Of a stretch of 50,856 bases of DNA, positions 1-50,856 are shown piece after piece. A program made the translations under genes and the position numbers. The stretch lies in NCBI GenBank assembly GCA_001802565.1, contig MGYS01000016.1, positions 86,719 to 137,574 on the forward strand. Reading direction: 5' to 3'. The notes under the pieces are model-generated. The model was not told where the DNA came from. It was given only the letters and a program-made list of their open reading frames with translations, and did no database searches. This DNA is from Gammaproteobacteria bacterium RIFCSPLOWO2_02_FULL_57_10 (GTDB lineage Bacteria > Pseudomonadota > Gammaproteobacteria > Pseudomonadales > Pseudohongiellaceae). Numbering within the stretch: position 1 is the stretch's first letter; each line of letters opens with the position of its first letter.

Positions 1-1667
1 GGTCTGCCACCTTCGGCGAGCTCGCAGTAGCCGCCTCACAACAACCTGCTCCGGACGTGAATGCTCTTGTGCTGAAGACGCCCGCCGAGTTCCGCCTGAT
101 CGGTCGCGACGACACCTTGCGCAAGGACACAGGCAAGCACAACGGCACGGCGATCTACACACAGGACGTGAAGCTCCCCGGCATGCTGACTGCGGTAGTC
201 GCACACTCGCCACGCTTCGGTGGCAAGGTGCGCTCCTTCGATGCAACAGAGGCTCTGGCACGCAAAGGCGTCGTGAATGTGTTCCAGATCGACACGGGTG
301 TTGTCGTTGTCGCTAACGACTACTGGAGCGCGACCAAGGGGCGCGAACTGCTGAAAGTCGAGTGGGACGACAGCGCAGCTGAAACCCGCAGCACCAACAC
401 GATTCTGCAGCAGTATCGCGAACTCGTGGACACGGAAGGCGCCGTCGCCGCATCAGAGGGCAACGCTGCGAGCACCCTGAGTGCTGCAGGGGAAGTGGAA
501 GAATTGGTATTCGAATTCCCTTACCTCGCACACGCGCAGATGGAACCGATGAACTGCGTGGCGAAGGTCGACGGTAATTCCGCGGAGATGTGGTACGGCT
601 GCCAGAGCGCTACAGGTGACCAGGCCGCCATCGCCCAGTTGTTAGGCACCGGCATCGAGAACGTGAAGATCAATACAGTGTTTGCCGGTGGCGGCTTCGG
701 GCGTCGTGCGAACCCTGCGTCAGATTACGTGCTGGAATCCGTGCGCATTGCACAACAGGTGCCAGGTGTCCCGGTGAAGCTGGTGTGGTCACGTGAAGAC
801 GACATGCAGGGCGGCTACTATCGTCCGGCCTACGCGCACAAGCTGACCGCAGCGCTGGGCAGTGATGGCAAGCCCACCGCAATTCAGATACGCGTGGCAG
901 GACAATCAATCATGGCGGGCACTTCGATGGCTGCGATGATGATGGTCAACGGCATTGATATCACTTCAGTCGAAGGTCTCTCGGATCTGTCGTACGAAAT
1001 TCCCGAGCGCCAAGTGGAGCTGCATTCGCCCACCAACGGAGTGCCCGTGCAGTGGTGGCGTTCGGTTGGTCACACGCACACCGCGTTCAGCAAGGAGGTG
1101 TTCATCGACGCACTGGCGAGAAAGGCCGGTGCCGATCCTGTGCAGTATCGCCTCGATCTGTTGCAGAACAATCCGCGTGAAACCGCCGTGCTGAAACTCG
1201 CTGCAGAGAAAGCCGAGTGGGGCACGAAGGTGTTGCCTGCAGGCTGGGGGCGGGGCGTCGCAGTTCACACATCATTCGGTTCCACAGTGGCGGAGATTGT
1301 CGACGTGTCGGTCACCGGCAATACCTTCAAGGTAGAGCGTGTCGTGGCCGTGATCGACTGCGGCATCGCCGTTAACCCGAACGTTGTGCGTGCTCAGGTC
1401 GAGAGCGCGATTGCCTACGGTCTTTCTGCAGCGCTTGCTGATGAAGTGACGCTCACTGATGGCAACGTCGATCAGACCAACTTCCACACCTATCGTGTGT
1501 TGCGCATGGACGCGATGCCGGAAGTGGAGACGCACATCATCGCGTCCACCAATCCGCCATCGGGTGTCGGCGAGCCTGGTACTCCGCCGATTGCGCCAGC
1601 AGTAGCGAATGCGCTGGCTGCCATCACGGGACAGACGTTGACACGGTTGCCACTGAAGCTGGCGTGA
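1..1667 (+). CDS. Molybdopterin-binding aldehyde oxidase/xanthine dehydrogenase-family subunit (isoquinoline 1-oxidoreductase beta-like), 5' partial
   Basis: Frame 3 is open from the window edge, with no stop before the listed start at 57. Translation shows family-typical strings FEFPYLAHAQMEPMNC, GGGFGRR, QWWRSVGHT and PPSGVGEPG. Confidence 0.8.
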   Translation, partial: SATFGELAVAASQQPAPDVNALVLKTPAEFRLIGRDDTLRKDTGKHNGTAIYTQDVKLPGMLTAVVAHSPRFGGKVRSFDATEALARKGVVNVFQIDTGVVVVANDYWSATKGRELLKVEWDDSAAETRSTNTILQQYRELVDTEGAVAASEGNAASTLSAAGEVEELVFEFPYLAHAQMEPMNCVAKVDGNSAEMWYGCQSATGDQAAIAQLLGTGIENVKINTVFAGGGFGRRANPASDYVLESVRIAQQVPGVPVKLVWSREDDMQGGYYRPAYAHKLTAALGSDGKPTAIQIRVAGQSIMAGTSMAAMMMVNGIDITSVEGLSDLSYEIPERQVELHSPTNGVPVQWWRSVGHTHTAFSKEVFIDALARKAGADPVQYRLDLLQNNPRETAVLKLAAEKAEWGTKVLPAGWGRGVAVHTSFGSTVAEIVDVSVTGNTFKVERVVAVIDCGIAVNPNVVRAQVESAIAYGLSAALADEVTLTDGNVDQTNFHTYRVLRMDAMPEVETHIIASTNPPSGVGEPGTPPIAPAVANALAAITGQTLTRLPLKLA

Positions 1668-1727
1668 CAAGCTGAACGAAATGGATTTCGAAGATGCGTT
1701 GTAGATATTCATTTCCCGGAGAAAAGC

Positions 1728-2915
1728 ATGTCGCTCAAGTTGCGTCGCATTGCCATATGTTGTCTGTTGTCCTGCGTTTCTGTTGTGGTTTATGCGCAAG
1801 GCAGACCCAGACCGTTTCCACTGCCTGAAGAGCCACAGGTCTATCAGACTGGCGACGAGACGATCCGTGTCTCGGTGGTAGCGCGAGGCTTGTCGCATCC
1901 GTTCAGTCTGCTGGTGCTTCCCAGCGGCGACATGCTTGTCACTGAGCGCAATGTGCCGCAACTGCGGGCCATTCGTCAGGGAGTGCTCGACCCTGCTCCC
2001 GTACCGGGCCTGCCCGATATTCGCACGGGGTTTCACTCCGGATTGCTCGAGGTTGTGGCCCATCCGCAATTCGCGACCAATCGCTTGATCTACTTCACTT
2101 ATCATCGAGCGTTGGAAGCAGAGGGAGAATACACAATCGTCCTGGCGCGGGCGCACTATGACGGAGTCGGGCTGTCCAATGTGGAAACGCTGTACACGGG
2201 CACTCCAACGACTCTGTCCGGAGGCTCGCGCATCGCCTTCGGTCCTGATGGTCTGGTGTACTTCACAACGGGAGGGGCTACCCGAGGCAATGTCGGGGAT
2301 AACGCTCAGAACCTGATGAGCTCGTTTGGCAAGGTGCTGCGACTTCATGAAGACGGCAGGATTCCTGCTACCAATCCCTTCGTTGGCCGAGAAGACGCCT
2401 TGCCGGAGATTTATTCCTACGGTCATCGCGACCAGTATGGCCTTACATTCCACCCGGTCTCGGGCGATCTTCTGCATGCGGAACTGGGCCCGCTTGGTGG
2501 TGACAAGATCAACGTCATCAAAGCTGGTGGGAATTATGGCTGGCCGCTGTACGGACATGGTCGTCAGAATGACAGCTCGCCGATGGAGCATCCCTTCCGC
2601 GAAGGCATCGAACAATCACTGATTACCTGGCAGCCCGGCATCGTGCCAAACGGCTTGGTGATCTACACGGGCGATGCGTTTCCCGGGTGGCGAGGCAATC
2701 TCTTCACGGGCAGTATTCACCGCGGCCGCATTCCCGGCACCGGTGGACTGGAGCGAGTGGCATTCAGTGACAAGATGTGGGAGCTCACGCGCGAAACCCT
2801 GGTAACAGAGCTGCATCAGCGCGTGCGGGATGTTCGCCAGGGCCCCGACGGCTTCCTGTACATCCTGACCGATGAAGACGATGGTGCTGTGATTCGCATT
2901 GAGCCAGCGCAATAG
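1728..2915 (+). CDS. PQQ-dependent sugar dehydrogenase (soluble glucose/sorbosone dehydrogenase family), secreted
   Basis: Signal-peptide-like N-terminus. Motifs GHRDQYGLTFHP, GGNYGWP and PDGFLYILTD. GGAG-type RBS upstream of the ATG. Confidence 0.8.
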   Translation: MSLKLRRIAICCLLSCVSVVVYAQGRPRPFPLPEEPQVYQTGDETIRVSVVARGLSHPFSLLVLPSGDMLVTERNVPQLRAIRQGVLDPAPVPGLPDIRTGFHSGLLEVVAHPQFATNRLIYFTYHRALEAEGEYTIVLARAHYDGVGLSNVETLYTGTPTTLSGGSRIAFGPDGLVYFTTGGATRGNVGDNAQNLMSSFGKVLRLHEDGRIPATNPFVGREDALPEIYSYGHRDQYGLTFHPVSGDLLHAELGPLGGDKINVIKAGGNYGWPLYGHGRQNDSSPMEHPFREGIEQSLITWQPGIVPNGLVIYTGDAFPGWRGNLFTGSIHRGRIPGTGGLERVAFSDKMWELTRETLVTELHQRVRDVRQGPDGFLYILTDEDDGAVIRIEPAQ

Positions 2916-2928
2916 ACCTCGCCCACTA

Positions 2929-2965
2929 CCTTGAAATTCCCGCTTTACGTGCGGGATTTTCAAGG
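2929..2965 (+). terminator. Stem-loop downstream of the PQQ dehydrogenase gene (possible terminator, no clear T-tract)
   Basis: ccttgaaattcccgc / gcgggattttcaagg forms a 15-bp stem with one mismatch and a 7-nt loop. It starts 14 nt after the stop codon. Confidence 0.35.
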
Positions 2966-2978
2966 TTAAAGTGGGTTC

Positions 2979-4133
2979 ATGATCGAAAGACCCTCCATAC
3001 ACGCCGCCATCACCGCTGCTCTCGGGCGCAGCAGGGTAGTGGCATTGCTTGGCCCAAGGCAGTCCGGCAAGACCACATTGGCCCGCCAGTGGGTGTCTGT
3101 GGATTCCCCGAATTACTTCGATCTTGAAGATCCGGTCAGTCTTGCGCGTCTGAGTGAGCCGATGACGACCTTGCGGGATTTGACCGGCACAGTTGTCATC
3201 GACGAGATTCAACGCCTGCCCGAGTTGTTTCCAGTGCTGCGAGTGCTGGCTGATCGCAACCCCTTGCCTGCGCGGTTTCTCATACTCGGCAGCGCTTCGC
3301 CGGAATTGTTGCGACAGTCGTCAGAGTCGCTGGCCGGGCGCATGGAAGTGATTGCCATCAGTGGTCTCAGTCTTGCCGAGGTGGGTGTGTCGTCGCAAAA
3401 CCACCACTGGTTGCGGGGCGGATTCCCACTCGCCTTCCTTGCCGAAAACGACGCGGACAGCTTTATCTGGCGCAAGAATTTTGTACAAGCGGTGTTGGAG
3501 CGAGACATCCCGCAACTGGGCAGTGGCATCAGTGCCGTAGCGATGCAGCGCTTCTGGGCCATGCTCGCACACTTTCATGGGCAGATCTGGAACGCTGCTG
3601 AATTGGCTCGCTCTCTGGGTGTCAATGAAAGCACGGCCCGGCGCTATCTGGATTTATTGGAAGGCGTCTTCATGGTGCGGCGCCTGCAGCCGTGGCACGA
3701 GAACATGAAGAAGCGTCAGGTGAAATCTCCCAAGATCTACTTCCGCGACAGTGGTCTGTTGCATCAGCTGCTGGGCATCCAAACCGGCAGCGAATTGCAA
3801 TTGCATCCCCGCCTTGGCGCCTCATGGGAAGGGTATGTTCTGGAGGAGATTCTGAAGTCACAGCAACCCGACGAAGCCTGGTTCTGGGCGACCCACGCGG
3901 GCGCAGAGCTGGATCTGTTGATGATGCACCGGGGAAAACGCACTGGAGTGGAAATCAAGCGAATGGATGCTCCAAGGATGACGGCTTCGATGCGCATTGC
4001 ACTGGATGAGCTGAAACTGGACAACCTGCTTGTCGTCTATCCGGGCAATCAGCGATATACGATTGCTGAAGGCGTGGAGGCTGTCCCGTTTGCAGAGATT
4101 GCAACAACCAATGAAGAATTTTCAACGAGGTAA
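2979..4133 (+). CDS. AAA-family ATPase with DUF4143-type C-terminal region
   Basis: Walker A GPRQSGKTTL, Walker B-like VVIDEIQ. Overall resemblance to the ATP-binding/DUF4143 protein family. Confidence 0.75.
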   Translation: MIERPSIHAAITAALGRSRVVALLGPRQSGKTTLARQWVSVDSPNYFDLEDPVSLARLSEPMTTLRDLTGTVVIDEIQRLPELFPVLRVLADRNPLPARFLILGSASPELLRQSSESLAGRMEVIAISGLSLAEVGVSSQNHHWLRGGFPLAFLAENDADSFIWRKNFVQAVLERDIPQLGSGISAVAMQRFWAMLAHFHGQIWNAAELARSLGVNESTARRYLDLLEGVFMVRRLQPWHENMKKRQVKSPKIYFRDSGLLHQLLGIQTGSELQLHPRLGASWEGYVLEEILKSQQPDEAWFWATHAGAELDLLMMHRGKRTGVEIKRMDAPRMTASMRIALDELKLDNLLVVYPGNQRYTIAEGVEAVPFAEIATTNEEFSTR

Positions 4134-4138
4134 ACTCC

Positions 4139-4918
4139 ATGACGAAGGTCGTCCTCATTACAGGCGCGTCTTCTGGATTCGGCGAGGCCACTGCGAGAAA
4201 ATTTGCGCAGGAAGATTGCAATCTGATCCTGGCAGCGAGAAGCCTGGACAAGCTTACAGCGCTGGCCAAGGAACTTGATTCATCAACTTCTACAAGATGC
4301 CGAACCCACATCACCGCTCTTGATGTGACACAGCAGTCCTCAGTCGATGCGCTCATCGCGACATTGCCCGACGAGTTTCGCAAAATTGATGTGCTGGTCA
4401 ACAATGCAGGTCTTGCGCTCGGTCTTGAGCCTGCCCATCAGGTGAACTTCTCCGACTGGGAAACCATGGTCGACACCAACATCAAGGGCCTGTTGCGCAT
4501 GACGCGCGCGGTGCTCCCCGGAATGGTCGAGCGGAACAGTGGACACATCATCAACATCGGTTCCACCGCGGGCAACTGGCCTTATCCCGGCGGCAACACG
4601 TACGGCGGCACCAAGGCATTCGTGCAGAATTTTTCGCGCGGATTGCGTGCTGATCTGCTCGGCAAGCGCATTCGTGTTACCTGCATCGAGCCGGGAATGT
4701 CCGAGACGAACTTCTCCAACGTGCGCTTCAAGGGCGACGAGGCACGTGCGGACAAAGTCTACGAGGGAACCCAACCGCTGTCGGCTGAAGATGTGGCCGA
4801 TATCATTCACTGGGTCAATGCAATGCCAGCCCATGTGAACATCAATACGCTGGAAGTGATGCCCACCTGCCAGACCTGGAGCGGACTGGCGGTGAGCAGA
4901 ACGATGGAACAGGAATAG
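4139..4918 (+). CDS. SDR-family NAD(P)-dependent oxidoreductase (YdfG-like 3-hydroxy acid dehydrogenase type)
   Basis: TGASSGFG cofactor motif, YGGTK catalytic YxxxK, NNAG. GAGG RBS 5 nt after the stop of the preceding gene. Confidence 0.8.
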   Translation: MTKVVLITGASSGFGEATARKFAQEDCNLILAARSLDKLTALAKELDSSTSTRCRTHITALDVTQQSSVDALIATLPDEFRKIDVLVNNAGLALGLEPAHQVNFSDWETMVDTNIKGLLRMTRAVLPGMVERNSGHIINIGSTAGNWPYPGGNTYGGTKAFVQNFSRGLRADLLGKRIRVTCIEPGMSETNFSNVRFKGDEARADKVYEGTQPLSAEDVADIIHWVNAMPAHVNINTLEVMPTCQTWSGLAVSRTMEQE

Positions 4919-4930
4919 CGCCAGGACTCA

Positions 4931-6628
4931 CTACGCTCTTGATGCAATCCTGCGATACTCGCGATATGCGGGTGACCAGAAATTTCTTTCAATGGACTCC
5001 CACAATTCCTCGTCGGTCAGCTGCAATGCATGACCCTGATTCATGGCCATTCGCGCAATCGCAAAAGCGATTCTGCGGCTGATCTGCGGAAGGTCAGTCA
5101 GCGGCGGCAGCACTGACGCAGTCGGGTCTGTCGAATGCGGTGCACATTCCGACAACGTGATACTCGCCGTCATCAACATCTCGTCGCTGACGCGAATCGC
5201 CCTGCAGGCAACCACACCGAGACCAATGCCCGGGAAGATATAACTGTTGTTGCACTGGGCGATGTTGTAGATCGTGTCGCCAAACGCGATATCTCCAAAC
5301 GGGCTGCCCGTTGCCAGGATGGCTTCCCCATTCGTCCATTCAATGATCTGCGCCGGATGTGCTTCGACCAGACGCGATGGATTGCTGAGAGGGAAAATGA
5401 TCGGCCGGTGGCAGGTGGCATGCATCTGTCGGATCACGGCTTCCGTAAACAGACCCGGCTTTCCGGAGACGCCGACCAACACACCGGGTCTGACGTTCTT
5501 CACCACGTCGAGCAGGCTCGCATAGGGACCACTATCTTCCAGCACCCAATTGCTAAGCGCAGCGCGTGGCTGCAGAAGGCGCATCTGGAAATCCATCAGG
5601 TCTTCCATGCCTTCAGTCAGCAAGCCAAAGCGATCGACCATGAAAATCTGCGCGCGCGCCTGAGCGTCGTCGAGCCCCTCGGCCACCATCGCGCTGACAA
5701 TCAGTTCGGCAATCCCGCAACCGGCGGAACCCGCCCCGACAAAAACGATTTTCTGATCGCGCAGTCTTTCACTCTTCCTGCGAGTAGCGGCGAGCAGAGT
5801 GCCAAGTGTCACTGCAGCGGTGCCCTGGATATCGTCGTTGAAACAACAGACACGATGTCGATGGCGCTGCAGGATAGGCATGGCATTGGGCTGCGCGAAG
5901 TCTTCGAACTGGATCAGCACGCCAGGCCAGCGCTCCTGCGCGGCATCGATGAACTGATCCACGAACGCGTTGTAGTCCTCGCGGCCGATACGCGGGTGGC
6001 GGCGACCCACATACATCGGATCGTCCAGCAGCGTCTTGTTGTTGGTCCCCACGTCCAGCGCGACTGGCAGCGTGTAAGCGGGACTGATGCCGCCGCATGC
6101 CGTGTAGATGGAAAGCTTGCCGATGGTAATGCCCATACCGCCGATGCCCTGATCGCCAAGCCCCAGCACGCGCTCGCCGTCGGTGACGACGATCACCTTC
6201 ACCTGGTCCTTGGTGACGCTCTGCATGATCTCGCTCATGAACTCCCGCTCTTCCCAGGAGATGAAAAGCCCGCGCGCGCGGCGGTAGATGTCGGAAAAAT
6301 GTTCACACGCATCTCCCACGGTCGGGGTATAGATGATGGGAAGCATCTCCACCAGATGTTCGCTGATCAACCGATAGAACATGGTCTCGTTGGTGTCCTG
6401 CATGGCTCGCAGGTAGATGTGCTTCTGCAGAGGATCGTCGAAACTGCGGTACTGCATGTAGGCTCGTTCCACCTGCTCCTCGATCGACTCGTAGCGCGGC
6501 GGCAACAACCCCATCAGGTTGAACATGCGCCGTTCGGTCTCCGTGAATGCGGAGCCCTTGTTCAATAGCGGCGTTTCCAGCAGCGTGGGACCCGCATAAG
6601 AGATATAGAGAGGTTTGCCTGCAGACAT
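4931..6628 (-). CDS. maeA: NAD-dependent malic enzyme
   Basis: Full-length similarity to MaeA/SfcA ([34 protein letters not shown]). I chose the second ATG (MSAGKPLY, 565 aa). The 24-codon upstream extension in the ORF track is not family-like. Confidence 0.9.
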
Positions 6629-6683
6629 GTACAATTCCTGAGTGACTTTTCCTGAGTGCTTTCCTGGACGACAGCGTATCACA

Positions 6684-7292
6684 ATGAACCCCGCAGACAT
6701 CGCAAAAGGCTATGACCAACTGGCCGAACACTGGGCCAGCGACAAGTTTCCGCAGGACAATGGCATCGCCCAACACGAGCGTGCTCTGGCATTCGTGAAG
6801 ACTCGGCGTCGAGCGTTGGACATTGGCTGCGGTGCGAGCGGCAGGCTCATGGAGCTGATGATTGCAGAGGGATTCGATGTGGCCGGGATCGAAGGAGTCG
6901 ACATCTCCGAGCGCATGTTGTCGCTGGCGCGCAAGCGTCACCCGCAGATCACCTTCCATCATGCCGACATCTGTACTTGGATACTGCCGCACACCTACGA
7001 CTTCATCTCCGCATGGGACAGCATCTGGCACATTCCCTTGAGCGAGCAGACCCAGGTGCTCTCGCGCATCATGCAGGCACTGAGCCCCGGAGGTGTGTTC
7101 ATATTCACGACGGGAGGTTTGGACAAGCCATCAGAGAAAACCGATGCGTTCATGGGGCCGGAGATGTACTACAGCGTGCTGGGGACTCCTGACACGCTGG
7201 AGCTGATCGCAAAGTGCGGTTGCGTCTGTCGGCATCTGGAATATGACCAGCATCCGGAGCTGCACGTTAACATCATCGTGCAGAAAATCTGA
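6684..7292 (+). CDS. Class I SAM-dependent methyltransferase
   Basis: Motif [11 protein letters not shown] and [13 protein letters not shown] at 6684 is preferred over GTG at 6642; the start is uncertain. Confidence 0.7.
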
Positions 7293-7388
7293 CAGGATCT
7301 GTAAACCATTTCCAGCCGGCCACTACCAAGGTAACAGAGAACCCGAATTCCACCTGTCAGCCGACCATCCGGCTCTGGAGCCTGTGCC

Positions 7389-8144
7389 ATGCGAATCCTG
7401 CTATTGATCACCTCTGTCCTGCTCTCTGCCAACGCCAGCGCCGCCGAGCGAGTAGTGCGTGAAACCATTCCCGTCAACGCCGACGTGCGCTTCTCCATCG
7501 ACCTGCATCGTGCCGAGCTGGAGGTGACCACCGGCAGTGTCGATGCCATTGAACTGACCGCTTACATTCAGCACGACGACCAGGAGGTCTTGGACGAAGT
7601 GGAGGTTCACATCGAGCAATCACGCTCGGACGTTGCCGTTGAGGTGTACTACGATGATCCGGATAATCAGGTGGACTTCGACTTCATTGGATTGATTGAC
7701 TACGAATATCCACAGATCCGGTTCGTGATCGTGGTGCCCGATGACGCATCGCTGGATGTGGAAGCGCACCGCTCGCAACTGGAGATTGCCGCTCCGGCGG
7801 GGCGCATCGACATCGACACGAGTCGCACCACTGGCCGTATCACGGGTGTGCGCAACAACCTGGATCTGGTGACGACGCGGGGAGATATTGATATCGAGGT
7901 GCAGTCGTTGCACGACATGGACATCGAAGCGCAGCGCTCCGATATCAGGCTGGATATCTTCGGCGCCACGGATTACACACTGGTCGGTGACACGCAGCGT
8001 GGAGAAGTGAGAGTGACAGGGCAGGATATAGCAACGGAGGAGCGTGATCGCGGCATGCGCGTCAATCACGTCAGCGGCTCGGGGAGCAACTTTGTCAGCT
8101 TCGACGTCGAGCGCGGCAACATCATGCTGAACTTCCGCAACTGA
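7389..8144 (+). CDS. Secreted DUF4097-like beta-strand-repeat protein
   Basis: Signal peptide MRILLLITSVLLSANASA. Iterated L-D/E-V/I-x-T-x-x-G-x-I strand repeats. Sits directly upstream of an ECF sigma gene. Confidence 0.55.
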   Translation: MRILLLITSVLLSANASAAERVVRETIPVNADVRFSIDLHRAELEVTTGSVDAIELTAYIQHDDQEVLDEVEVHIEQSRSDVAVEVYYDDPDNQVDFDFIGLIDYEYPQIRFVIVVPDDASLDVEAHRSQLEIAAPAGRIDIDTSRTTGRITGVRNNLDLVTTRGDIDIEVQSLHDMDIEAQRSDIRLDIFGATDYTLVGDTQRGEVRVTGQDIATEERDRGMRVNHVSGSGSNFVSFDVERGNIMLNFRN

Positions 8145-8155
8145 GGTCGAACCCC

Positions 8156-8737
8156 TTGACTGCAAACACGGCATCGATGCCACTGACGGTGGATGAGGAA
8201 CAGATGTTGTCAGAGAGCGAGTCAACACTCGTCGCGCTGGCCAAAACCGGAGATCATAGCGCCTTCACGCGCCTGCTCGAAATTCATGACAGACGAGTGA
8301 TGAGCGTGATCGTGCGCTTCACCGGCAATCGCTTCGATCGTGATGATCTCTACCAGGATATCTTCATGGCGTGCTACCTGGCGCTGCCGCGCTTCAATGG
8401 CACCTGTGCGTTCTACACCTGGCTGCATCGCATCGCGCTGAACCAGTGCATCAGTTTCATCCGCAGCCGCAAGACCTTCGAGCCGGAAGAAGATATTGCC
8501 GCCGAAGACGACGATTGGGAACGCAAGGCGCAACTGCGAGCGGTGAGCAACGCGCAGAAACAATTGGTGGGTGCGCAGCAGATTGGCTTTCATCTGTACT
8601 ACGTCGAGCAGTGGTTGATCGAAGACATCGCAGAATTGTTGGAGTGCAGCGTCAGCGCTGCCAAGACACACATACATCGTGCGCGGGAAAAGATTCGCGC
8701 CGACGAGGAGGTCCGCAAGTGGAACATCGAGATTTGA
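8156..8737 (+). CDS. ECF-type RNA polymerase sigma-70 family factor
   Basis: Region 2 (DLYQDIFMACYLALPRF, YTWLHRIALNQCISFIR) and region 4 HTH (IAELLECSVSAAKTHIHRAR). The start is ambiguous: TTG at 8156 or ATG at 8177. Confidence 0.85.
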   Translation: MTANTASMPLTVDEEQMLSESESTLVALAKTGDHSAFTRLLEIHDRRVMSVIVRFTGNRFDRDDLYQDIFMACYLALPRFNGTCAFYTWLHRIALNQCISFIRSRKTFEPEEDIAAEDDDWERKAQLRAVSNAQKQLVGAQQIGFHLYYVEQWLIEDIAELLECSVSAAKTHIHRAREKIRADEEVRKWNIEI

Positions 8738-9351
8738 AGAGTCTGTATGAAGGCGTCGAGGCCGATGAATTCGCGACGAAGCAGAATCGCAAGCGCCTGG
8801 CGCTGTCGCTGGAATCGGCGGCGCGCGTCCAACAGACATCAGCAGAAAAACCAACATCTGCTATTCGTAAACCGTGGTTCTCGTTTCCTGTGCTGATGCG
8901 TGCAGGTTTCACATGTCTCGTGATTGCAGCGGTAACGCTCACGGGCTGGCGTCAGTATCAGCAGTCGAGTTTCGAAGCGATAGAGCTCTCTTCGCTGCAA
9001 GCTTTCGTCGAGCGCAATGGCGATCACACGCAACTCTATCGCCAGGCGAAGGAAATGGAAGATTCATCCGAGCCTTTACGTAAACTCAACGGCCTCTACA
9101 TTCTCTCCGCGCTCGGTCAGGACGACGAGAATATTCTCGCCAGTGCGCAGGGGCTGCTCGAAGATCCGCGTGCGGAGTTCCGCGCGTACTATGTCGATTA
9201 TCTGATCACGTATGCCGATGAGGCGTACTACGATATTGACTATCTCGAAGCGCTGATTGATCGGGAGACTGATCCGGAGTGCATCGAGTTGTTATATGAG
9301 CTGTTGGGGATTGCGGAGCGCAGGCAGCGCTCATTCCTCACTGGCGCGTGA
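8734..9351 (+). CDS. Putative single-pass anti-sigma factor / membrane protein
   Basis: The frame-1 ORF continues past the sigma stop. Only non-ATG starts are available: TTG 8734 (overlapping the sigma TGA as TTGA) or GTG 8719. One TM helix (FSFPVLMRAGFTCLVIAAVTLTGW) is followed by an acidic periplasmic domain. Confidence 0.5.
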   Translation: MKSLYEGVEADEFATKQNRKRLALSLESAARVQQTSAEKPTSAIRKPWFSFPVLMRAGFTCLVIAAVTLTGWRQYQQSSFEAIELSSLQAFVERNGDHTQLYRQAKEMEDSSEPLRKLNGLYILSALGQDDENILASAQGLLEDPRAEFRAYYVDYLITYADEAYYDIDYLEALIDRETDPECIELLYELLGIAERRQRSFLTGA

Positions 9352-9405
9352 AAAATCAGATGGCAGACCAGAGCAAAGAATGCACTCTGATCTGCCGCCA
9401 AAATC

Positions 9406-11430
9406 TCAGTTTCGTGGACCATAGATCGGCAAATCCTGTCCATACTCCAGCGCCCCTAAATCAGGAGCATTACCATTGCTGCCTTCGGTAACATTTGGAA
9501 TATGCACACCGCTGTCTATCGCCGCTGATCCGCGCACCAATCCGAAATCCAGCACGCGTCCATCATACACGCGCTGCACTCGCGTCAGATCCTGCGCATC
9601 CAGCGCGGGAACATTCACGAAGTCATCGTAGTCCACCAGAATGCTGTTGCGATCCTGTCCTGTAGCGGCTGAGTATTCTTCCAGCGTGGCGAACGCACGA
9701 CGCGGCGCAGTTTCATTCACGCCATCGATCAAAGTCATGGCTCCTTCCGGTGCATTCCAGTGAAACGAAAATTCGGCACCGGGATTCGGACGGAAGCCGT
9801 TGTGGTCGGATGTGCTGTAACCGGTATTGGTGGTCACGTTGAAGATTGCCGGCACGTAGTTCTGTCCGAGTATTACATTGTTGCGCCAGTGCAGGTTTGC
9901 AGACGAACCCGTGACGGATTCCGTGAAGATGGTGTTATTGTAGTAGAGCACACCTGGCGCACCGGAGGTCATACGCGTCGCACCGCCTGGTGCGTGATAG
10001 ACGATATTGCGAATCCAGTAGACAGGCCCGCCTCCGGTAGGCTGATTCGACATCGGGTGCGACGCCGAGTTCAGCAGCATGTTGCGCATCACGCGGATGT
10101 TGTGCAGGCTGCCATCGATCTCGATGGCATTGTCGTGGAAGTTGCTCATGTAGTTGTTGTAGAAGTCGATGGCGACTGGGCGAAGGTGCCAGTAATCCCG
10201 CGTTGGGTATTGTGGGCCTTCGATCGCGTGGGAGCCATCGGGATTGCCATAGGTTTCCACATCGATGCCGTCGTGGAAATCCTGAATGTGATTGTAGGCG
10301 ACGACGTGCCCGGGGCCATACAGACGCACGGCAGTATATGAACTCATCAAGGGCGGGAACGTCTGTCCATCCACGCCCCCGAACTGTTGCCAGAAAGCGC
10401 CGACCCAGCCGATGAGTTTGTCGGGGTCATGTCGCCCGATAAAGACGTTATCGAGAATCGTGAAGTCGCTTGAGCCGGACCAGTTGCTGAAGATGCCGAG
10501 GCCGACATCCTCGAAGCGAGAATTCTTCACGGTCAGCCCTTTCGATCCCGCGATGAACTGCGTGCCTGCCCAGATCGCGATGTCGGTGTTGCGGAACGTG
10601 ATGCCTTCGAAGTAATTGTAGTCCGCTGCTTTCACATTGAAGAGATTGAATGCGCCGCGTCCGTCGATGATGACTTCGCCATCGCCTGCCGCCTTGATCA
10701 CGATGGGGCGCTCGGCAGTGCCGTCAGCAGTCAGGTAGTGTGTGCCTTCAAACGTCGTGGTGGCGTTGTAGCGCGTGTTGTTGGCGTAGAACTCGTAGAA
10801 GTAGGCATAGGTGCCCGCGTGCATCAGGATGATGTCGCCGGGTTTGACGCGGGGTCGTCCTCCCGGTGCGGTGTCACCGGCGCCGCAGCGATAGTTGTAC
10901 GCACACATCAGGCCGGTGAACGAAGGCTCCTCGCGCGGCCCTTCGTAGCCCACAGGATAGACGTGATAAACAGCGCCGCCCTCCGCAGGCATTGGTTCAG
11001 CGCGGGTGCTGACGGTGACTGTCTGTGTGGCGGTGCCGTTGACGCCGTCCGGATCCGTCATCTCGAAGCGTGCCTCGTAGGCAGTCCCTTCTTCCAGATC
11101 GAGAATACTGCCTGCGAACATGTTGGGTGCCACCATGTTCCAGATGTTCTCCTGGAAAGTGACTTCACCATTGAGGCGTAGCAGTGGCATCGCCTCCTGC
11201 CAGTCGTTGTCACCGACCTTGCGGAACGACACGGCGACGGCGGCATTGCGATTGCTGTCCCCTTCGACATGCCACTCGAACCCGAGGTTGATCAGCGTGG
11301 GGTTATTGATGACGAATTCGCCTGGGGTAATCGAATTGGTAATCGGATCATTGTCCTGAGCCTGAGTTGACAAGGCAAAAAGGCAGGCAAGCAGGGCGCC
11401 GCTGACGGACGCGTGCCGAGAAATTGGCAT
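9406..11430 (-). CDS. Secreted right-handed parallel beta-helix repeat protein (polysaccharide lyase/hydrolase-like fold)
   Basis: Signal peptide ending ALSTQAQD. Repeated N-x-hydrophobic beta-helix rungs (RNTDIAIWAG, VKNSRFEDVGLGIF, ILDNVFIG, YNNYMSNFHDNAIE). AAGGAG RBS. Confidence 0.65.
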   Translation of the reverse strand: MPISRHASVSGALLACLFALSTQAQDNDPITNSITPGEFVINNPTLINLGFEWHVEGDSNRNAAVAVSFRKVGDNDWQEAMPLLRLNGEVTFQENIWNMVAPNMFAGSILDLEEGTAYEARFEMTDPDGVNGTATQTVTVSTRAEPMPAEGGAVYHVYPVGYEGPREEPSFTGLMCAYNYRCGAGDTAPGGRPRVKPGDIILMHAGTYAYFYEFYANNTRYNATTTFEGTHYLTADGTAERPIVIKAAGDGEVIIDGRGAFNLFNVKAADYNYFEGITFRNTDIAIWAGTQFIAGSKGLTVKNSRFEDVGLGIFSNWSGSSDFTILDNVFIGRHDPDKLIGWVGAFWQQFGGVDGQTFPPLMSSYTAVRLYGPGHVVAYNHIQDFHDGIDVETYGNPDGSHAIEGPQYPTRDYWHLRPVAIDFYNNYMSNFHDNAIEIDGSLHNIRVMRNMLLNSASHPMSNQPTGGGPVYWIRNIVYHAPGGATRMTSGAPGVLYYNNTIFTESVTGSSANLHWRNNVILGQNYVPAIFNVTTNTGYSTSDHNGFRPNPGAEFSFHWNAPEGAMTLIDGVNETAPRRAFATLEEYSAATGQDRNSILVDYDDFVNVPALDAQDLTRVQRVYDGRVLDFGLVRGSAAIDSGVHIPNVTEGSNGNAPDLGALEYGQDLPIYGPRN

Positions 11431-11476
11431 GAGGATCTCCTTCGTTATTGTTGTTATGAATTCTTGTTATGGTCCG

Positions 11477-13066
11477 TTACTCAAGCTGTTCGCGCGGCGC
11501 AACACCGATCTGCTCGATGAAATACGCCATGAAACGCGCGACACGCTCCAGGCCCGGCGTGGAAATTGTCTCCAGCATGTCGCCATTCGTGTGGTACAGC
11601 GGATTGCCCTGAATCAATTGCAAGAGAACGCTTTCGACATCAGGATTGTCACCAGCGCCATAGGTGCTCGCCTGAGATACAAAATTCAATCCGTAACGCA
11701 ACCCGCCTTCACGAATAATCGACTCGATGAAAGGTGAGCGCTCACTCAAGCCATTCATCAGAAATCCTTCACCCGCGTCCGTGATGACATCACGCACGCC
11801 GTTGGTGGCCGTGCGCGCGGGATTGATCTGCATTGCCGCCACGTGTTCGAGATTCACCGTCAGCACGTTGCGTGCGATCAGTTCGAGATTCATCTCCACA
11901 AGTTGATCCGGGCCATTCAGTCCTGGTGTGTGATGTCCGGCACTGCCGACGAATACCAGTGTGCGCGAAGGGCGATTTTCTGGCTTCGAGAAATGCTCCG
12001 CCAATCCGACCATCACCGCGAGCCCGTCGGCATTGTCATTCGCACCATCGAACCAGCCATCGACGTGCGCGTTGATGATGATGTTCTCCTCGCTCTCACC
12101 AGCCACGATGCCGATCACATTCGACGCACGCATGCCGCCGCGCTCCTCATCCTGCAATGTCAGCGTGGCCTGCAACTGGTTTGATACTCCCGCGAGCGCT
12201 GCTGCATCCATCACCTCTTCGAGAAAGCGTCCGTCCTGCCCACCGAAGTTGAAGCACGGGCCTCCGCAGTTGCTGATGTCGCGCATCCGCATGTTGCCGG
12301 CCTGATCCACGACGTTGAAAACGGCGACGGCGCCGCGATTGATCAGCTCCTGAGCCTTCGCTCTTGCCGGGCCACGTTCGAGAAACAGATGTCCCTTCGG
12401 CGTGATGTGTTGCACCGCGATCTTGCCGCGCACGTCGATGTATTCAAGCTCGGCCGCGCGCGCTGTGCCCACGAATATCAGCGGGGCGGTGAGGCCTTCC
12501 TGAGACAGTACGGTGCCATCGGCTGGCATGGCCGATTCAAGAATCACATCGCGGCTGCCCGGCCCGAAGTTCTCGCTGCCATGGATGCGCACCTCCCAAG
12601 AGTGGGCCAACCACAGGGTGGCATCGGTTGTCTGATTGAACCATTGACGCTCAATGTCAGGGACCCCAGCCTCATTGAAGCGCTGCTCGACCCAGTCCAT
12701 GGTGCGATCGCCCGACGGCAATCCGGTGATGCGGCCCCACAATTGTCCGGTGCCCACCTCATTCGTTTCGCGGCTCCACTTCGAGAAATCGACGATCGCT
12801 TCCAGGTCTCGTCGTAATGCGTCACCTGTCAGTGCCGTATCGTTCTCCTCCCCGGAAGGCACGATGGCAGGTCGCGGGCCGTAATCGCTGCCGATGATGA
12901 CCGGGGCCACTGTGGGATCAAAGCCGGGAGCAGGGGACACGCCGAACCACGGTTGAGTGGTCGCAGGCTGCGCCAGCAAAGGGCCTGCGCCAACGGAGAG
13001 GAGCGCGGTGAGCAGGGCTGTCAGCAGAACGGAAAAGGAGGTGGAGCCGGACTTTTGCTTCGACAT
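11477..13066 (-). CDS. M28-family metallopeptidase with PA domain, secreted
   Basis: HVDGWFDGANDNADGLAVMVGLAEHF zinc-ligand region. Signal peptide after the internal ATG (MSKQKSGSTSFSVLLTALL), so the 65-codon upstream extension was rejected. Confidence 0.75.
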   Translation of the reverse strand: MSKQKSGSTSFSVLLTALLTALLSVGAGPLLAQPATTQPWFGVSPAPGFDPTVAPVIIGSDYGPRPAIVPSGEENDTALTGDALRRDLEAIVDFSKWSRETNEVGTGQLWGRITGLPSGDRTMDWVEQRFNEAGVPDIERQWFNQTTDATLWLAHSWEVRIHGSENFGPGSRDVILESAMPADGTVLSQEGLTAPLIFVGTARAAELEYIDVRGKIAVQHITPKGHLFLERGPARAKAQELINRGAVAVFNVVDQAGNMRMRDISNCGGPCFNFGGQDGRFLEEVMDAAALAGVSNQLQATLTLQDEERGGMRASNVIGIVAGESEENIIINAHVDGWFDGANDNADGLAVMVGLAEHFSKPENRPSRTLVFVGSAGHHTPGLNGPDQLVEMNLELIARNVLTVNLEHVAAMQINPARTATNGVRDVITDAGEGFLMNGLSERSPFIESIIREGGLRYGLNFVSQASTYGAGDNPDVESVLLQLIQGNPLYHTNGDMLETISTPGLERVARFMAYFIEQIGVAPREQLE

Positions 13067-13300
13067 GAAGGTAGCCTCTTGGTCATGAACAGCTTGTATG
13101 CTGCTTTTTGTGCGCCGGGACATGAGCTGGAGCAAAGGTAGAGTCATCGCATGGCTGTGTCCAGCCGTCCGCGTCCATGCGATTGGACTTGGAGGCCGAT
13201 AGCTTTTATGCTGGCCCTCAGCCGTTTGCGCTCTGCAATCAGTCCAATAAAGATGGTTCAATAAAAACGTATCAATAACAACATCAAACGAGGAGCTGTC

Positions 13301-14515
13301 ATGACGACGTCAAGAAAACTGCTAACCACAGCCATTGTCTGTGCCACCGCACTGCTGGCCGGATGTAATGAAGCTGCCAACACGCCCCCTCCTGCGGCAG
13401 CTGCACCCGCCCCGGTAGCCGCTGCACCAGCCCCTGCTCCGATGGCAGCGGCACCTGCGATGCCAGTCGGCAATGTCATTTCCGGCGAAGACATGCCCAA
13501 TCCGAATCCCAATGTGACCCAGAACTGGGGCGAACTGCCTGAAGGTCGCGTCTGGGGATCTACGGCAGGTATCGATATTGATCCAAACGACGGTCACATC
13601 TGGGCCTATGAACGCTGTGGCGCTGGCAATTTCGGTGCCGGCGCCCCCGTCACCTGCGATACCAACCTCGTTGATCCGATTTTCAAGTTCGACCGCAATA
13701 CCGGCGAGGTTCTGGCCAACTTTGGCGCTGGCGTGATGGTGACCCCTCACGGCATCCACGTGGACAGCGAAAGCAACGTCTGGGTCACGGACTTCGCCAC
13801 CAATGAAGATCAGACCAAGGGTCAGCAGGTCCACAAGTTCAGTCCAACGGGCGAACTGCTGATGAGTCTGGGAACTCCCGGGCAGACGGGCAACGACGGC
13901 GCACACTTCAATCAGCCGAATGACGTGATCGTTGGCCCTGACGGCAGCATCTACGTGTCCGATGGCCACAATGGTCAGGGCATGACCACCAATCAGGCGA
14001 TGGCGGAGGGACGTGAATCAGGTCAGACAGCACGTATCATGAAGTTCGCTCCGGACGGCACTTTCATCAAACAGTGGGGCGAGATCGGCGTGCGTCACGG
14101 CGAGTTCCGTACTCCGCATGCGATGGAATTCGATTCACGCGGCCGTCTGTGGGTCGCCGATCGCGGTAACCACCGTCTGGAGATCTTCGATCAGGATGGC
14201 AACTACCTCGAATCGCGTTACATGTTCAGCCGCATCAGCGGCATCTTCATCACCGATGATGACATGCTGTATGCGATCGACTCCGAGTCGAGCCCGACCA
14301 ACCACGTCGGCTGGCGTAACGGTGTGCGCATCGGCCACATCGATCATGACCACGTGACGGCGTTCATTCCTCCGTTCGAGCGTGAGGATCGTGTGTACCA
14401 GGGCACTGCCGGTGAAGGTGTGGCAGTCGATGCCGATGGCAACGTGTATGCGGCCGAAGGTCCGAACTCTCTGAGTCAGGCCGGTGGTGCATTCACCAAG
14501 TACTCGGTGGAATAA
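13301..14515 (+). CDS. NHL-repeat beta-propeller lipoprotein (peptidylglycine-lyase-like fold)
   Basis: Lipobox LLAGC followed by an Ala/Pro-rich linker. Repeated NHL-like blades (FNQPNDVIVGPDGSIYVSD, FRTPHAMEFDSRGRLWVADRGNHRLEIF). GAGGAG RBS. Confidence 0.7.
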   Translation: MTTSRKLLTTAIVCATALLAGCNEAANTPPPAAAAPAPVAAAPAPAPMAAAPAMPVGNVISGEDMPNPNPNVTQNWGELPEGRVWGSTAGIDIDPNDGHIWAYERCGAGNFGAGAPVTCDTNLVDPIFKFDRNTGEVLANFGAGVMVTPHGIHVDSESNVWVTDFATNEDQTKGQQVHKFSPTGELLMSLGTPGQTGNDGAHFNQPNDVIVGPDGSIYVSDGHNGQGMTTNQAMAEGRESGQTARIMKFAPDGTFIKQWGEIGVRHGEFRTPHAMEFDSRGRLWVADRGNHRLEIFDQDGNYLESRYMFSRISGIFITDDDMLYAIDSESSPTNHVGWRNGVRIGHIDHDHVTAFIPPFEREDRVYQGTAGEGVAVDADGNVYAAEGPNSLSQAGGAFTKYSVE

Positions 14516-14529
14516 ACTTCCAGCGCACG

Positions 14530-14555
14530 CTGTGGGAGCTTGCCCTGCAAGCGAT
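14530..14555. repeat. Degenerate single REP unit
   Basis: ctgtgggagcttgccctgcaagcgat resembles the REP core found elsewhere in the window. Confidence 0.3.
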
Positions 14556-14607
14556 GCGTTTCATGAAGACCATGCACAAACAGTTTGCGTATGGTCGAGT
14601 AACAGGG

Positions 14608-14638
14608 AATGGGGGCGCTGAGCCCCCATTCTTTTTTT
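14608..14638 (+). terminator. Rho-independent terminator
   Basis: aatgggggc-gctga-gcccccatt GC-rich stem followed by a cttttttt T-tract, downstream of the NHL lipoprotein gene. Confidence 0.7.
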
Positions 14639-14667
14639 CAACCAAGGCAACAAAGAGCAACATCCCG

Positions 14668-14946
14668 ATGCACGCAACTCTCAGAAAACTCTTCGCCCCC
14701 ATTCTCGACATCTTTGAGCAGGGTGATGGCCCATACGTCTACCGTCCGTCGCATCGCAAGATTCTCATTGCCGTCGGTGCGCTGTTCTTCATTCTGTCAC
14801 TGATCTCGCTCTACTTTTCCATGATAGCCGGTGGCAGTGGCGCGTTTGTGCCAGTCGTGGTGTTCTTCGTGGTGAGTCTGGTGTGTCTCGTCGTGGGTGG
14901 GCTTGGAACAGAGCGTGCGGTGGCGAAAATCTGGGGTAGCAAGTAG
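14668..14946 (+). CDS. Small two-TM membrane protein, unknown function
   Basis: ATG after the terminator. Two hydrophobic helices (ILIAVGALFFILSLISLYF, FVPVVVFFVVSLVCLVVGGL). The upstream part of the listed ORF runs through the terminator and was trimmed. Confidence 0.45.
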   Translation: MHATLRKLFAPILDIFEQGDGPYVYRPSHRKILIAVGALFFILSLISLYFSMIAGGSGAFVPVVVFFVVSLVCLVVGGLGTERAVAKIWGSK

Positions 14947-14958
14947 CGTACAAGTTCT

Positions 14959-15177
14959 TCAAGAGTGCCAGGAAATATCAATCTTGCGTTTGTGTGCAAC
15001 GCAGTCCTGCAAGTAAAGATTTATGAGGCTCTGGTAGGGGACGCCCGCCTCTTCTGCCATGCCTTTGAAGTAGGCGATTACCTCTTCGTCCATTCGAATG
15101 GTAATCGATTTCTTCAACTTCGCAGCGTAGGGATTAGGCCGCGATTTCATTCCAGACAAATTGTATTCTGATTTCAT
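14959..15177 (-). CDS. brnA: BrnA-family antitoxin (RHH-type)
   Basis: SITIRMDEEVIAYFKGMAEEAGVPYQSLINLYLQDC is typical BrnA. ATGA start/stop overlap with the upstream toxin gene. Confidence 0.8.
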   Translation of the reverse strand: MKSEYNLSGMKSRPNPYAAKLKKSITIRMDEEVIAYFKGMAEEAGVPYQSLINLYLQDCVAHKRKIDISWHS

Positions 15178-15476
15178 TTTTCAGACCCATTGTAGAACTG
15201 GCTTTCGTTGGCGGTAGCCTTCCGAGCAGAGATGATCCTGATCATGCTTTCAGAATCACTGACGCAATGAACCACGATAAGCAGTCGTCCTTTGTCACTC
15301 ATACCCAACATCAGATAACGGTCTTCAGATACCGAGTTATCGATGTCAAAGAACTGAACCGCAAGTTCATCGAAGAAAACCGAGCGTGCTTCTTCAAAAG
15401 AAACATTGTGCTTCTGCATATTGGACGTATGCTTGGCGCGATTCCAGATGAAGCGTATCATATGTACACCGTACAT
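15174..15476 (-). CDS. brnT: BrnT-family toxin (DUF497)
   Basis: FIWNRAKHTSNMQKHNVSFEEARSVFFD...RIISARKAT is typical BrnT. An alternative ATG lies at 15461. Confidence 0.8.
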   Translation of the reverse strand: MYGVHMIRFIWNRAKHTSNMQKHNVSFEEARSVFFDELAVQFFDIDNSVSEDRYLMLGMSDKGRLLIVVHCVSDSESMIRIISARKATANESQFYNGSEK

Positions 15477-15626
15477 ACATAGCTGTGAGGCTCAAATGGT
15501 CTCTGTTGCTGGAAAGCGTTCCGCAGGGGATTGATTGGCATCCTTGCCTCCCATGAACAAATTGCAGGGTTTTAATTATCCAAGTTATAGCACATGAAAC
15601 TCTTGCAGGAAGGAAACCCTCCACTT

Positions 15627-16481
15627 ATGCACATCGTTCCATTTCTCGAACTCATTTGCCCGCTCGACAAGACGCCATTGCAAAAGATGGAGTCGTCCTG
15701 GCGCTGCGCGGCGGGGCACAGCTATGACATCGCCCGCGAGGGTTACACGCACTTGCTGCCAGTGCAGAACAAGAAATCCAGAGACCCCGGTGACAGCAAG
15801 GAGATGGTGGCCGCGCGCAGACGCTTTCTCAATGGGCTACTCTACAAACCAATCGCCCATGCAACAGGAAGACTGATTCTGAATGGTGTGCCATCTGGCA
15901 CCACACTCAGTTGTCTCGACGCCGGTTGTGGAGAAGGCTATTACCTGCGTGAGCTGGCCGCGATGAACAGCGACGTTGATTCGCTTTCGCTGTTAGGGCT
16001 CGACATTTCCAAATGGGCCGTGCTCGCAGCAGCAAAGCAGGAGCGACGAGTCGGCTGGGTAGTAGGCAGCAATGCGAATCTGCCGGTGGAATCGGCGTCA
16101 CTCGATCGCGTGCTGTGCATGTTCGGGTTTCCGGTGTACGCGGAGTTCGCTCGTGTATTGAAACCACAAGGGATGTTGCTGCAGGTGGATTCCGGGCCGG
16201 AGCATCTGCGTGAGTTGCGGGAAATAATCTACCCCTCGTTGAAGCCAGAGCGCGATGCGAGCATGTTTGTGCCAGACGGTTTCGAGAGAGAGGCCACGAA
16301 TGCGCTCACATTCCCGATCACCCTCAGCAGTGCCGAACAGATCGCCGACCTGCTCGCCATGACGCCGCATCTCTATCGCGCAACCGCGGAAGGGCGTGAG
16401 AGAGCTGCAGCACTGACGGCATTGACCGTCACCGTTGATGTGAGGCTGACGATTTTCCGTCGTGCAGTTCTGACAGAGTAA
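15627..16481 (+). CDS. rlmA: 23S rRNA (guanine745-N1)-methyltransferase
   Basis: N-terminal zinc-ribbon CPLDKTPL...WRCAAGHSYDIAREGY, PGDSKEMVAARRRFL and SAM motif LDAGCGEGYY. Internal ATG (MHIVPF) chosen. Confidence 0.8.
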   Translation: MHIVPFLELICPLDKTPLQKMESSWRCAAGHSYDIAREGYTHLLPVQNKKSRDPGDSKEMVAARRRFLNGLLYKPIAHATGRLILNGVPSGTTLSCLDAGCGEGYYLRELAAMNSDVDSLSLLGLDISKWAVLAAAKQERRVGWVVGSNANLPVESASLDRVLCMFGFPVYAEFARVLKPQGMLLQVDSGPEHLRELREIIYPSLKPERDASMFVPDGFEREATNALTFPITLSSAEQIADLLAMTPHLYRATAEGRERAAALTALTVTVDVRLTIFRRAVLTE

Positions 16482-16487
16482 CCGCAC

Positions 16488-16841
16488 TCACTGCGGCATT
16501 CCAGCAAGCTCCTCGATGGGCCTGATTTCGATAGTGCCGACCACCGCAGGTGGAATGCGTGCGGCTACCGCTTTTGCCTCGTCAAGATTCGCCACGTCGA
16601 TGAGGAAGTATCCTCCGAGCTGTTCGTGAGTCTCCGCGAAAGGACCGTCGGTGATCAGCGTCTTGCCTTCACGAATCCTGACACTCACCGCTGTATCGAT
16701 ATTCTTCAGTGGCGACGCGGCAATGAACTTTCCTTCCTGCGCCAGTTCATGACACAGCGCGACGGAGGCATCGCGAAACTTGAGCCGATCAAGTGTGTCC
16801 CATATTTTCTCGTTGCAGTAGATCAGCAGCATGTACTTCAT
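16488..16841 (-). CDS. YciI-family (DGPF domain) protein
   Basis: MKYMLLIY...GPFAETHEQLGGYFLIDVANLDEAKAVAARIP is family-typical. Confidence 0.75.
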   Translation of the reverse strand: MKYMLLIYCNEKIWDTLDRLKFRDASVALCHELAQEGKFIAASPLKNIDTAVSVRIREGKTLITDGPFAETHEQLGGYFLIDVANLDEAKAVAARIPPAVVGTIEIRPIEELAGMPQ

Positions 16842-16979
16842 TGAGTGAGCCTCGGCGAATATGTTGGCAGGCGGGATTTAACAACAAAAATTCCGGAAAG
16901 TCATCGGCACGAGCTGCGGCTCTGGTATAGTCGTAACGGTTGCACATGAATTGAACACAATTACAAGAAAGGAGCCTCC

Positions 16980-17705
16980 GTGAATATTTTCGCCCTTGCC
17001 TCAGCACCCCGTTTCATCAATCAGACGCTTGTTGCGCTGGTCCTCATGACAGCGGGCAGCCTGCCGCTCACTGCCCAGGAGCTGCCCGACCCCACGCGCT
17101 ACGAAGACGCCATCCTGAAGTTCGAGGAGCAGGACAGGCTCAGCCCGCCGCCTGCGAATGCGATCGTACTGACCGGCAGTTCCAGCATCATGTACTGGAA
17201 CGAGGAAGCGCCCGCCGATCTCGCTCCGCTCACGGTAATCCCACGCGGGTTCGGCGGCACCGTGATGAACGATGTGCTGCACTATCTGGATCGTGTGGCG
17301 CTGGTCTACAAACCAAGGGCAATCCTCATCTACGAGGGCGACAACGATACCGGCCGCAACAACATTCCCAACGATGTGATCATCGATCAGCTGGAACAAA
17401 TCATCGCGCGTATTCACACCGAGTTGCCGGAGACGCGCATCTACGTGCTGGCAGTCAAGCCGAGTGTGCTGCGTGTGGCAAGCTGGCCGATCGCGCAGGA
17501 ATTGAATGAACGCTACAAGGCGATTGCAGACAGTGATCCGCTGGTGACCTACATCGATACCGCCACGCCATTCCTCAAGAGCGATGGCACCGTGATGACG
17601 GACATCTTCGTGGAAGACAACCTGCACCTGAATGAGAAAGGCTACGACATCTGGGCCGCCGCCGTGCGCGAAGTGCTGATCAGATATGAGAGGGCGTTTG
17701 AATAA
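16980..17705 (+). CDS. Secreted SGNH/GDSL-type hydrolase
   Basis: Block I VLTGSSS, block II GFGG, block III YEGDND, block V DNLHLNEKGY. GTG start and a signal peptide. Confidence 0.75.
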   Translation: MNIFALASAPRFINQTLVALVLMTAGSLPLTAQELPDPTRYEDAILKFEEQDRLSPPPANAIVLTGSSSIMYWNEEAPADLAPLTVIPRGFGGTVMNDVLHYLDRVALVYKPRAILIYEGDNDTGRNNIPNDVIIDQLEQIIARIHTELPETRIYVLAVKPSVLRVASWPIAQELNERYKAIADSDPLVTYIDTATPFLKSDGTVMTDIFVEDNLHLNEKGYDIWAAAVREVLIRYERAFE

Positions 17706-17725
17706 TCGAGGACAGATACTCTGAC

Positions 17726-17792
17726 TGTGGGAGCGGGTCTGCCCGCGATTGATTGCGCGCTCTTGTTCATCGCGGGCAGGCCCGCTCCCACA
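17726..17792. repeat. REP inverted pair
   Basis: tgtgggagcgggtctgcccgcgat ... atcgcgggcaggcccgctcccaca with a 19-nt spacer, in an intergenic spacer. Confidence 0.85.
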
Positions 17793-17816
17793 GAGAGCTT
17801 GGTGCAGACACCGCTA

Positions 17817-18158
17817 TCACCTAACTGATCGAGTCTCCTGACCCAGTTTGTCGATTACCCACTGATTCAGACTTTTTCCTTCGGCAGCGGCAGCGTGAGC
17901 AATATCCGCGTGGAGTTCCCTGGGTATGCGTAAATTGAATTTGCCTGAATACTGTCGCAAAGGGTCGACATTTTCTTCTGCACACATTTCAAGAAAGACT
18001 TTCAACGAAAGTTCACCCTCGTGCCGAAGTCCAGCCACGTCGCGCGCGTAAAAATCAGCACTGCCACTGAGATCAACAAACTCGCCCCTGAACATCTCGA
18101 TATCCGGGTCGTATTGAATGATGGCGCGATAGCCGTTGATGGTCATGCTGTTCCTCAT
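17817..18158 (-). CDS. hicB: HicB-family antitoxin
   Basis: YRAIIQYDPDIEMFRGEFVDL...GKFNLRIPRELHADIAHAAAAEGKSLNQWV. The ATG overlaps the hicA stop as ATGA at 18155-18158. Confidence 0.8.
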   Translation of the reverse strand: MRNSMTINGYRAIIQYDPDIEMFRGEFVDLSGSADFYARDVAGLRHEGELSLKVFLEMCAEENVDPLRQYSGKFNLRIPRELHADIAHAAAAEGKSLNQWVIDKLGQETRSVR

Positions 18159-18409
18159 GGCTTGACTCCGTTCTCCTGTAACCAATTGCGAATGGAGCAG
18201 ATAGCTCCTTTGTCGACTTCAGGCGTAGGGTGAGGTCGGTGAAACACCCGTCGCTCACCGAACAATCTTACGCCTACTCGGGAGCCCTCTCGCTCGGAGA
18301 CAGTGGCACCAAGGGCAATCAGCAGAGCCTCGACTTCACGCCAATGGAGATTGGCGGCGGCCGGGCGCGCGTAAAGTTTCTTCAAAGTGGCAAGATGTTT
18401 GGATCGCAT
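18155..18409 (-). CDS. hicA: HicA-family mRNA interferase toxin
   Basis: LHWREVEALLIALGATVSEREGSRVGV...HRPHP is HicA-like. Internal ATG (MRSKHLATL) chosen. Confidence 0.8.
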   Translation of the reverse strand: MRSKHLATLKKLYARPAAANLHWREVEALLIALGATVSEREGSRVGVRLFGERRVFHRPHPTPEVDKGAICSIRNWLQENGVKP

Positions 18410-18520
18410 GGTACTGGATAGCGGTACTGTAGACAAGTTAGTGGCTTTCCGAAGGTATAGCTCTGAAAGCTGGATTGCGCTACTCAGCAGGATAGGTATG
18501 GGCGGGTGTTTGGGGTCGTA

Positions 18521-19357
18521 TCAGCGCGGGTTGAGTGCTCGCTGCTGTTGCTGGTAGGTCGTGTCGTTGGAGTGCATCTGGTCTCGCAACTGCTCCAGTT
18601 GCACATTACCGGATCTGGAAATGTCGACGGCTGTCGAGCGCAATTCTCTCAGAAAGCGATCTATCGCCGGGCCGCCTATATCGGAATTCAGAATCTGTTG
18701 TTCGAGATCATCGGCCCGCGAAGCCATGAAGCCAATGGTCCGCGACGTGCGAGTCGTTGAGGTCTCCGGTGCGGCAAAGAACTCGTAGGTTGCATTTCTC
18801 TCCAGGATGCTGAAATCATGCGTCTCGATTTCCTCTCCGCAATCGATGAACTCACTGCGTTCCTGCAAAGGAGTGCAGTCGATCCATGCTTTATTGGTGG
18901 CCTGACGATCTGCAATCCCGTCGATGGTTTCGCGCAGTGATTGCGGCGTCAGCAATCGCAGAGTCGGGCGCTCCGGGTTCACTGGCGGTGTAGTTGGCGC
19001 AGGGGTGGATGAGGATTCGATGCGGGGCACATCGACCAGAGGCACCGGAACTGAGGGGGCGCGCTGAGGAGGGGGAGGGACATCCGTCACTCCCTGAGGC
19101 GTCGAAGTTGGCATTTCGACAATGGACGGCTCGATCTGCGGCGCTGAAGGGCGGATGCGCAGTTGAATGGCAATGCTTTCAGGTGGCGCAAGGGGTGAGT
19201 GAGTCTGGAAGCTGAACGATACTAGCGTCAGGAGCGCGAGAGCGTGCAAGGCGCCGCTGAGAAGCAGGGATCGCAGAAGTCCGGTATTCTGATCCGGTAG
19301 GCTCCCCTCCCTGTCAGGCGCGTCATCGATTGCCAGGTTCAAATCACCGATTACCAC
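18521..19357 (-). CDS. Membrane-anchored protein with proline-rich linker, unknown function
   Basis: The listed ORF (to 19549) reads through a REP pair. A GTG at 19357 downstream of the REP gives an N-terminal TM helix (LLRSLLLSGALHALALLTLVSF), a Pro-rich spacer, then a 150-aa domain with no family I recognise. The start is uncertain. Confidence 0.4.
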   Translation of the reverse strand: MVIGDLNLAIDDAPDREGSLPDQNTGLLRSLLLSGALHALALLTLVSFSFQTHSPLAPPESIAIQLRIRPSAPQIEPSIVEMPTSTPQGVTDVPPPPQRAPSVPVPLVDVPRIESSSTPAPTTPPVNPERPTLRLLTPQSLRETIDGIADRQATNKAWIDCTPLQERSEFIDCGEEIETHDFSILERNATYEFFAAPETSTTRTSRTIGFMASRADDLEQQILNSDIGGPAIDRFLRELRSTAVDISRSGNVQLEQLRDQMHSNDTTYQQQQRALNPR

Positions 19358-19383
19358 CTCACTGGCCGGGAGTTCACCTTGAT

Positions 19384-19452
19384 TGTGGGAGCGGGCCCTG
19401 CCCGCGATTGATTGCGTGCTCATGTTCATCGCGGGCAGGGCCCGCTCCCACA
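19384..19452. repeat. REP inverted pair
   Basis: tgtgggagcgggccctgcccgcgat ... atcgcgggcagggcccgctcccaca. Confidence 0.85.
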
Positions 19453-19571
19453 GGGATTCTTCCAGAGAGTTGATGCTTTGACTGTGAGGGGCAACAACGG
19501 TTCCCGTGGTGAACGCCCGTGTGCTAGCCTGACGCTCAACCCAGTCCATCAGTAATCAAGGAACTCCTGTG

Positions 19572-20129
19572 ATGACCACTATTCAAATTGCCGTCGTTGT
19601 CGGCAGCCTGCGCCGCGATTCCATCAATCGCAAACTCGCCACCGCGCTGGCGGCACTCGCACCAGCGGAATTCAGTTTCAAGCAGTTGTCGATCGCTGAT
19701 CTGCCGCTGTACAGCCAGGATGGAGAGATGATGCCAACAGCTGCAGTGCAGCAGTTCAAGTCCGATCTGGCAGCGGCGCAAGGCATTCTGCTTGTGACGC
19801 CGGAGTTCAATCGCTCCATTCCCGGCGCGCTGAAGAATGCGATCGACCATGGCTCGCGGCCCTACGGCAAGAACTCGTGGGCGGGGAAACCCACGGGCAT
19901 TATCGGCGCGTCGCCCGGCGCAATTGCCACGGCAGTGGCGCAGCAGCATCTGCGCACGATTCTCGCGCATCTGGATGTATTGACCATGGGACAACCGGAA
20001 GGTTTCGTGCAGATTCGTGACGGTTTCTTCGATGAGTCAGGTGGGTTTGCGAACGCGGACACGCGAAAATTTCTGCAGGGCTGGATGGATCGCTACGTCA
20101 CCTGGGTGAAGAAGCACCAGGCCGCTTAG
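19572..20129 (+). CDS. NADPH-dependent FMN reductase (ChrR/YieF-like)
   Basis: VGSLRRDSINRKL and LVTPEFNRSIPGALKNAIDHGSRP motifs. Confidence 0.8.
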   Translation: MTTIQIAVVVGSLRRDSINRKLATALAALAPAEFSFKQLSIADLPLYSQDGEMMPTAAVQQFKSDLAAAQGILLVTPEFNRSIPGALKNAIDHGSRPYGKNSWAGKPTGIIGASPGAIATAVAQQHLRTILAHLDVLTMGQPEGFVQIRDGFFDESGGFANADTRKFLQGWMDRYVTWVKKHQAA

Positions 20130-20725
20130 AGTTTCTGCCACACCAGAAGTTGATTGTTCGCGGGCATGGCATTGTCTTCCAGCAGCGTCAGGCCTGCGCT
20201 CTTCGCCAGTGCATTCACGGCTTCAAAATCCCGCACGCCGCTCAGCGGATTTCTGTTCTTCAGCCACACATCGAAGTTGGCATTGCTGGATGTAGTGAAC
20301 TCACCTCCATACTTGAACGGGCCGTAGACACAGAGAATGCCACCCGGCACCAGCACGTCGTTCATGTGTGAAAAGAAATCGACAACGGCGGTAGCAGGCA
20401 TGATGTGCAGGCTGTTGGCGCTGAACACATAGTCAATTTCCTCTACACCCCAATCTGATTGCGTGACGTCGAGAGCGATGGCGAGTGGCAGATTGATCAG
20501 GTCAGCTGCAGCGATGCGCAGGTTCAGCGAAGCGAAATTTTCGGGAATGTCCGAGCTTTGCCATTGCAGAAAGGGTAGGTGTGTTGCGAAATACTCCGCG
20601 TGCTGTCCCGTGCCTCCCGCGATCTCCAACACATTACCTGCGAGCGTGAAGTGGCGGATCAGCACGTCAAGAATTGGATCCTTGTTGTTCTCGCACGACT
20701 GACTGAACGGTAACGATGTGCTCAT
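20126..20725 (-). CDS. DUF938-family SAM-dependent methyltransferase-like protein
   Basis: SCENNKDPILDVL...VLEIAGGTGQHAEYFA is typical DUF938. Overlaps the yaaA stop as ATGA. Confidence 0.75.
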   Translation of the reverse strand: MSTSLPFSQSCENNKDPILDVLIRHFTLAGNVLEIAGGTGQHAEYFATHLPFLQWQSSDIPENFASLNLRIAAADLINLPLAIALDVTQSDWGVEEIDYVFSANSLHIMPATAVVDFFSHMNDVLVPGGILCVYGPFKYGGEFTTSSNANFDVWLKNRNPLSGVRDFEAVNALAKSAGLTLLEDNAMPANNQLLVWQKL

Positions 20726-21519
20726 GAATCTTCTCCGCTGGTCTTGCGCAGGAACACAGGAGAGTCGGGTGTCGAATCCTGTTCACTGTAACGATAACCT
20801 TCCACATCGAAGGAGGGCAGGTCCGCCGGTTTGTTGACGCGATTGCGAATGATCCAGGCGCTCATCAGGCCACGTGCCCGCTTGGCAAAGAAGCTGATGA
20901 GTTTATATTGCCCATCCTTGTAGTCCTTGAAGGCCGGGCTGACAACGTCGGCTGCAAGATGCTTTTCCTTGACCGCCTTGAAGTATTCATTGGACGCCAG
21001 ATTGACCAGCACCGGCTTTTTGCCGCCACGCAACGTTTCATTCAACTGCGCATTCAGCGCGTCCGTGATCTTCGTGCCCCAGAAATCGTAGAGCGAATGA
21101 GCGCCAGATGTCTTCCATGCAGTGCCCATCTCAAGACGGTAAGGCTGGATGAGATCGAGCGGACGCAAGAGTCCATAAAGCCCCGACAGGATGCGAAGAT
21201 GTTTCTGAGCAAACGTGATGTCATCAAGAGATAGCGCAGGAGCATTCAAACCGCCGTAAACATCGCCGTCGAACGCGAACAGCGCTTGCCGGGCGTTCTT
21301 GTTGTCGAAGGGCAGTTGCCAGTGGTTGAATCGTTCGCGATTGAGCTCTCCCAGCGTCGGACTGATGGACATCAGTGCCGAGACCTGTTGCGCTGACAAC
21401 TGCCGTAGACCATTGATCAGTTGTTGAGACTCTGCCAGAAAATCAGGTTGTGTGAATCTGCGGATCTTTACCGGCGTCTCGTAATCAAGGGACTTGGCTG
21501 GGGATATGACAACAAGCAT
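20722..21519 (-). CDS. yaaA: Peroxide stress protein YaaA (UPF0246)
   Basis: MLVVISPAKSLDYETP N-terminus and full-length family resemblance. The upstream 44 codons in the track were rejected. Confidence 0.85.
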   Translation of the reverse strand: MLVVISPAKSLDYETPVKIRRFTQPDFLAESQQLINGLRQLSAQQVSALMSISPTLGELNRERFNHWQLPFDNKNARQALFAFDGDVYGGLNAPALSLDDITFAQKHLRILSGLYGLLRPLDLIQPYRLEMGTAWKTSGAHSLYDFWGTKITDALNAQLNETLRGGKKPVLVNLASNEYFKAVKEKHLAADVVSPAFKDYKDGQYKLISFFAKRARGLMSAWIIRNRVNKPADLPSFDVEGYRYSEQDSTPDSPVFLRKTSGEDS

Positions 21520-21577
21520 GAAACTGCCTCTGGCGGAATGATGGGTGCGTGAATCAGTACGTGAATCGGGGCATGAA

Positions 21578-22120
21578 TCAGACTGGGGCAAGAAACTCCT
21601 GCCACCAGTCCAGCGGAGTGACGCCATCGGTCGGGTTGTACACATTGCCATAGTACCAGACCGTGCCGGGGAACTGTCCTGTCACTCTGTCCAGAATGAT
21701 CTCGATGGCTTGAAATCCGATCGACACGTGAATGCTGTAGACCAGCAGGCGTGGCGATTGCAGATCCAGTGATCCATCCATCAGCTCCAGCTCTGGCGTC
21801 AGAACCTGTGCCACTTCTTCCATGTTATCCTTGCGCAGCAAACGAATGCAGAGGTTGCCGCTGCGCTTGAGGATCTCGTAGCCAGTCTCGGTCTCGGCGG
21901 GATAGCGAATCTTGTCGCCCGCCGCAAGGCCTCTGATGAACGCAGGGGAATTGAGCAGGCGGTACTGCGCGCCAGGCACTTTCTTCGTGGTTGGAGTCGC
22001 CGGGTCGGGCTCCACCGGACTGACATTGATTTTCTCCATGACCGGTTCGCCGTCGGGGCGATAGCCGGCAATCAGGGAGAGCGTCATGGGGGGCGAGGCA
22101 GGTGCGTCTGACGTGGTCAT
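21578..22120 (-). CDS. DUF4265-like protein
   Basis: YRLLNSPAFIRGLAAGDKI...ILKRSGNLCIRLL resembles DUF4265. Internal ATG (MTTSDAP) chosen. Confidence 0.45.
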   Translation of the reverse strand: MTTSDAPASPPMTLSLIAGYRPDGEPVMEKINVSPVEPDPATPTTKKVPGAQYRLLNSPAFIRGLAAGDKIRYPAETETGYEILKRSGNLCIRLLRKDNMEEVAQVLTPELELMDGSLDLQSPRLLVYSIHVSIGFQAIEIILDRVTGQFPGTVWYYGNVYNPTDGVTPLDWWQEFLAPV

Positions 22121-22174
22121 TGTGAAATCCGTAGCGTATTCGGTGCGCAGCATTTTAACCTGCTTTGTGGCGCG

Positions 22175-22564
22175 ATGGTCAAAGAGGGACAACGAGTGAT
22201 ATTGGAGCGCCTGCAAGAGCTGGCCCGACGTTACATGAAAGCCAGGCCCTGGATGCTTGTTCTCGCTACGCTGAGTCTTGGCGCGGGGACGTGGATACTC
22301 ATGACGTCCGGCGATCAGGCTGATGACATCGCATTCATCCCAGTCATGTTGCTCTTCGCATGGGCCACAATGCTGCACTCCTTTCTCAATCTGTTTGCCC
22401 ACGTGCCTCCGCACGTCCAGCCTGGAGGAAAATTCGGGAATCGGCTCACTGCGCGTCTCAAGAGAGGCGCTTACTATCTGTTCGCAATCCTGATGGCGGT
22501 GGTCTCCCTGTTGTTGCTGGTGACGACATTGCAGATGTTGAGCGCATGGCGGGCGATGTATTGA
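22175..22564 (+). CDS. Three-TM membrane protein, unknown function
   Basis: Hydrophobic segments WMLVLATLSLGAGTWILM, IPVMLLFAWATMLHSFLNLF and YYLFAILMAVVSLLLLVTTL. Confidence 0.4.
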   Translation: MVKEGQRVILERLQELARRYMKARPWMLVLATLSLGAGTWILMTSGDQADDIAFIPVMLLFAWATMLHSFLNLFAHVPPHVQPGGKFGNRLTARLKRGAYYLFAILMAVVSLLLLVTTLQMLSAWRAMY

Positions 22565-22599
22565 AGTCCGGCAAGTGTGCTAACCTGAACCAAATTCCC

Positions 22600-22683
22600 T
22601 GTGGGAGCGAGCCTTGCTCGCGATTTGCGCGCCATGTTCAATTTCGTGCCGGCACACAATTCGCGAGCAGGCTCGCTCCCACA
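22600..22683. repeat. REP inverted pair
   Basis: tgtgggagcgagccttgctcgcgat ... attcgcgagcaggctcgctcccaca. Confidence 0.8.
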
Positions 22684-22706
22684 TACAAACCTTACGGAGG
22701 CCCTTC

Positions 22707-23138
22707 ATGGGTTTGAAAGTAGACGACTCGGATGTTGACCCGAAACCAGCAGGCGAGCTTGCATTGCAGACACTCGCCATGCCCAAGGACACGAATGCCA
22801 ATGGTGACATTTTTGGAGGGTGGCTGGTATCACAGATGGATCTGGCGGCAGGTATTGCCACGAAAAAGGTGACCAGAGGCCGCAGCGCCACAGTGGCCAT
22901 AAAGAACGTGGCTTTCCTCGCGCCGGTCAGCGTTGGCTCGATCATCAGTTGCTATGCCGAGATCGTCGAGATTGGTCGCAGCTCCATGCATATCAACATC
23001 GAAGTCTGGATTGCCAATTCCCTGACCCAGCACGGGCAGCGCAAGGTCGCCGAAGGCCTGTTCGTGTTTGTCGCCATCGATGATCTCGGACGCACGCGCC
23101 GCATTGACGTGAATGGCAGGCGCGAAGGCCCGGCCTGA
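22707..23138 (+). CDS. Acyl-CoA thioesterase, YciA-like hotdog fold
   Basis: MPKDTNANGDIFGGWLVSQMDLAAGI and SMHINIEVW are typical. GGAGG RBS. The ATG lies downstream of the REP. Confidence 0.8.
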   Translation: MGLKVDDSDVDPKPAGELALQTLAMPKDTNANGDIFGGWLVSQMDLAAGIATKKVTRGRSATVAIKNVAFLAPVSVGSIISCYAEIVEIGRSSMHINIEVWIANSLTQHGQRKVAEGLFVFVAIDDLGRTRRIDVNGRREGPA

Positions 23139-23181
23139 TTAATCCGGGACACGCACTTGCCACTGCATCAGAGGAATCACC

Positions 23182-23589
23182 ATGAGCATCGAGATTGGCA
23201 CAATCGGCAGGGCAGAACTCAAGGTTCTGAACAAGCATCTGGCGTCGGCATTGAGTCAGGAGGAAGGCGATGGCTTTCCCGATGTCTTTGCCACCGCGAG
23301 CATGATCGCGCTGATGGAGCTGGCTGCCTCGCGCGCACTGCATCCATTGTTGGCTGAAGGTGAACTCTCGGTGGGCGTGACGGTGGATGTCACGCATTCC
23401 GCTCCGACACCTGCAGGCGTGACCGTAGTGGCTGAAGGCATCTTCAAGGGCATGGAAGGCAAGCTCTACGTGTTCGATGTTGTGGCACGTGACCCCGGTG
23501 GCGAGATCGGCCGGGGTGTGCACAAGCGTGCGATCGTCTCGCGCGAACGTTTGCTGGCAGGTGCGGCGAAGCGCAATGTTCAAGAATGA
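23182..23589 (+). CDS. Hotdog-fold thioesterase (fluoroacetyl-CoA thioesterase-like family)
   Basis: VFATASMIALMELAASRAL...SVGVTVDVTHSAPTPAG...GRGVHKRAIV pattern. Confidence 0.65.
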   Translation: MSIEIGTIGRAELKVLNKHLASALSQEEGDGFPDVFATASMIALMELAASRALHPLLAEGELSVGVTVDVTHSAPTPAGVTVVAEGIFKGMEGKLYVFDVVARDPGGEIGRGVHKRAIVSRERLLAGAAKRNVQE

Positions 23590-23595
23590 ATGAGC

Positions 23596-24588
23596 TCAGG
23601 CCTGGGCCTGCACGTGCTCTCCCGGGTTTCCGATTTGGTTCCTGCCAAACTGTTCCCTGAAATGTCCGGGCGAGGATTGCAGCATCCTGCGGAAGTGATG
23701 CCGCATTGTCGTTGCATTATCGAAGCCGCACTTGCTTGCGATCACGTCCATGGGATGATTGCTGGATTCGAGCAAGCCTCTCGCCATCTGCACGCGCTGT
23801 CGCGTGAGCCAATCCTTCGGTGTCATCCCCAGTGATGCGCGAAAGCGTCTATCGAACGTGCGTCGTGCCATGCGCGCGCGCTGCGCAAGTTGATCGATGT
23901 CGATGGGCTTGTCGAGATTCGCCAGCGCCCAATCCAGCGCTGCTGCAAACTGATTCGGTTTCTCGATGATCGGCGTCTCGACGAACTGCGCCTGCCCACC
24001 GCTGCGATGCGCGGCGATCACCAGTCTTCTTGCCACCTGATTGGCAATCTCGTAACCGAAGTCGCCACGTATCACTTCTATTCCCAGATCGATTCCTGCT
24101 GCGCTGCCAGCAGAGCAGCCGATGCGTCCGTCGTACACATACAGCACATCATCCACATAGGATACTTGTGGGTATCGCGTCTTGAATTTCTCTGCGTAGC
24201 GCCAGTGTGTGGTGGCTTGACGTCCATCGAGCAGGCCCGCTTCGGCGAGGAGAAACGATCCTGAACAGAACGACAGCAGACGACCGCCTCTGGCATGCAA
24301 TGCATCCAGCTCACGTTGCAGTAGCGGTGGCACGGTCGGATCGGAGGAGGGCCAGCTGGGGATGACGACCATGTCGTAGTCATCCAGCGAGGTGATCACC
24401 CTGGGCAGGATCTGCATGCCACCGGTGACGGTCAACGGTCCTGCATCGAAGCTGACCACTTCCGTGCGATACCAGTTCCCGAACTCGGGACGGGGCAGAG
24501 CAAACAGCTCCACCGCACAGCCCAGCTCGAAGAGCGCAGTGTTGTCGTAACTGAGAATAGCGACTCGCTTGATAGGCTCGGTGGTCAT
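23596..24588 (-). CDS. GlxA-family transcriptional regulator (DJ-1/PfpI-like domain + AraC HTH)
   Basis: N-terminal VAILSYDNTALFELG...LSFCSGSFLLAEAGLLDGR and a C-terminal AraC-type double HTH (IASKCGFDNATTMRHHFRR). Confidence 0.85.
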   Translation of the reverse strand: MTTEPIKRVAILSYDNTALFELGCAVELFALPRPEFGNWYRTEVVSFDAGPLTVTGGMQILPRVITSLDDYDMVVIPSWPSSDPTVPPLLQRELDALHARGGRLLSFCSGSFLLAEAGLLDGRQATTHWRYAEKFKTRYPQVSYVDDVLYVYDGRIGCSAGSAAGIDLGIEVIRGDFGYEIANQVARRLVIAAHRSGGQAQFVETPIIEKPNQFAAALDWALANLDKPIDIDQLAQRARMARRTFDRRFRASLGMTPKDWLTRQRVQMARGLLESSNHPMDVIASKCGFDNATTMRHHFRRMLQSSPGHFREQFGRNQIGNPGEHVQAQA

Positions 24589-24724
24589 GGGGCAGTCCTG
24601 ATTTGAGCGGCTGAGGGTTGGCTTGATCTTGACGCAATCTGTCTTTCCGGCCAATTACGGCGTCGATTCTTCCCTGTAATACTGCTCCCTGTCAAATCCA
24701 CTTCCAGTTAACAGGAGCCTTACC

Positions 24725-25135
24725 ATGTCATCCGCCGTATCCAGACCAGAAGCCGCCAGCAGCAGTGACGCATTGGCCCATTTCGAATCCCTGCTGCGCT
24801 TTGAAACCGACTGCTGGGACGTTCACCATGCCCTGACCAATGGCCGTCAGGACTTCGTGCTGCTCGACGTGCGCGGCGAAGAGTCTTTCAAGAAGGCGCA
24901 TGTGGCCGGTGCCGTGAACATTCCCCACGCCCGTCTTTCCGTGGAGTCACTGGCGCAGTACCCCGCTGATACGCTTTTCGTCGTCTACTGCGCAGGGCCG
25001 CATTGCAACGCCACCGAGAAGGCGGCAATCAGACTTGCGAAACTGCATCGCCCGGTCAAGAAAATGATCGGCGGCGTCTGCGGCTGGCTCGATGAAGGCT
25101 TCACCCTGACCGGTTCCGAGGAGCAGAAGCAGTGA
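24725..25135 (+). CDS. Rhodanese-like domain protein
   Basis: LLDVRGEESFKKAHVAGAVNIP and active-site loop YCAGPHCNAT. Confidence 0.75.
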   Translation: MSSAVSRPEAASSSDALAHFESLLRFETDCWDVHHALTNGRQDFVLLDVRGEESFKKAHVAGAVNIPHARLSVESLAQYPADTLFVVYCAGPHCNATEKAAIRLAKLHRPVKKMIGGVCGWLDEGFTLTGSEEQKQ

Positions 25136-25623
25136 ACGGTGAACTGCGTATACGCTCAGCCCGACTGGACGATGTCGGACAACTGCTGGCGCTCATGCGG
25201 GCGCTGGCAGAGTTCGAGGGCTACATCACCGACTTCAAGGTGAGCGAGAGCGAGCTGCGACGCCGCTGCTTCGTCAATCAGGATTTTCATGTACTGGTCG
25301 CGGAGGTGGGTGAAGAACTGGTCGGGATGCTCGTGTACTACACGCAGCCCTTCACCTACGATCTCGCGCCGTGGTTTGTCATCAAAGAGCTGTTCGTGCG
25401 TGAATCCTCGCGCGGGCATGGGGCAGGCAGAAAGCTGATGAAGGAAGCGGCGCTGCGTTGCGTGGAGGAGGGTGGCAGCCGGTTGCGCTGGGAGGTACTG
25501 GTGGACAATCCGGCAGCGAAGAAATTCTACAGTTCACTCGGGGCGCAGGCCGATACGCAGTGGCAGACCTGGCAGCTGTCGCGCAGCAGGTTGGTGAATT
25601 TTGCGAACGCGAAGGATTGTTGA
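25132..25623 (+). CDS. GNAT-family N-acetyltransferase
   Basis: LFVRESSRGHGAGRKLMKEA acetyl-CoA motif. GTG start overlaps the rhodanese stop (GTGA). Confidence 0.8.
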   Translation: MNGELRIRSARLDDVGQLLALMRALAEFEGYITDFKVSESELRRRCFVNQDFHVLVAEVGEELVGMLVYYTQPFTYDLAPWFVIKELFVRESSRGHGAGRKLMKEAALRCVEEGGSRLRWEVLVDNPAAKKFYSSLGAQADTQWQTWQLSRSRLVNFANAKDC

Positions 25624-25647
25624 TCGCGGGCAGGGCCCGCTCCCACA
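25623..25647. repeat. Single REP unit
   Basis: atcgcgggcagggcccgctcccaca lies between convergent genes. Confidence 0.75.
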
Positions 25648-25654
25648 GAAATAG

Positions 25655-26443
25655 TCAGCGAAACCAGCCCATCTGTTCTGTGGTGACCAGCAATATTCCA
25701 TCGCGACTCCAGATCTTTCCCTGAGCACCGCACGTGGAGGACTGCGCCCGCGTGCCGACGGCTTCGATCAACACATAGTCGTCACCGAGTCTGCTGACTT
25801 CTTCTTCCGTGCCGTGGAAATAGATCGACATCGTGATCGTCGAGTACGGTGACGGCTCGGCGCGCATGCTCCAGGTCTTCGGTGGATAGTTGTCAGAGAG
25901 ATATGCGAGTTGCAGGTAATCCAGCGAGCGACCCGATATTTCCCGTACCCAGGCAACACTGCGAGTGTCAGGTTGATTGAAAGGCGTGCTACCTATCGCT
26001 GGGCGCACGAGACTGCGCTCGCCAAAGGTGCCAGGTGGATGCATTTTCGGCAGTGAATCCGGATGCGGTACGTCCGGCATGGCCACATCGACGAAAGAGA
26101 AACTCTCACGGCGTCGCGCGATCACGGCAGTGGCCGTCGCTGCAGGCCCCGGCACACCATCGACCTCCACTTCCGCGTGCCACACCGATAACGAGCGGCT
26201 GCTGTTGACGATGCGGGTTCTCACTGTCAGTGCGCTGCCCGGAGTGATCGCATGCAGAAAGTGGATGGTCAGCGCAGAGATGTTGCCCGCATCGACAGCG
26301 TCCTTCAGTATCGCGTTCAGCATGAGCGTCGCCGTCCAACCACCGTACATGCCCGACGTTGCCACGCGACGATGATCGGCATGACTACGCCATGCATTCG
26401 GGCCATGCGCGTGCAACTGGATTGACTCGTCGAATTCATTCAT
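25655..26443 (-). CDS. Acyl-CoA thioesterase, double-hotdog (TesB-like) family
   Basis: MYGGWTATLMLNAI in the N-terminal half plus a second hotdog-like half. The assignment rests on overall resemblance. Confidence 0.6.
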   Translation of the reverse strand: MNEFDESIQLHAHGPNAWRSHADHRRVATSGMYGGWTATLMLNAILKDAVDAGNISALTIHFLHAITPGSALTVRTRIVNSSRSLSVWHAEVEVDGVPGPAATATAVIARRRESFSFVDVAMPDVPHPDSLPKMHPPGTFGERSLVRPAIGSTPFNQPDTRSVAWVREISGRSLDYLQLAYLSDNYPPKTWSMRAEPSPYSTITMSIYFHGTEEEVSRLGDDYVLIEAVGTRAQSSTCGAQGKIWSRDGILLVTTEQMGWFR

Positions 26444-26467
26444 CGTGGCACCTTCTGATTTGCTGAT

Positions 26468-26887
26468 TCACTGCTCGTCGCCGACCTTGCCGCGCAACAC
26501 CTTGATCTTTCCATGCAGAACTTTTCCCTCCACGCGCTTTCTCTGCGAGGACTTCGTCGGTTTCGTCGGCGTGCGCGTTTTCTTCACGACGCTCGCGTCG
26601 CGAATCATTTCCTGCAGACGTCGCAGTGCGGCCTCGCGATTCTGTTCCTGCGTACGATGCTGCTGCGCCTTGATCACGATCACGCCTTCGCGCGTGATGC
26701 GACTGTCGCGCAGATTGAGCAGGCTGTGTTTGTAGAAGTAGGGCAGGGACGAGGCCTTGATATCGAAGCGCAAGTGAATCGCGGACGACACCTTGTTGAC
26801 GTTCTGTCCGCCCGCGCCCTGGGCACGGATCGCGGTCAGTTCGATCTCGTCGTCGGGGATGCCAACGTTCAGGGAAATCTCAAGCAT
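26468..26887 (-). CDS. arfB: Alternative ribosome-rescue factor ArfB (peptidyl-tRNA hydrolase, YaeJ)
   Basis: GGQ motif in RAQGAGGQNVNKVSSAIHLRF, plus the basic C-terminal tail KKTRTPTKPTKSSQRKR. Confidence 0.9.
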   Translation of the reverse strand: MLEISLNVGIPDDEIELTAIRAQGAGGQNVNKVSSAIHLRFDIKASSLPYFYKHSLLNLRDSRITREGVIVIKAQQHRTQEQNREAALRRLQEMIRDASVVKKTRTPTKPTKSSQRKRVEGKVLHGKIKVLRGKVGDEQ

Positions 26888-26943
26888 GTTTGCCAGTCCT
26901 GATAATGTTTCTGCGGCGCCCCTTCGATCTCCTGAAGATCAGC

Positions 26944-27177
26944 TCATAGCTTGTCATTGGCTTTCAGATCAACCAGAAGGGCTTCATAGCTGATGGTGGG
27001 TTCTGACACTCGCATCTCAAAGGCCGCAAGGTCCTCCTGATCTTCCGCAAGAGAGGCCCGCACCGCATCGTTCACAAGCTCGGACACGGAGCGGTTCGCA
27101 TGAGCCGCCTTCAGACGCAGCGCTGCATGCAGGGCGGAATCGAAATAGATGGTGGAGCGCTTGGGCTGATCATTCAT
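26944..27177 (-). CDS. Ribbon-helix-helix (CopG/RelB-like) antitoxin-type protein, no adjacent toxin
   Basis: STIYFDSALHAALRLKAAHANRSVSELVNDAV is a typical RHH strand-helix-helix. Only 56 nt separate it from arfB downstream. Confidence 0.6.
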   Translation of the reverse strand: MNDQPKRSTIYFDSALHAALRLKAAHANRSVSELVNDAVRASLAEDQEDLAAFEMRVSEPTISYEALLVDLKANDKL

Positions 27178-27251
27178 CGCGGGCCTCCTTGGTCACAGGA
27201 TTCACAGCCTAGCCTCATGACGTTATGACATCAAGACGCCATGAGCCCCAG

Positions 27252-28598
27252 TCAATCCCTCATCAGCGTGATCTGCGTATCCTCATCCAGCCTTGTCCAC
27301 GTGCCGGTAATCTGCCCGCCACTCAGAGCCCCCACAAAGCGCGCATCGATCGCGTTGATCTGAAAGCGCAGGCTCTGCCCCTCCAGTGCAACGCCGCTCA
27401 CAGGCACATTGATCATGCCGACACTGGCGATATCGAGGAACGTGTCAAAGCCGCCATCGGCGGTGGCCGCGAATCGGAACACCAGATCCGCACCCGTGAC
27501 ATTGCCGCGCCAGGTGCCCTGCAGATAGCGCTGTGCATCGGCGGTGAGATCGGGATTCGGGACATAGGGCCCGCGCGTCAATGCGATAGGAGACTGCTGA
27601 CCCGCCTGCTGCCACTGCGCGTCGATGCTGTCCTGCGCCAGCGTGCCGGTGAGCGAGCCACCAATGACGGCGGCGGAGAGGGTCAACTGATCGCCATCCA
27701 ACTGGATCTGCGTGATGGGAATATTGCTGGCACCCTGATCCTGGCTGTCGAAGAAAGCGGCGAAGCGGCCGCTTGCCGTGCGCTCGAAACGAAAGACCAG
27801 ATTGAGTGGGCCGATCTGGCCGTGCCACGGACCTTCAAGACGCGCGAACTGTTCCTCGGACAACGGCAGTCCCGCCGCCTCGTACTCTCCGCGTGTCAGA
27901 TTCAGCTCCAGTGATCTGCTGGCCTGCACCCAGTCGCCATTCAGCGCGTCACCATCCAGAGTGCCGATGAACTCCATGCGCGCGCGATTGACGGACAGGG
28001 TCAGTTCGTCATTGATCATGCCGACGCTGTCCACCGGAATGCCCATGGTGCCCTCGTCCGGGCTGTCCATGAACGCCGCGAATTCACCCTGAGCATCGCG
28101 CTCGAAGCGGAACACCACAGTGACTTGCAGATCGTCATCGGGATTGGGTCGCAGCGTGCCTACCCAGGAGCCGAGAATGCGCTCCATGTCGGCCGCTGTC
28201 AGAACAGGCTCGACGTAAGGGCGCAGAGTGAGAGGAACGGTGGAGCCGGGTTGTGTCCAGCTTCCCGTCACCACACCATCGGTGAGGCGACCGGCGAAGG
28301 AACCACTCAGCGCGGCAACACCAAGACTCAGGCCGCCACCTTCAAAGCTCACGTCTTCCACCGGCAGATTCTGCAGGGCGGGTTGCTCTGGAGAGCTGAC
28401 GGTAGCCGTCAGCTGACCATCGGCATCGCGCACGAAATTGAAATGCATCTCGATGCCCTGGCCGGGTGCGATCTCCAGCATGCCTTCCCAGATGCCGGTC
28501 AGGTCGTCCTGAGCGAGAACGGATTGAGTCGTCAACGCCATCATTGCCAGCAACAGCCTTGTGAAAAACCGGCCCATCATTCCTTGCACTATTCCCAT
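27252..28598 (-). CDS. Secreted protein built from four tandem ~100-aa repeats, unknown function
   Basis: Signal peptide (LLLAMMALTTQSVLAQD). Four units each begin G-x-W-x-G, contain F-R/N-F...G-x-F/L-x-A...P-V/I...F-x-G-x-L...G-x-W and end L-T/M-R. Confidence 0.6.
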   Translation of the reverse strand: MGIVQGMMGRFFTRLLLAMMALTTQSVLAQDDLTGIWEGMLEIAPGQGIEMHFNFVRDADGQLTATVSSPEQPALQNLPVEDVSFEGGGLSLGVAALSGSFAGRLTDGVVTGSWTQPGSTVPLTLRPYVEPVLTAADMERILGSWVGTLRPNPDDDLQVTVVFRFERDAQGEFAAFMDSPDEGTMGIPVDSVGMINDELTLSVNRARMEFIGTLDGDALNGDWVQASRSLELNLTRGEYEAAGLPLSEEQFARLEGPWHGQIGPLNLVFRFERTASGRFAAFFDSQDQGASNIPITQIQLDGDQLTLSAAVIGGSLTGTLAQDSIDAQWQQAGQQSPIALTRGPYVPNPDLTADAQRYLQGTWRGNVTGADLVFRFAATADGGFDTFLDIASVGMINVPVSGVALEGQSLRFQINAIDARFVGALSGGQITGTWTRLDEDTQITLMRD

Positions 28599-28609
28599 TT
28601 ACAGCCTCA

Positions 28610-28960
28610 CTGGATCACGACATCAATGGAGCGCGACAGTATCACAGAGCGTCCATTTTGTCTGAACCGTCTGGTACGGCTCGCCGGGATCAGATTCAGG
28701 CGTTCCGCACGTTTCAGATTTGGGAGGAGCATCGGGAATGCTATGGCTATCCGGAAACTGCGCCAGCAATGCGCCGCAAGGTGTTCGGGTTGAATGCTGC
28801 GGTGCCGTATGGCATCACCGAGGACGAAACACCAACGCATACGAGCAGTGATGCCGTGGCGCGAAGAAAGGAGAACGATCGCAATGATCCGCAGCCGCAC
28901 TATCTGGCGTTCTGGCCGAAGAATCGAAGAGAGTTTCTCCGTTTCTTGAAGTGGAGTTAA
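28610..28960 (+). pseudogene. 3' remnant of an amidohydrolase-family gene
   Basis: QIQAFRTFQIWEEHRECYGYPETAPAMRRKVFGLNAAVPYGI...PKNRREFL matches only the C-terminal ~110 aa of metal-dependent amidohydrolases. There is no N-terminal body, and the upstream space is occupied by the opposite-strand gene. Confidence 0.5.
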
Positions 28961-29047
28961 CGACTTGCGACACGTCGATCTCACGGTGAAAGTTCAAATT
29001 TATGAGTTAATCATGTCAGCGATATAGGAAGCTAGGTTGTAGAAAAA

Positions 29048-29596
29048 CTAACTCAAGGTGCATTTACGAGATAGCCATTTCCTGATGAGAATCAACCTGT
29101 AAATGGAAAAAAGTAAAGCGCATAGAAAATATGCGATTCCGGGAATCATTATTGTTGGAAAACCAATGTCGCTACCCCACGGCGCAGTAGTGAGCAATAT
29201 GAACAAGTTCAAGCTGAAAGCAAGGTAGTAGAGATAAACGATAACTGACTCAGAGACAGCGAGTTCGGACCTTGAAAGATCGACCGTTGTCGCTGAAGAC
29301 CTAAGCGCAAGCGTCACGAAAAGTATGCTGAAAATGGTTATTCCGATAATGGTAATAAGCACGTTGATATACAAGAATGAAGAGGCCCCCCTTGTAATTC
29401 TAGAGACAGCCCCGAACCAAAGTGAGAAGGGAAGTGCTGCAAAGCATACAACTGTAGAGAGCCTGTAAACTTTAACCAAGAACTCAATTTTTCCTTTCGA
29501 TAGCTCGTGTGCAGTAACATGCTTTGGATTCTCAGAGAAGTAACTACCGGATACCGCATTTAGATAGAAACTATCATCATACTTGTATATAGCCAT
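29048..29596 (-). CDS. AT-rich four-TM membrane protein, candidate immunity/self-protection protein
   Basis: Last gene of the peptide operon. Four hydrophobic helices, AAGGA RBS and markedly AT-rich codon usage. No family recognised. Confidence 0.5.
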   Translation of the reverse strand: MAIYKYDDSFYLNAVSGSYFSENPKHVTAHELSKGKIEFLVKVYRLSTVVCFAALPFSLWFGAVSRITRGASSFLYINVLITIIGITIFSILFVTLALRSSATTVDLSRSELAVSESVIVYLYYLAFSLNLFILLTTAPWGSDIGFPTIMIPGIAYFLCALLFSIYRLILIRKWLSRKCTLS

Positions 29597-29630
29597 GACA
29601 TATCCTTTTGAAAGGCATCGTAGAGTTTAC

Positions 29631-29681
29631 AAAGCACAATTGTTAAATCCATTTTATTCAGAAAAATAACAATTGTGCTTT
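29631..29681 (-). promoter_or_regulatory. Perfect 15-bp stem-loop between the precursor peptide gene and the downstream membrane-protein gene
   Basis: aaagcacaattgtta - 21-nt loop - taacaattgtgcttt. No T-tract follows on the coding (minus) strand. Confidence 0.4.
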
Positions 29682-29722
29682 CAGTACCGGGCCGGGCCGG
29701 TTTTTAAGCTACTTTAAGCTTT

Positions 29723-29977
29723 TTAAGAAGAAGTCTCTTCAGATGAGACTGATCCACCACCCATTGATGCAAGATTCATGATTACAGATCCACCTACTCC
29801 GAGAACTGCGGCACTAACAGCAAGCGATGCTGTTACTACTGCTCCTGCAGCGAGGAATGGAAGTGTGGCCGCTGTAGCTGCACCAATGAATGCGTACGTG
29901 GCTCCAGCGGCGTAGGTGTACGCATCAAACTCCCCACCAGAAACAATACCTATCTCTTCAACCGTAAGTAATCGCAT
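29723..29977 (-). CDS. Double-glycine-leader precursor peptide (class II microcin/bacteriocin-like), 84 aa
   Basis: The leader MRLLTVEEIGIVSGG fits the LSxxELxxIxGG consensus at positions -12, -8, -7, -4, -2 and -1. AAGGAG RBS lies 6 nt upstream. The gene sits immediately downstream of the C39-ABC exporter gene. The 69-aa core is Ala/Gly/Ser-rich and hydrophobic. Confidence 0.75.
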   Translation of the reverse strand: MRLLTVEEIGIVSGGEFDAYTYAAGATYAFIGAATAATLPFLAAGAVVTASLAVSAAVLGVGGSVIMNLASMGGGSVSSEETSS

Positions 29978-30037
29978 GACAAAACTCCTTGTAGAAAATT
30001 GATTTCCAGATAAAGCCATGACAGAAGGCTCAATTAA

Positions 30038-30065
30038 ATACTAGTACAGAAATACAATAATTCAA
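30038..30065 (-). promoter_or_regulatory. Candidate sigma-70 promoter for the precursor peptide gene
   Basis: On the minus strand, TTGAAT - 16 nt - TAGTAT lies in the AT-rich 106-nt spacer between the ABC gene and the peptide gene. Pattern match only. Confidence 0.25.
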
Positions 30066-30083
30066 TAAATTGGCATGAATCCG

Positions 30084-32201
30084 TTACGGCACATCACCGA
30101 TGTGTTCGCGAAGGATACAGTTATCAAGAATCAGCACTCGATTAGCAATCGCCAATGGAGCCGTTCGATGCGTGATGAAGATTACGGTAATGTTCAATGC
30201 ACGAATCTCCTCCAGAATCGCACCCTCCGTCTCAAGGTCAAGATTCGCGGTGGCTTCATCCAGGAACAGGATGCGCGCGTTCTTGTAGAACGCTCGTGCG
30301 AGCAGAATGCGTTGCCCTTGCCCCGATGACATGATCGATCCCATATCGCCGATCAGGCTGTTGTAGCCCATGGGCAATGACTGGATGAACTGATCTATCC
30401 GCGCCATATGCCCGGCTCTTTGCAATCTTGCGTGATCCACTTCGTCATCGAACAGCGTGATGTTGTCCATGATCGTGCCGGACAGCAGTTGATCAGTTTG
30501 CAGAATGCCCGCACAGGCATCACGATACTGACGCACACCAAATTGCTGCACGTCGGTGCCATCCACTTTCAGTGAGCCGGTGTCTGGCTGCAGCAGTCCT
30601 GCCATCAATTTCATCAAGGTCGATTTGCCGGAGCCAGACGGGCCAACAATGGCGATGATTTCACCCGCAGCAACGTTGAGGTTGAGACCACTCAGAACGG
30701 GACAGGCGCTGCCAGGGTAGGCATAGGACACATTTTCCAGTGTCAGTGCGCCCTGTATCGGCACGCGTAATCTGGGCAGGTGGAGACTGTCGAACTCTTT
30801 CTCGGTACAGGTAATGTCGGAGACACGTTCGAGCTGTAGCCGCACCAACCGGATCTGCACGATCTTCTCGATGAAGGAGCGGATAGATGAGGAGAAATTG
30901 CCTTTGAGTGCGACGAACGCGGTAAGAAAGCCCAGCGTGATTTGCCCTTCAAGCACCAGTGTTGCGGCGAGATAGATGATCAACACATTCTCCAGCGCGA
31001 ACAGCAGGCCGTAAACGGCATCGATGTTGATGGTGAAACGAGTCAGTACCACATTGGTATTGATCTGCTCGGCATAATAGTTGCGCCAGAGCATGACGCG
31101 GGGCAGCTCGCGACAGTAGAACTTGATGATCTCGATGGCGCGCATGTTCTCCATGAGATTGGAGCTGGTCTTGGCGTCGGACACGATCTTCTGTTCCTGT
31201 AATGCCTGGATCTTCGGAATCAATGCAATCTTGAGCGTAGTGGCCAGCGTCACGAACAACAGGACCACCGAGGCGAGTGTGACATTGAAGTAGAACATCA
31301 CGACCAACGTCATCAAGGCAAACAGCCCGTCGAGAACGACGGTGATCAGGTCTTCGGTGATGATGCGGCGAATCTCGCGAATGGAACCGAAGCGCGACAC
31401 CAGATCGCCGACATGACGTTTCTCGAAGAATTCCACCGGAAGGGTGATGAGATGATTGAAGACATTGCTCACCATCTGGAAGCCGAGCTGATTGGAGAAA
31501 TAAAGTTGAACCTGTGCCCGTGCGTAAGTCATTGCGACACTCGTCAGTCCGAGCATGAAGAAACCGATGGCCAGCACGGTGAGGAAGTCACGATCCTGTT
31601 TCGCCAGCCCTTCGTCGATGACAAGTTGCATGTAGAACGCGCCGCCGATCGAAGCCAGTTGCAGCAGCAGCGATAACAGGAACAACTGTGTGACAGCGGT
31701 GTAGAAGCCGCGATAGCGCTCGAACAACTCCATGAGCTTCGAGCGCAGCAACTGGGTCTGCGGTTTGAACGCTGCGCCCGGTGTGAACTCCACTGCGATG
31801 CCCGTGAAGTGGCGGCTCGTCTCTGCCATGCTGTACTGTCGCTCACCCGCCGCCGGATCATGAATCACGATGGACGTCGTCGTGACTTTCTTCAATACGA
31901 CAAAGTGAGTCATGTCCCAGTGCAGCACCGCAGGCAGTTGAAGGTTCTGCAGGTCCTCCATCTCCAGTTTCAACGGACGGGTATTCAGGTCCAGTGCGCT
32001 GGCGATGCTGAGAATCTCGGCGAGATTGGCCCCGCGAGAAGAGATCGGATATTCACGCCGCAGAGTGTTCAGATCGATACGGCGCCCGAAATGGCTTGCC
32101 ACCATGGCGACGCAGGCAAGGCCGCATTCGGCGCGTTCTGCCTGCAGAATGATCGGCAGGGAATGCCTGGAGCAAAACAGCGTGTCGACAAGAGCCCGCA
32201 T
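30084..32201 (-). CDS. Peptidase C39 domain-containing bacteriocin ABC exporter (CvaB/HlyB type)
   Basis: N-terminal C39 with Cys (QAERAECGLACVAM), His (HWDMTHFVVL) and IHDPA. Six-TM region. Walker A GPSGSGKST, signature SSGQGQR, Walker B ILFLDEATANLD. Confidence 0.9.
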   Translation of the reverse strand: MRALVDTLFCSRHSLPIILQAERAECGLACVAMVASHFGRRIDLNTLRREYPISSRGANLAEILSIASALDLNTRPLKLEMEDLQNLQLPAVLHWDMTHFVVLKKVTTTSIVIHDPAAGERQYSMAETSRHFTGIAVEFTPGAAFKPQTQLLRSKLMELFERYRGFYTAVTQLFLLSLLLQLASIGGAFYMQLVIDEGLAKQDRDFLTVLAIGFFMLGLTSVAMTYARAQVQLYFSNQLGFQMVSNVFNHLITLPVEFFEKRHVGDLVSRFGSIREIRRIITEDLITVVLDGLFALMTLVVMFYFNVTLASVVLLFVTLATTLKIALIPKIQALQEQKIVSDAKTSSNLMENMRAIEIIKFYCRELPRVMLWRNYYAEQINTNVVLTRFTINIDAVYGLLFALENVLIIYLAATLVLEGQITLGFLTAFVALKGNFSSSIRSFIEKIVQIRLVRLQLERVSDITCTEKEFDSLHLPRLRVPIQGALTLENVSYAYPGSACPVLSGLNLNVAAGEIIAIVGPSGSGKSTLMKLMAGLLQPDTGSLKVDGTDVQQFGVRQYRDACAGILQTDQLLSGTIMDNITLFDDEVDHARLQRAGHMARIDQFIQSLPMGYNSLIGDMGSIMSSGQGQRILLARAFYKNARILFLDEATANLDLETEGAILEEIRALNITVIFITHRTAPLAIANRVLILDNCILREHIGDVP

Positions 32202-33436
32202 TACAGTTTTCTGCCCAGGCTTGTCAGTGGTGAAAACAATCGTTCGAGGAGATTACTGCTACCCGTGATGATTTCGGCCGAGAACTGCATGCCTGATCTG
32301 AACTGGGCGTCGTTCGCATGATGTTGGTCGATCCGCGCGCGCACGAGATAGGCAGGTTCGTTCAAATCCAGAGGGATCAAGAATTCTCGCGGGTCCATGA
32401 CAGACGACGAGACATTGACGACCGTTGCCGCAAAAGTCCCGTGCGTCTGGTAGGGGAAGGCATCGTAGGAGAGCATGATCTCGTGTCCCACCTGCACTTT
32501 TCCCACAGCGCGTGAGGGCAGATACAGTCGCGCTTCCAGCACGGCATCGTGTGGCACCAGTGTTGTGAAAGGAATCCGGGGATCGACGGTATCTCCCGGG
32601 CGCAAGAGTAGATTGCTGAGTGTGCCGTCCGCTGGAGCGAGAAGAGTGAACAGCCCTTGTGAACCAAGCTCGTCCTGCTGCGCGAGCAATTGAGAGAGTG
32701 TGCTCTGCATCGAGAGCCATTCCTCCTGTACTGCGAAGGGCTGCAGGGCAAGCTGTTGTCTCGCCTCTTCCAGAGCGAGCTTGCGTCCCTCGATATTCAG
32801 ACGTGTCGTCGTGCTCGTCTGCTGAAGAGCGTACCAGGTTGATTCGACCTGGTTGTGCTCGCGATTGGAGATGGACTTGCGCGCCAGCAGAGTGGCGCTG
32901 CTCCTGTACTCCTGTTCTGCGAGAGCGAGTCGCTTCAGGACCACATCATGCTCTTCCTGCAACAACGCCAACTCTTCGCTCAATCCTGCGATACGAGCAC
33001 GTGATTGTTCTTTGGCGATCAGTGCGCGCTTCTCAAGAACAGCGATTCTCTCCTGCAGTTGCGCGATCTGTTTTCCGGTGTGCTCGAGGAGGACACTGGT
33101 GGACCGCCGCCCGGCCTCGTCCGAGCGCCCAGCAGCGATCGTTGCCAGGATATCGCCCTGACGTACACGTTGTCCTTCGATACCACGAATGTCCAACAGG
33201 ACGCCGGAACGTTCGCTGTAAACCTTGATCTCTCCTGCAGAGGGGATCAGATGTCCCCTCACCATCTCGGTTTCCTTTATCTGCACCAGAGCAGCGAAGG
33301 AGACGAATGAGAGGAAAATCAGTGTGATCCCGATCACCATCGCACGGACGGTCAGAGGTTGATAGAAAAGCGCATCACCGTATTGCGATGCTGTGCTTGC
33401 GAGCAAGGCTTCCCGACGGAACAGTTCTGAAGTCAT
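32201..33436 (-). CDS. HlyD/CvaA-family periplasmic adaptor (membrane fusion protein)
   Basis: FRREAL N-terminus, TM helix VIGITLIFLSFVSFAALV, long coiled coil and C-terminal beta domain. AGGAG RBS. TAATG overlap with the ABC start. The upstream extension in the track reads through a REP and was rejected. Confidence 0.85.
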   Translation of the reverse strand: MTSELFRREALLASTASQYGDALFYQPLTVRAMVIGITLIFLSFVSFAALVQIKETEMVRGHLIPSAGEIKVYSERSGVLLDIRGIEGQRVRQGDILATIAAGRSDEAGRRSTSVLLEHTGKQIAQLQERIAVLEKRALIAKEQSRARIAGLSEELALLQEEHDVVLKRLALAEQEYRSSATLLARKSISNREHNQVESTWYALQQTSTTTRLNIEGRKLALEEARQQLALQPFAVQEEWLSMQSTLSQLLAQQDELGSQGLFTLLAPADGTLSNLLLRPGDTVDPRIPFTTLVPHDAVLEARLYLPSRAVGKVQVGHEIMLSYDAFPYQTHGTFAATVVNVSSSVMDPREFLIPLDLNEPAYLVRARIDQHHANDAQFRSGMQFSAEIITGSSNLLERLFSPLTSLGRKL

Positions 33437-33449
33437 TTGCAGGCTCCTG

Positions 33450-34784
33450 TCACATTCGGTTATCGCGAACAGGGCTCGCTCCCACAGAAGGGCAGCGGTG
33501 CTCGAAGTAGTTTGGCAGTGAGCTGAGGTATTTCCACTGGGCAGGGCTTCGCGAGATCCATTTCTCCGCAAGGTTGACAAGCTGTTGGGTGATGCGTGAT
33601 GTGGCGTCGTCCAGAGACTCGCCAGTCAACAGTTCCGTGTCGATGACAGCTTCCATCTCGATGTGGCTCTGACCATCCCTTTCGAATGTGATGAAAGGGA
33701 GGATGGGCGCCTTTCCCATGATCGCCAGTTGCGCCGGGCCCTTGACGAAGCGAGCAGCGTGGCCAAAGAAGGTGACAGCTACTGTGCCGCCAAACTCCTC
33801 TTTAAGATCGAACATGATGGCTAGCGTGTGATCTCCCCTGCGCAGAGCGCTGACGATACTCACAGGGTTGTACTGGCCGTGCCTCAATACTCTGTGCCCG
33901 GGTCGATTACCAATGACGTAGTCTTTCTCCCTTGCGCTGTCCTGCTCGCGTCGAAGAGAAATGGCTGCACGTTTTGGACCTGCAAGCGCTGCAAGGCATT
34001 TGAATGCACCGAGAAAATCTCCCATGTGAATGGTCGCCAGAACGCGGGAGCCTGGTTGAGCTGCGATGTATGCGATGTAATCCTTTCTTTCCGGCCAGAC
34101 GAATGCATCGAGGTAGCGTTGGCCGTCGGCGAATCCGTGCAGATGAACATGACGTTTCGCAAAGTTGTATTCGCAGTGAAAGCGACATTCTCTCAACATT
34201 GCCTGAACCACATGTTCTGGCTCGTGCAACAGCATACCGAGAATTCGCGTGTGAACGTCGGTCGCGAGGCGTTCCGTTGGCAGTGACTCTTCCAGCGCGA
34301 ACCGCAGACGGAGAAGAGCGCGCAAGAGAATTTTTCTGAGCGCAATGGATTGTCCGGATACCACGCACCGCTTGGACAGGTTCTGCACTATCAGTAGAAT
34401 GCGCTCAGAGAGCGTAAAAGGAATCGAAATCCCATCCTTGGAATCGCCTTCGAAACTCTGAATGACTGCATCGTGAAGCTGCAACGCGTAGCGAAGCAGC
34501 GATTCGCATTCCTGATATACGTAATCCGTCTTCACGAGTTCGACCCGAAGGCTAAGCTCAGTCTGCAGCACCCGCACTCCGGGATCGAGCGCAGGCAATT
34601 TCTGCCGCAATGCGCGCGTCACCGAAATCATGCGCAGACTCAGCAGGTACTCCATCGCAGAGCAGCAATACTCCATACTTCGGCGACATTCGTCATACTG
34701 CAGGCAACGCCACGCGTTCAGCAGGGTTTGCCGAACGGAGGGCAGCCGGATTGTGGACAACTGTGCTGGCAGAGTGTCTTCCAT
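33450..34784 (-). CDS. LpxL/lysophospholipid acyltransferase (LPLAT, PF03279-like) family protein with ~200-aa N-terminal extension
   Basis: The C-terminal half has ATIHMGDF (HxG[ND][WF]-type catalytic region), LRRGDHTLAIMFD and FFGHAARFVKGPAQLAIMGKAPILPF. The N-terminal helical region has no TM anchor that I can see. The last ~12 codons are encoded by a REP unit. Confidence 0.6.
   Translation of the reverse strand: MEDTLPAQLSTIRLPSVRQTLLNAWRCLQYDECRRSMEYCCSAMEYLLSLRMISVTRALRQKLPALDPGVRVLQTELSLRVELVKTDYVYQECESLLRYALQLHDAVIQSFEGDSKDGISIPFTLSERILLIVQNLSKRCVVSGQSIALRKILLRALLRLRFALEESLPTERLATDVHTRILGMLLHEPEHVVQAMLRECRFHCEYNFAKRHVHLHGFADGQRYLDAFVWPERKDYIAYIAAQPGSRVLATIHMGDFLGAFKCLAALAGPKRAAISLRREQDSAREKDYVIGNRPGHRVLRHGQYNPVSIVSALRRGDHTLAIMFDLKEEFGGTVAVTFFGHAARFVKGPAQLAIMGKAPILPFITFERDGQSHIEMEAVIDTELLTGESLDDATSRITQQLVNLAEKWISRSPAQWKYLSSLPNYFEHRCPSVGASPVRDNRM
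33462..33486. repeat. Single REP unit inside the 3' end of the acyltransferase gene
   Basis: atcgcgaacagggctcgctcccaca. It is translated as ...PSVGASPVRD... in the acyltransferase frame. Confidence 0.75.
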
Positions 34785-34793
34785 GACGTTCTC

Positions 34794-35102
34794 TCAGATC
34801 GTGGTCGGTTCCTTTGTGATGCAGGCCCGGTGAATCAGCGTGATGAGATCGCCAACCGTCTCCAGTTCCGCCATCAGTTGTTCGTCCGCCACTATTGCAA
34901 AGCGCGCCTCAAGAGCGAAGATGATTTCAACCAGTTTCAAGGAGTCCATTCCAAGTGAGCCGAGGCTTGTCGAATGTGCGAGTTCGATGTTGCAACGGCC
35001 TGAGTTCCGCAAGAGCTCCGTTACGACCAACTCTATGTTCTGTAATATGACTCCATGTGACCCCTCTTCCTGCGACGTCATAGCCTTCTCATGACAGTTC
35101 AT
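34794..35102 (-). CDS. Acyl carrier protein
   Basis: Phosphopantetheine attachment motif LGMDSLKLVE. The ATG overlaps the ligase stop as ATGA at 35099-35102. Confidence 0.8.
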   Translation of the reverse strand: MNCHEKAMTSQEEGSHGVILQNIELVVTELLRNSGRCNIELAHSTSLGSLGMDSLKLVEIIFALEARFAIVADEQLMAELETVGDLITLIHRACITKEPTTI

Positions 35103-36757
35103 GCAACCACTCCTTGTGCTTGTGTACGGACACTGAATTTCACAGAGCTTTCCAGGTAACGCTCCCTGCAACGCTCTCTCTGAAGTTTGCCGCTGGTTGT
35201 CAGGGGTAGTGCTCTTCTGGGGACGATTTGAACATCATCAGGCGCGATACCAAATTCATCGCACACCAGTGTGCTGGCAGCCGTCGGTATGGTGGTCATC
35301 ATCGCACCGCTGACGGTACTGGCGTGCTCCAGCAACAGGATCAGCGCATCGCTTTCATCATTCGGGACAGTGAACGCTGCGCAACGCGTGATGCCTTGAG
35401 TGTTGAGAACTCTCTCCACTCTTTCCTCGATATCTTCGGCATGAAATGTACGGCCGCGTCGCTTGAACACGTTCTTGAGTCGTCCCACGAAATGGAGCGT
35501 GCCCTGCCTGATGAATCCGAGATCGCCGGTCCGCATATAACCCCGCACGCCATCAAGGACTTGATCGAACGTCGTTCGTGTAGCGGCTGCATCATTGAAA
35601 TATCCCGGCGAGAGGGATGAAGACCTGAGCCACACCTCCCCAGTCGTTCCATCCGGAAGAGGACGCTGTTTCAGCGGGTCCACGATGACAATACTGTCTT
35701 GTTCCATGATGCGGCCCACTCCCGGATAATCGGTCTGGGAGGAGGGCGTGACACCATACTGACCACATACAAAGAGCGTTGACTCAGCCATGCCGTAGCA
35801 AGGGAAGAACGCTTCCTTGTCGAATGACGCGCTTGCGAACCGGCGCGCAAATCGTGCCAGAACGGAGGGAACGATTCTTTCGGAACCGCAATAGGCAAGA
35901 CGCCATGTGCTCAGATCCAACGGCTCCTCATCCTGTCGGAAAGGTTCACCATTTTCCGCGCACAGTGCATAGGCGAAAGTGGGCGCGCCACTGATCGTGG
36001 CTTTGCATCTGGAGATGGCGCGCAACCAGCGTAGTGGGTCACCAATGAAATCCGCAGGAGAAAGAAAATAGTTCGGCACGCCGCAGTAAAGAGACTGGAT
36101 GACATGACCGATCAGTCCCATATCGTGATGGAACGGCAGCCAGGATACGCAGACATGTTCCGGGGAACAGCCAAAACGTTGCCTGATGCTTTCGGAATTG
36201 TGCAACACATTCGCGTGCGTCACGATGACACCGCGCGGATGTGAGGTGGAGCCGGACGTGTATTGAATGAAGGCAATGTCGTGTGGTTGCACATCCGGGC
36301 GTTGCCACGATGCAACATCGACAGGCCAGTCAGGCACATCGGTGCAAAGGACTTGCACACGCCCTGCATGCAACAGCGCTTGCGGAATCAGCCTTTGCGT
36401 CGAGGAAAGCGTGAGGACAGTAGTCGCGCCACTTGTCGCAATCGTCCTTAAAACACTTGTCCAATCTTTCCCACGAGGCTTTGTGAGTGGCATGGGCCAT
36501 GCTCCGGCGAGAATGGTGCCTAGAAAAGCGACAATGAAGTCAGGGCCGTGAGGATAGAGCAGCGCGATGGGTGATTTCTGCAATCTGCGCTGCTGCAGGA
36601 CTGCGGCAATAGTCACCGCTTTGTCGTACAGTGCTGCATAGGTCAATTCGTGACTGATCGAGACTTCCTTGTTCAGAAAGGCATACAACCTTTGGTGCGG
36701 AGATTGATTGACCTGCATTTCCACAATGGATAGCAGATCCTGCTTGGTGGCTGACAT
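35099..36757 (-). CDS. Fatty acyl-AMP ligase-type adenylating enzyme (AMP-dependent synthetase/ligase)
   Basis: FIQYTSGSTSHPRGVIVTHANVLHN (AMP-binding core), YMRTGDLGF and TTSGKLQR. Followed directly by an ACP rather than using CoA, which is the FAAL arrangement. Confidence 0.8.
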   Translation of the reverse strand: MSATKQDLLSIVEMQVNQSPHQRLYAFLNKEVSISHELTYAALYDKAVTIAAVLQQRRLQKSPIALLYPHGPDFIVAFLGTILAGAWPMPLTKPRGKDWTSVLRTIATSGATTVLTLSSTQRLIPQALLHAGRVQVLCTDVPDWPVDVASWQRPDVQPHDIAFIQYTSGSTSHPRGVIVTHANVLHNSESIRQRFGCSPEHVCVSWLPFHHDMGLIGHVIQSLYCGVPNYFLSPADFIGDPLRWLRAISRCKATISGAPTFAYALCAENGEPFRQDEEPLDLSTWRLAYCGSERIVPSVLARFARRFASASFDKEAFFPCYGMAESTLFVCGQYGVTPSSQTDYPGVGRIMEQDSIVIVDPLKQRPLPDGTTGEVWLRSSSLSPGYFNDAAATRTTFDQVLDGVRGYMRTGDLGFIRQGTLHFVGRLKNVFKRRGRTFHAEDIEERVERVLNTQGITRCAAFTVPNDESDALILLLEHASTVSGAMMTTIPTAASTLVCDEFGIAPDDVQIVPRRALPLTTSGKLQRERCRERYLESSVKFSVRTQAQGVVA

Positions 36758-36886
36758 GGCGACACATCCTTGTTTCTGTTCCTGATGCCTTCCAAGTTAG
36801 ACCAACAATGTGAAATCGACAAGTCGATGGCGGGATTTCAGTTGAGAGCTATACTGGGATCGTGCAGAACGCTGGAGTGAGCGGAA

Positions 36887-37861
36887 ATGATCACGGAAGA
36901 AATTGGAAGAACGGATTCCTGCGCGCAGAACCATAGCGAATTTTCAGCAATGGTGGTGGGAAAAATTCTTTGGGAGTACGAAAAGGCGCCTTGTCGCATA
37001 CAAAGTCTCTACGAACTTGCCAAGGAGAAAATGTGGAATGCCAACAGTGATGTGCCGTGGAATGATTTCGGTCGTGACAGATCCTTTCCTTCCTCGCACG
37101 AAAGCGAACCACTGACAGGATTTGCGGAGTATGAGGCGCTTCCGGATGATGAAAGGCGCCGCATCAGTTGGTGGCGGCACGCGCTGGAGATCAGCGAGAT
37201 TCTCCATGGCGAGCAGGGTGCGTTGCTGGTCGCCTCGCAACTGGTCTCGTGCCTGCCCACTGTGGAATCCAAGTTGTTTGCGAGCTCACAGGTCTTTGAT
37301 GAAGCGCGGCATGTAGAATTCTTTTCGCGCTATTTGCGCGAAGTGGTTGGCGAAATTCATCCGCCGAGCGAGGAGTTGAAGCGGCTCATTCAATCGATGG
37401 TAGACGAACCGCGCTGGGACATGAAGTTCATCGCCTGTCAGATTCTGATCGAGAGTCTGGCGATGGCGAAATTCCAGGAGATTCGTCAGTCAACACAGGT
37501 GCCGGTGCTCGCCTTTGCGATTGATTACATCGCGGCTGATGAAGCACGGCACGTGAAATTCGGCACGGAGTTTCTCAAGGATCATCTCGCCAGTCTGAGC
37601 GCTCCCGAACTCGCGGAGCGCAGCGATTTCGTGCTCGATAATGTGCTGCGCCTGGCGAATTCATTGAATATCACCACGCGTATCGCGGAATCGTACGACT
37701 GGGATGTAGCGGCTCTGCGTCATCATCTGCGTCAGTATCGTGTACGCCATCCCGAGATCAATCGCAATCGCTTTCGCCAATTGCTCATCAATCTGAAGGC
37801 AGTGGGTTTGCTGACCGAGCGGACGCACATGCGGATGATGTCTATGGAGGTGATGCGGTAA
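36887..37861 (+). CDS. Ferritin-like diiron-carboxylate protein (oxygenase/desaturase-like)
   Basis: Ligand pattern E...ExxH...E...ExxH: ILHGEQGA, FDEARHVEF, ILIESLAM and AADEARHVKF. Divergent from the ligase operon. The start is uncertain. Confidence 0.6.
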   Translation: MITEEIGRTDSCAQNHSEFSAMVVGKILWEYEKAPCRIQSLYELAKEKMWNANSDVPWNDFGRDRSFPSSHESEPLTGFAEYEALPDDERRRISWWRHALEISEILHGEQGALLVASQLVSCLPTVESKLFASSQVFDEARHVEFFSRYLREVVGEIHPPSEELKRLIQSMVDEPRWDMKFIACQILIESLAMAKFQEIRQSTQVPVLAFAIDYIAADEARHVKFGTEFLKDHLASLSAPELAERSDFVLDNVLRLANSLNITTRIAESYDWDVAALRHHLRQYRVRHPEINRNRFRQLLINLKAVGLLTERTHMRMMSMEVMR

Positions 37862-37870
37862 GCGAGGGGT

Positions 37871-38083
37871 CTAGTCGATGAACTTCTTGATGACTATATC
37901 CGCACCAATTTCACCAGGAGAGGGTAGAGCAAGCTCGTCGGCGTGGACGCCATAGGCATCCAAGCCGTTGAGCAACTCGGCCTCGGAAAATGGCAGCTTG
38001 ACTCGGCGAGGAACCTTTTCGGCAGCATCAATCAAAATCTCGCCGCCTCCGACTTCAAGATGGATTTCGCGCGCTTCTTGAGC
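37871..38083 (-). pseudogene. Remnant of an AbrB/MazE-type antitoxin gene (no start codon, N-terminal domain missing)
   Basis: A 70-codon open frame bounded upstream by TAG: AQEAREIHLEVGGGEILIDAAEKVPRRVKLPFSEAELLNGLDAYGVHADELALPSPGEIG... It resembles the C-terminal two-thirds of MazE/PrlF-like antitoxins. No toxin gene follows. Confidence 0.4.
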
Positions 38084-38104
38084 CTAACGACTGGCGCAGT
38101 TTTG

Positions 38105-39475
<1,371 letters not shown>

Positions 39476-39674
39476 TTACTGAAAAGATAAGGATAAACGG
39501 GCACCGTGACCCGAGTCCACCTCCTTTCCCTGTCAATCGACAATTTGCCCTGAATCAGCAGGGAGAATGCAATGATTGAGGCACCAATGATACCGCCCGT
39601 CAAACTCGTTGCCTTTCTCGTCCTGTGTAGGCATTCTCAAACCTGAAGGAGCAATCTAACCCAGGAGGAAGACA

Positions 39675-40877
39675 GTGAAAATCATCAGAATATGCCTTGT
39701 CGCAGCGTTGCTGCAGTTATCGAATTCCTCGTATGCCCAAGACCTATGGATCCCCGCCGGCGTATCGTTGGGTGGTTCTGGCACTGCCCAATACAACTCC
39801 ACCACAGGGCTTCTCAATATTCCGTTTCTGCTCATGCGTCGACCAGGGCAACTTTCAGGAGAAGCAGTGTACGGTGCAGTGATGCAACACACAGGGAACA
39901 ATGAGTTCAAGCTGCTCAGAACCGCTGCGCTGCGGCAGGACGATGAATGTACTCAGGCTGAGGTGTTGGCCGCCATTCCGCAGTTGTCGTTGAGTTTGTC
40001 ATTGGAGCAGGCCGAGGCATTGATTGGCTGTAAAGCTGTGCTGAATGACAGAGGGACTGATTTGACTACTGGCCGCCTCGTAGCAGCCGGTTGGACCGGC
40101 GCTGATGGGATTGCCAATCCGGGGGCTGCGCATCTGGTCAGTCGGGTTGGCAATGCCGGTTATATCACTGGCGGTTCTGGACGGCCCGTGATCGGAAGCA
40201 TCGGCAGCGGTCTATCGATCACTTCACTCAATTACACTCCCCCGGGCGTGGTTTTCATCAGTGCAACGCCCGCTGTCATGTTGATATTTCGAGAGGGAAC
40301 TCTGGAGGAATACACCTACAGTGTGAATGACGGATATGCGGCGTGTCAGCTCGAGACGCTGACTGCAAACCATGCTCTGCTGACAGAAGGCATGAGCGGT
40401 GATGAAGTCAACCTTGCCCTGGGTTGCGGCCCGGACTCACGCCAGGGAACGGTGACAGTCAGTGAGCAGCGCGAAGAGCGCAGGTGGACAGCGGAAAGGA
40501 CCACGGTGACTGGTCAGGGTGACGTTTCAACCTCCGATGTACTGGTGACGGCGACACTGGTGGATGGTGTGCTGGACTCCACATCGATCATGCGCGGCTC
40601 GATGCAATCGTTCCGATCCTCGGATTGTTCGGTGGACACGCTGACAGACGGTGCCAATCGCATCCGTGAAGGACTGGCGGAATCTTCGCTGCTCGACGCT
40701 GTGGAGTGTGAGCCTGGATTCATCAGCAGCAGCAGCGTCAGCGAAACCGCAACCAAAAGCTACTACCAGTGGCGAACCGAAAACCGTGACGCATCACCGT
40801 TGGAGTCAGTGAACCGCTCACTGTCCGTGACATTAACTGATGGCGTAGTGAGCGATATCAACTTCCAAAGATTCTGA
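39675..40877 (+). CDS. Secreted protein of unknown function with repeated Cys-containing modules
   Basis: GTG start after a GGAGGAAG RBS. Signal peptide ending SSYAQD. Recurrent L-x-x-G/L-x-x-x-E/D-h-x-x-x-h-G/E-C modules. Confidence 0.5.
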   Translation: MKIIRICLVAALLQLSNSSYAQDLWIPAGVSLGGSGTAQYNSTTGLLNIPFLLMRRPGQLSGEAVYGAVMQHTGNNEFKLLRTAALRQDDECTQAEVLAAIPQLSLSLSLEQAEALIGCKAVLNDRGTDLTTGRLVAAGWTGADGIANPGAAHLVSRVGNAGYITGGSGRPVIGSIGSGLSITSLNYTPPGVVFISATPAVMLIFREGTLEEYTYSVNDGYAACQLETLTANHALLTEGMSGDEVNLALGCGPDSRQGTVTVSEQREERRWTAERTTVTGQGDVSTSDVLVTATLVDGVLDSTSIMRGSMQSFRSSDCSVDTLTDGANRIREGLAESSLLDAVECEPGFISSSSVSETATKSYYQWRTENRDASPLESVNRSLSVTLTDGVVSDINFQRF

Positions 40878-40936
40878 TCCGGCTGTAGGCCCCATGATGT
40901 GAACAGTGATGCGAGAAGAGGGAATGTGTTGGGGAG

Positions 40937-43129
40937 TTACAGCACTTCGAGTTTGGCGTAGGACAACACCAGCCACTTGCTGCCCGCATCATGAAAGTTC
41001 ACCTGCACGCGGGCATTCGCCCCGTGGCCCTCGCAGTTGAGCACCACGCCTTCGCCGAACTTGCCGTGGCGCACTCTGGAGCCCAGGCTGATTCCGGCGT
41101 CTGGAATGTCGTCCTGCACCAGAGAGGGGGCGGGGCGACCGTAGAACGCGGACGGCCTGGTGATAGTGGACTTGATCCGCACATGCTCGATCAGCTCAGC
41201 CGGAATCTCGCGGATGAAGCGCGAGGGTCGGGTGATGTTGACGTCGCCGTGCAGACGGCGTGACTCGGCATGAGTGAGGTAGAGTTTGCTCATGGCGCGG
41301 GTGATACCGACGTAGCAGAGGCGGCGTTCTTCTTCGAGCCCGGCCAGTCCGTCCATCGACATCTTGTGCGGGAACAGGCCTTCTTCCATCCCGGCGAGAA
41401 ACACCAGAGGGAATTCCAGACCCTTCGCGGAGTGCAGGGTCATCAGTTGCACGGCATCGTCGGATTCACTCGCCTGCCCCTCACCGGCATCGAGAGACGC
41501 CTGATCGAGGAACGCAGCGAGGAAGGCCATGGATTCGATGGCCATCGCTTCGGCATCCGGATCGAGTTCATCGAAACCACCGGCAGCATTCACGAGTTCC
41601 TGCAGGTTCTCGATGCGCGCGGCGGCTTTCTCGCCACCTTCCTTCTCGTGATGCGGAATCAGCCCGCTGTGAGTGATGATGTACTCGACTTTCTTCGCGA
41701 GTGCGAGCGGTTCAGCGCCTCGGTGCAGTGCATCGATCAGTTCCATGAAGTGCCGGATCGCACTTGATGCGCGTCCGGCGAGCAGACCATGCGTGAGACA
41801 TTTTTCTGCAGCGGCCCACAGCGACAATCCTTCATTGCGAGCCACACCGCGCAGGATCTCCAGCGTCTGATCGCCGATGCCTCGTGTCGGCACGTTGATG
41901 ATGCGTTCCACTGCGGTGTCGTCGTGACGGTTGACCAGCAGGCGCAGATACGCGAGCGCATTCTTGATTTCGAGCCGCTCGTAGAAGCGATGTCCGCCGT
42001 AGATGCGATAGGGCAGGCCCACACGCAGCAGCGCATCTTCCAGCTCCCGTGATTGCGCGTTGGAACGATAGAGGATGGCAGAGTCCTTGAGACGGTTGCC
42101 GGTGTTGAGCCAGCTCTGCAAACGTTCGACGATGAAGCGCGCCTCGTCCTGTTCGTTGAAGGCCTCGTAGAGAGAGATCGCCTCGCCGTCGCTGCCTTCG
42201 GTCCATAATTCCTTGCCGAGCCTTCCCTGATTGTTGCTGATCAGTTTGTTGGCGGCCTTCAGGATATTGGAGGTGGAGCGATAGTTCTGCTCCAGCCGCA
42301 CCATGTCCGCGCCCGGAAAATCCTGATTGAAGCGCTGGATGTTCTCGATCTTCGCGCCGCGCCAACCATAGATCGATTGATCGTCGTCGCCCACCACCAT
42401 GAGGTGATTGTCCTTGCCCGCGAGCACGCGCAGCCACGCGTACTGGATCGTGTTGGTGTCCTGGAACTCATCAACGAGGATGTGCTGGAAGCGACGCTGA
42501 TAGTGCTGGAGGATCTGCGGATTGTTCAGCCACAGCTCGTGAGCGCGCAGCAGGATCTCGCCGAAGTCGACCATGCCGCCGCGCTGGCACGCGTCTTCAT
42601 ACGCCGCGTAGAGCTGAATCATGTTGCGCGTGTACTCATCGCCGAAATGCTCGATGTGTTTCGCGCGCAGGCCTTCGTCCTTCTGCGAATTGATCCACCA
42701 CTGGCACTGACGTGGTGGCCAGCGCTCTTCATCAAGTCCGAGGTTCTTGCATAGGCGTTTGATCAGTCGCAGCTGGTCATCGCTGTCGAGAATGTGAAAA
42801 TTTTCCGGTAGATTCGCCTCGCGAAAATGCATGCGCAGCAGACGATGTGCAAGACCGTGGAAGGTGCCGACCCACATGCCGCCGAGGGACTGTCCCAGCA
42901 GGTGCTCGATGCGATGGCGCATCTCGCGGGCGGCCTTGTTGGTGAAGGTCACGGCAAGGATGCTGAAAGGGGAGACCCCTTCGATCTGCATGAGCCAGGC
43001 GATGCGGTGTACCAGCACGCGGGTCTTGCCGCTGCCAGCGCCGGCCAGTACCAGAAGGTTGTTGGCGGGGGCAGCCACGGCCTGGCGTTGCGGTTCGTTG
43101 AGAGAGTCGAGAAGGTAAGAGACGTCCAT
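40937..43129 (-). CDS. uvrD: DNA helicase II
   Basis: LVLAGAGSGKTRVL (Walker A), VDEFQDTN (motif II), NYRST, VTFTNKAA and TLHSAKGLEF. Start at MDVSYLLDSLNEPQRQAV; the upstream extension runs into a REP. Confidence 0.9.
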   Translation of the reverse strand: MDVSYLLDSLNEPQRQAVAAPANNLLVLAGAGSGKTRVLVHRIAWLMQIEGVSPFSILAVTFTNKAAREMRHRIEHLLGQSLGGMWVGTFHGLAHRLLRMHFREANLPENFHILDSDDQLRLIKRLCKNLGLDEERWPPRQCQWWINSQKDEGLRAKHIEHFGDEYTRNMIQLYAAYEDACQRGGMVDFGEILLRAHELWLNNPQILQHYQRRFQHILVDEFQDTNTIQYAWLRVLAGKDNHLMVVGDDDQSIYGWRGAKIENIQRFNQDFPGADMVRLEQNYRSTSNILKAANKLISNNQGRLGKELWTEGSDGEAISLYEAFNEQDEARFIVERLQSWLNTGNRLKDSAILYRSNAQSRELEDALLRVGLPYRIYGGHRFYERLEIKNALAYLRLLVNRHDDTAVERIINVPTRGIGDQTLEILRGVARNEGLSLWAAAEKCLTHGLLAGRASSAIRHFMELIDALHRGAEPLALAKKVEYIITHSGLIPHHEKEGGEKAAARIENLQELVNAAGGFDELDPDAEAMAIESMAFLAAFLDQASLDAGEGQASESDDAVQLMTLHSAKGLEFPLVFLAGMEEGLFPHKMSMDGLAGLEEERRLCYVGITRAMSKLYLTHAESRRLHGDVNITRPSRFIREIPAELIEHVRIKSTITRPSAFYGRPAPSLVQDDIPDAGISLGSRVRHGKFGEGVVLNCEGHGANARVQVNFHDAGSKWLVLSYAKLEVL

Positions 43130-43182
43130 GGCGCGGGATTGTAGCCTGAATAAAAACACAGTACACGTGCAACTTCTGTCCT

Positions 43183-43244
43183 TGTGGTAGCGAGCCCTGC
43201 TCGCGATTGTTTGAAAAGCATCGCGAGCAGGGCTCGCTACCACA
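43183..43244. repeat. REP inverted pair (variant core TGTGGTAGC)
   Basis: tgtggtagcgagccctgctcgcgat ... atcgcgagcagggctcgctaccaca. Confidence 0.8.
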
Positions 43245-43388
43245 GATGAGGTGACAGGCAGGCTTTGTTTATGCGGAGGCGCTTGCTAAGATGCGACAAC
43301 TGTCCTGAACGGCCGCTCTATGAGTTTTTACTCCTCGCGGCCATCAGCAAAATCACCCGCATAACCGTCAGCGCCACGAGGAGTTCCC

Positions 43389-44576
43389 ATGTCCGCCAGC
43401 TCAGATTCCGCCAAATTCAATTGGCAGGACCCCTTTCTGATGAACGACCTGCTCACTGAAGAGGAGCGCCTCGTTCGCGATACCGCCCGTCAGTATGCGC
43501 AGGAGAAACTATTGCCGCGTGTGCGCGACGCCTACCGCCGGGAATACACCGACCCCGCCATCTTCCGTGAGATGGGCGAACTGGGCCTGCTTGGCGCGAC
43601 CCTTGAAGGCTACGGCTGCGCGGGCGTGAACTATGTTTGCTACGGCCTGATGGCGCGCGAAGTCGAATCCGTGGATTCGGGCTATCGCTCCATGATGAGC
43701 GTGCAGTCCAGCCTCGTCATGCATCCCATCTACTCCTTCGGTTCGGAGGCCCAGAAGCAGAAGTATCTGCCGAAACTGGCCACAGGCGAGTGGATCGGCT
43801 GCTTCGGTCTGACCGAGCCGGACTACGGATCTGACCCGGGCGGGATGATCACCCGCGCCCGCAGTGTCGATGGTGGCTTCAGCATGAGTGGCGCGAAGAA
43901 CTGGATCAGCAACTCGCCGATCGCCGATGTGTTCGTGGTGTGGGCGAAGGACGACGAGGGCGTGATTCGCGGTTTCATTCTCGAGAAGGGTATGAAGGGA
44001 CTGTCTGCACCGAAGATCGAGGGCAAGCTGGCACTGCGTGCGTCCATCACCGGCGAGATTGTCATGGACAACGTGTTCGTGCCTGCCGAGAACATGCTGC
44101 CGAATGTGCAGGGTTTGAAAGGCCCGTTCAGCTGTCTGAACTCCGCACGTCTGGGCATTGCCTGGGGCGCACTCGGCGCGGCTGAGACCTGCTGGAAGAC
44201 GGCGCTGCAGTACACGCTGGATCGCAAGCAGTTCGACAGACCGCTGGCGGCCAATCAGTTGATCCAGAAGAAGCTGGCCGTGATGCAGACCGATATTTCT
44301 CTCGGCCTGCTTGGCTGCCTGCAGGGCTCACGCCTGCGTGATGAGAACAAGCTGTCACCGCCGCTGATCTCTCTGCTCAAGCGTAACTCGTGTCTGAAGG
44401 CGCTTGAGACTGCGCGCGAGGCTCGCGACATGCTGGGGGGCAATGGCATCTCCGACGAATATCCGGTGATGCGGCATCTGCAGAACCTGGAAGTGGTGAA
44501 CACCTACGAGGGCACGCAGGATATCCACGCGCTGATTCTTGGTCGTGCGCAAACCGGCATCCAGGCATTCAGCTGA
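43389..44576 (+). CDS. gcdH: Acyl-CoA dehydrogenase, glutaryl-CoA dehydrogenase-like
   Basis: [33 protein letters not shown]-terminus, [17 protein letters not shown] and [22 protein letters not shown]. Confidence 0.8.
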
Positions 44577-44587
44577 GCAGCATTTTC

Positions 44588-44656
44588 TGTGGGAGCGAGC
44601 CCTGCTCGCGATTGACTGAACGCTGAGTTCAATCGCGAGCAGGGCTCGCTCCCACA
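44588..44656. repeat. REP inverted pair
   Basis: tgtgggagcgagccctgctcgcgat ... atcgcgagcagggctcgctcccaca, between convergent genes. Confidence 0.85.
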
Positions 44657-44690
44657 ATCAGTGGAGATGATGTCAGCAAAGCAAAGTGAC

Positions 44691-45656
44691 TCAATTGAAG
44701 AGATAGTGCAGAAAAACACTCGCAAACACCGCAGCCCCCACCCAGTGGTTGTTCAGGAATGCATTGAAACAACCCTCGGGCTGGCGATCCGCGATCATGC
44801 GCTGTTGCATCACGAACAGTCCCGTTGCCGCCAGTAAACCGCCGTAGAACCACAATCCCAGATCGAACTGTGCAGACGCCAGCACCATCGCCAGCAGGAA
44901 CATTCCCTGCAGCGCTCCGATCATCACCTTGTCTGCATCACCAAACAGTATTGCGGTTGACTTGACCCCTATCTGCAGATCGTATTCACGATCGACCATC
45001 GCATATTGCGTGTCATACGCGACTGTCCACAGACAATTGGCGACGAACAGTAACCACGCCGCAGACGGCAGTTCGCCACGCTGCGCCGTGAACGCCATGA
45101 GAATGCCGCAGGAGAATGCGATGCCCAGTACGACCTGAGGCAGATTCGTGTAGCGCTTCATGAAGGGGTACAGCGCAGCGACGAATACTGCAAAGAAAGA
45201 CAACTGAATCGTCAGCTTGTTCGTGAATAGCAGAAGTACAAAGCCGAGCGCACACAGCGCGCCAAAGGTAATGAGTGCTTCGTGGCGCTTCACCCGGCCC
45301 GTGATGAGCGGTCGATTGCGAGTACGCAGCACGCTGCCGTCAAAATCCTTGTCGGCAAAATCGTTGATCGCGCATCCGGCCGAGCGCATCAGCCAGGTGC
45401 CGAGCACGAAGATGAAGAGCAGATGAAGGTCGGGCCATCCTTGTGCGGCGATCCACAGAGCGGTGAGCGTTGGCCATAGTAAAAGGTATACGCCGATCGG
45501 TCTGTCCAGTCGCGTCAGCTGCACGAAGTCCGGCAGCCGCGCATGGACCGTGGGGAACTTCGCCTCCAACCAGCGGTTCAGCTTTGACTTGATAGCAATG
45601 ACGGACTGCAACGTAATTGTTCTCCATGAGTGATGCGAGTACACGCAGACAAGCAT
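44691..45656 (-). CDS. ubiA: 4-hydroxybenzoate polyprenyltransferase
   Basis: [22 protein letters not shown] and the Asp-rich motif [12 protein letters not shown]. The true start may be the TTG at 45611 (GGAGA RBS) rather than the ATG at 45656. Confidence 0.8.
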
Positions 45657-45673
45657 GTTAAACGAAACCTGAC

Positions 45674-45690
45674 TGTGGGAGCGAGGGGTG
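45674..45690. repeat. Degenerate REP half-unit
   Basis: tgtgggagcgaggggtg keeps only the 5' half of the core. Confidence 0.25.
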
Positions 45691-45845
45691 TCTTTGCAAT
45701 CTGTCACATAACCGCAGTCATTCTGCCATCGCTCTGTCGCAATTCCTCCCTATCCTGAGCCCCTTGAAACGTCCCCGTGATTCCAACAGGGGCTTCTATC
45801 ATGCCGTCCCCACGCACCTGCAGGGACTCAGAGGAGACTAACCAG

Positions 45846-48800
45846 ATGACCACCAGCCGTTCCCCCGCTTCCCTCAACAAGCACGTGCCTTCGATACCGG
45901 CGACCCTGCGAAGGAAGCCTTTGTGTCTCATGGTGCAGATGGCGCTTTCAGGACTGCTGCTCGGAGCGGCTTCCAACGTGATGGCGCAAGCGCCTGCTGC
46001 TGCCAGCGGTGCTGACAGCGACTCACCCGCCATTGAGGAAGTACTGGTCACGGGCTCCAACATCCGCCGCTCCGTGAACGATGGCGTGGTGCCGGTCTCC
46101 GTGATTGGCGAAGAGGCAATGGAAGTGCGCGGGGCGCTGCTGCCGGTGGATCTGTTGAGCTCGCTCCCCTCCGTGGTCAACCTGCCCGAGAATGAAACGC
46201 GACTGGGTTCATCCGGCGCGCGCGGCGACAACGCCAACATCAACATGCGCAACATGGGCGCAACCGCCACGCTGGTGCTGGTAAATGGACGCCGCATGGC
46301 GATCAACCCGATGACTGCGGGTCTGTCTCAGGCGGTGAACGTGAATCAACTGCCTACTCAGGGCGTGGATCGCATCGAAGTGCTGCGCGATGGTGCATCG
46401 TCGATCTATGGTTCGGATGCTGTAGGCGGCGTGATCAACTACATCATGCGGCGCGAGTTCGACGGTGTCGAAGTGTCGTTGCAGCAGGGCGGTACCGAAC
46501 ACGGTGGCGGCGGCAACACTCAACTTGCACTCACGTTTGGTTCCACCAGCTTTGCCGACGGTCGTGGCCGCTTCATCGGCAGTCTTGAGGCGCTCAACCG
46601 CGACAGCATCAAGCTGACTGATCGCGATTTCAGCAAGACGTCGTTCAATTCGGATCGTGCTCCCGCTCCGTTCAACAACGTGGGTGGCGACTTCGATGGG
46701 CGCTCCGCGCGCGGTTACTGGCCGACTTTCCGAGTAGGCACTGCTACTGCCAACAACTATTTCCGCCCCGTCAATGGTGTGCCCACGCTGACCACCGCAG
46801 CGCCGAATCGCACTGCCAACCCGGAGTTCTATCTGGACCTTAACCAGTTCGGTTTTGCTTCCCCTGAAGTCAAGCGCGGCAATGCCTATCTGGCAGGCGA
46901 GTATGATCTGACGGACAACGTCACAGCCTTCGCCGAGTTCGGCTACTACATGGCACGTTCCACGATGCAGCGTCAGCCACTCGCGCTCAACGGCCCGACT
47001 TCGGACAAGTTGGTGACCATGCCCGTGGATAGCCCGTACAACCCATACGGTTCGCGTTTCTATCATCCGACTGGTGCTGCCAATGCGGATGGTTCGCCAC
47101 GTCTGACCGGCACCCCAAGAACCGTTGGTTTCACGCAGATGACCCTCGCGGGTCTCTCACCCGAAGTGATAGAGACAGACTCCGATGTACTGCGCTTCAC
47201 AACCGGTCTGAAAGGCTCTATCGGAGAGACATGGACGTGGGAAACATCGCTGTTCTACAACGAAGTGAACGGCGACGACCAGGCATATCCTGACGTACGT
47301 GAGAGCCTGTTGCAGGCTGCAGTCAACCGCACTGACGCCAGCGCCTACAACCCATTTGGTTACACTTTCAAGGTACAGAACGGTGCGGTAGTGGCAGATG
47401 TCCCATATGCCAATCCTCAAGCGGTAGTGGATTCCTTCAGCGCGGTATTTGCGCGTGAAGCCCAGGCCACGATCGCGAGTGCGGACGCGCGCGCTTCTGG
47501 CACCTTGTTCAGCTGGTGGGGCGGAGATGTGCAAGCCGCTTTCGGTGTTGAACACCGCCAGGAAGAACTGGAAGACGTCCGCCCCCCTTTCAGTGGCGAG
47601 AACCCCGCGAGCTCCGGTCTCGAGACCACCAACAACGACTTCCTGTTGCATCCACCTCGCCCTGACGTCTTTGGTGATCGTGATGTCACCAGTGCATTCG
47701 CCGAGGTGATGGTGCCACTGATCAACGAGGATGCCGAGATTCCGATGTTCAACCGTCTCGAGATGAACCTGTCGGCGCGCAGCGAACGCTACAGCGACTT
47801 TGGTAGCACCACTAAACCAAAGATCGGCCTGAACTGGAAGCCTGTCGACTGGCTGATGTTGCGCGCTTCGTACAATGAGGGATTCATGGCGCCAAGCCTG
47901 GCAGCACTCTACACCAGCCCGCGCTGGACGATCACGGCGGGCGCAGGTGACATCGACACCTACCGTAATCCTGCCCTGAACGAAGGACCTTATGTGAAGC
48001 GCACCTACTTCGGTGGTAACCCGGATCTGGCACCGCAGGAGTCCAAGGGTGACACCGCAGGTTTCGTCATCGACGTGCCATTTGTCGACGGATTGAGCAT
48101 CAACGCCGACTGGTGGCGCATCCGTCGCACCGATTTGCTGGGACAGCGCAGTGTTGGACAGATCAACGAGAGCGACGTGGCGCTGCTGACTGCTTACACT
48201 CAACAGCAACTGGCGGCCGGAGTGCCGATCGGGCAGATCGATCTCGGCAGTGGTACCGATGCTTACAAGGGTGACGCCGATGTAGAGCGTTATGCGCTGA
48301 CAGCGGAAGACAGGGCAGCCTTTGCCGCCTACAACGCCGCCAATCCAGGAAAACCAGTCGCGGCAGCAGGGCGCATCTTTTCGCGGAACCGACCGTTCCT
48401 TAATCTGTCATCCAGCGAGCACAGCGGAGTGGACTTCGGGTTCCGCTACGAACTGCGTGATCTGGCTTTCGGCGATATGAGCTTCGGTGATCTGGTGTTC
48501 AGCTCGGAGTGGGCTTACCTGGACACGGCGGAGTCCACGTTGTCACCGGCCAACGTTGCACCGACCGTCAACAACCTCCTGCTCTCCGGTGGCGCAGCCG
48601 AATGGCGCAGCACAAGCAATATCTTCTGGCGCAAGGATCGCTGGAACGCGGGGCTTGGCATCTATTACGTGGGTGAAACACACGATGGTGCCTCAACGTC
48701 CCTTGCTACCTATGAGAGTCTGGGCCGTCCGAGCTACATCGAGCCATTCTTCACCCAGGGCCGCACGGTCTACCGCCTCGTGCTCGACAGCTTTGTCACC

Positions 48801-48998
48801 TACAACCTGTCTGTTGGCTATGAGTTCGACGGGGCACGTTTTGCTGCGCTGCGCGATACCAAACTGCGCTTCGGTGTCATCAACCTGACCGACGAAGAGC
48901 CACCACTGGCCTCGGAAAACTTCGGTTACGATCCGTCCGTGAGTCAGTCTCTGTTGACTGGCCGAAGCTGGAATCTGCAAATCACGAGGAGGTTCTGA
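45846..48998 (+). CDS. TonB-dependent outer-membrane receptor (large, ~1050 aa)
   Basis: AGGAG RBS and a signal peptide ending VMAQAP. Plug region EEVLVTGSNIRR...IEVLRDGASSIYGSDAVGGVINYI. Terminal ...WNLQITRRF with the C-terminal Phe. Confidence 0.85.
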   Translation: MTTSRSPASLNKHVPSIPATLRRKPLCLMVQMALSGLLLGAASNVMAQAPAAASGADSDSPAIEEVLVTGSNIRRSVNDGVVPVSVIGEEAMEVRGALLPVDLLSSLPSVVNLPENETRLGSSGARGDNANINMRNMGATATLVLVNGRRMAINPMTAGLSQAVNVNQLPTQGVDRIEVLRDGASSIYGSDAVGGVINYIMRREFDGVEVSLQQGGTEHGGGGNTQLALTFGSTSFADGRGRFIGSLEALNRDSIKLTDRDFSKTSFNSDRAPAPFNNVGGDFDGRSARGYWPTFRVGTATANNYFRPVNGVPTLTTAAPNRTANPEFYLDLNQFGFASPEVKRGNAYLAGEYDLTDNVTAFAEFGYYMARSTMQRQPLALNGPTSDKLVTMPVDSPYNPYGSRFYHPTGAANADGSPRLTGTPRTVGFTQMTLAGLSPEVIETDSDVLRFTTGLKGSIGETWTWETSLFYNEVNGDDQAYPDVRESLLQAAVNRTDASAYNPFGYTFKVQNGAVVADVPYANPQAVVDSFSAVFAREAQATIASADARASGTLFSWWGGDVQAAFGVEHRQEELEDVRPPFSGENPASSGLETTNNDFLLHPPRPDVFGDRDVTSAFAEVMVPLINEDAEIPMFNRLEMNLSARSERYSDFGSTTKPKIGLNWKPVDWLMLRASYNEGFMAPSLAALYTSPRWTITAGAGDIDTYRNPALNEGPYVKRTYFGGNPDLAPQESKGDTAGFVIDVPFVDGLSINADWWRIRRTDLLGQRSVGQINESDVALLTAYTQQQLAAGVPIGQIDLGSGTDAYKGDADVERYALTAEDRAAFAAYNAANPGKPVAAAGRIFSRNRPFLNLSSSEHSGVDFGFRYELRDLAFGDMSFGDLVFSSEWAYLDTAESTLSPANVAPTVNNLLLSGGAAEWRSTSNIFWRKDRWNAGLGIYYVGETHDGASTSLATYESLGRPSYIEPFFTQGRTVYRLVLDSFVTYNLSVGYEFDGARFAALRDTKLRFGVINLTDEEPPLASENFGYDPSVSQSLLTGRSWNLQITRRF

Positions 48999-49939
48999 TG
49001 CTCTCGACACTGTCACGTCGCAGGATGCTGTTGGGTATGGCCGGAGTGGCTGGCGTTGCTGCCACGGGCCTCGCAACCAGAACATTTGCTGCCGAGAGCG
49101 CTGGCAACGACGCATTGCGTACCGCCTACCGGCAGTGGCTGGACTCGCTTCCGTCGGCACCGACACCTGAGCTGACACGTCACGGTCTGGTCGCCACGGA
49201 ACTCAAGCGCTGGCACATCATGGAAGCGAATCAGGGCGTCGCCGTGGATGCCGAGCACTTCTACGGCATCGGCAACCACGCGCTGGTCAAGCACCGCAAG
49301 GATAATGGCGAGCGCGTGGCCGAATGGTTCGGGCCGCGCAATGGTGCCATCATTCATTTGAATTCGGGTTGGCTTGATGGTGATCGACTGGTCCTCTCGC
49401 ACTCGAATTTCTCGCAGCTCCCCATGGCAAGCTCGCTGGAAACTTACGACGCTCGCACACTGCAACCTTTGGAAAGTTACAGCATGGGCATGCGTCTCGG
49501 GTCGCTGACCTGGGCCGTGAGGCGCGATGGATTCTGGTGGGCCTGCTTCGCCAACTACAACGATGGCGGCACGACTCCGGGATTCGACCAGCGTTGGACG
49601 CACGTGGCCAAGTTCGACGACAACTGGCAGGAGCTGCAGGCATGGCTCTTTCCGCCCCAGGTCATCGCGACGTGGGGTGACAGTGCGTGCTCGGGCGGCG
49701 ACTGGGGCGATGACGGATTGCTGTATGTGACAGGCCATGACCTGCCCGAACTGCATGTACTGCGCTTGCCAAAGCAGGGCGTGACGCTGGAATACGTGAC
49801 CACCATCGACGTGCCGTTCGAAGGCCAGTCATGGGCGTGGGATCGCAGCGCGAGAGGGGAGCGTGTGATCTACGGTATCAGTCGTGCGCGGCAGGAAGTG
49901 ATTGCGGCGAGGATCCCAGAGGTTCCGACTGAAATGTAG
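48998..49939 (+). CDS. Twin-arginine-signal periplasmic protein, unknown function
   Basis: MLSTLSRRRMLLGMAGVAGVAATGLATRTFA Tat-type signal. The ATG overlaps the receptor stop (TGATG). Confidence 0.5.
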   Translation: MLSTLSRRRMLLGMAGVAGVAATGLATRTFAAESAGNDALRTAYRQWLDSLPSAPTPELTRHGLVATELKRWHIMEANQGVAVDAEHFYGIGNHALVKHRKDNGERVAEWFGPRNGAIIHLNSGWLDGDRLVLSHSNFSQLPMASSLETYDARTLQPLESYSMGMRLGSLTWAVRRDGFWWACFANYNDGGTTPGFDQRWTHVAKFDDNWQELQAWLFPPQVIATWGDSACSGGDWGDDGLLYVTGHDLPELHVLRLPKQGVTLEYVTTIDVPFEGQSWAWDRSARGERVIYGISRARQEVIAARIPEVPTEM

Positions 49940-50013
49940 GAGCGAGCTTGCTCGCGAATGGTGCCCTGATTAGAGTGATAGGGGGTACGTTCGCGAGCAA
50001 GCTCGCTCCTACA
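49935..50013. repeat. REP inverted pair (variant core TGTAGGAGCGAGCTTGCTCGCGAA)
   Basis: tgtaggagcgagcttgctcgcgaa ... ttcgcgagcaagctcgctcctaca fills the whole spacer between convergent genes. Confidence 0.85.
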
Positions 50014-50014
50014 G

Positions 50015-50856
50015 TCAGAGGGTTCGATCGAGTAGCTTGCCGCGCAGATATACTTGATGGATGCCGCGCGTGTGGCGAATATCCTCCAAGGGATTCTGAT
50101 CGAGAATCAAAAGGTCTGCTCGAAACCCCGCCTTGATTTGTCCGCTGTTCTGCAGCCCCAGGGCCCTCGCGGCCACGCTGGTGGCGGCACTGATCGCCTG
50201 CATCGGGCTCATCCCGTGACGGACAAATATCTCCAGTTCCCGGTGTCCCACATAGCCGTAGGGATGATCACGCACTGCACCCGCATCCGTTCCGAGCACA
50301 ATATCCACGTTGGCGTTCAACAGCATTGCAAAGCTGTTGCGCAAGGTTTCCTCCAGCTGTGGATCTCTCTGCGGTACTTGCAACCGCTGTGATGATGCCG
50401 ACATGCGCAGCGCTGTGTCCGTGGGCAATGTATGCGAAAGGAAAGGGTCATCGCCAATCGCTTCACGGCGCAGTTCCGCGAGTCCCAGATTCGGGACAAT
50501 GAACACATCGTTCTGCTTGGCTGCCATGGCGATCTCGGAAGTAAATCCATTCTCCAGTCGCCCGTGCAGGAAACCGCGCACACCGGCTGCAATCAGATCA
50601 GGCATATCCTCCGCGAATTGCTGGTGAACGACGGTGGCGATTCCCGACTCTCTTGCTTCAGCAATGACAGCGCGATAGATGGCGGGGCTCAGCTTCACTT
50701 GCGAGCCATTGCGATCATCCACCCAGAGTTTGATGAAGGGGATCTCGAGTTCAGCGACAGCGCGCACCGCTTCCCGTGCCTGCGCTTCGTTCGCCAGACC
50801 ACGCAGGATTGTATTGCCGGTCTGTTGTTGTACCGCCAATGCCTCGATCAGAAATT
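50015..50856 (-). CDS. Amidohydrolase-family protein, 5' partial (continues beyond window end)
   Basis: The frame is open to the window edge. Motifs FIKLWVDD, VHQQFAEDM..GFLHG, IVLGTDAG and a C-terminal IHQVYLRGKLL typical of metal-dependent amidohydrolases. Confidence 0.7.
   Translation of the reverse strand, partial: FLIEALAVQQQTGNTILRGLANEAQAREAVRAVAELEIPFIKLWVDDRNGSQVKLSPAIYRAVIAEARESGIATVVHQQFAEDMPDLIAAGVRGFLHGRLENGFTSEIAMAAKQNDVFIVPNLGLAELRREAIGDDPFLSHTLPTDTALRMSASSQRLQVPQRDPQLEETLRNSFAMLLNANVDIVLGTDAGAVRDHPYGYVGHRELEIFVRHGMSPMQAISAATSVAARALGLQNSGQIKAGFRADLLILDQNPLEDIRHTRGIHQVYLRGKLLDRTL

Follow-up and report, generated by a model that had tools for sequence, protein, structure and literature searches.

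A conserved gene cassette joining fatty-acid activation, a lipid-type acyltransferase and a leader-cleaving exporter, with a possible role in bacteriocin acylation

[quoted passage not shown]

36887..37861, plus strand: ferritin-like dimetal-carboxylate oxidase of the AurF Pfam family (PF11583, 52 bits; cut-off 29.6)
36758..36886, no strand: intergenic region of 129 nt from which the oxidase gene and the FAAL operon diverge, from sequence
35099..36757, minus strand: FAAL (Pfam AMP-binding, 1.9e-62)
34794..35102, minus strand: dedicated ACP, 102 aa (PP-binding, 2.7e-08), its start overlapping the FAAL stop
33450..34784, minus strand: PCAT-associated acyltransferase, AT (PF03279, Lip_A_acyltrans, 9.8e-10)
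32201..33436, minus strand: HlyD-type periplasmic adaptor (HlyD_3, 8e-11; type_I_hlyD, 1.2e-34)
30084..32201, minus strand: peptidase-containing ABC transporter, PCAT (Peptidase_C39, 2.1e-34; ABC_membrane; ABC_tran)
29978..30083, no strand: AT-rich spacer from the ABC gene to the peptide gene, 106 nt, from sequence
29723..29977, minus strand: double-glycine precursor peptide, 84 aa, with the leader MRLLTVEEIGIVSGG and AAGGAG 7 nt upstream
29631..29681, minus strand: hairpin between the peptide and 4-TM genes, a perfect 15-bp inverted repeat (29631-29645 / 29667-29681)
29048..29596, minus strand: 182-aa protein with four hydrophobic segments by hydropathy, a candidate immunity protein

This gene set, including the divergent ferritin-like gene, is as given in the preliminary description, whose domain assignments were all upheld by profile searches against Pfam and NCBIfam and whose gene junctions proved correct when read from the sequence: FAAL and ACP overlap in ATGA with AAGGAG 7 nt 5' of the ACP start, gaps of 9 nt and 13 nt separate ACP from AT and AT from HlyD, and HlyD and ABC overlap in TAATG. 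A search of the divergent region for sigma-70-like matches gave none above chance, and promoter-like and terminator-like matches are no more frequent than in shuffled sequence. The precursor gene is absent from the public-record annotation and its start is best put at 29977 because of the AAGGAG at that distance; in L067, a contig with 97.6% identity, an independent gene caller arrived at the same 84-aa ORF, and the gene is conserved at 252/255 nt in relatives. The 69-aa core is hydrophobic and rich in Ala, Gly and Ser, with the C-terminus ...SSEETSS. The spacer between the peptide and 4-TM genes folds better than 200/200 shuffles (z = -3.0), and the 4-TM protein itself has no family match in Pfam or NCBIfam and no 90% cluster-mates in the sequence collection. 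Small unrelated membrane proteins likewise trail the peptides of loci L016, L020, L025 and L026.

The FAAL matches NCBIfam fatty acyl-AMP ligase subfamilies at 3.9e-97 to 2.4e-82, every match lying under the curated cut-off, and its best solved relatives are 7r7e-g and 3kxw (deposit titles 'Polyketide synthase' and 'Saframycin Mx1 synthetase B'), followed by the FAALs FadD23/32/28 and 3pbk, with E down to 8.7e-96. The ACP carries GMDSL as its phosphopantetheine-site motif. In the oxidase, which is present in 33 of the 38 AT loci with sufficient upstream sequence, residues E109, E139xxH142, E189 and E219xxH222 are invariant among 28 homologues, and the closest solved folds to its AlphaFold2 model (pLDDT 86.6) are R2-like ligand-binding oxidase (R2lox) and aldehyde-deformylating oxygenase, with CmlI ranking behind. 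A P450 gene adjoins the oxidase gene at L017. Cyanobacterial systems of the CylA-CylB-CylC type also have a FAAL and an ACP by a distant AurF-like dimetal-carboxylate enzyme, the substrate being a fatty-acid-derived intermediate (PMC8406957). The likeness, drawn to CylC by description, lies in this triad; the oxidase of the cassette is however nearest to the two folds named above, and its downstream partners are an acyltransferase and an exporter rather than a PKS.

The HlyD protein has a single N-terminal TM segment (residues 27-55), and the PCAT, made up of C39 peptidase, permease and ATPase, carries the motifs Q..C (QAERAECGLAC), HFVV and DP. The catalytic Q, Cys, His and Asp motifs of C39 are intact in 40/40 exporters checked, which argues for a leader peptide as the cargo. 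The arrangement is reminiscent of class II microcin export (CvaA-CvaB/colicin V) in its C39-ABC protein with intact motifs and HlyD adaptor, in the precursor with a Gly-Gly leader of about 15 residues followed by a small membrane protein, and in an outer-membrane channel encoded elsewhere. It differs in that FAAL, dedicated ACP, PatA-fold AT and dimetal oxidase share the operon, and in that the exporter cassette is conserved without adjoining cargo in most genomes.

The survey covered 60 loci with an AT homologue in several unrelated genomic neighbourhoods, with identities to the window AT from 66% down to about 24%, three near-identical contigs apart. Where the contig continues, HlyD comes next after AT in 50 of 52 loci and C39-ABC follows in 45 of 46. 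The preliminary description had held that recurrence of the acyl triad without exporter genes would speak against it; the opposite was found, AT being operon-fused to HlyD and C39-ABC in almost all the loci found. Oxidase, FAAL and ACP are usual in these loci but each is absent from some, and the AT-HlyD-PCAT link holds both in variants lacking FAAL (L002, L018, L028, L059) and in L022 and L062, which lack all three genes. The constant core is AT-HlyD-PCAT, with FAAL, ACP and oxidase each dispensable in some relatives. The full six-gene cassette (oxidase / FAAL-ACP-AT-HlyD-PCAT) recurs as one unit in varied neighbourhoods, and this cassette of fatty-acid activation, lipid-type acyltransferase and leader-cleaving exporter is conserved and not described before. 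It could be argued that the acyl and export genes are independent modules in a chance shared operon and that the peptide, a class II microcin of the ordinary sort, carries no modification; for many class II microcins no modification is known, and the pair of peptide and immunity genes resembles separately acquired cargo in its low G+C content (42.5% over 29-30 kb versus 52-62% in the rest of the window). This is nonetheless highly improbable, since in about 50 loci, across deep divergence and different chromosomal sites, the genes overlap or nearly abut and stand in the order AT-HlyD-PCAT, and since between the same flanking genes the six-gene cassette is either missing (L054) or present as a single block (L064).

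What did not hold up is the notion of a seven-gene island, which is replaced by the six-gene cassette and a low-GC cargo of peptide and 4-TM genes that varies and is missing beside most cassettes. Only about one locus in four has a peptide gene beside the exporter, and double-glycine peptides directly follow it in the window, L009, L011, L013, L016, L017, L020, L025, L026, L064/65 and L067/68; that some three quarters of the cassettes have no adjoining peptide gene argues against a role in peptide maturation. Cargo in trans was seen in one genome only, the MAG GCA_040877505.1, with its cassette on JBBDNQ010000006 (L015) and two peptides on JBBDNQ010000013 (L054), at the site which in L064 bears cassette and peptides together.

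The cargo falls into six core families with scant similarity outside the leader. Ser is the last residue in all 13 peptides read at cassette loci and in 27/27 complete database members of four cargo families, with Cys as the exception at L026, as opposed to 0/9 of the other leader-matched peptides from the same search. The residues ahead of it vary (DDS, NRS, NGS, EES, SNS, SDS, NNS, SSS, TSS). A relative of the L017 peptide ends ...RNSNA; it sits at L057 after an HlyD-PCAT pair, upstream of which there are 138 nt of non-coding sequence and then the contig end. The class IIb siderophore microcins MccE492, MccH47 and MccM have a Gly/Ala/Ser-rich core and Ser-ended tail like the cassette cargo, and in these a post-translational group is attached to the tail. 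Pfam searches of the cassette proteins gave no hit to enzymes that mature siderophore microcins, glycosyltransferase and esterase included, and what is attached would here instead be a fatty acyl chain supplied by acyl-ACP. The C-terminal Ser is the best new clue to acylation, and with a conserved enzyme-exporter cassette and Ser-ended cargo, fatty-acylated bacteriocins are therefore probably made. On balance we lean towards a platform that would mature and export class II bacteriocins by O-acylating Ser-ended peptides from a dedicated acyl-ACP.

Acylation might instead occur at the core N-terminus, with AT docked on PCAT and acting while the leader is cut off at Gly-Gly or right afterwards, on the model of the goadvionins, lipolanthines and lipoavitides; these and the aphotorhaptins are acylated there once the leader is gone (PMC13647313). 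A physical complex would fit the finding that, at nearly all loci, AT abuts or overlaps the genes for HlyD and PCAT. The core N-termini are however not conserved between families (NPV, VPLA, EFDAY, LSMED, GATDV) whereas the C-terminal Ser is invariant, and PatA and LpxL/LpxM form esters, not amides, so that N-terminal acylation appears improbable.

AT begins with an additional domain of about 165 aa, which is followed by a PatA/LpxL-fold catalytic domain, and the Lip_A_acyltrans match covers the C-terminal part only. Its AlphaFold2 model (pLDDT 88.7) matches PatA, the mycobacterial phosphatidylinositol-mannoside acyltransferase, with E 5.5e-10 and TM (target) 0.69-0.75 in Foldseek, and LpxM with E 8e-08; the enzyme, called a lipid A-type acyltransferase in the preliminary description, is nearer to PatA than to the lipid A enzyme LpxL. 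H253 and D326 align with PatA H126 and E200 and are invariant in 25 homologues, and with FAAL and ACP alongside AT appears competent, although the classical HX4(D/E) motif has lost its acid (L258 at the position of PatA D131), which argues against the platform reading. The enzyme may alternatively acylate a lipid or glycolipid (lipid A/LPS or a membrane glycolipid, as PatA, LpxL and LpxM do), the peptides leaving unmodified and the product being exported by ABC/HlyD or serving to adapt the envelope of the producer to secretion or to self-protection. Indeed, the characterised members of the fold that were found, PatA and LpxM, are named glycolipid, not peptide, acyltransferases, most cassettes have no adjacent peptide gene, and L061 and L062 adjoin genes that we read as waaA and hldE (at L062 with Kdo-transferase-type and kinase/cytidylyltransferase domains). 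In addition, a contig of sample 3300059473 has FAAL-HlyD-PCAT followed by a Ser-ended peptide, with ACP, AT and oxidase absent from the gene calls, so a terminal Ser may persist without AT. The peptide of the short-AT locus L022 ends ...AYCD, which speaks against the platform reading. We still consider lipid acylation rather unlikely. Hydropathy revealed no TM segment and hence no membrane anchor in AT, its genomic partners are a peptide exporter with protease motifs always intact and not genes for lipid A or for other lipids or glycolipids, and the accompanying dedicated FAAL, ACP (the presumed acyl donor) and oxidase are typical of secondary-metabolite tailoring. Distinct immunity-like genes, moreover, already go with the peptides. 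At L060 a distant AT has PCAT, FAAL, ACP and a TauD oxygenase as neighbours, and the locus, clearly a RiPP cluster, also holds YcaO-TfuA and a GG-leader precursor. This last locus favours the platform reading, as do the persistence of the AT linkage to HlyD-PCAT at about 24% identity and in FAAL-less variants, and the long-chain fatty ligands bound in structures of the oxidase relatives R2lox and aldehyde-deformylating oxygenase (palmitate in the latter).

Gene content, catalytic motifs, the AT-HlyD-PCAT fusion, cargo in cis and trans and the Ser ends come directly from the sequences; acyl donor, acceptor, acylation site and antibacterial role we infer. On the platform reading, FAAL would adenylate a fatty acid and load it onto the dedicated ACP, the oxidase would hydroxylate or desaturate the ACP-bound chain, and the soluble AT would transfer it in the cytoplasm to the precursor peptide, most likely to the hydroxyl of the C-terminal Ser to give an ester. 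The C39 domain would then cut off the leader after Gly-Gly, the lipidated core would leave through PCAT and HlyD together with an outer-membrane channel encoded at another site, and the 4-TM protein would shield the producer. Cytoplasmic acyl-ACP-dependent protein acylation followed by ABC-MFP export is a logic shared with HlyC/HlyA/HlyBD. HlyC comes from another acyltransferase family, to which Pfam gave no match among the cassette proteins; it uses housekeeping acyl-ACP and acylates internal Lys residues, and HlyA has a C-terminal secretion signal and HlyB an inactive C39-like domain, whereas the cassette has a dedicated ACP, an N-terminal leader and intact peptidase motifs.

With lipidated RiPPs (selidamides, goadvionins, lipolanthines, lipoavitides, aphotorhaptins) the cassette has in common a ribosomal precursor and the Gly-Gly leader junction, and in goadvionins the acyl chain is likewise ACP-borne before being passed to the peptide (PMC8784127). 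Where the acyl-transfer enzyme is known it is a GNAT-superfamily N-acyltransferase whose target is the N-terminus or a side chain of Lys/Orn (PMC8784127; PMC13647313), and the literature thus bears out the contrast drawn in the preliminary description. The cassette lacks a GNAT; its acyltransferase has the PatA/LpxL fold, the acylated position is probably a Ser oxygen, and since known lipo-RiPPs use GNATs, the platform would be a new lipidation route, by an enzyme type so far not known to lipidate ribosomal peptides. The unmodified core of the window peptide has a computed monoisotopic mass of 6519.20 Da.

Sequence comparison suggests that the locus, found in the groundwater metagenome-assembled genome 'Gammaproteobacteria bacterium RIFCSPLOWO2_02_FULL_57_10', is a conserved and undescribed bacteriocin exporter cassette that is coupled to an acyltransferase and has cargo ending in serine. 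The gene content given for the region in the preliminary description was borne out by domain searches and by reading of the sequence, and the junction lengths all proved correct when read again. The features are listed here, with AT standing for the PatA/LpxL-fold acyltransferase, ACP for the carrier protein, FAAL for the fatty acyl-AMP ligase and PCAT for the C39-ABC exporter.

29048-29596, minus strand: 182-aa protein with four hydrophobic segments (4-TM protein)
29631-29681: perfect 15-bp hairpin between the peptide gene and the 4-TM gene
29723-29977, minus strand: precursor peptide gene, 84 aa, with its own AAGGAG site
Between the peptide gene and the C39-ABC gene: AT-rich spacer of 106 nt
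30084-32201, minus strand: C39-peptidase ABC transporter (PCAT)
32201-33436, minus strand: HlyD-family adaptor, TAATG overlap with the C39-ABC gene
33450-34784, minus strand: AT, 444 aa, C-terminal part matching the lipid A / PatA acyltransferase family
34794-35102, minus strand: ACP, 102 aa, ATG overlapping the FAAL stop as ATGA, AAGGAG site before the ACP
35099-36757, minus strand: FAAL
36887-37861, diverging 129 nt upstream of FAAL: ferritin-like dimetal protein (oxidase) of the AurF Pfam family

In the public record the seven protein genes A3H44_13235-A3H44_13265 are all named 'hypothetical protein' and the precursor gene at 29723-29977 is unannotated, the tags jumping from A3H44_13235 (4-TM protein) to A3H44_13240 (ABC transporter); the AT was deposited as a protein of 401 aa, as opposed to the 444 aa listed here. 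The precursor carries the leader MRLLTVEEIGIVSGG, which is of the typical double-glycine type, and a hydrophobic, Ala/Gly/Ser-rich core of 69 residues that ends ...SSEETSS, the Ser-rich and Ser-ended tail being ...GGGSVSSEETSS. The G+C content has a trough over the peptide and 4-TM gene pair, at 42.5% against 52-62% elsewhere. Pfam and NCBIfam contain no model specific to the AT, to the peptide or to the 4-TM protein, an Rfam search of the window gave no match, and scanning 28.8-38.1 kb for promoters and terminators yielded matches no more often than chance. Likewise, phmmer searches with the window peptide and the 4-TM protein retrieved no homologues from the first 66 of the loci gathered as relatives (numbered from L001). 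These two genes are lineage-specific cargo, re-found only in near-identical contigs, and by its position the 4-TM protein is a candidate immunity protein. A 14-nt direct repeat (ATATAGCCATGACA / ATAAAGCCATGACA, at 29587-29600 and 30010-30023), which may be due to chance, covers the 4-TM start codon and an upstream in-frame ATG of a longer, 98-aa peptide ORF.

Relatives of the AT were gathered from genomes, metagenomes and assemblies, giving 60 loci, mostly from Pseudohongiellaceae and other uncultured Gammaproteobacteria, with strain LSUCC0112, Aurantivibrio plasticivorans and Pseudohongiella strains as cultured carriers; three near-identical contigs apart, their AT is 66% down to about 24% identical to that of the window. 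Among loci with enough sequence, the HlyD gene lies directly downstream of the AT in 50 of 52 and the C39-ABC gene is present in 45 of 46; in the few exceptions AT and HlyD are separated by the ACP, or the AT is immediately followed by the exporter. The accessory genes are present in somewhat smaller fractions of the loci that could be judged, namely 44/55 for the ACP, 37/46 for FAAL and 33/38 for the diverging oxidase; FAAL is missing from L002, L018, L028 and L059, and a group with a short form of the AT (L022, L050, L052, L062) is without all three. Since the accessory genes are dispensable in some loci, AT, HlyD and PCAT make up the invariant core. This retained core contradicts the possibility, raised in the preliminary description, that the acyl triad occurs elsewhere without exporter genes. 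The family is sizeable. Searching 1.84 billion cluster representatives with a profile returned 123 relatives at E up to 1e-30, about a third of them with the long N-terminal domain; at 50% identity the family has at least 123 clusters of sequences, and the records seen for its members carry generic names only.

The six genes, oxidase and FAAL-ACP-AT-HlyD-PCAT, are furthermore present or absent as one block at a site where an enoyl-CoA hydratase gene is followed by two peptide genes and a hydrolase gene. In L064 (891-9168) the cassette lies between the hydratase gene and the two peptide genes, whereas in L054 (9835-10168; MAG GCA_040877505.1) the same hydratase gene is directly followed by the peptide genes and the cassette of that genome is found on another contig (L015). 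Functionally independent modules that happen to share an operon are a very improbable explanation of such an arrangement. The hydratase gene adjoins the oxidase in many Pseudohongiella-type loci and was considered as a cluster member, but it is lacking in the window and beside many other cassettes, and L054 retains it without the cassette, which marks it as a synteny neighbour. A tRNA-synthetase-like gene of L059 was likewise rejected as an ACP loader, as its sequence resembles epmA and that of the preceding gene resembles efp.

A pathway can be envisaged in which FAAL would load a fatty acid on the dedicated ACP, the dimetal oxidase would tailor the ACP-bound chain and the soluble AT would pass it on to the precursor, with the hydroxyl group of the C-terminal Ser as the most plausible acceptor, after which PCAT would cut behind Gly-Gly and export the product together with HlyD and an unlinked outer-membrane channel, the 4-TM protein giving immunity. 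Taken as a whole, we consider this mechanism slightly more probable than the opposite.

The AlphaFold2 model of the AT (pLDDT 88.7) matches mycobacterial PatA in Foldseek (E 5.5e-10, about 250-263 alignment columns, TM (target) 0.69-0.75) as well as LpxM (8e-08), about 250 residues superposing on either enzyme, and the first ~165 residues form an extra domain of helices and a hairpin for which no structural match was found. In sequence alignment H253 and D326, both invariant in 25 sequences, fall on PatA His126 and Glu200, which we take from structural work on PatA to be its catalytic pair. The HX4(D/E) motif is not kept, the window reading H253-M-G-D-F-L258 with a hydrophobic and variable sixth position; instead D256 (HxxD) is conserved. 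Hydropathy indicates no membrane segment in the AT. The notion that the acceptor is a lipid or glycolipid stems from the fact that the characterised enzymes of this fold among the matches acylate glycolipids, and one short-form AT locus does lie beside genes read as LPS core genes, but the genetic context argues for a peptide acceptor and we regard the lipid alternative as unlikely. A case in point is the metagenomic locus L060 (1-17509), where a 502-aa relative of the AT is found with a C39 exporter, FAAL and ACP next to YcaO-TfuA and a 70-aa precursor with a GG leader, accompanied by a P450, two methyltransferase-like genes and a TauD-type oxygenase that takes the place of the dimetal oxidase in this distant relative, with transposase fragments in between. 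With this gene set L060 is an obvious ribosomal-peptide cluster that contains a member of the AT family, and it may be a pathway to a thioamidated and acylated peptide.

The remaining enzymes have recognisable relatives. FAAL matches NCBIfam FAAL models at 3.9e-97 and below, under the curated cut-offs, and its best solved relatives include the FAALs FadD23, FadD32, FadD28 and 3pbk. The oxidase matches PF11583 above cut-off and has invariant ligands in keeping with the E/EXXH/E/EXXH site that is general among ferritin-like proteins; the folds nearest to its model (pLDDT 86.6) are R2-like ligand-binding oxidase (R2lox) and aldehyde-deformylating oxygenase, both of which have been solved with long-chain fatty ligands, and CmlI ranks 35 among the fold matches, behind these two. 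In L017 (6081-7256) a cytochrome P450 gene is inserted beside the oxidase gene.

The peptidase domain of the window PCAT (PF03412, 2.1e-34) has the motifs QAERAECGLAC, HFVVL and HDP, and 40 of 40 exporters examined retain the C39 motifs with Gln, Cys, His and Asp, so that the cargo should be double-glycine peptides everywhere. Indeed the window leader aligns with 12 other leaders, L4 and E8 being invariant and G14 nearly so. Peptides are found just behind the exporter in the window and in L009, L011, L013, L016, L017, L020, L025, L026, L064/65 and L067/68; in the remaining loci, about three quarters, no such peptide was found within 10 kb, and the lack of adjacent cargo in most cassettes counts against the acylation reading. 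As the pair L015/L054 demonstrates, the cargo genes may also lie in trans. Among the cultured carriers, cis peptides are encoded by isolate LSUCC0112, with predicted unmodified cores of 3554.93 and 4019.14 Da, and by Aurantivibrio plasticivorans NBRC 116494, with one of 4986.52 Da. Six families of peptide can be told apart, and between their cores there is little in common except composition. They are the window 84-mer, two types of 50 aa and 55 aa found together in the manner of a two-peptide bacteriocin, and types of 86-89 aa, 72 aa and 59 aa. Behind the peptide of L017 lies a gene for a 376-aa membrane protein, and in L057 and L058 the gene at that place behind related peptides has a Rhomboid Pfam match.

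The cassette-linked peptides all end in Ser, with the exception of the L026 peptide, which ends in Cys, and the residues before the terminal Ser vary (DDS, NRS, NGS, EES, SNS, SDS, NNS, SSS, TSS). Complete database members of four of these families likewise end in Ser without exception (27/27), as opposed to none of the nine other leader-matched matches of the same search. Close relatives of the L017 core family exist that are without the Ser tail, and one of them, ending ...RNSNA, lies behind an HlyD-PCAT pair in L057, where 138 nt of non-coding DNA precede HlyD-PCAT in the place at which an AT gene would abut; this is a weak control, as L057 is the only locus with a homologous peptide at an exporter and no AT directly upstream, and the upstream view spans those 138 nt. 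In L058 a peptide is found beside a transporter remnant. The last residue may be functionally tied to the AT, and the Ser pattern is the strongest new hint to this effect. In view of this pattern it appears rather improbable that the new N-terminus, and not the C-terminal Ser, is the site of acylation. Two further observations count against the proposed mechanism. The short-AT locus L022, without FAAL, ACP and oxidase, has a peptide ending ...AYCD, and a contig of JGI sample 3300059473 has the hydratase gene followed by FAAL, HlyD, PCAT and a Ser-ended peptide of 89 aa, while oxidase, ACP and AT have no gene calls there, which points either to decay of the cassette or to a peptide that functions in the absence of the AT. 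In L022 (7984-9767) the GG-leader peptide is accompanied by a 75-aa membrane protein and a 429-aa protein, all upstream of AT-HlyD-PCAT.

The export half of the cassette is a standard class II microcin/PCAT module, and the overall logic is like that of HlyC-HlyA-HlyBD and of ACP-dependent goadvionin acylation, but the AT belongs to neither the HlyC nor the GNAT family. Indeed Pfam gave no match to an HlyC-family acyltransferase and no GNAT domain among the cassette proteins; a 170-aa gene behind some cassettes (L003, L004, L015), absent from the window, looks acetyltransferase-like by eye. The Ser-ended tail resembles that of class IIb siderophore microcins, a reading that was rejected since genes for glycosyltransferase, esterase and siderophore attachment are absent from the eight locus proteins (Pfam, NCBIfam). 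In the literature consulted, fatty acylation of ribosomal peptides is ascribed only to GNATs and to a route through the lipoprotein pathway (PMC8784127; PMC13647313; PMC13056109), and no description of the present cassette was found in full-text literature searches. The observation in the preliminary description stands, and its interpretation as a fatty-acylated microcin-like peptide is retained in part, sharpened to an AT-HlyD-PCAT cassette with Ser-ended cargo. Going further, we tentatively propose, at a little less than even confidence, a new class of ribosomal lipopeptides, the lipo-microcins, in which a PatA/LpxL-fold AT would esterify the invariant C-terminal Ser (or Cys) of double-glycine precursors with an acyl group that is activated by FAAL, borne by a dedicated ACP and oxidised by the ferritin-like enzyme, the AT being an integral partner of PCAT and the cargo swappable in cis or in trans. 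If so, the AT would provide the first known case of a peptide substrate within its superfamily, and that superfamily would be the second, besides GNATs, to install fatty acyl groups on ribosomal peptides. The chemistry would also differ, the product being an ester of the C-terminal Ser formed from an acyl-ACP that is dedicated and oxidatively tailored, and it would be found in Gram-negatives. Such a system would furthermore provide a gene-encoded route to defined lipopeptides, imply that conserved exporters of class II microcins can act as platforms for swappable cargo, and explain an AT family of at least 123 clusters with only generic names.

On the argG side of the window a 54-aa ORF without family match (37871-38035) lies between the oxidase gene and argG, whereas the 97.6%-identical contigs L067 and L068 have a different, 131-aa gene on that flank and not argG, L068 also having a gene with a HigB_toxin Pfam match; cassette borders thus vary even among very close relatives. 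On the opposite side the island adjoins a gene for a 448-aa protein (27252-28598) that contains internal repeats and a hydrophobic stretch at its N-terminus and has no match in Pfam. L001 also encodes a similar protein close to its cassette, and L067 has an equally long gene in the corresponding position. Beyond this gene of the window lies a gene for a 77-aa antitoxin-like protein (26944-27177) with a weak RH3-domain match under the Pfam cut-off, whose homologue in L001 is followed by an ORF that looks RelE/ParE-like by eye; in the window the next ORF (26468-26887) instead encodes 139 aa with a GGQ motif and resembles the ribosome-rescue factor ArfB. A 262-aa protein with acyl-CoA thioesterase domains is encoded at 25655-26443, 2.6 kb from the island.

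Follow-up and report, generated by a model that had tools for sequence, protein, structure and literature searches.

In the hlyCABD locus, a toxin gene, the gene of an acyl-ACP-dependent acyltransferase and the genes of the exporting ABC transporter and membrane fusion protein (MFP) stand together. HlyC forms amides at the N-epsilon of Lys, HlyB carries an inactive C39-like domain, and the secretion signal of its substrate is C-terminal. In raxX-raxSTAB of Xanthomonas, the gene of a peptide-modifying enzyme (a tyrosyl sulfotransferase) is placed directly upstream of those of an MFP and a peptidase-containing ABC transporter (PCAT), and the substrate encoded alongside, which has a double-glycine (GG) leader, is modified before the PCAT cleaves and exports it; the product is a signalling mimic and not a bacteriocin, and the system has no immunity gene.

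Class II microcins are recognised by a leader of ~15-19 amino acids ending in GG or GA, by a PCAT and an MFP encoded nearby, and by an adjacent immunity gene; their cores (~60-90 amino acids) are highly hydrophobic, neutral or anionic, and active against related bacteria (PMC10233263). In class IIb, a Ser-rich C-terminal tail ending in Ser is the handle for an appendage made by dedicated neighbouring genes, and the microcins characterised so far (~15) all come from Enterobacteriaceae (PMC10233263). Fatty acids are attached to ribosomal peptides in the selidamides, lipolanthines, goadvionins and lipoavitides, in all of which a GNAT-superfamily N-acyltransferase acts on Lys or Orn side chains or on the N-terminus (PMC13647313).

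The locus analysed in this study lies in a 50,856-nucleotide stretch of DNA (the window) from Gammaproteobacteria bacterium RIFCSPLOWO2_02_FULL_57_10. Its operon, on the minus strand, encodes in order a fatty acyl-AMP ligase (FAAL), an acyl carrier protein (ACP), an acyltransferase of the PatA/LpxM fold, a HlyD-family MFP, a C39-ABC exporter (PCAT), an 84-amino-acid peptide and a 182-amino-acid membrane protein, the gaps from FAAL to PCAT being -4, +9, +13 and -1 nt. The exporter and acylation block is syntenic in more than 30 loci (~24 from genomes and ~15 from metagenomes), with acyltransferase identities of 36-66%. A peptide gene adjoins it in a minority of these loci only, and about two thirds of them have no GG peptide within 10 kb on either side of the acyltransferase gene; among the peptide-less ones are those of Pseudohongiella spirulinae and L006-L014. 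GG-leader peptides were sought with a loose leader pattern and a Shine-Dalgarno filter, which recovered the peptides of loci L015, L017 and L026 that a stricter pattern had missed. In three distant loci (L030, L031 and L073), short homologues consisting of the acyltransferase (LPLAT) domain only adjoin HlyD-PCAT pairs and GG peptides.

The peptide has the leader, the nearby PCAT and MFP, and the core size, hydrophobicity and charge of a class II microcin. It is highly probable that it is the precursor of a bacteriocin accompanied by its immunity gene, and a class II microcin-like bacteriocin, with presumed toxicity and immunity, is the most likely identity. With the class IIb microcins (MccH47, MccE492, MccM, MccI47) it shares a GG/GA leader, export by PCAT and MFP, a hydrophobic, Ala/Gly-rich, neutral or anionic core, a Ser-rich, Ser-terminated C-terminal tail and, probably, an adjacent immunity gene. 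However, its core has no homology to theirs and ends in an acidic SSEETSS instead of the Gly/Ser siderophore motif (~8 residues ending in Ser); FAAL, ACP and a PatA-fold acyltransferase stand in place of glycosyltransferase, esterase and MceIJ/MchCD; and the host is no enterobacterium but a gammaproteobacterium of environmental groundwater. No Pfam or NCBIfam match to the siderophore-attachment genes was found in the nine proteins scanned between 27252 and 37861 (those of the operon, including the peptide and 182-amino-acid genes, a 448-amino-acid protein and a diiron oxidase). With the motif absent and no attachment genes among these nine proteins, a class IIb siderophore microcin was rejected, and the parallel with class IIb drawn from the sequence alone breaks down at this point. 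Leader format, the logic of PCAT, MFP and immunity, size and hydrophobicity are shared with class IIa (MccV, MccL); the window peptide differs in having no PF17508 match and no Cys, hence no disulfide, and in being chromosomal and placed behind an acylation operon.

The logic of hlyCABD, with cargo, acyltransferase and exporter in one locus, recurs here, but the parts differ: the core has no Lys, the acyltransferase is a PF03279 enzyme of the PatA/LpxM fold (a family different from that of HlyC), the C39 domain has intact motifs, the leader is an N-terminal GG leader, and a FAAL and an ACP are dedicated to the system. The operon architecture is the same as that of raxX-raxSTAB, which is also gammaproteobacterial. 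As in the fatty-acylated RiPPs, a ribosomal precursor, in their case often with a GG cleavage motif, is combined with cluster-encoded fatty-acyl transfer; in contrast to them, the enzyme has the LPLAT fold, the core contains neither Lys nor Arg, and the chemistry would be that of an O-ester. No GNAT is encoded in the operon, the nearest GNAT-like ORF lying at 25132-25623 (plus strand) in the conserved flank. We found no account in the literature of a system of the FAAL/ACP/LpxL type that is tied to GG-leader peptides or to lipidated microcins, and the locus may encode a lipid-tagged bacteriocin of a kind so far undescribed.

The 552-amino-acid FAAL (35099..36757, minus strand) has FAALs as its best solved relatives (E = 9e-96), and its strongest single-enzyme NCBIfam models are FAAL families (E 4e-97 to 4e-79), all of them below their curated cut-offs. 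Judged from these similarities, the enzyme is closest to FAALs rather than to acyl-CoA synthetases, and its predicted partner ACP is adjacent: the 102-amino-acid protein (34794..35102, minus strand) has a GMDSL phosphopantetheine site, with an overlap of 4 nt between its start and the FAAL stop. The acyltransferase (444 amino acids; 33450..34784, minus strand) consists of an N-terminal helical domain of ~185 amino acids, for which no structural match was found, and a C-terminal PatA/LpxM-fold domain, which scores 38.5 bits against PF03279 (cut-off 22.3). Its AlphaFold model (pLDDT 86) matches PatA in Foldseek (TM 0.73, E = 5e-10). The sequence alignment with PatA spans the C-terminal third only, and His253, invariant in 18 homologues, is the candidate catalytic residue; it stands in a motif H-M-G-D, with the acid at +3, and not in the classical HX4D/E. 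PatA and LpxM are O-acyltransferases. Divergently transcribed from the operon is the gene of a 324-amino-acid AurF-like ferritin-fold di-metal oxidase (36887..37861, plus strand; PF11583 at 52 bits). Among solved structures, those of R2-like ligand-binding oxidases and aldehyde-deformylating oxygenase are closest to it, and nearly all loci keep its gene in synteny with the operon.

The export genes encode a 411-amino-acid HlyD-family MFP (32201..33436, minus strand), with 1 nt shared between its stop and the PCAT start, and a 705-amino-acid PCAT (30084..32201, minus strand) with Pfam C39, ABC_membrane and ABC_tran domains. The C39 domain matches LahT (6MPZ, E = 7e-21) and retains the Cys, His and Asp motifs. 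The PCAT stop codon is located 106 nt upstream of the peptide ATG, and the claim of a genuine GG-leader precursor was borne out next to an intact C39 peptidase/ABC exporter.

The precursor gene (29723..29977, minus strand; 84 codons and TAA) encodes a 15-residue GG leader and a 69-residue core, exactly as in the translation given earlier. The ATG at 29977 is preceded, at a distance of 7 nt, by an AAGGAG ribosome-binding site; an alternative in-frame ATG at 30019 has no such site and is not kept in L038. Gene callers predicted the same 84-amino-acid product on four independent metagenome contigs, and frame, start, stop and ribosome-binding site are conserved among alleles ~70% identical in DNA. 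The comparison of the window with L001 (71% amino acid identity) gave a dN/dS of 0.17, and that with L035 a value of 0.046 (13 synonymous against 2 non-synonymous changes); the peptide genes of L001, L036 and L037 are identical in DNA and add nothing on selection. With such values the ORF is more than a product of chance: it is a genuine gene under purifying selection. A comparable small ORF had been expected to recur at this position in homologous loci. Close relatives do keep it; distant loci have there either a different GG-leader peptide or none.

The leader, MRLLTVEEIGIVSGG (29933..29977, minus strand), differs between alleles in 2 of its 45 nt, with a recombination breakpoint at its 3' end. 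Its residues L-12, E-8, I-7, V-4, G-2 and G-1 are placed as had been read from the sequence, and its format M-R-E-L-x3-E-I-x2-V-x-G-G (15 amino acids) is common to the peptides of sister loci and occurs in at least 10 peptides behind homologous PCATs. The composition reported for the 69-residue core also proved correct (17 Ala, 9 Gly, 9 Ser and 4 acidic residues, namely 3 Glu and 1 Asp, with no C, H, K, Q, R or W); its net charge is -4 and its hydrophobic stretch covers ~50 residues. The view that an anionic hydrophobic core is unusual is mistaken for Gram-negative microcins, which are mostly neutral or anionic (PMC10233263). The structure model shows a helical core followed by a disordered tail; with a pLDDT of 71 and a pTM of 0.26 its confidence is only moderate, and its continuous helix of 55 residues calls for caution.

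Within the core, constraint is strongest on the Ser-rich tail, GGGSVSSEETSS, which is acidic, ends in Ser and is unrelated in sequence to the class IIb Gly/Ser motif; it gave no alignment with the class IIb tails compared. The SSEETSS segment (29726..29746, minus strand), predicted to be disordered, is a candidate handle for modification or recognition. Its amino acids are invariant in the window, P0001 and P0081 despite saturated synonymous sites, and the last nine codons, which include it, show a single non-synonymous change, against changes at ~7 of 7.7 synonymous sites.

The peptide belongs to a very small family (~5 small relatives among 1.84 billion representatives). The window peptide did not match the leader models TIGR01847 and TIGR03949, which had been proposed as a check, or any other curated microcin or GG-bacteriocin model, including PF10439 and PF17508, even at E <= 10. 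One relative, P0083, passes TIGR01847 (16.4 against a cut-off of 15.7) and reaches E = 0.0085, below gathering, with the MccV Pfam model, and 50-amino-acid peptides of sister loci pass TIGR03949 (24 against 21.5). The family profile scored at most 13 bits, a leader-level similarity only, against six class II microcins of enterobacteria. Searches of 72,556 plasmids by tblastn with the peptide and with the acyltransferase gave no match. Two core homologues, P0085 and P0086, adjoin plain HlyD-PCAT pairs that are not accompanied by FAAL, ACP or acyltransferase genes, and peptide and acylation are therefore separable modules. Both of these homologues are devoid of the acidic tail; P0085 too ends in Ser. 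In the canonical loci, the peptides belong to four unrelated core families, all Ser-terminated against a background of 9.6% (P ~9e-5, a post hoc value), with mostly acidic tails and, in families A and C, no Lys. This rule of Ser-terminated tails is post hoc, rests on four families and is inseparable from co-inheritance with this PCAT/HlyD clade. In the distant loci with short acyltransferases, the last residue of the peptides is C, D or S.

The peptide gene and the putative immunity gene occupy a low-GC (0.43-0.48) cargo slot (28957..30083), which is absent from L006, the closest peptide-less relative. DNA identity between the window and L001 is 95-100% through the PCAT gene, spacer and leader and falls to 50-70% from the exact Gly-Gly junction; it stays low through the 182-amino-acid gene and recovers at 28956. 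This pattern marks a variable slot with a swapped cassette of putative toxin and immunity genes, which is probably a recent arrival. In Rfam and tRNA scans, neither the cluster nor the window as a whole gave a match, and the slot is therefore not a tRNA/tmRNA integration site or a riboswitch. The 182-amino-acid protein (29048..29596, minus strand; gene start 126 nt after the peptide gene) has four hydrophobic segments, matches no family and is represented by only 4 clusters in 5.8 billion. This putative immunity protein co-varies with the peptide core, the two genes diverging jointly. In L001 and L038 the peptide is followed by homologues of this protein, in L041 and L042 by similar membrane ORFs of ~170 amino acids, so that a pair of peptide and ~170-183-amino-acid membrane ORF recurs in all four loci.

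We propose that the C39 domain of the adjacent PCAT would recognise the 15-residue leader and cut after Gly15, and that the hydrophobic, anionic, helical core of 69 residues would leave the cell by way of PCAT/HlyD and of an outer-membrane channel whose gene lies elsewhere, the producer being protected by the downstream four-segment membrane protein. Core and putative immunity gene form an exchangeable cassette in the variable slot behind the exporter. Because the exporter genes share a tight operon with those of the FAAL, the ACP and an enzyme of O-acyltransferase fold, with the diiron oxidase alongside, we infer the transfer of a fatty-acid ester onto the tail. A fatty acid, possibly tailored by oxidation, would be loaded on the ACP, and the acyl group would be moved before export to a hydroxyl of the exposed, strictly conserved SSEETSS tail, most likely that of the terminal Ser, the product being a lipidated microcin. 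Since core homologues occur behind plain exporters and most loci have no peptide, acylation of this particular peptide is put forward tentatively, at somewhat below an even chance. The reading as a whole (an exported class II microcin-like bacteriocin with an immunity gene and a fatty-acid ester on its tail) is held with the same reserve, and a tail Ser as the actual site of acylation is rather doubtful.

N-epsilon acylation of the HlyC or selidamide type had been declared impossible for this peptide; the core indeed has no Lys and the enzyme belongs to the wrong family, so this type of acylation was rejected. The O-acylation that the sequence-only reading offered instead agrees with the PatA/LpxM fold of the enzyme present. 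In its general form, our proposal is that an LPLAT-fold enzyme, with FAAL/ACP and a diiron oxidase, might O-acylate the Ser-terminated tails of GG-leader bacteriocins before PCAT export, on a platform accepting interchangeable toxin/immunity cassettes marked by their tails. This generalisation is speculative, though far from implausible.

The strongest competitor, which has a real though minor share of the probability, is an unmodified microcin of the class IIa type that merely uses PCAT/HlyD, the FAAL, ACP, acyltransferase and oxidase acting on another GG cargo encoded elsewhere or on an envelope lipid (a lipid A-type or lysolipid acceptor). Such a division of labour is suggested by P0085 and P0086 behind exporters with no acylation genes, by the want of an adjacent peptide in most acylation-plus-export loci, by the character of the peptide and immunity genes as a low-GC insertion not found in L006, and by the characterised fold relatives PatA and LpxM, which acylate glycolipids and not peptides. 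It accounts less well for the position of the acyltransferase gene, which in every locus shares an operon with the exporter, 13 nt upstream of the HlyD start, a pairing that persists even in the distant loci with short acyltransferases. Moreover, the intact C39 domain implies that the exporter needs a GG-leader cargo, and both the Ser-terminated tails of four unrelated peptide families and the very strong purifying selection on the tail speak against it.

An improbable alternative keeps the tail but changes its role: the acidic, Ser-terminated tail would be an export determinant for this PCAT/HlyD clade, or a determinant of target-cell receptor binding and uptake, and not an acyl acceptor, and acylation might take place elsewhere (for instance on a Thr or Tyr close to the EFDAYTY head). 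Tail and locus type are correlated, and since the acyltransferase and the PCAT/HlyD clade are always co-inherited in these loci, comparative data cannot separate their links to the tail. A role in uptake would also be in line with class IIb, where the C-terminal region governs receptor-mediated uptake (PMC10233263). A role in export, however, is at odds with the recognition of the N-terminal leader by PCATs (LahT and PCAT1, the structural homologues, are proteases directed by the leader), and the homologues in plain loci are presumably exported with no such tail.

Still less probable is a secreted signal or surface-active amphiphile, for which the 182-amino-acid membrane protein would serve as receptor or processing partner. 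Pheromones too can carry GG leaders, and relatives of the peptide do match a peptide-pheromone model, although these matches are weak, leader-driven and below threshold. Against this stand the absence of a sensor kinase or response regulator beside the peptide gene, the breakpoint at the GG junction and the joint divergence of core and membrane protein, both typical of toxin/immunity cassettes, and a hydrophobic helical core of 50 residues unlike known pheromones. A fortuitous ORF, an Ala/Gly-rich frame in GC-rich DNA, has a negligible probability: low-complexity composition and the lack of a curated family match would fit it, but it is refuted by the dN/dS range of 0.046-0.17 and the conserved frame, start, stop and ribosome-binding site, and also by the AT-rich nature of the DNA around the gene and by GG-leader homologues behind PCATs in unrelated genomes.

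If the operon lipidates its cargo, as we propose, it would represent a new class of RiPP enzyme and a new bond type (a Ser O-ester formed by an LPLAT-fold enzyme). It would also be the second case of a C-terminal tagging logic in Gram-negative bacteriocins, with a fatty acid in the role that the siderophore has in class IIb, and provide a compact, portable platform for genetically encoded lipopeptides, consisting of leader, tail, three enzymes and exporter. [quoted passage not shown] The fold of the spacer has a z of -3.5, and the repeat overlaps a promoter-like site (29646..29617). It is unique within the window, and it is conserved in L001 and L038 despite the divergence of its flanks.

We showed that, as far as gene content and sequence comparison allow, a conserved export and fatty-acylation platform carries the 84-aa precursor peptide as interchangeable cargo. 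The genes from the fatty acyl-AMP ligase (FAAL) to a 182-aa membrane protein form a predicted single minus-strand operon, defined by Pfam and NCBIfam models, PDB sequence searches and the genes called on metagenome contigs of identical sequence. The FAAL (36757..35099), whose top matches among solved structures are FAALs without exception (E = 9e-96), is followed by a 102-aa ACP with a GMDSL phosphopantetheine site (35102..34794), a 444-aa acyltransferase (34784..33450; PF03279), an HlyD-family adaptor (33436..32201; Pfam HlyD_3, with TIGR01843 below cut-off) and a 705-aa peptidase-containing ABC transporter (PCAT; 32201..30084), at spacings of -4, +9, +13 and -1 nt. The C39 domain of the PCAT aligns with LahT (6MPZ, E = 7e-21) and retains the Cys, His and Asp motifs. 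The precursor is encoded by the last-but-one gene (29977..29723), and the 182-aa protein (29596..29048), which has four hydrophobic segments and matches no family, by the last. Divergent from the operon, on the plus strand, lies a gene for an AurF-like ferritin-fold di-metal oxidase (36887..37861); in the PDB sequence search it came closest, with weak E-values, to R2-like ligand-binding oxidases and aldehyde-deformylating oxygenase.

The precursor ORF comprises 84 codons followed by TAA, with AAGGAG placed 7 nt 5' of its ATG; an alternative in-frame ATG (30019) lacks a ribosome-binding site and is missing from the related locus L038. The translation is identical to that quoted in the sequence-only reading, whose counts for the core (17 Ala, 9 Gly, 9 Ser and 4 acidic residues; no C, H, K, Q, R or W) and leader positions (L-12, E-8, I-7, V-4, G-2 and G-1) were also right. 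The observation was confirmed, and the accompanying interpretation gained support in part. Purifying selection acts on the gene, with a dN/dS of 0.17 against the 71%-identical allele of L001 and of 0.046 against that of L035. The leader DNA is nearly unchanged (2 of 45 nt differ) and synonymous sites are saturated in the core (pS 0.68). Over the final nine codons, SSEETSS tail included, a single non-synonymous change stands against about 7 of 7.7 synonymous sites changed, and the tail is therefore the most constrained segment of the mature peptide.

Judged by sequence, the peptide belongs to a new and very rare family of bacteriocin precursors that resemble microcins. Among 5.8 billion protein clusters, a word-indexed search returned one relative, and a full HMMER run against 1.84 billion representatives gave nine matches at E <= 1e-3. 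Five of the nine are small peptides (P0081 and P0083-P0086), all with a GG or GA leader and the central motif (A/V)(L/I)PF(L/I)(G/A)AGAV...AAVLGVGG; a plasmid search with the precursor yielded zero matches. The leader models that had been proposed as a check failed to recognize the peptide: no curated GG-leader or microcin model matches it even at E <= 10, and among its relatives P0083 lies narrowly above the TIGR01847 cut-off and shows a weak match to the MccV model. Compared with six class II microcins of enterobacteria, the family profile scored at most 13 bits, derived from the leader. An AlphaFold model of moderate confidence (pLDDT 71) predicts that a short helix in the leader is followed by a long hydrophobic one, with the tail disordered. 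Residues 28-67 of P0081, its hydrophobic core, gave a weak sub-threshold match (E = 0.047) to F0F1 ATP synthase subunit c, a likeness that is probably compositional; the F0 sector is the reported target of microcin H47.

The boundaries of the exchanged segment are sharp. GC content falls to 0.43-0.48 in 28500-30500, against 0.55-0.62 in the flanks, and homology to L006, the closest peptide-less relative, extends across the PCAT up to 30135 and returns at 28956. DNA identity to L001 is 95-100% from the PCAT gene over the 106-nt spacer and through the leader; precisely where leader meets core (~29933) it drops to 50-70%, then stays low in the core, in the spacer behind it and in the 182-aa gene, and is restored at 28956. 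Such a pattern typifies bacteriocin/immunity pairs that are exchanged while the exporter-specific leader is kept. The 182-aa protein family, with 4 clusters, is as small as that of the peptide, and in L001, L038, L041 and L042 the peptide is followed by a homologue or by a similar membrane ORF of ~170-183 aa. We consider it very probable that the pair consists of a class II microcin-like precursor and a protective membrane protein.

At the far edge of the cargo slot, a deletion has left a 100-codon ORF (28658-28960, plus strand), the C-terminal part of a 486-aa gene that L006 retains intact (14931-16391, minus). The peptide-less slots behind the PCAT in L006 (14696-14953, 16529-17009) and L007 (14875-15548, 16456-17064) hold toxin-antitoxin-like pairs, judged from translations to be Phd/YefM-like, RelE/ParE-like, VapC-like and HigA/HigB-like; the position therefore seems to act as a general mobile-cargo hotspot. 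A gene for a 448-aa signal-peptide protein (27252-28598, minus), with internal repeats (32% self-similarity at a ~140-residue offset) and no match in Pfam or NCBIfam, borders the slot in L006 as well as in the window (72% identity) and so lies outside the cassette. Elsewhere in the window, a 122-aa ORF (17817-18185, minus) resembles by eye a HicB-type antitoxin with a ribbon-helix-helix-like C-terminus.

From 18 homologues, AlphaFold gave a confident model of the acyltransferase (pLDDT 86, pTM 0.84). The last ~250 residues of the model superpose on PatA of mycobacteria (E = 5e-10, TM 0.73) and also on LpxM; both enzymes move acyl groups to hydroxyl acceptors. A search with the model found no counterpart among solved structures for the N-terminal helical domain of ~185 residues. 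His253, within H-M-G-D, is invariant across the family. GNAT N-acyltransferases act in every characterised class of fatty-acylated RiPPs (PMC13647313), and our literature searches found no description of an enzyme of the PatA/LpxM-type acyltransferase (LPLAT) fold coupled to GG-leader peptides.

Synteny of the block (AurF gene, divergent, then FAAL/ACP/acyltransferase/HlyD/PCAT) was found at ~24 genome loci, mostly from Pseudohongiellaceae and unclassified Gammaproteobacteria, and at ~15 metagenome loci, with acyltransferase identities of 36-66%. In three distant loci (L031, 7984-13261; L073, 698-4932; L030, 420-1617) a short LPLAT-only homologue (~272 aa) is fused into HlyD-PCAT operons lacking FAAL and ACP, with a GG peptide nearby; the order in L031 is GG peptide, 75-aa membrane ORF, 429-aa ORF, acyltransferase, HlyD, PCAT. 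These loci point to a broader, so far undescribed link between LPLAT enzymes and PCAT exporters.

Six block-bearing loci encode GG peptides with good ribosome-binding sites directly behind the PCAT (L015, L017, L019, L022, L026 and L061), which fall into three further unrelated core families of 50, 55 and 86 aa. The 50-aa family passes the TIGR03949 cut-off. It occurs in five sister loci of Pseudohongiella, namely L017 (13753-13905), L061 (14580-14732), L015 (14338-14671), L019 (14608-14941) and L026 (14365-14699), and in the last three it adjoins the 55-aa peptide, a pairing that, from sequence, looks like a two-peptide bacteriocin. All four peptide families of the canonical loci end in Ser, mostly just preceded by acidic residues (...EETSS; ...EFVSDS/...EFVSNS; ...YLESDS/...YLSDDS; ...VADDS), for which a post hoc calculation from a background of 9.6% C-terminal Ser gives a chance of ~9e-5. 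Families A and C are free of Lys, so any chemistry common to them is not Lys acylation.

In about two-thirds of the loci, the 10 kb on either side of the acyltransferase gene contain no GG peptide, and housekeeping or toxin-antitoxin genes lie behind the PCAT. The two core homologues with enough sequence context, P0085 (NCBI genome GCA_030160655.1) and P0086 (a TARA contig), are preceded by a plain HlyD-PCAT pair with no acylation genes, the PCATs being 39% identical to that of the window. The peptide and acylation modules are therefore separable. The acidic tail is absent from P0085 (...IISLSS) and P0086 (...LTGMSW), and the acidic Ser-terminated tail goes with acylation-type loci; this tie would fit the acyltransferase or a co-inherited PCAT/HlyD clade alike, and the comparative data do not separate them.

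Membership of the class IIb microcins is ruled out by the missing tail motif and by the lack of siderophore-attachment genes among the nine proteins scanned (27252-37861). By analogy, the system nevertheless appears to work most like these microcins, which combine a GG leader, PCAT/MFP (membrane fusion protein) export, an adjoining immunity gene and an Ala/Gly-rich neutral or anionic core whose Ser-terminated tail carries an appendage (PMC10233263). The raxX-raxSTAB operon shares the logic of a tailoring enzyme, MFP and PCAT with a GG peptide alongside, and hlyCABD the idea of acylation preceding ABC export, but both differ in enzyme families and acceptor chemistry. Sequence and comparative evidence gives good support to a model in which the C39 domain would cut the precursor after Gly15, PCAT/HlyD would export the peptide and the 182-aa protein would give immunity. 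We infer further that the FAAL would charge the dedicated ACP with a fatty acid, which the diiron oxidase may tailor, and that the PatA-fold enzyme would esterify a hydroxyl of the exposed C-terminal tail with it before export. The odds that the peptide is acylated fall a little short of even; O-lipidated "lipo-microcins" made by an LPLAT-fold enzyme are a plausible, if tentative, proposal, and a tail Ser as the acylation site is doubtful.

The spacer between the peptide and the 182-aa gene contains a perfect 15-nt inverted repeat (arms 29631-29645 and 29667-29681, AAAGCACAATTGTTA / TAACAATTGTGCTTT, 21-nt loop), which overlaps a promoter-like site (29646..29617) and whose core, GCACAATTG, is kept in L001 and L038 despite change-saturated flanking coding DNA. 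The repeat may set the toxin-to-immunity expression ratio, either as an operator or as a hairpin at a transcript end. A GC-rich hairpin with compensatory variation among loci lies directly 3' of the peptide stop codon.

Follow-up and report, generated by a model that had tools for sequence, protein, structure and literature searches.

A rare six-gene module of Pseudohongiellaceae-like Gammaproteobacteria hints at a possible new way of lipidating the C-terminal serine of an exported antibacterial peptide

Gene organization of the locus

Within the window, i.e. the whole stretch of 50,856 nucleotides that was analyzed, genes for an adenylating enzyme (ligase), an acyl carrier protein (ACP) and an acyltransferase lie between a divergent di-iron oxidase gene and the genes for a peptide exporter, a precursor peptide and an immunity-like protein. 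Direct reading of the sequence placed the first three genes on the minus strand, at the positions given in the initial annotation. The following features were identified:

36887..37861, plus strand: di-iron oxidase, ferritin-like, AurF/R2lox-like, divergent from the ligase gene (Pfam AurF)
35099..36757, minus strand: FAAL-related adenylating enzyme, 552 aa (AMP-binding and DIP2-like C-domain)
34794..35102, minus strand: acyl carrier protein, 102 aa (PP-binding; phosphopantetheine site Ser54 in GMDSL)
34269..34784, minus strand: acyltransferase residues 1-172, family-specific N-terminal domain (AF2 model)
33450..34268, minus strand: acyltransferase residues 173-444 and stop codon, PatA/LpxM-fold catalytic domain (PF03279, Foldseek)
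32201..33436, minus strand: HlyD-family membrane-fusion protein (HlyD_3, type_I_hlyD)
30084..32201, minus strand: Peptidase-C39 ABC exporter, 705 aa (Peptidase_C39, ABC_membrane, ABC_tran)
29723..29977, minus strand: microcin-like precursor, 84 aa (ORF, SD, homolog P0089, leader HMM)
29048..29596, minus strand: immunity-like protein, 182 aa (ORF with four hydrophobic segments)

Along the five genes from ligase to ABC, the ligase and ACP genes overlap by 4 nt and the HlyD and ABC genes by 1 nt, while 9 nt separate the ACP from the acyltransferase gene and 13 nt, including an SD sequence, separate the acyltransferase from the HlyD gene. The ATGA overlap of the ligase stop and ACP start that had been noticed previously was confirmed, the plus strand reading TCAT at positions 35099-35102 (ligase TGA overlapping ACP ATG), and the distance between the ACP stop codon (34796-34794) and the acyltransferase ATG (34784-34782) is exactly the 9 nt that had been stated. 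Gene calls in L034, a locus with 95 % identity, show the same 9-nt spacing and likewise an ACP of 102 aa. The HlyD gene likely starts with the ATG at 33436, located 13 nt past the stop codon of the acyltransferase gene and having AGGAG ahead of it, while a longer ORF with a TTG start at 33580 is probably not used. The HlyD stop codon overlaps with the ABC start at 32201.

The divergent R2lox/AurF-like di-iron oxidase gene, followed by the genes for ligase, ACP, acyltransferase, HlyD and C39-ABC, constitutes a six-gene module that was found in approximately 28 loci of Pseudohongiellaceae-like Gammaproteobacteria. The gene order is identical in every complete related locus, and the di-iron gene is kept in all of them except L031, a locus disrupted by an IS. 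The arrangement of the ligase, ACP and acyltransferase genes is not due to chance.

Ligase, carrier protein, di-iron oxidase and exporter

The ligase possesses an AMP-binding domain (Pfam, 1.9e-62) and a DIP2-like C-domain. Its top PDB matches, 7r7g (8.7e-96, to the ligase N-domain), 3kxw, FadD23, 3pbk and FadD32, are FAALs, and FAALs (FadD32, FadD28, the E. coli and Legionella enzymes) are its closest sequence relatives, with which it shares the coupling to a carrier-protein gene. The top NCBIfam models are FAAL subfamilies as well, but all curated cut-offs were missed (326 bits versus 600 for NF006624, 307 versus 775 for NF004509). Judged by homology, the enzyme is nearer to FAALs than to CoA ligases. 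Thus, the label "FAAL" assigned by the initial annotation holds as far as the relationship is concerned, while the FAAL-specific insertion, a feature of the N-terminal domain of these enzymes (Arora 2009; PMC8460268), is absent from the ligase in alignments with FAALs. All these alignments break after YGMAESTLFV, where 30-40 residues in the FAALs face 7-17 in the ligase; the missing FAAL marker, located after YGMAE, comprises about 23 residues. By contrast, 4CL and DltA align to the ligase without a gap across this site. The spacing from YGMAE to RTGD is 88 residues in the ligase compared to about 111 in 7r7g, and ranges from 88 to 108 in the related ligases of other loci. The protein is presumed to be an acyl-ACP ligase. 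The neighboring ACP was recognized by PP-binding (Pfam, 2.7e-8) and by ACP models (NCBIfam, ~1e-7), and the overlap of the ligase stop with the start of this dedicated ACP gene would suit a transfer to ACP rather than to CoA.

The di-iron protein matched Pfam AurF (7.2e-14). Its nearest solved relatives are the R2-like ligand-binding oxidases 4hr0 and 7qbk (~1e-4) and the aldehyde-deformylating oxygenase 5uxg. The closest relatives of the protein are lipid binders. It probably tailors the acyl chain. Additional genes for lipid enzymes are located beside the di-iron gene in L005 and L029 (ECH) and in L030 (P450).

The HlyD protein was identified by HlyD_3 (Pfam, 1.1e-10) and type_I_hlyD (NCBIfam, 1.2e-34). 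The ABC protein contains a Peptidase_C39 domain (Pfam, 2.1e-34), matches bacteriocin-exporter models (NCBIfam) and is, as predicted from its sequence, a C39-ABC exporter that cleaves double-glycine leaders. The C39 catalytic residues (Cys of ECGLAC, His of WDxxHFVV) are intact in the window protein and kept in 21 of the 21 readable related ABC genes.

The catalytic domain of the acyltransferase

The proposal that the C-terminal half of the acyltransferase is LPLAT/LpxL/PatA-like was borne out by a match to PF03279 (Pfam, 38.5 bits, cut-off 22.3, E 9.8e-10), which is limited to residues 309-420 (profile positions 183-289 of 295), and by Foldseek. The AF2 model of the full protein (pLDDT 89.5, pTM 0.88) revealed the same fold as PatA, the phosphatidylinositol-mannoside acyltransferase of M. 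smegmatis (5F2Z/5F34/5OCE), and as LpxM and LpxL (PF03279). Foldseek matched PatA 5f2z with E 2e-10 (target TM 0.74-0.75, ~255 columns) and LpxM 5kn7 with E 4e-8. Common to these enzymes and the acyltransferase are the catalytic His in I-H-x-G and the motifs GPAxLA and PxQW, and acyl-ACP is the probable donor, as in LpxL and LpxM. On the other hand, the scores remained far below the NCBIfam cut-offs, with 42.4 bits versus an equivalog cut-off of 209 for the PatA model and 20.2 versus 297.8 for the LpxL/LpxP subfamily model.

The PatA/LpxM-like fold comprises roughly residues 170-430. Contrary to the initial annotation, ATIHMGDF comprises residues 250-257 (His253) instead of lying around residue 230. 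The motif IHMGDF itself, in which Asp occupies +3 while +5 carries no acid, had been correctly described and is invariant or near-invariant in 32 family members. The canonical HX4(D/E) acid of PatA, LpxM and LpxL is absent, and the family has hydrophobic residues that vary at position +5. In the hhalign alignment, H253 pairs with LpxL H132, and Glu137 of LpxL lies opposite a gap of one residue (HMGDF-LGA versus HFLTLELGA). H253, M254, G255, D326, G349, P350, Q416 and W417 are invariant. Asp326 (codon 33809-33807; His253, codon 34028-34026) lies 7-8 residues ahead of the segment aligning to PatA 207 onward and, thus, near PatA Glu200. In PatA, His126 works together with the distant Glu200 (PMC8519569). 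Due to this example and to the invariant Asp326, a candidate counterpart of Glu200, the loss of the HX4(D/E) acid need not be harmful to activity; hence, of the earlier claim on the altered HMGDF spacing, the spacing stands while an effect on activity need not follow.

The N-terminal domain of the acyltransferase

An additional helical N-terminal domain exists as suggested, but its size is about 130-170 rather than about 200 residues, since the family profile begins near residue 127-132 (offsets from LpxL, PatA and Pfam alignments) and the PatA/LpxM fold at about 170. PatA, LpxM and LpxL do not possess this domain. Modeled alone with confidence (AF2 pLDDT 92.3), it consists of three helices as well as a beta-hairpin (70-83), one long helix (90-112) and two Leu/Arg-rich helices (125-141, 147-165). 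The first 172 residues contain 32 Leu, 18 Arg and 6 Cys, in line with the description as Leu/Arg-rich with several Cys; the Cys residues are not conserved, and no column of the domain is invariant. Mean column identity is 27 % in the N-domain compared to 36 % in the catalytic part.

The maximum Kyte-Doolittle mean over 19 residues is 1.33 for the whole acyltransferase and, therefore, no TM helix is predicted, as had been noted. The accompanying statement that LpxL/LpxM/PatA-type enzymes are normally anchored by a short N-terminal TM helix is only partly right, because PatA, the closest solved relative, is monotopic via amphipathic helices and has no TM helix (PMC8519569). Judged by the alignment offset, helix 147-165 (IALRKILLRALLRLRFALE; net charge +4, muH 0.31) lies where LpxL has its anchor and might act as a helix on the membrane surface in the manner of PatA.

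Searches with Pfam, PDB and Foldseek and the TM prediction revealed no known domain of the lipid-binding or membrane type, which agrees with the initial view of this region. In particular, there was no Pfam match at E<=10, no PDB sequence match and no Foldseek relative (best E 0.79); in Foldseek, the domain resembled neither RRE nor winged-helix leader-binding domains. A profile of the N-domain detected only 35 proteins (representatives) among 1.84e9, nearly all of 386-480 aa; judging from these searches, the domain occurs only in this acyltransferase family.

The precursor peptide and the immunity-like gene

The precursor gene is preceded by AAGGAG 7 nt ahead of its ATG. Its product comprises a leader of the double-glycine type (MRLLTVEEIGIVSGG) and a Gly/Ala-rich core of 69 aa without Lys, Arg, His and Cys, ending in ...GGGSVSSEETSS. 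A core possessing only O-nucleophiles fits the PF03279-type acyltransferases, whose known members O-acylate hydroxyls (PMC8519569). The homolog P0089 of L033 is 71 % identical, retaining 14 of the 15 leader residues and the SSEETSS tail, while the ABC genes of the two loci are 96 % identical. The immunity-like protein, for which neither a Pfam nor an NCBIfam match was obtained, is 58 % identical to its L033 counterpart.

A leader HMM cleanly sets GG-leader peptides apart from all other ORFs. Together with immunity-like genes, such peptides occur in 11 loci including the window. In ten (the window, L015, L017, L019, L022, L025, L029, L030, L033 and L035) the peptide directly follows the exporter; in the eleventh, L031, it is encoded on the opposite strand. 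The C-terminal residue is Ser in 15 of the 16 peptides and Cys in the remaining one, which belongs to L029; the residue before it is D, N, S or K. Among the 16 peptides, at least four core types unrelated to each other are represented, and identity among the associated acyltransferases amounts to only 25-66 %. When the b-type peptide was used in a metagenome-wide scan, a single match was obtained, likewise adjoining a full module.

About 17 of the approximately 28 loci, among them L001, the closest relative of the window, harbor an intact module without a recognizable precursor within 10 kb. In the window, the precursor/immunity cassette has a GC content of 0.41-0.45 compared to 0.53-0.58 for the module and is missing from the syntenic L001, i.e. 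it is an indel. Because of the foreign GC content and the indel, the module must be older than the window peptide.

Proposed lipidation of the peptide and alternative interpretations

We propose, with a probability of roughly 0.55, that the ligase, ACP and acyltransferase form the part of a class-II-microcin-like bacteriocin system that attaches a lipid. Homology and gene coupling suggest that the ligase would adenylate a fatty acid, which the di-iron enzyme may oxidize, and load it onto the dedicated ACP. With His253 as general base, assisted by Asp326 and/or Asp256, the acyltransferase would use acyl-ACP as donor to acylate a hydroxyl or thiol of the GG-leader precursor; from the context and the conservation of the peptides, the side chain of the C-terminal Ser/Cys is the most likely site. 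The N-domain may provide a docking surface for a non-lipid acceptor or the ACP. The exporter would then cut the leader and secrete the lipidated peptide, to which the adjacent membrane protein would confer immunity. If this is true, an LPLAT fold would have been repurposed to acylate the C-terminal Ser/Cys of a microcin before export.

A peptide as acceptor is favored by the context because the operon runs into HlyD and C39-ABC genes, followed by a GG precursor, and because of the Ser/Cys C-terminus common to the peptides. Lipidation is further supported by the tight packing and constant order of the genes, the PatA/LpxM fold with its invariant His, the fatty-acid-activating relatives of the ligase, the lipid-binding relatives of the di-iron protein, the C39 residues, the position of the peptides beside the exporter and the leader and tail kept in L033. 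Arguments against it are the loci lacking an adjacent precursor, the low-GC indel, the ligase without FAAL-specific insertion and a helix that could sit on the membrane. Moreover, the conserved C-terminal Ser could act in receptor binding or export instead.

Alternatively, the acyltransferase may still use the ancestral type of acceptor (membrane lipid, glycolipid or lyso-lipid), in which case the module would make or remodel a special lipid while the bacteriocin cassettes hitch-hike beside a suitable C39 exporter and the peptides are exported unmodified. To our knowledge, the acceptors of the characterized relatives LpxL, LpxM and PatA are all lipids or glycolipids, and the literature searched yielded no member that acylates a peptide. 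The majority of loci without adjoining precursor, the recent insertion of the window cassette and the cationic Leu/Arg-rich helices at the LpxL-anchor position also point to a lipid acceptor. However, this interpretation is rather unlikely. In every locus the acyltransferase shares a tightly packed operon with HlyD and C39-ABC, and a peptide substrate is to be expected since the C39 catalytic residues are kept even in the orphan loci. Furthermore, passive hitch-hiking does not explain the Ser/Cys C-terminus of otherwise unrelated peptides, and the protein has no TM helix and a unique N-domain without lipid-binding relative.

It is also conceivable, albeit improbable, that the peptide is acylated but the N-domain does not recognize it and instead docks the ACP or the exporter, or is a solubilizing cap replacing the membrane anchor. 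Its dissimilarity to RRE and winged-helix leader-binding domains and its packing with the catalytic domain as a single rigid body (pTM 0.88) would be in accordance with such a role, while its faster evolution gives a slight indication of a varying partner, as the peptides are, over a conserved ACP.

A reverse polarity, by which the ligase adenylates the C-terminal carboxylate of the peptide for loading onto the carrier and the acyltransferase forms an ester between the peptidyl group and a hydroxyl of a lipid or sugar, would account for the conserved C-terminus, the deviation of the ligase from canonical FAALs, the lipid hydroxyls natively used by the acyltransferase family and the modification of class IIb microcins at their C-terminal Ser-rich tail (PMC13101503), yet such a C-terminally anchored microcin is highly improbable given the ligase N-domain closest to fatty-acid-activating FAALs, the lipid-type accessory enzymes (R2lox-like, ECH, P450) and the Ser-to-Cys exchange in L029, which indicates a side-chain nucleophile rather than a carboxylate. 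The product would echo the C-terminal ester of siderophore-microcins. No ANL enzyme that charges an ACP with a peptide of this size (about 40-70 aa) is known to us.

Comparison with known systems

What separates the window acyltransferase from PatA, LpxM and LpxL, besides its sequence, is the location of its gene in a peptide-exporter operon instead of a lipid pathway, its acceptor probably being a peptide. The proposed system resembles RTX toxins (HlyC with HlyB/HlyD), where a ribosomal product is acylated in the cytoplasm in an acyl-ACP-dependent manner and the ABC/MFP type I exporter is encoded in the same operon. HlyC belongs to the TAAT family, catalyzes the N-acylation of Lys residues within a large toxin and uses the housekeeping ACP, and the C39-like domain of HlyB is inactive. 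By contrast, the window encodes an LPLAT-fold enzyme with its own ligase and ACP, a GG leader that is cleaved and a Lys-free core.

Fatty-acylated ribosomal peptides, several with GG-type leaders, are also known from the GNAT-dependent RiPP lipopeptides (selidamides, lipolanthines, goadvionins, lipoavitides), whose GNAT N-acyltransferases act on Lys/Orn side chains or the N-terminus (PMC13647313). The window enzyme has the LpxL/PatA fold (PF03279) instead of the GNAT fold, the core lacks Lys and Arg, its N-terminus is freed only upon export, and the predicted linkage is an O-/S-ester at the C-terminal residue.

Judged by their sequences, the precursor and exporter would be classed as a class II microcin or double-glycine bacteriocin system. 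With the class IIb siderophore microcins (MccE492, MccH47, MccM) they share the GG leader, the C39-ABC/HlyD exporter, the hydrophobic Gly/Ala-rich core, the adjacent immunity gene and a Ser-ending tail, which in class IIb is Ser-rich and modified by co-encoded enzymes. Pfam and NCBIfam revealed no glycosyltransferase, esterase or MceIJ/MchCD-type genes in the window cluster; the presumed modification genes are those for ligase, ACP, LPLAT and di-iron oxidase instead. The 10-aa Gly/Ser tail motif of class IIb contrasts with [D/N/S]-[S/C] here, and the hosts are Enterobacteriaceae as opposed to Pseudohongiellaceae-like bacteria.

Gene order and conservation of the module

The ligase, ACP and acyltransferase (AT) genes and their neighbours are arranged in the window as follows:

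36887-37861, plus strand: AurF-family di-iron protein (Pfam AurF), divergent, upstream of the ligase gene
36757-35099, minus strand: ligase, 552 aa
35102-34794, minus strand: ACP, 102 aa, with GMDSL and Ser54
34784-33450, minus strand: AT, 444 aa
ATG at 33436, minus strand: HlyD-family adaptor, 13 nt past the AT stop codon, AGGAG ahead
start at 32201, minus strand: Peptidase_C39 ABC exporter, 705 aa, start overlapped by the HlyD stop codon
29977-29723, minus strand: double-glycine-leader (GG) peptide, 84 aa, downstream of the exporter gene, AAGGAG 7 nt upstream
29596-29048, minus strand: immunity-like membrane protein, 182 aa, four hydrophobic segments

The translational coupling proposed in the initial annotation was confirmed. 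The TGA of the ligase gene and the ATG of the ACP gene overlap in ATGA (TCAT on the plus strand at 35099-35102), and the gap between the ACP stop codon and the ATG of the AT gene is 9 nt. Gene calls of a metagenomic copy that is 95% identical (L034) match the trio in the window. For HlyD, a mechanically determined open reading frame begins at a TTG at position 33580, inside the 3' end of the AT gene (33437-33580, minus strand). This longer frame is probably an artefact; the ATG at 33436 is the likelier start due to the upstream AGGAG and the typical N-terminus MTSELFRREAL. A scan for promoters and terminators was uninformative, with counts below the shuffled expectation. An origin from plasmids was rejected, as a tblastn search of 72,556 plasmids gave a single marginal LPLAT match.

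The homology search with the AT yielded 75 relatives, all of about 390-480 aa, among which the named ones came only from Pseudohongiella and unclassified Gammaproteobacteria. Scanning of 185,579 species genomes revealed 23 loci. In every complete locus, a divergent di-iron oxidase gene is followed by the ligase, ACP, AT, HlyD and C39-ABC genes, and this order is also kept in the divergent loci L029, L030 and L031 and in the metagenomic locus L035. The most divergent module is that of L029, whose AT is 27% identical and has no precomputed Pfam match. Exceptions are L003, which is devoid of the ligase gene, and L031, which has an IS element in place of the oxidase gene and a candidate precursor on the opposite strand. 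The L031 module is flanked on both sides by IS/transposase genes (4150-5976 and 13601-15490) and possibly represents a mobilised or decaying copy. In all 21 ABC genes with a readable motif, the Cys and His of C39 are kept. The nearest solved relatives of the oxidase are R2-like ligand-binding oxidases and aldehyde-deformylating oxygenase, not arylamine N-oxygenases. These relatives are lipid-binding di-metal proteins, and genes for lipid-type enzymes lie beside the oxidase gene in L005 and L029 (enoyl-CoA hydratase) and L030 (P450). The AurF-family oxidase may work on the acyl chain.

The ligase

The initial description of the ligase as a FAAL holds for its relationship, since its closest relatives are FAALs (7r7g, 8.7e-96; Legionella and E. 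coli FAALs; FadD23/28/32). It is not a canonical FAAL, however, because the FAAL-specific insertion is absent. All FAAL alignments are interrupted directly after YGMAESTLFV, where the FAALs contain 30-40 residues and the ligase 7-17; 4-coumarate ligase and DltA align with the ligase at this site without gaps. The site is that of the insertion used for recognising FAALs (PMC8460268). About 23 residues are missing at ligase residues ~330-350 (about 35710-35770, minus strand), and the spacing from YGMAE to RTGD amounts to 88 residues compared to ~111 in 7r7g. As the orthologous ligases of other loci span 88-108 residues, the insertion appears to be variable in this family or to be undergoing decay. 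Given that the ACP gene overlaps that of the ligase, the loading of a carrier protein is still the natural, though putative, reading.

Fold and catalytic motif of the acyltransferase

The assignment of the C-terminal half of the AT to the LPLAT fold was substantiated by profile and structure comparisons. The protein exceeds the cut-off of Pfam Lip_A_acyltrans (38.5 versus 22.3 bits) with a match confined to residues 309-420, and lies far under the NCBIfam cut-offs of the PatA and LpxL equivalogs. Foldseek searches with an AlphaFold2 model (32 family members as input; pLDDT 89.5, pTM 0.88) detected PatA (E 2e-10, target TM 0.75, ~255 columns) and LpxM (E 4e-8), from which it follows that the known fold spans residues ~170-430.

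An extra N-terminal domain, originally estimated at ~200 aa, does exist, but is shorter. From the offsets of three alignments, the start of an ordinary family member was placed near residue 127-132: profile position 183 corresponds to residue 309 in the Pfam alignment, position 208 to residue 334 in the PatA model alignment, and E. coli LpxL 95-292 to AT 226-421 by hhalign. Thus, the truly extra part comprises ~130 residues, or ~170 with two further helices included. By extrapolation of these offsets, the helix at 147-165, IALRKILLRALLRLRFALE (net +4), may be the counterpart of the LpxL TM anchor. Its hydrophobicity is too low for a membrane span, and the maximum Kyte-Doolittle mean of the whole AT is 1.33, a value which rules out a concealed TM anchor in the N-terminus and agrees with the reported lack of a TM helix in this region. 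The premise that LpxL/LpxM/PatA enzymes are normally held by a short N-terminal TM anchor was too narrow, since PatA is a monotopic enzyme devoid of TM segments (PMC8519569).

The N-terminal domain (N-domain) is composed of three helices, a beta-hairpin (70-83) and a long helix (90-112), and reached a pLDDT of 92.3 when modelled by itself. It gave no match in Pfam at E<=10, mere noise in a PDB sequence search (designed helical repeats, E 0.02) and no match by Foldseek (best E 0.79, TM <=0.26). Neither a known lipid-binding or membrane domain nor an RRE/winged-helix leader-binding domain was supported by any of these searches. The several Cys noted in the N-terminal region are not conserved across the family and no column of the N-domain is invariant, wherefore a Cys-rich metal site was discarded. 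Among 1.84 billion representative proteins, the N-domain profile retrieved 35 in all, nearly all of 386-480 aa and identical architecture; a few short ones are probably fragments. Fragments aside, an N-domain standing alone or fused to other partners was not found in this set.

The motif of the AT family is I-H-M-G-D followed by a hydrophobic residue, in which His253, Met254 and Gly255 occur in all members and Asp256 in nearly all. In the hhalign alignment, LpxL His132 corresponds to His253, and LpxL Glu137 falls on a one-residue gap, so that the acid of the HX4(D/E) motif is truly missing, as had been suspected. Judging from the sequences, this need not mean an inactive enzyme, because the general base His126 of PatA is helped by the distant Glu200 (PMC8519569) and Asp326 is invariant in the AT family, 7-8 residues ahead of the segment aligned to PatA 207 onward.

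Precursor peptides and immunity genes

A tblastn search with the window precursor detected nothing in the other loci. With an HMM of the 15-residue leader, peptides were identified directly 3' of the ABC gene in L015, L017, L019, L022 and L025 (23-30 bits; next best 5 bits), and inspection revealed further ones in L029, L030, L031, L033 and L035. In total, 16 peptides from 11 loci were obtained, with cores of four or more unrelated types; the leader HMM with a loose C-terminal filter led to precursors in 11 loci only, not in all related loci. The C-terminal residue is Ser in 15 of the 16 peptides and Cys in one, and the residue before it is D, N, S or K.

C-terminal tails of the precursor peptides
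EFV group: ...EFVSDS, ...EFVSNS, ...EFVPNS
YL group: ...YLESDS, ...YLEGDS, ...YLSDDS, ...YLAGDS
Others: ...VADDS, ...LALNNC, ...HLSSS, ...RKSS, ...SSEETSS

The peptide ending in Cys instead of Ser (...LALNNC) is the L029 precursor (10415-10594), which has a Gly-Ala cleavage site. The 69-aa core of the window precursor contains no Lys, Arg, His or Cys and, therefore, offers hydroxyl nucleophiles only. Its homolog in L033 is 71% identical; the two cores have diverged while the leader and the SSEETSS tail were retained. Downstream of the peptides, immunity-like membrane proteins are encoded. The immunity genes of the window and L033 share 58% identity and the ABC genes adjoining the peptide 96%, a contrast expected for a diversifying bacteriocin and immunity pair.

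Two unlike GG-leader peptides occur in tandem in L015 (14338-15049), L017 (13753-14459), L019 (14602-15310), L025 (14365-15081) and L035 (8833-9836). The 'a' type ends in EFVS(D/N)S and the 'b' type in GGATTGYLExDS; the pair might constitute a two-peptide bacteriocin. Next comes a protein of ~100 aa with CxxC...CxxC and TM segments.

Proposed mechanism and alternatives

Lipidation by ligase, ACP and AT with subsequent cleavage and export by C39-ABC/HlyD is the most likely mechanism, at a probability of roughly 55%. The ligase would activate a fatty acid, possibly oxidised by the di-iron enzyme, onto its private ACP. The AT with its PatA/LpxM fold would then transfer the acyl group, on the cytoplasmic side, to the side chain of the Ser/Cys at the C-terminus of the peptide, which still bears its leader. 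C39-ABC/HlyD would afterwards remove the leader and export the product. The data show the gene order and coupling, the folds, the conservation of the motifs and the features of the peptides; from these we infer the acyl donor, the acceptor, the attachment site and what the N-domain does. Tentatively, the products may be addressed as a new microcin subclass, 'lipo-microcins', distinguished by a PatA/LpxL-fold AT with a hitherto unseen N-domain, a C-terminal Ser/Cys side-chain ester, a private ligase-ACP pair and R2lox-like tailoring. Siderophore-microcins suggest, by analogy, that the lipid tail could act as a handle for uptake or membrane insertion.

The main rival, which we regard as unlikely, is that the AT still acylates a lipid and that the peptides just use the exporter. 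It is favoured by ~17 loci with an intact module and no recognisable precursor within 10 kb. One of them is L001, the syntenic closest relative of the window, which has toxin-antitoxin genes and an amidohydrolase gene at the place of the precursor and immunity cassette. This cassette is an indel between the window and L001, and its GC content is low (0.41-0.45, compared to 0.53-0.58 in the module and 0.59-0.62 in the flanks). The precursor-less loci, the low GC content and the indel indicate that the module predates the window's peptide. In the orphan genomes, either the precursors are encoded elsewhere or the module has a role independent of a peptide. Activation of the C-terminal carboxylate of the peptide by the insertion-less ligase is more exotic and highly improbable.

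Relation to known systems

To our knowledge, modified microcins carry a siderophore on the C-terminal serine, and ribosomal lipopeptides owe their N-acyl group to GNAT enzymes. In RTX toxins, acylation from acyl-ACP comes first and type I export after. The window system resembles a hybrid, as it shares its predicted acyl-ACP-dependent acylation ahead of type I export with RTX-toxin activation, the type of AT with LpxL/PatA acyltransferases, and the GG leader and C39 exporter with class IIb microcins. The Ser-rich C-terminal tail of the latter is recognised by co-encoded enzymes (PMC13101503); the system lacks the maturation genes and thus falls outside class IIb. Nor does it belong to the GNAT-based RiPP lipopeptides, the only fatty-acylated RiPPs named in a 2026 paper (PMC13647313). 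In the literature searched, neither the module nor a RiPP or microcin cluster containing an LpxL/LPLAT-type acyltransferase has been described. For peptide lipidation, this would be a new enzyme family with a probable new linkage; the observation is firm, the mechanism unproven. If true, the AT would be the first LPLAT-superfamily member acting on a ribosomal peptide, widening the acceptors of this superfamily from lipids to peptides, and peptide lipidation would gain a new enzyme class and a new linkage (an ester at the C-terminal Ser/Cys). The system would also provide a compact, genetically encoded way to lipidated peptides (eight genes, a 69-aa core, clear sites for point mutants at H253, D326 and the C-terminal Ser) and define a functionally unannotated module restricted to one marine/freshwater gammaproteobacterial lineage (Pseudohongiellaceae-like).

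Rearrangements in the flanking regions

The stretch directly 3' of the ABC gene is a variable hot spot. In the window, the low-GC cassette (28958-30135) stands in place of the PhdYeFM antitoxin gene of L001, and only the last 91 codons of the L001 amidohydrolase gene remain (28685-28957). Next to them lie:

26947-27177, minus strand: RHH antitoxin-like gene
27252-28598, minus strand: gene for a secreted repeat protein

The RHH antitoxin-like gene shares 88% identity with its L001 counterpart, which in L001 lies ahead of a ParE toxin gene and then the gene for the 445-aa secreted repeat protein. Since the RHH and repeat protein genes are swapped relative to L001 and tblastn gave no match for ParE in the window, a local rearrangement is indicated. 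Between the di-iron oxidase and uvrD-like genes, the window has ~3 kb more than L001 (37865-40938), containing argG (38105-39457) and a 400-aa open reading frame (39675-40877).
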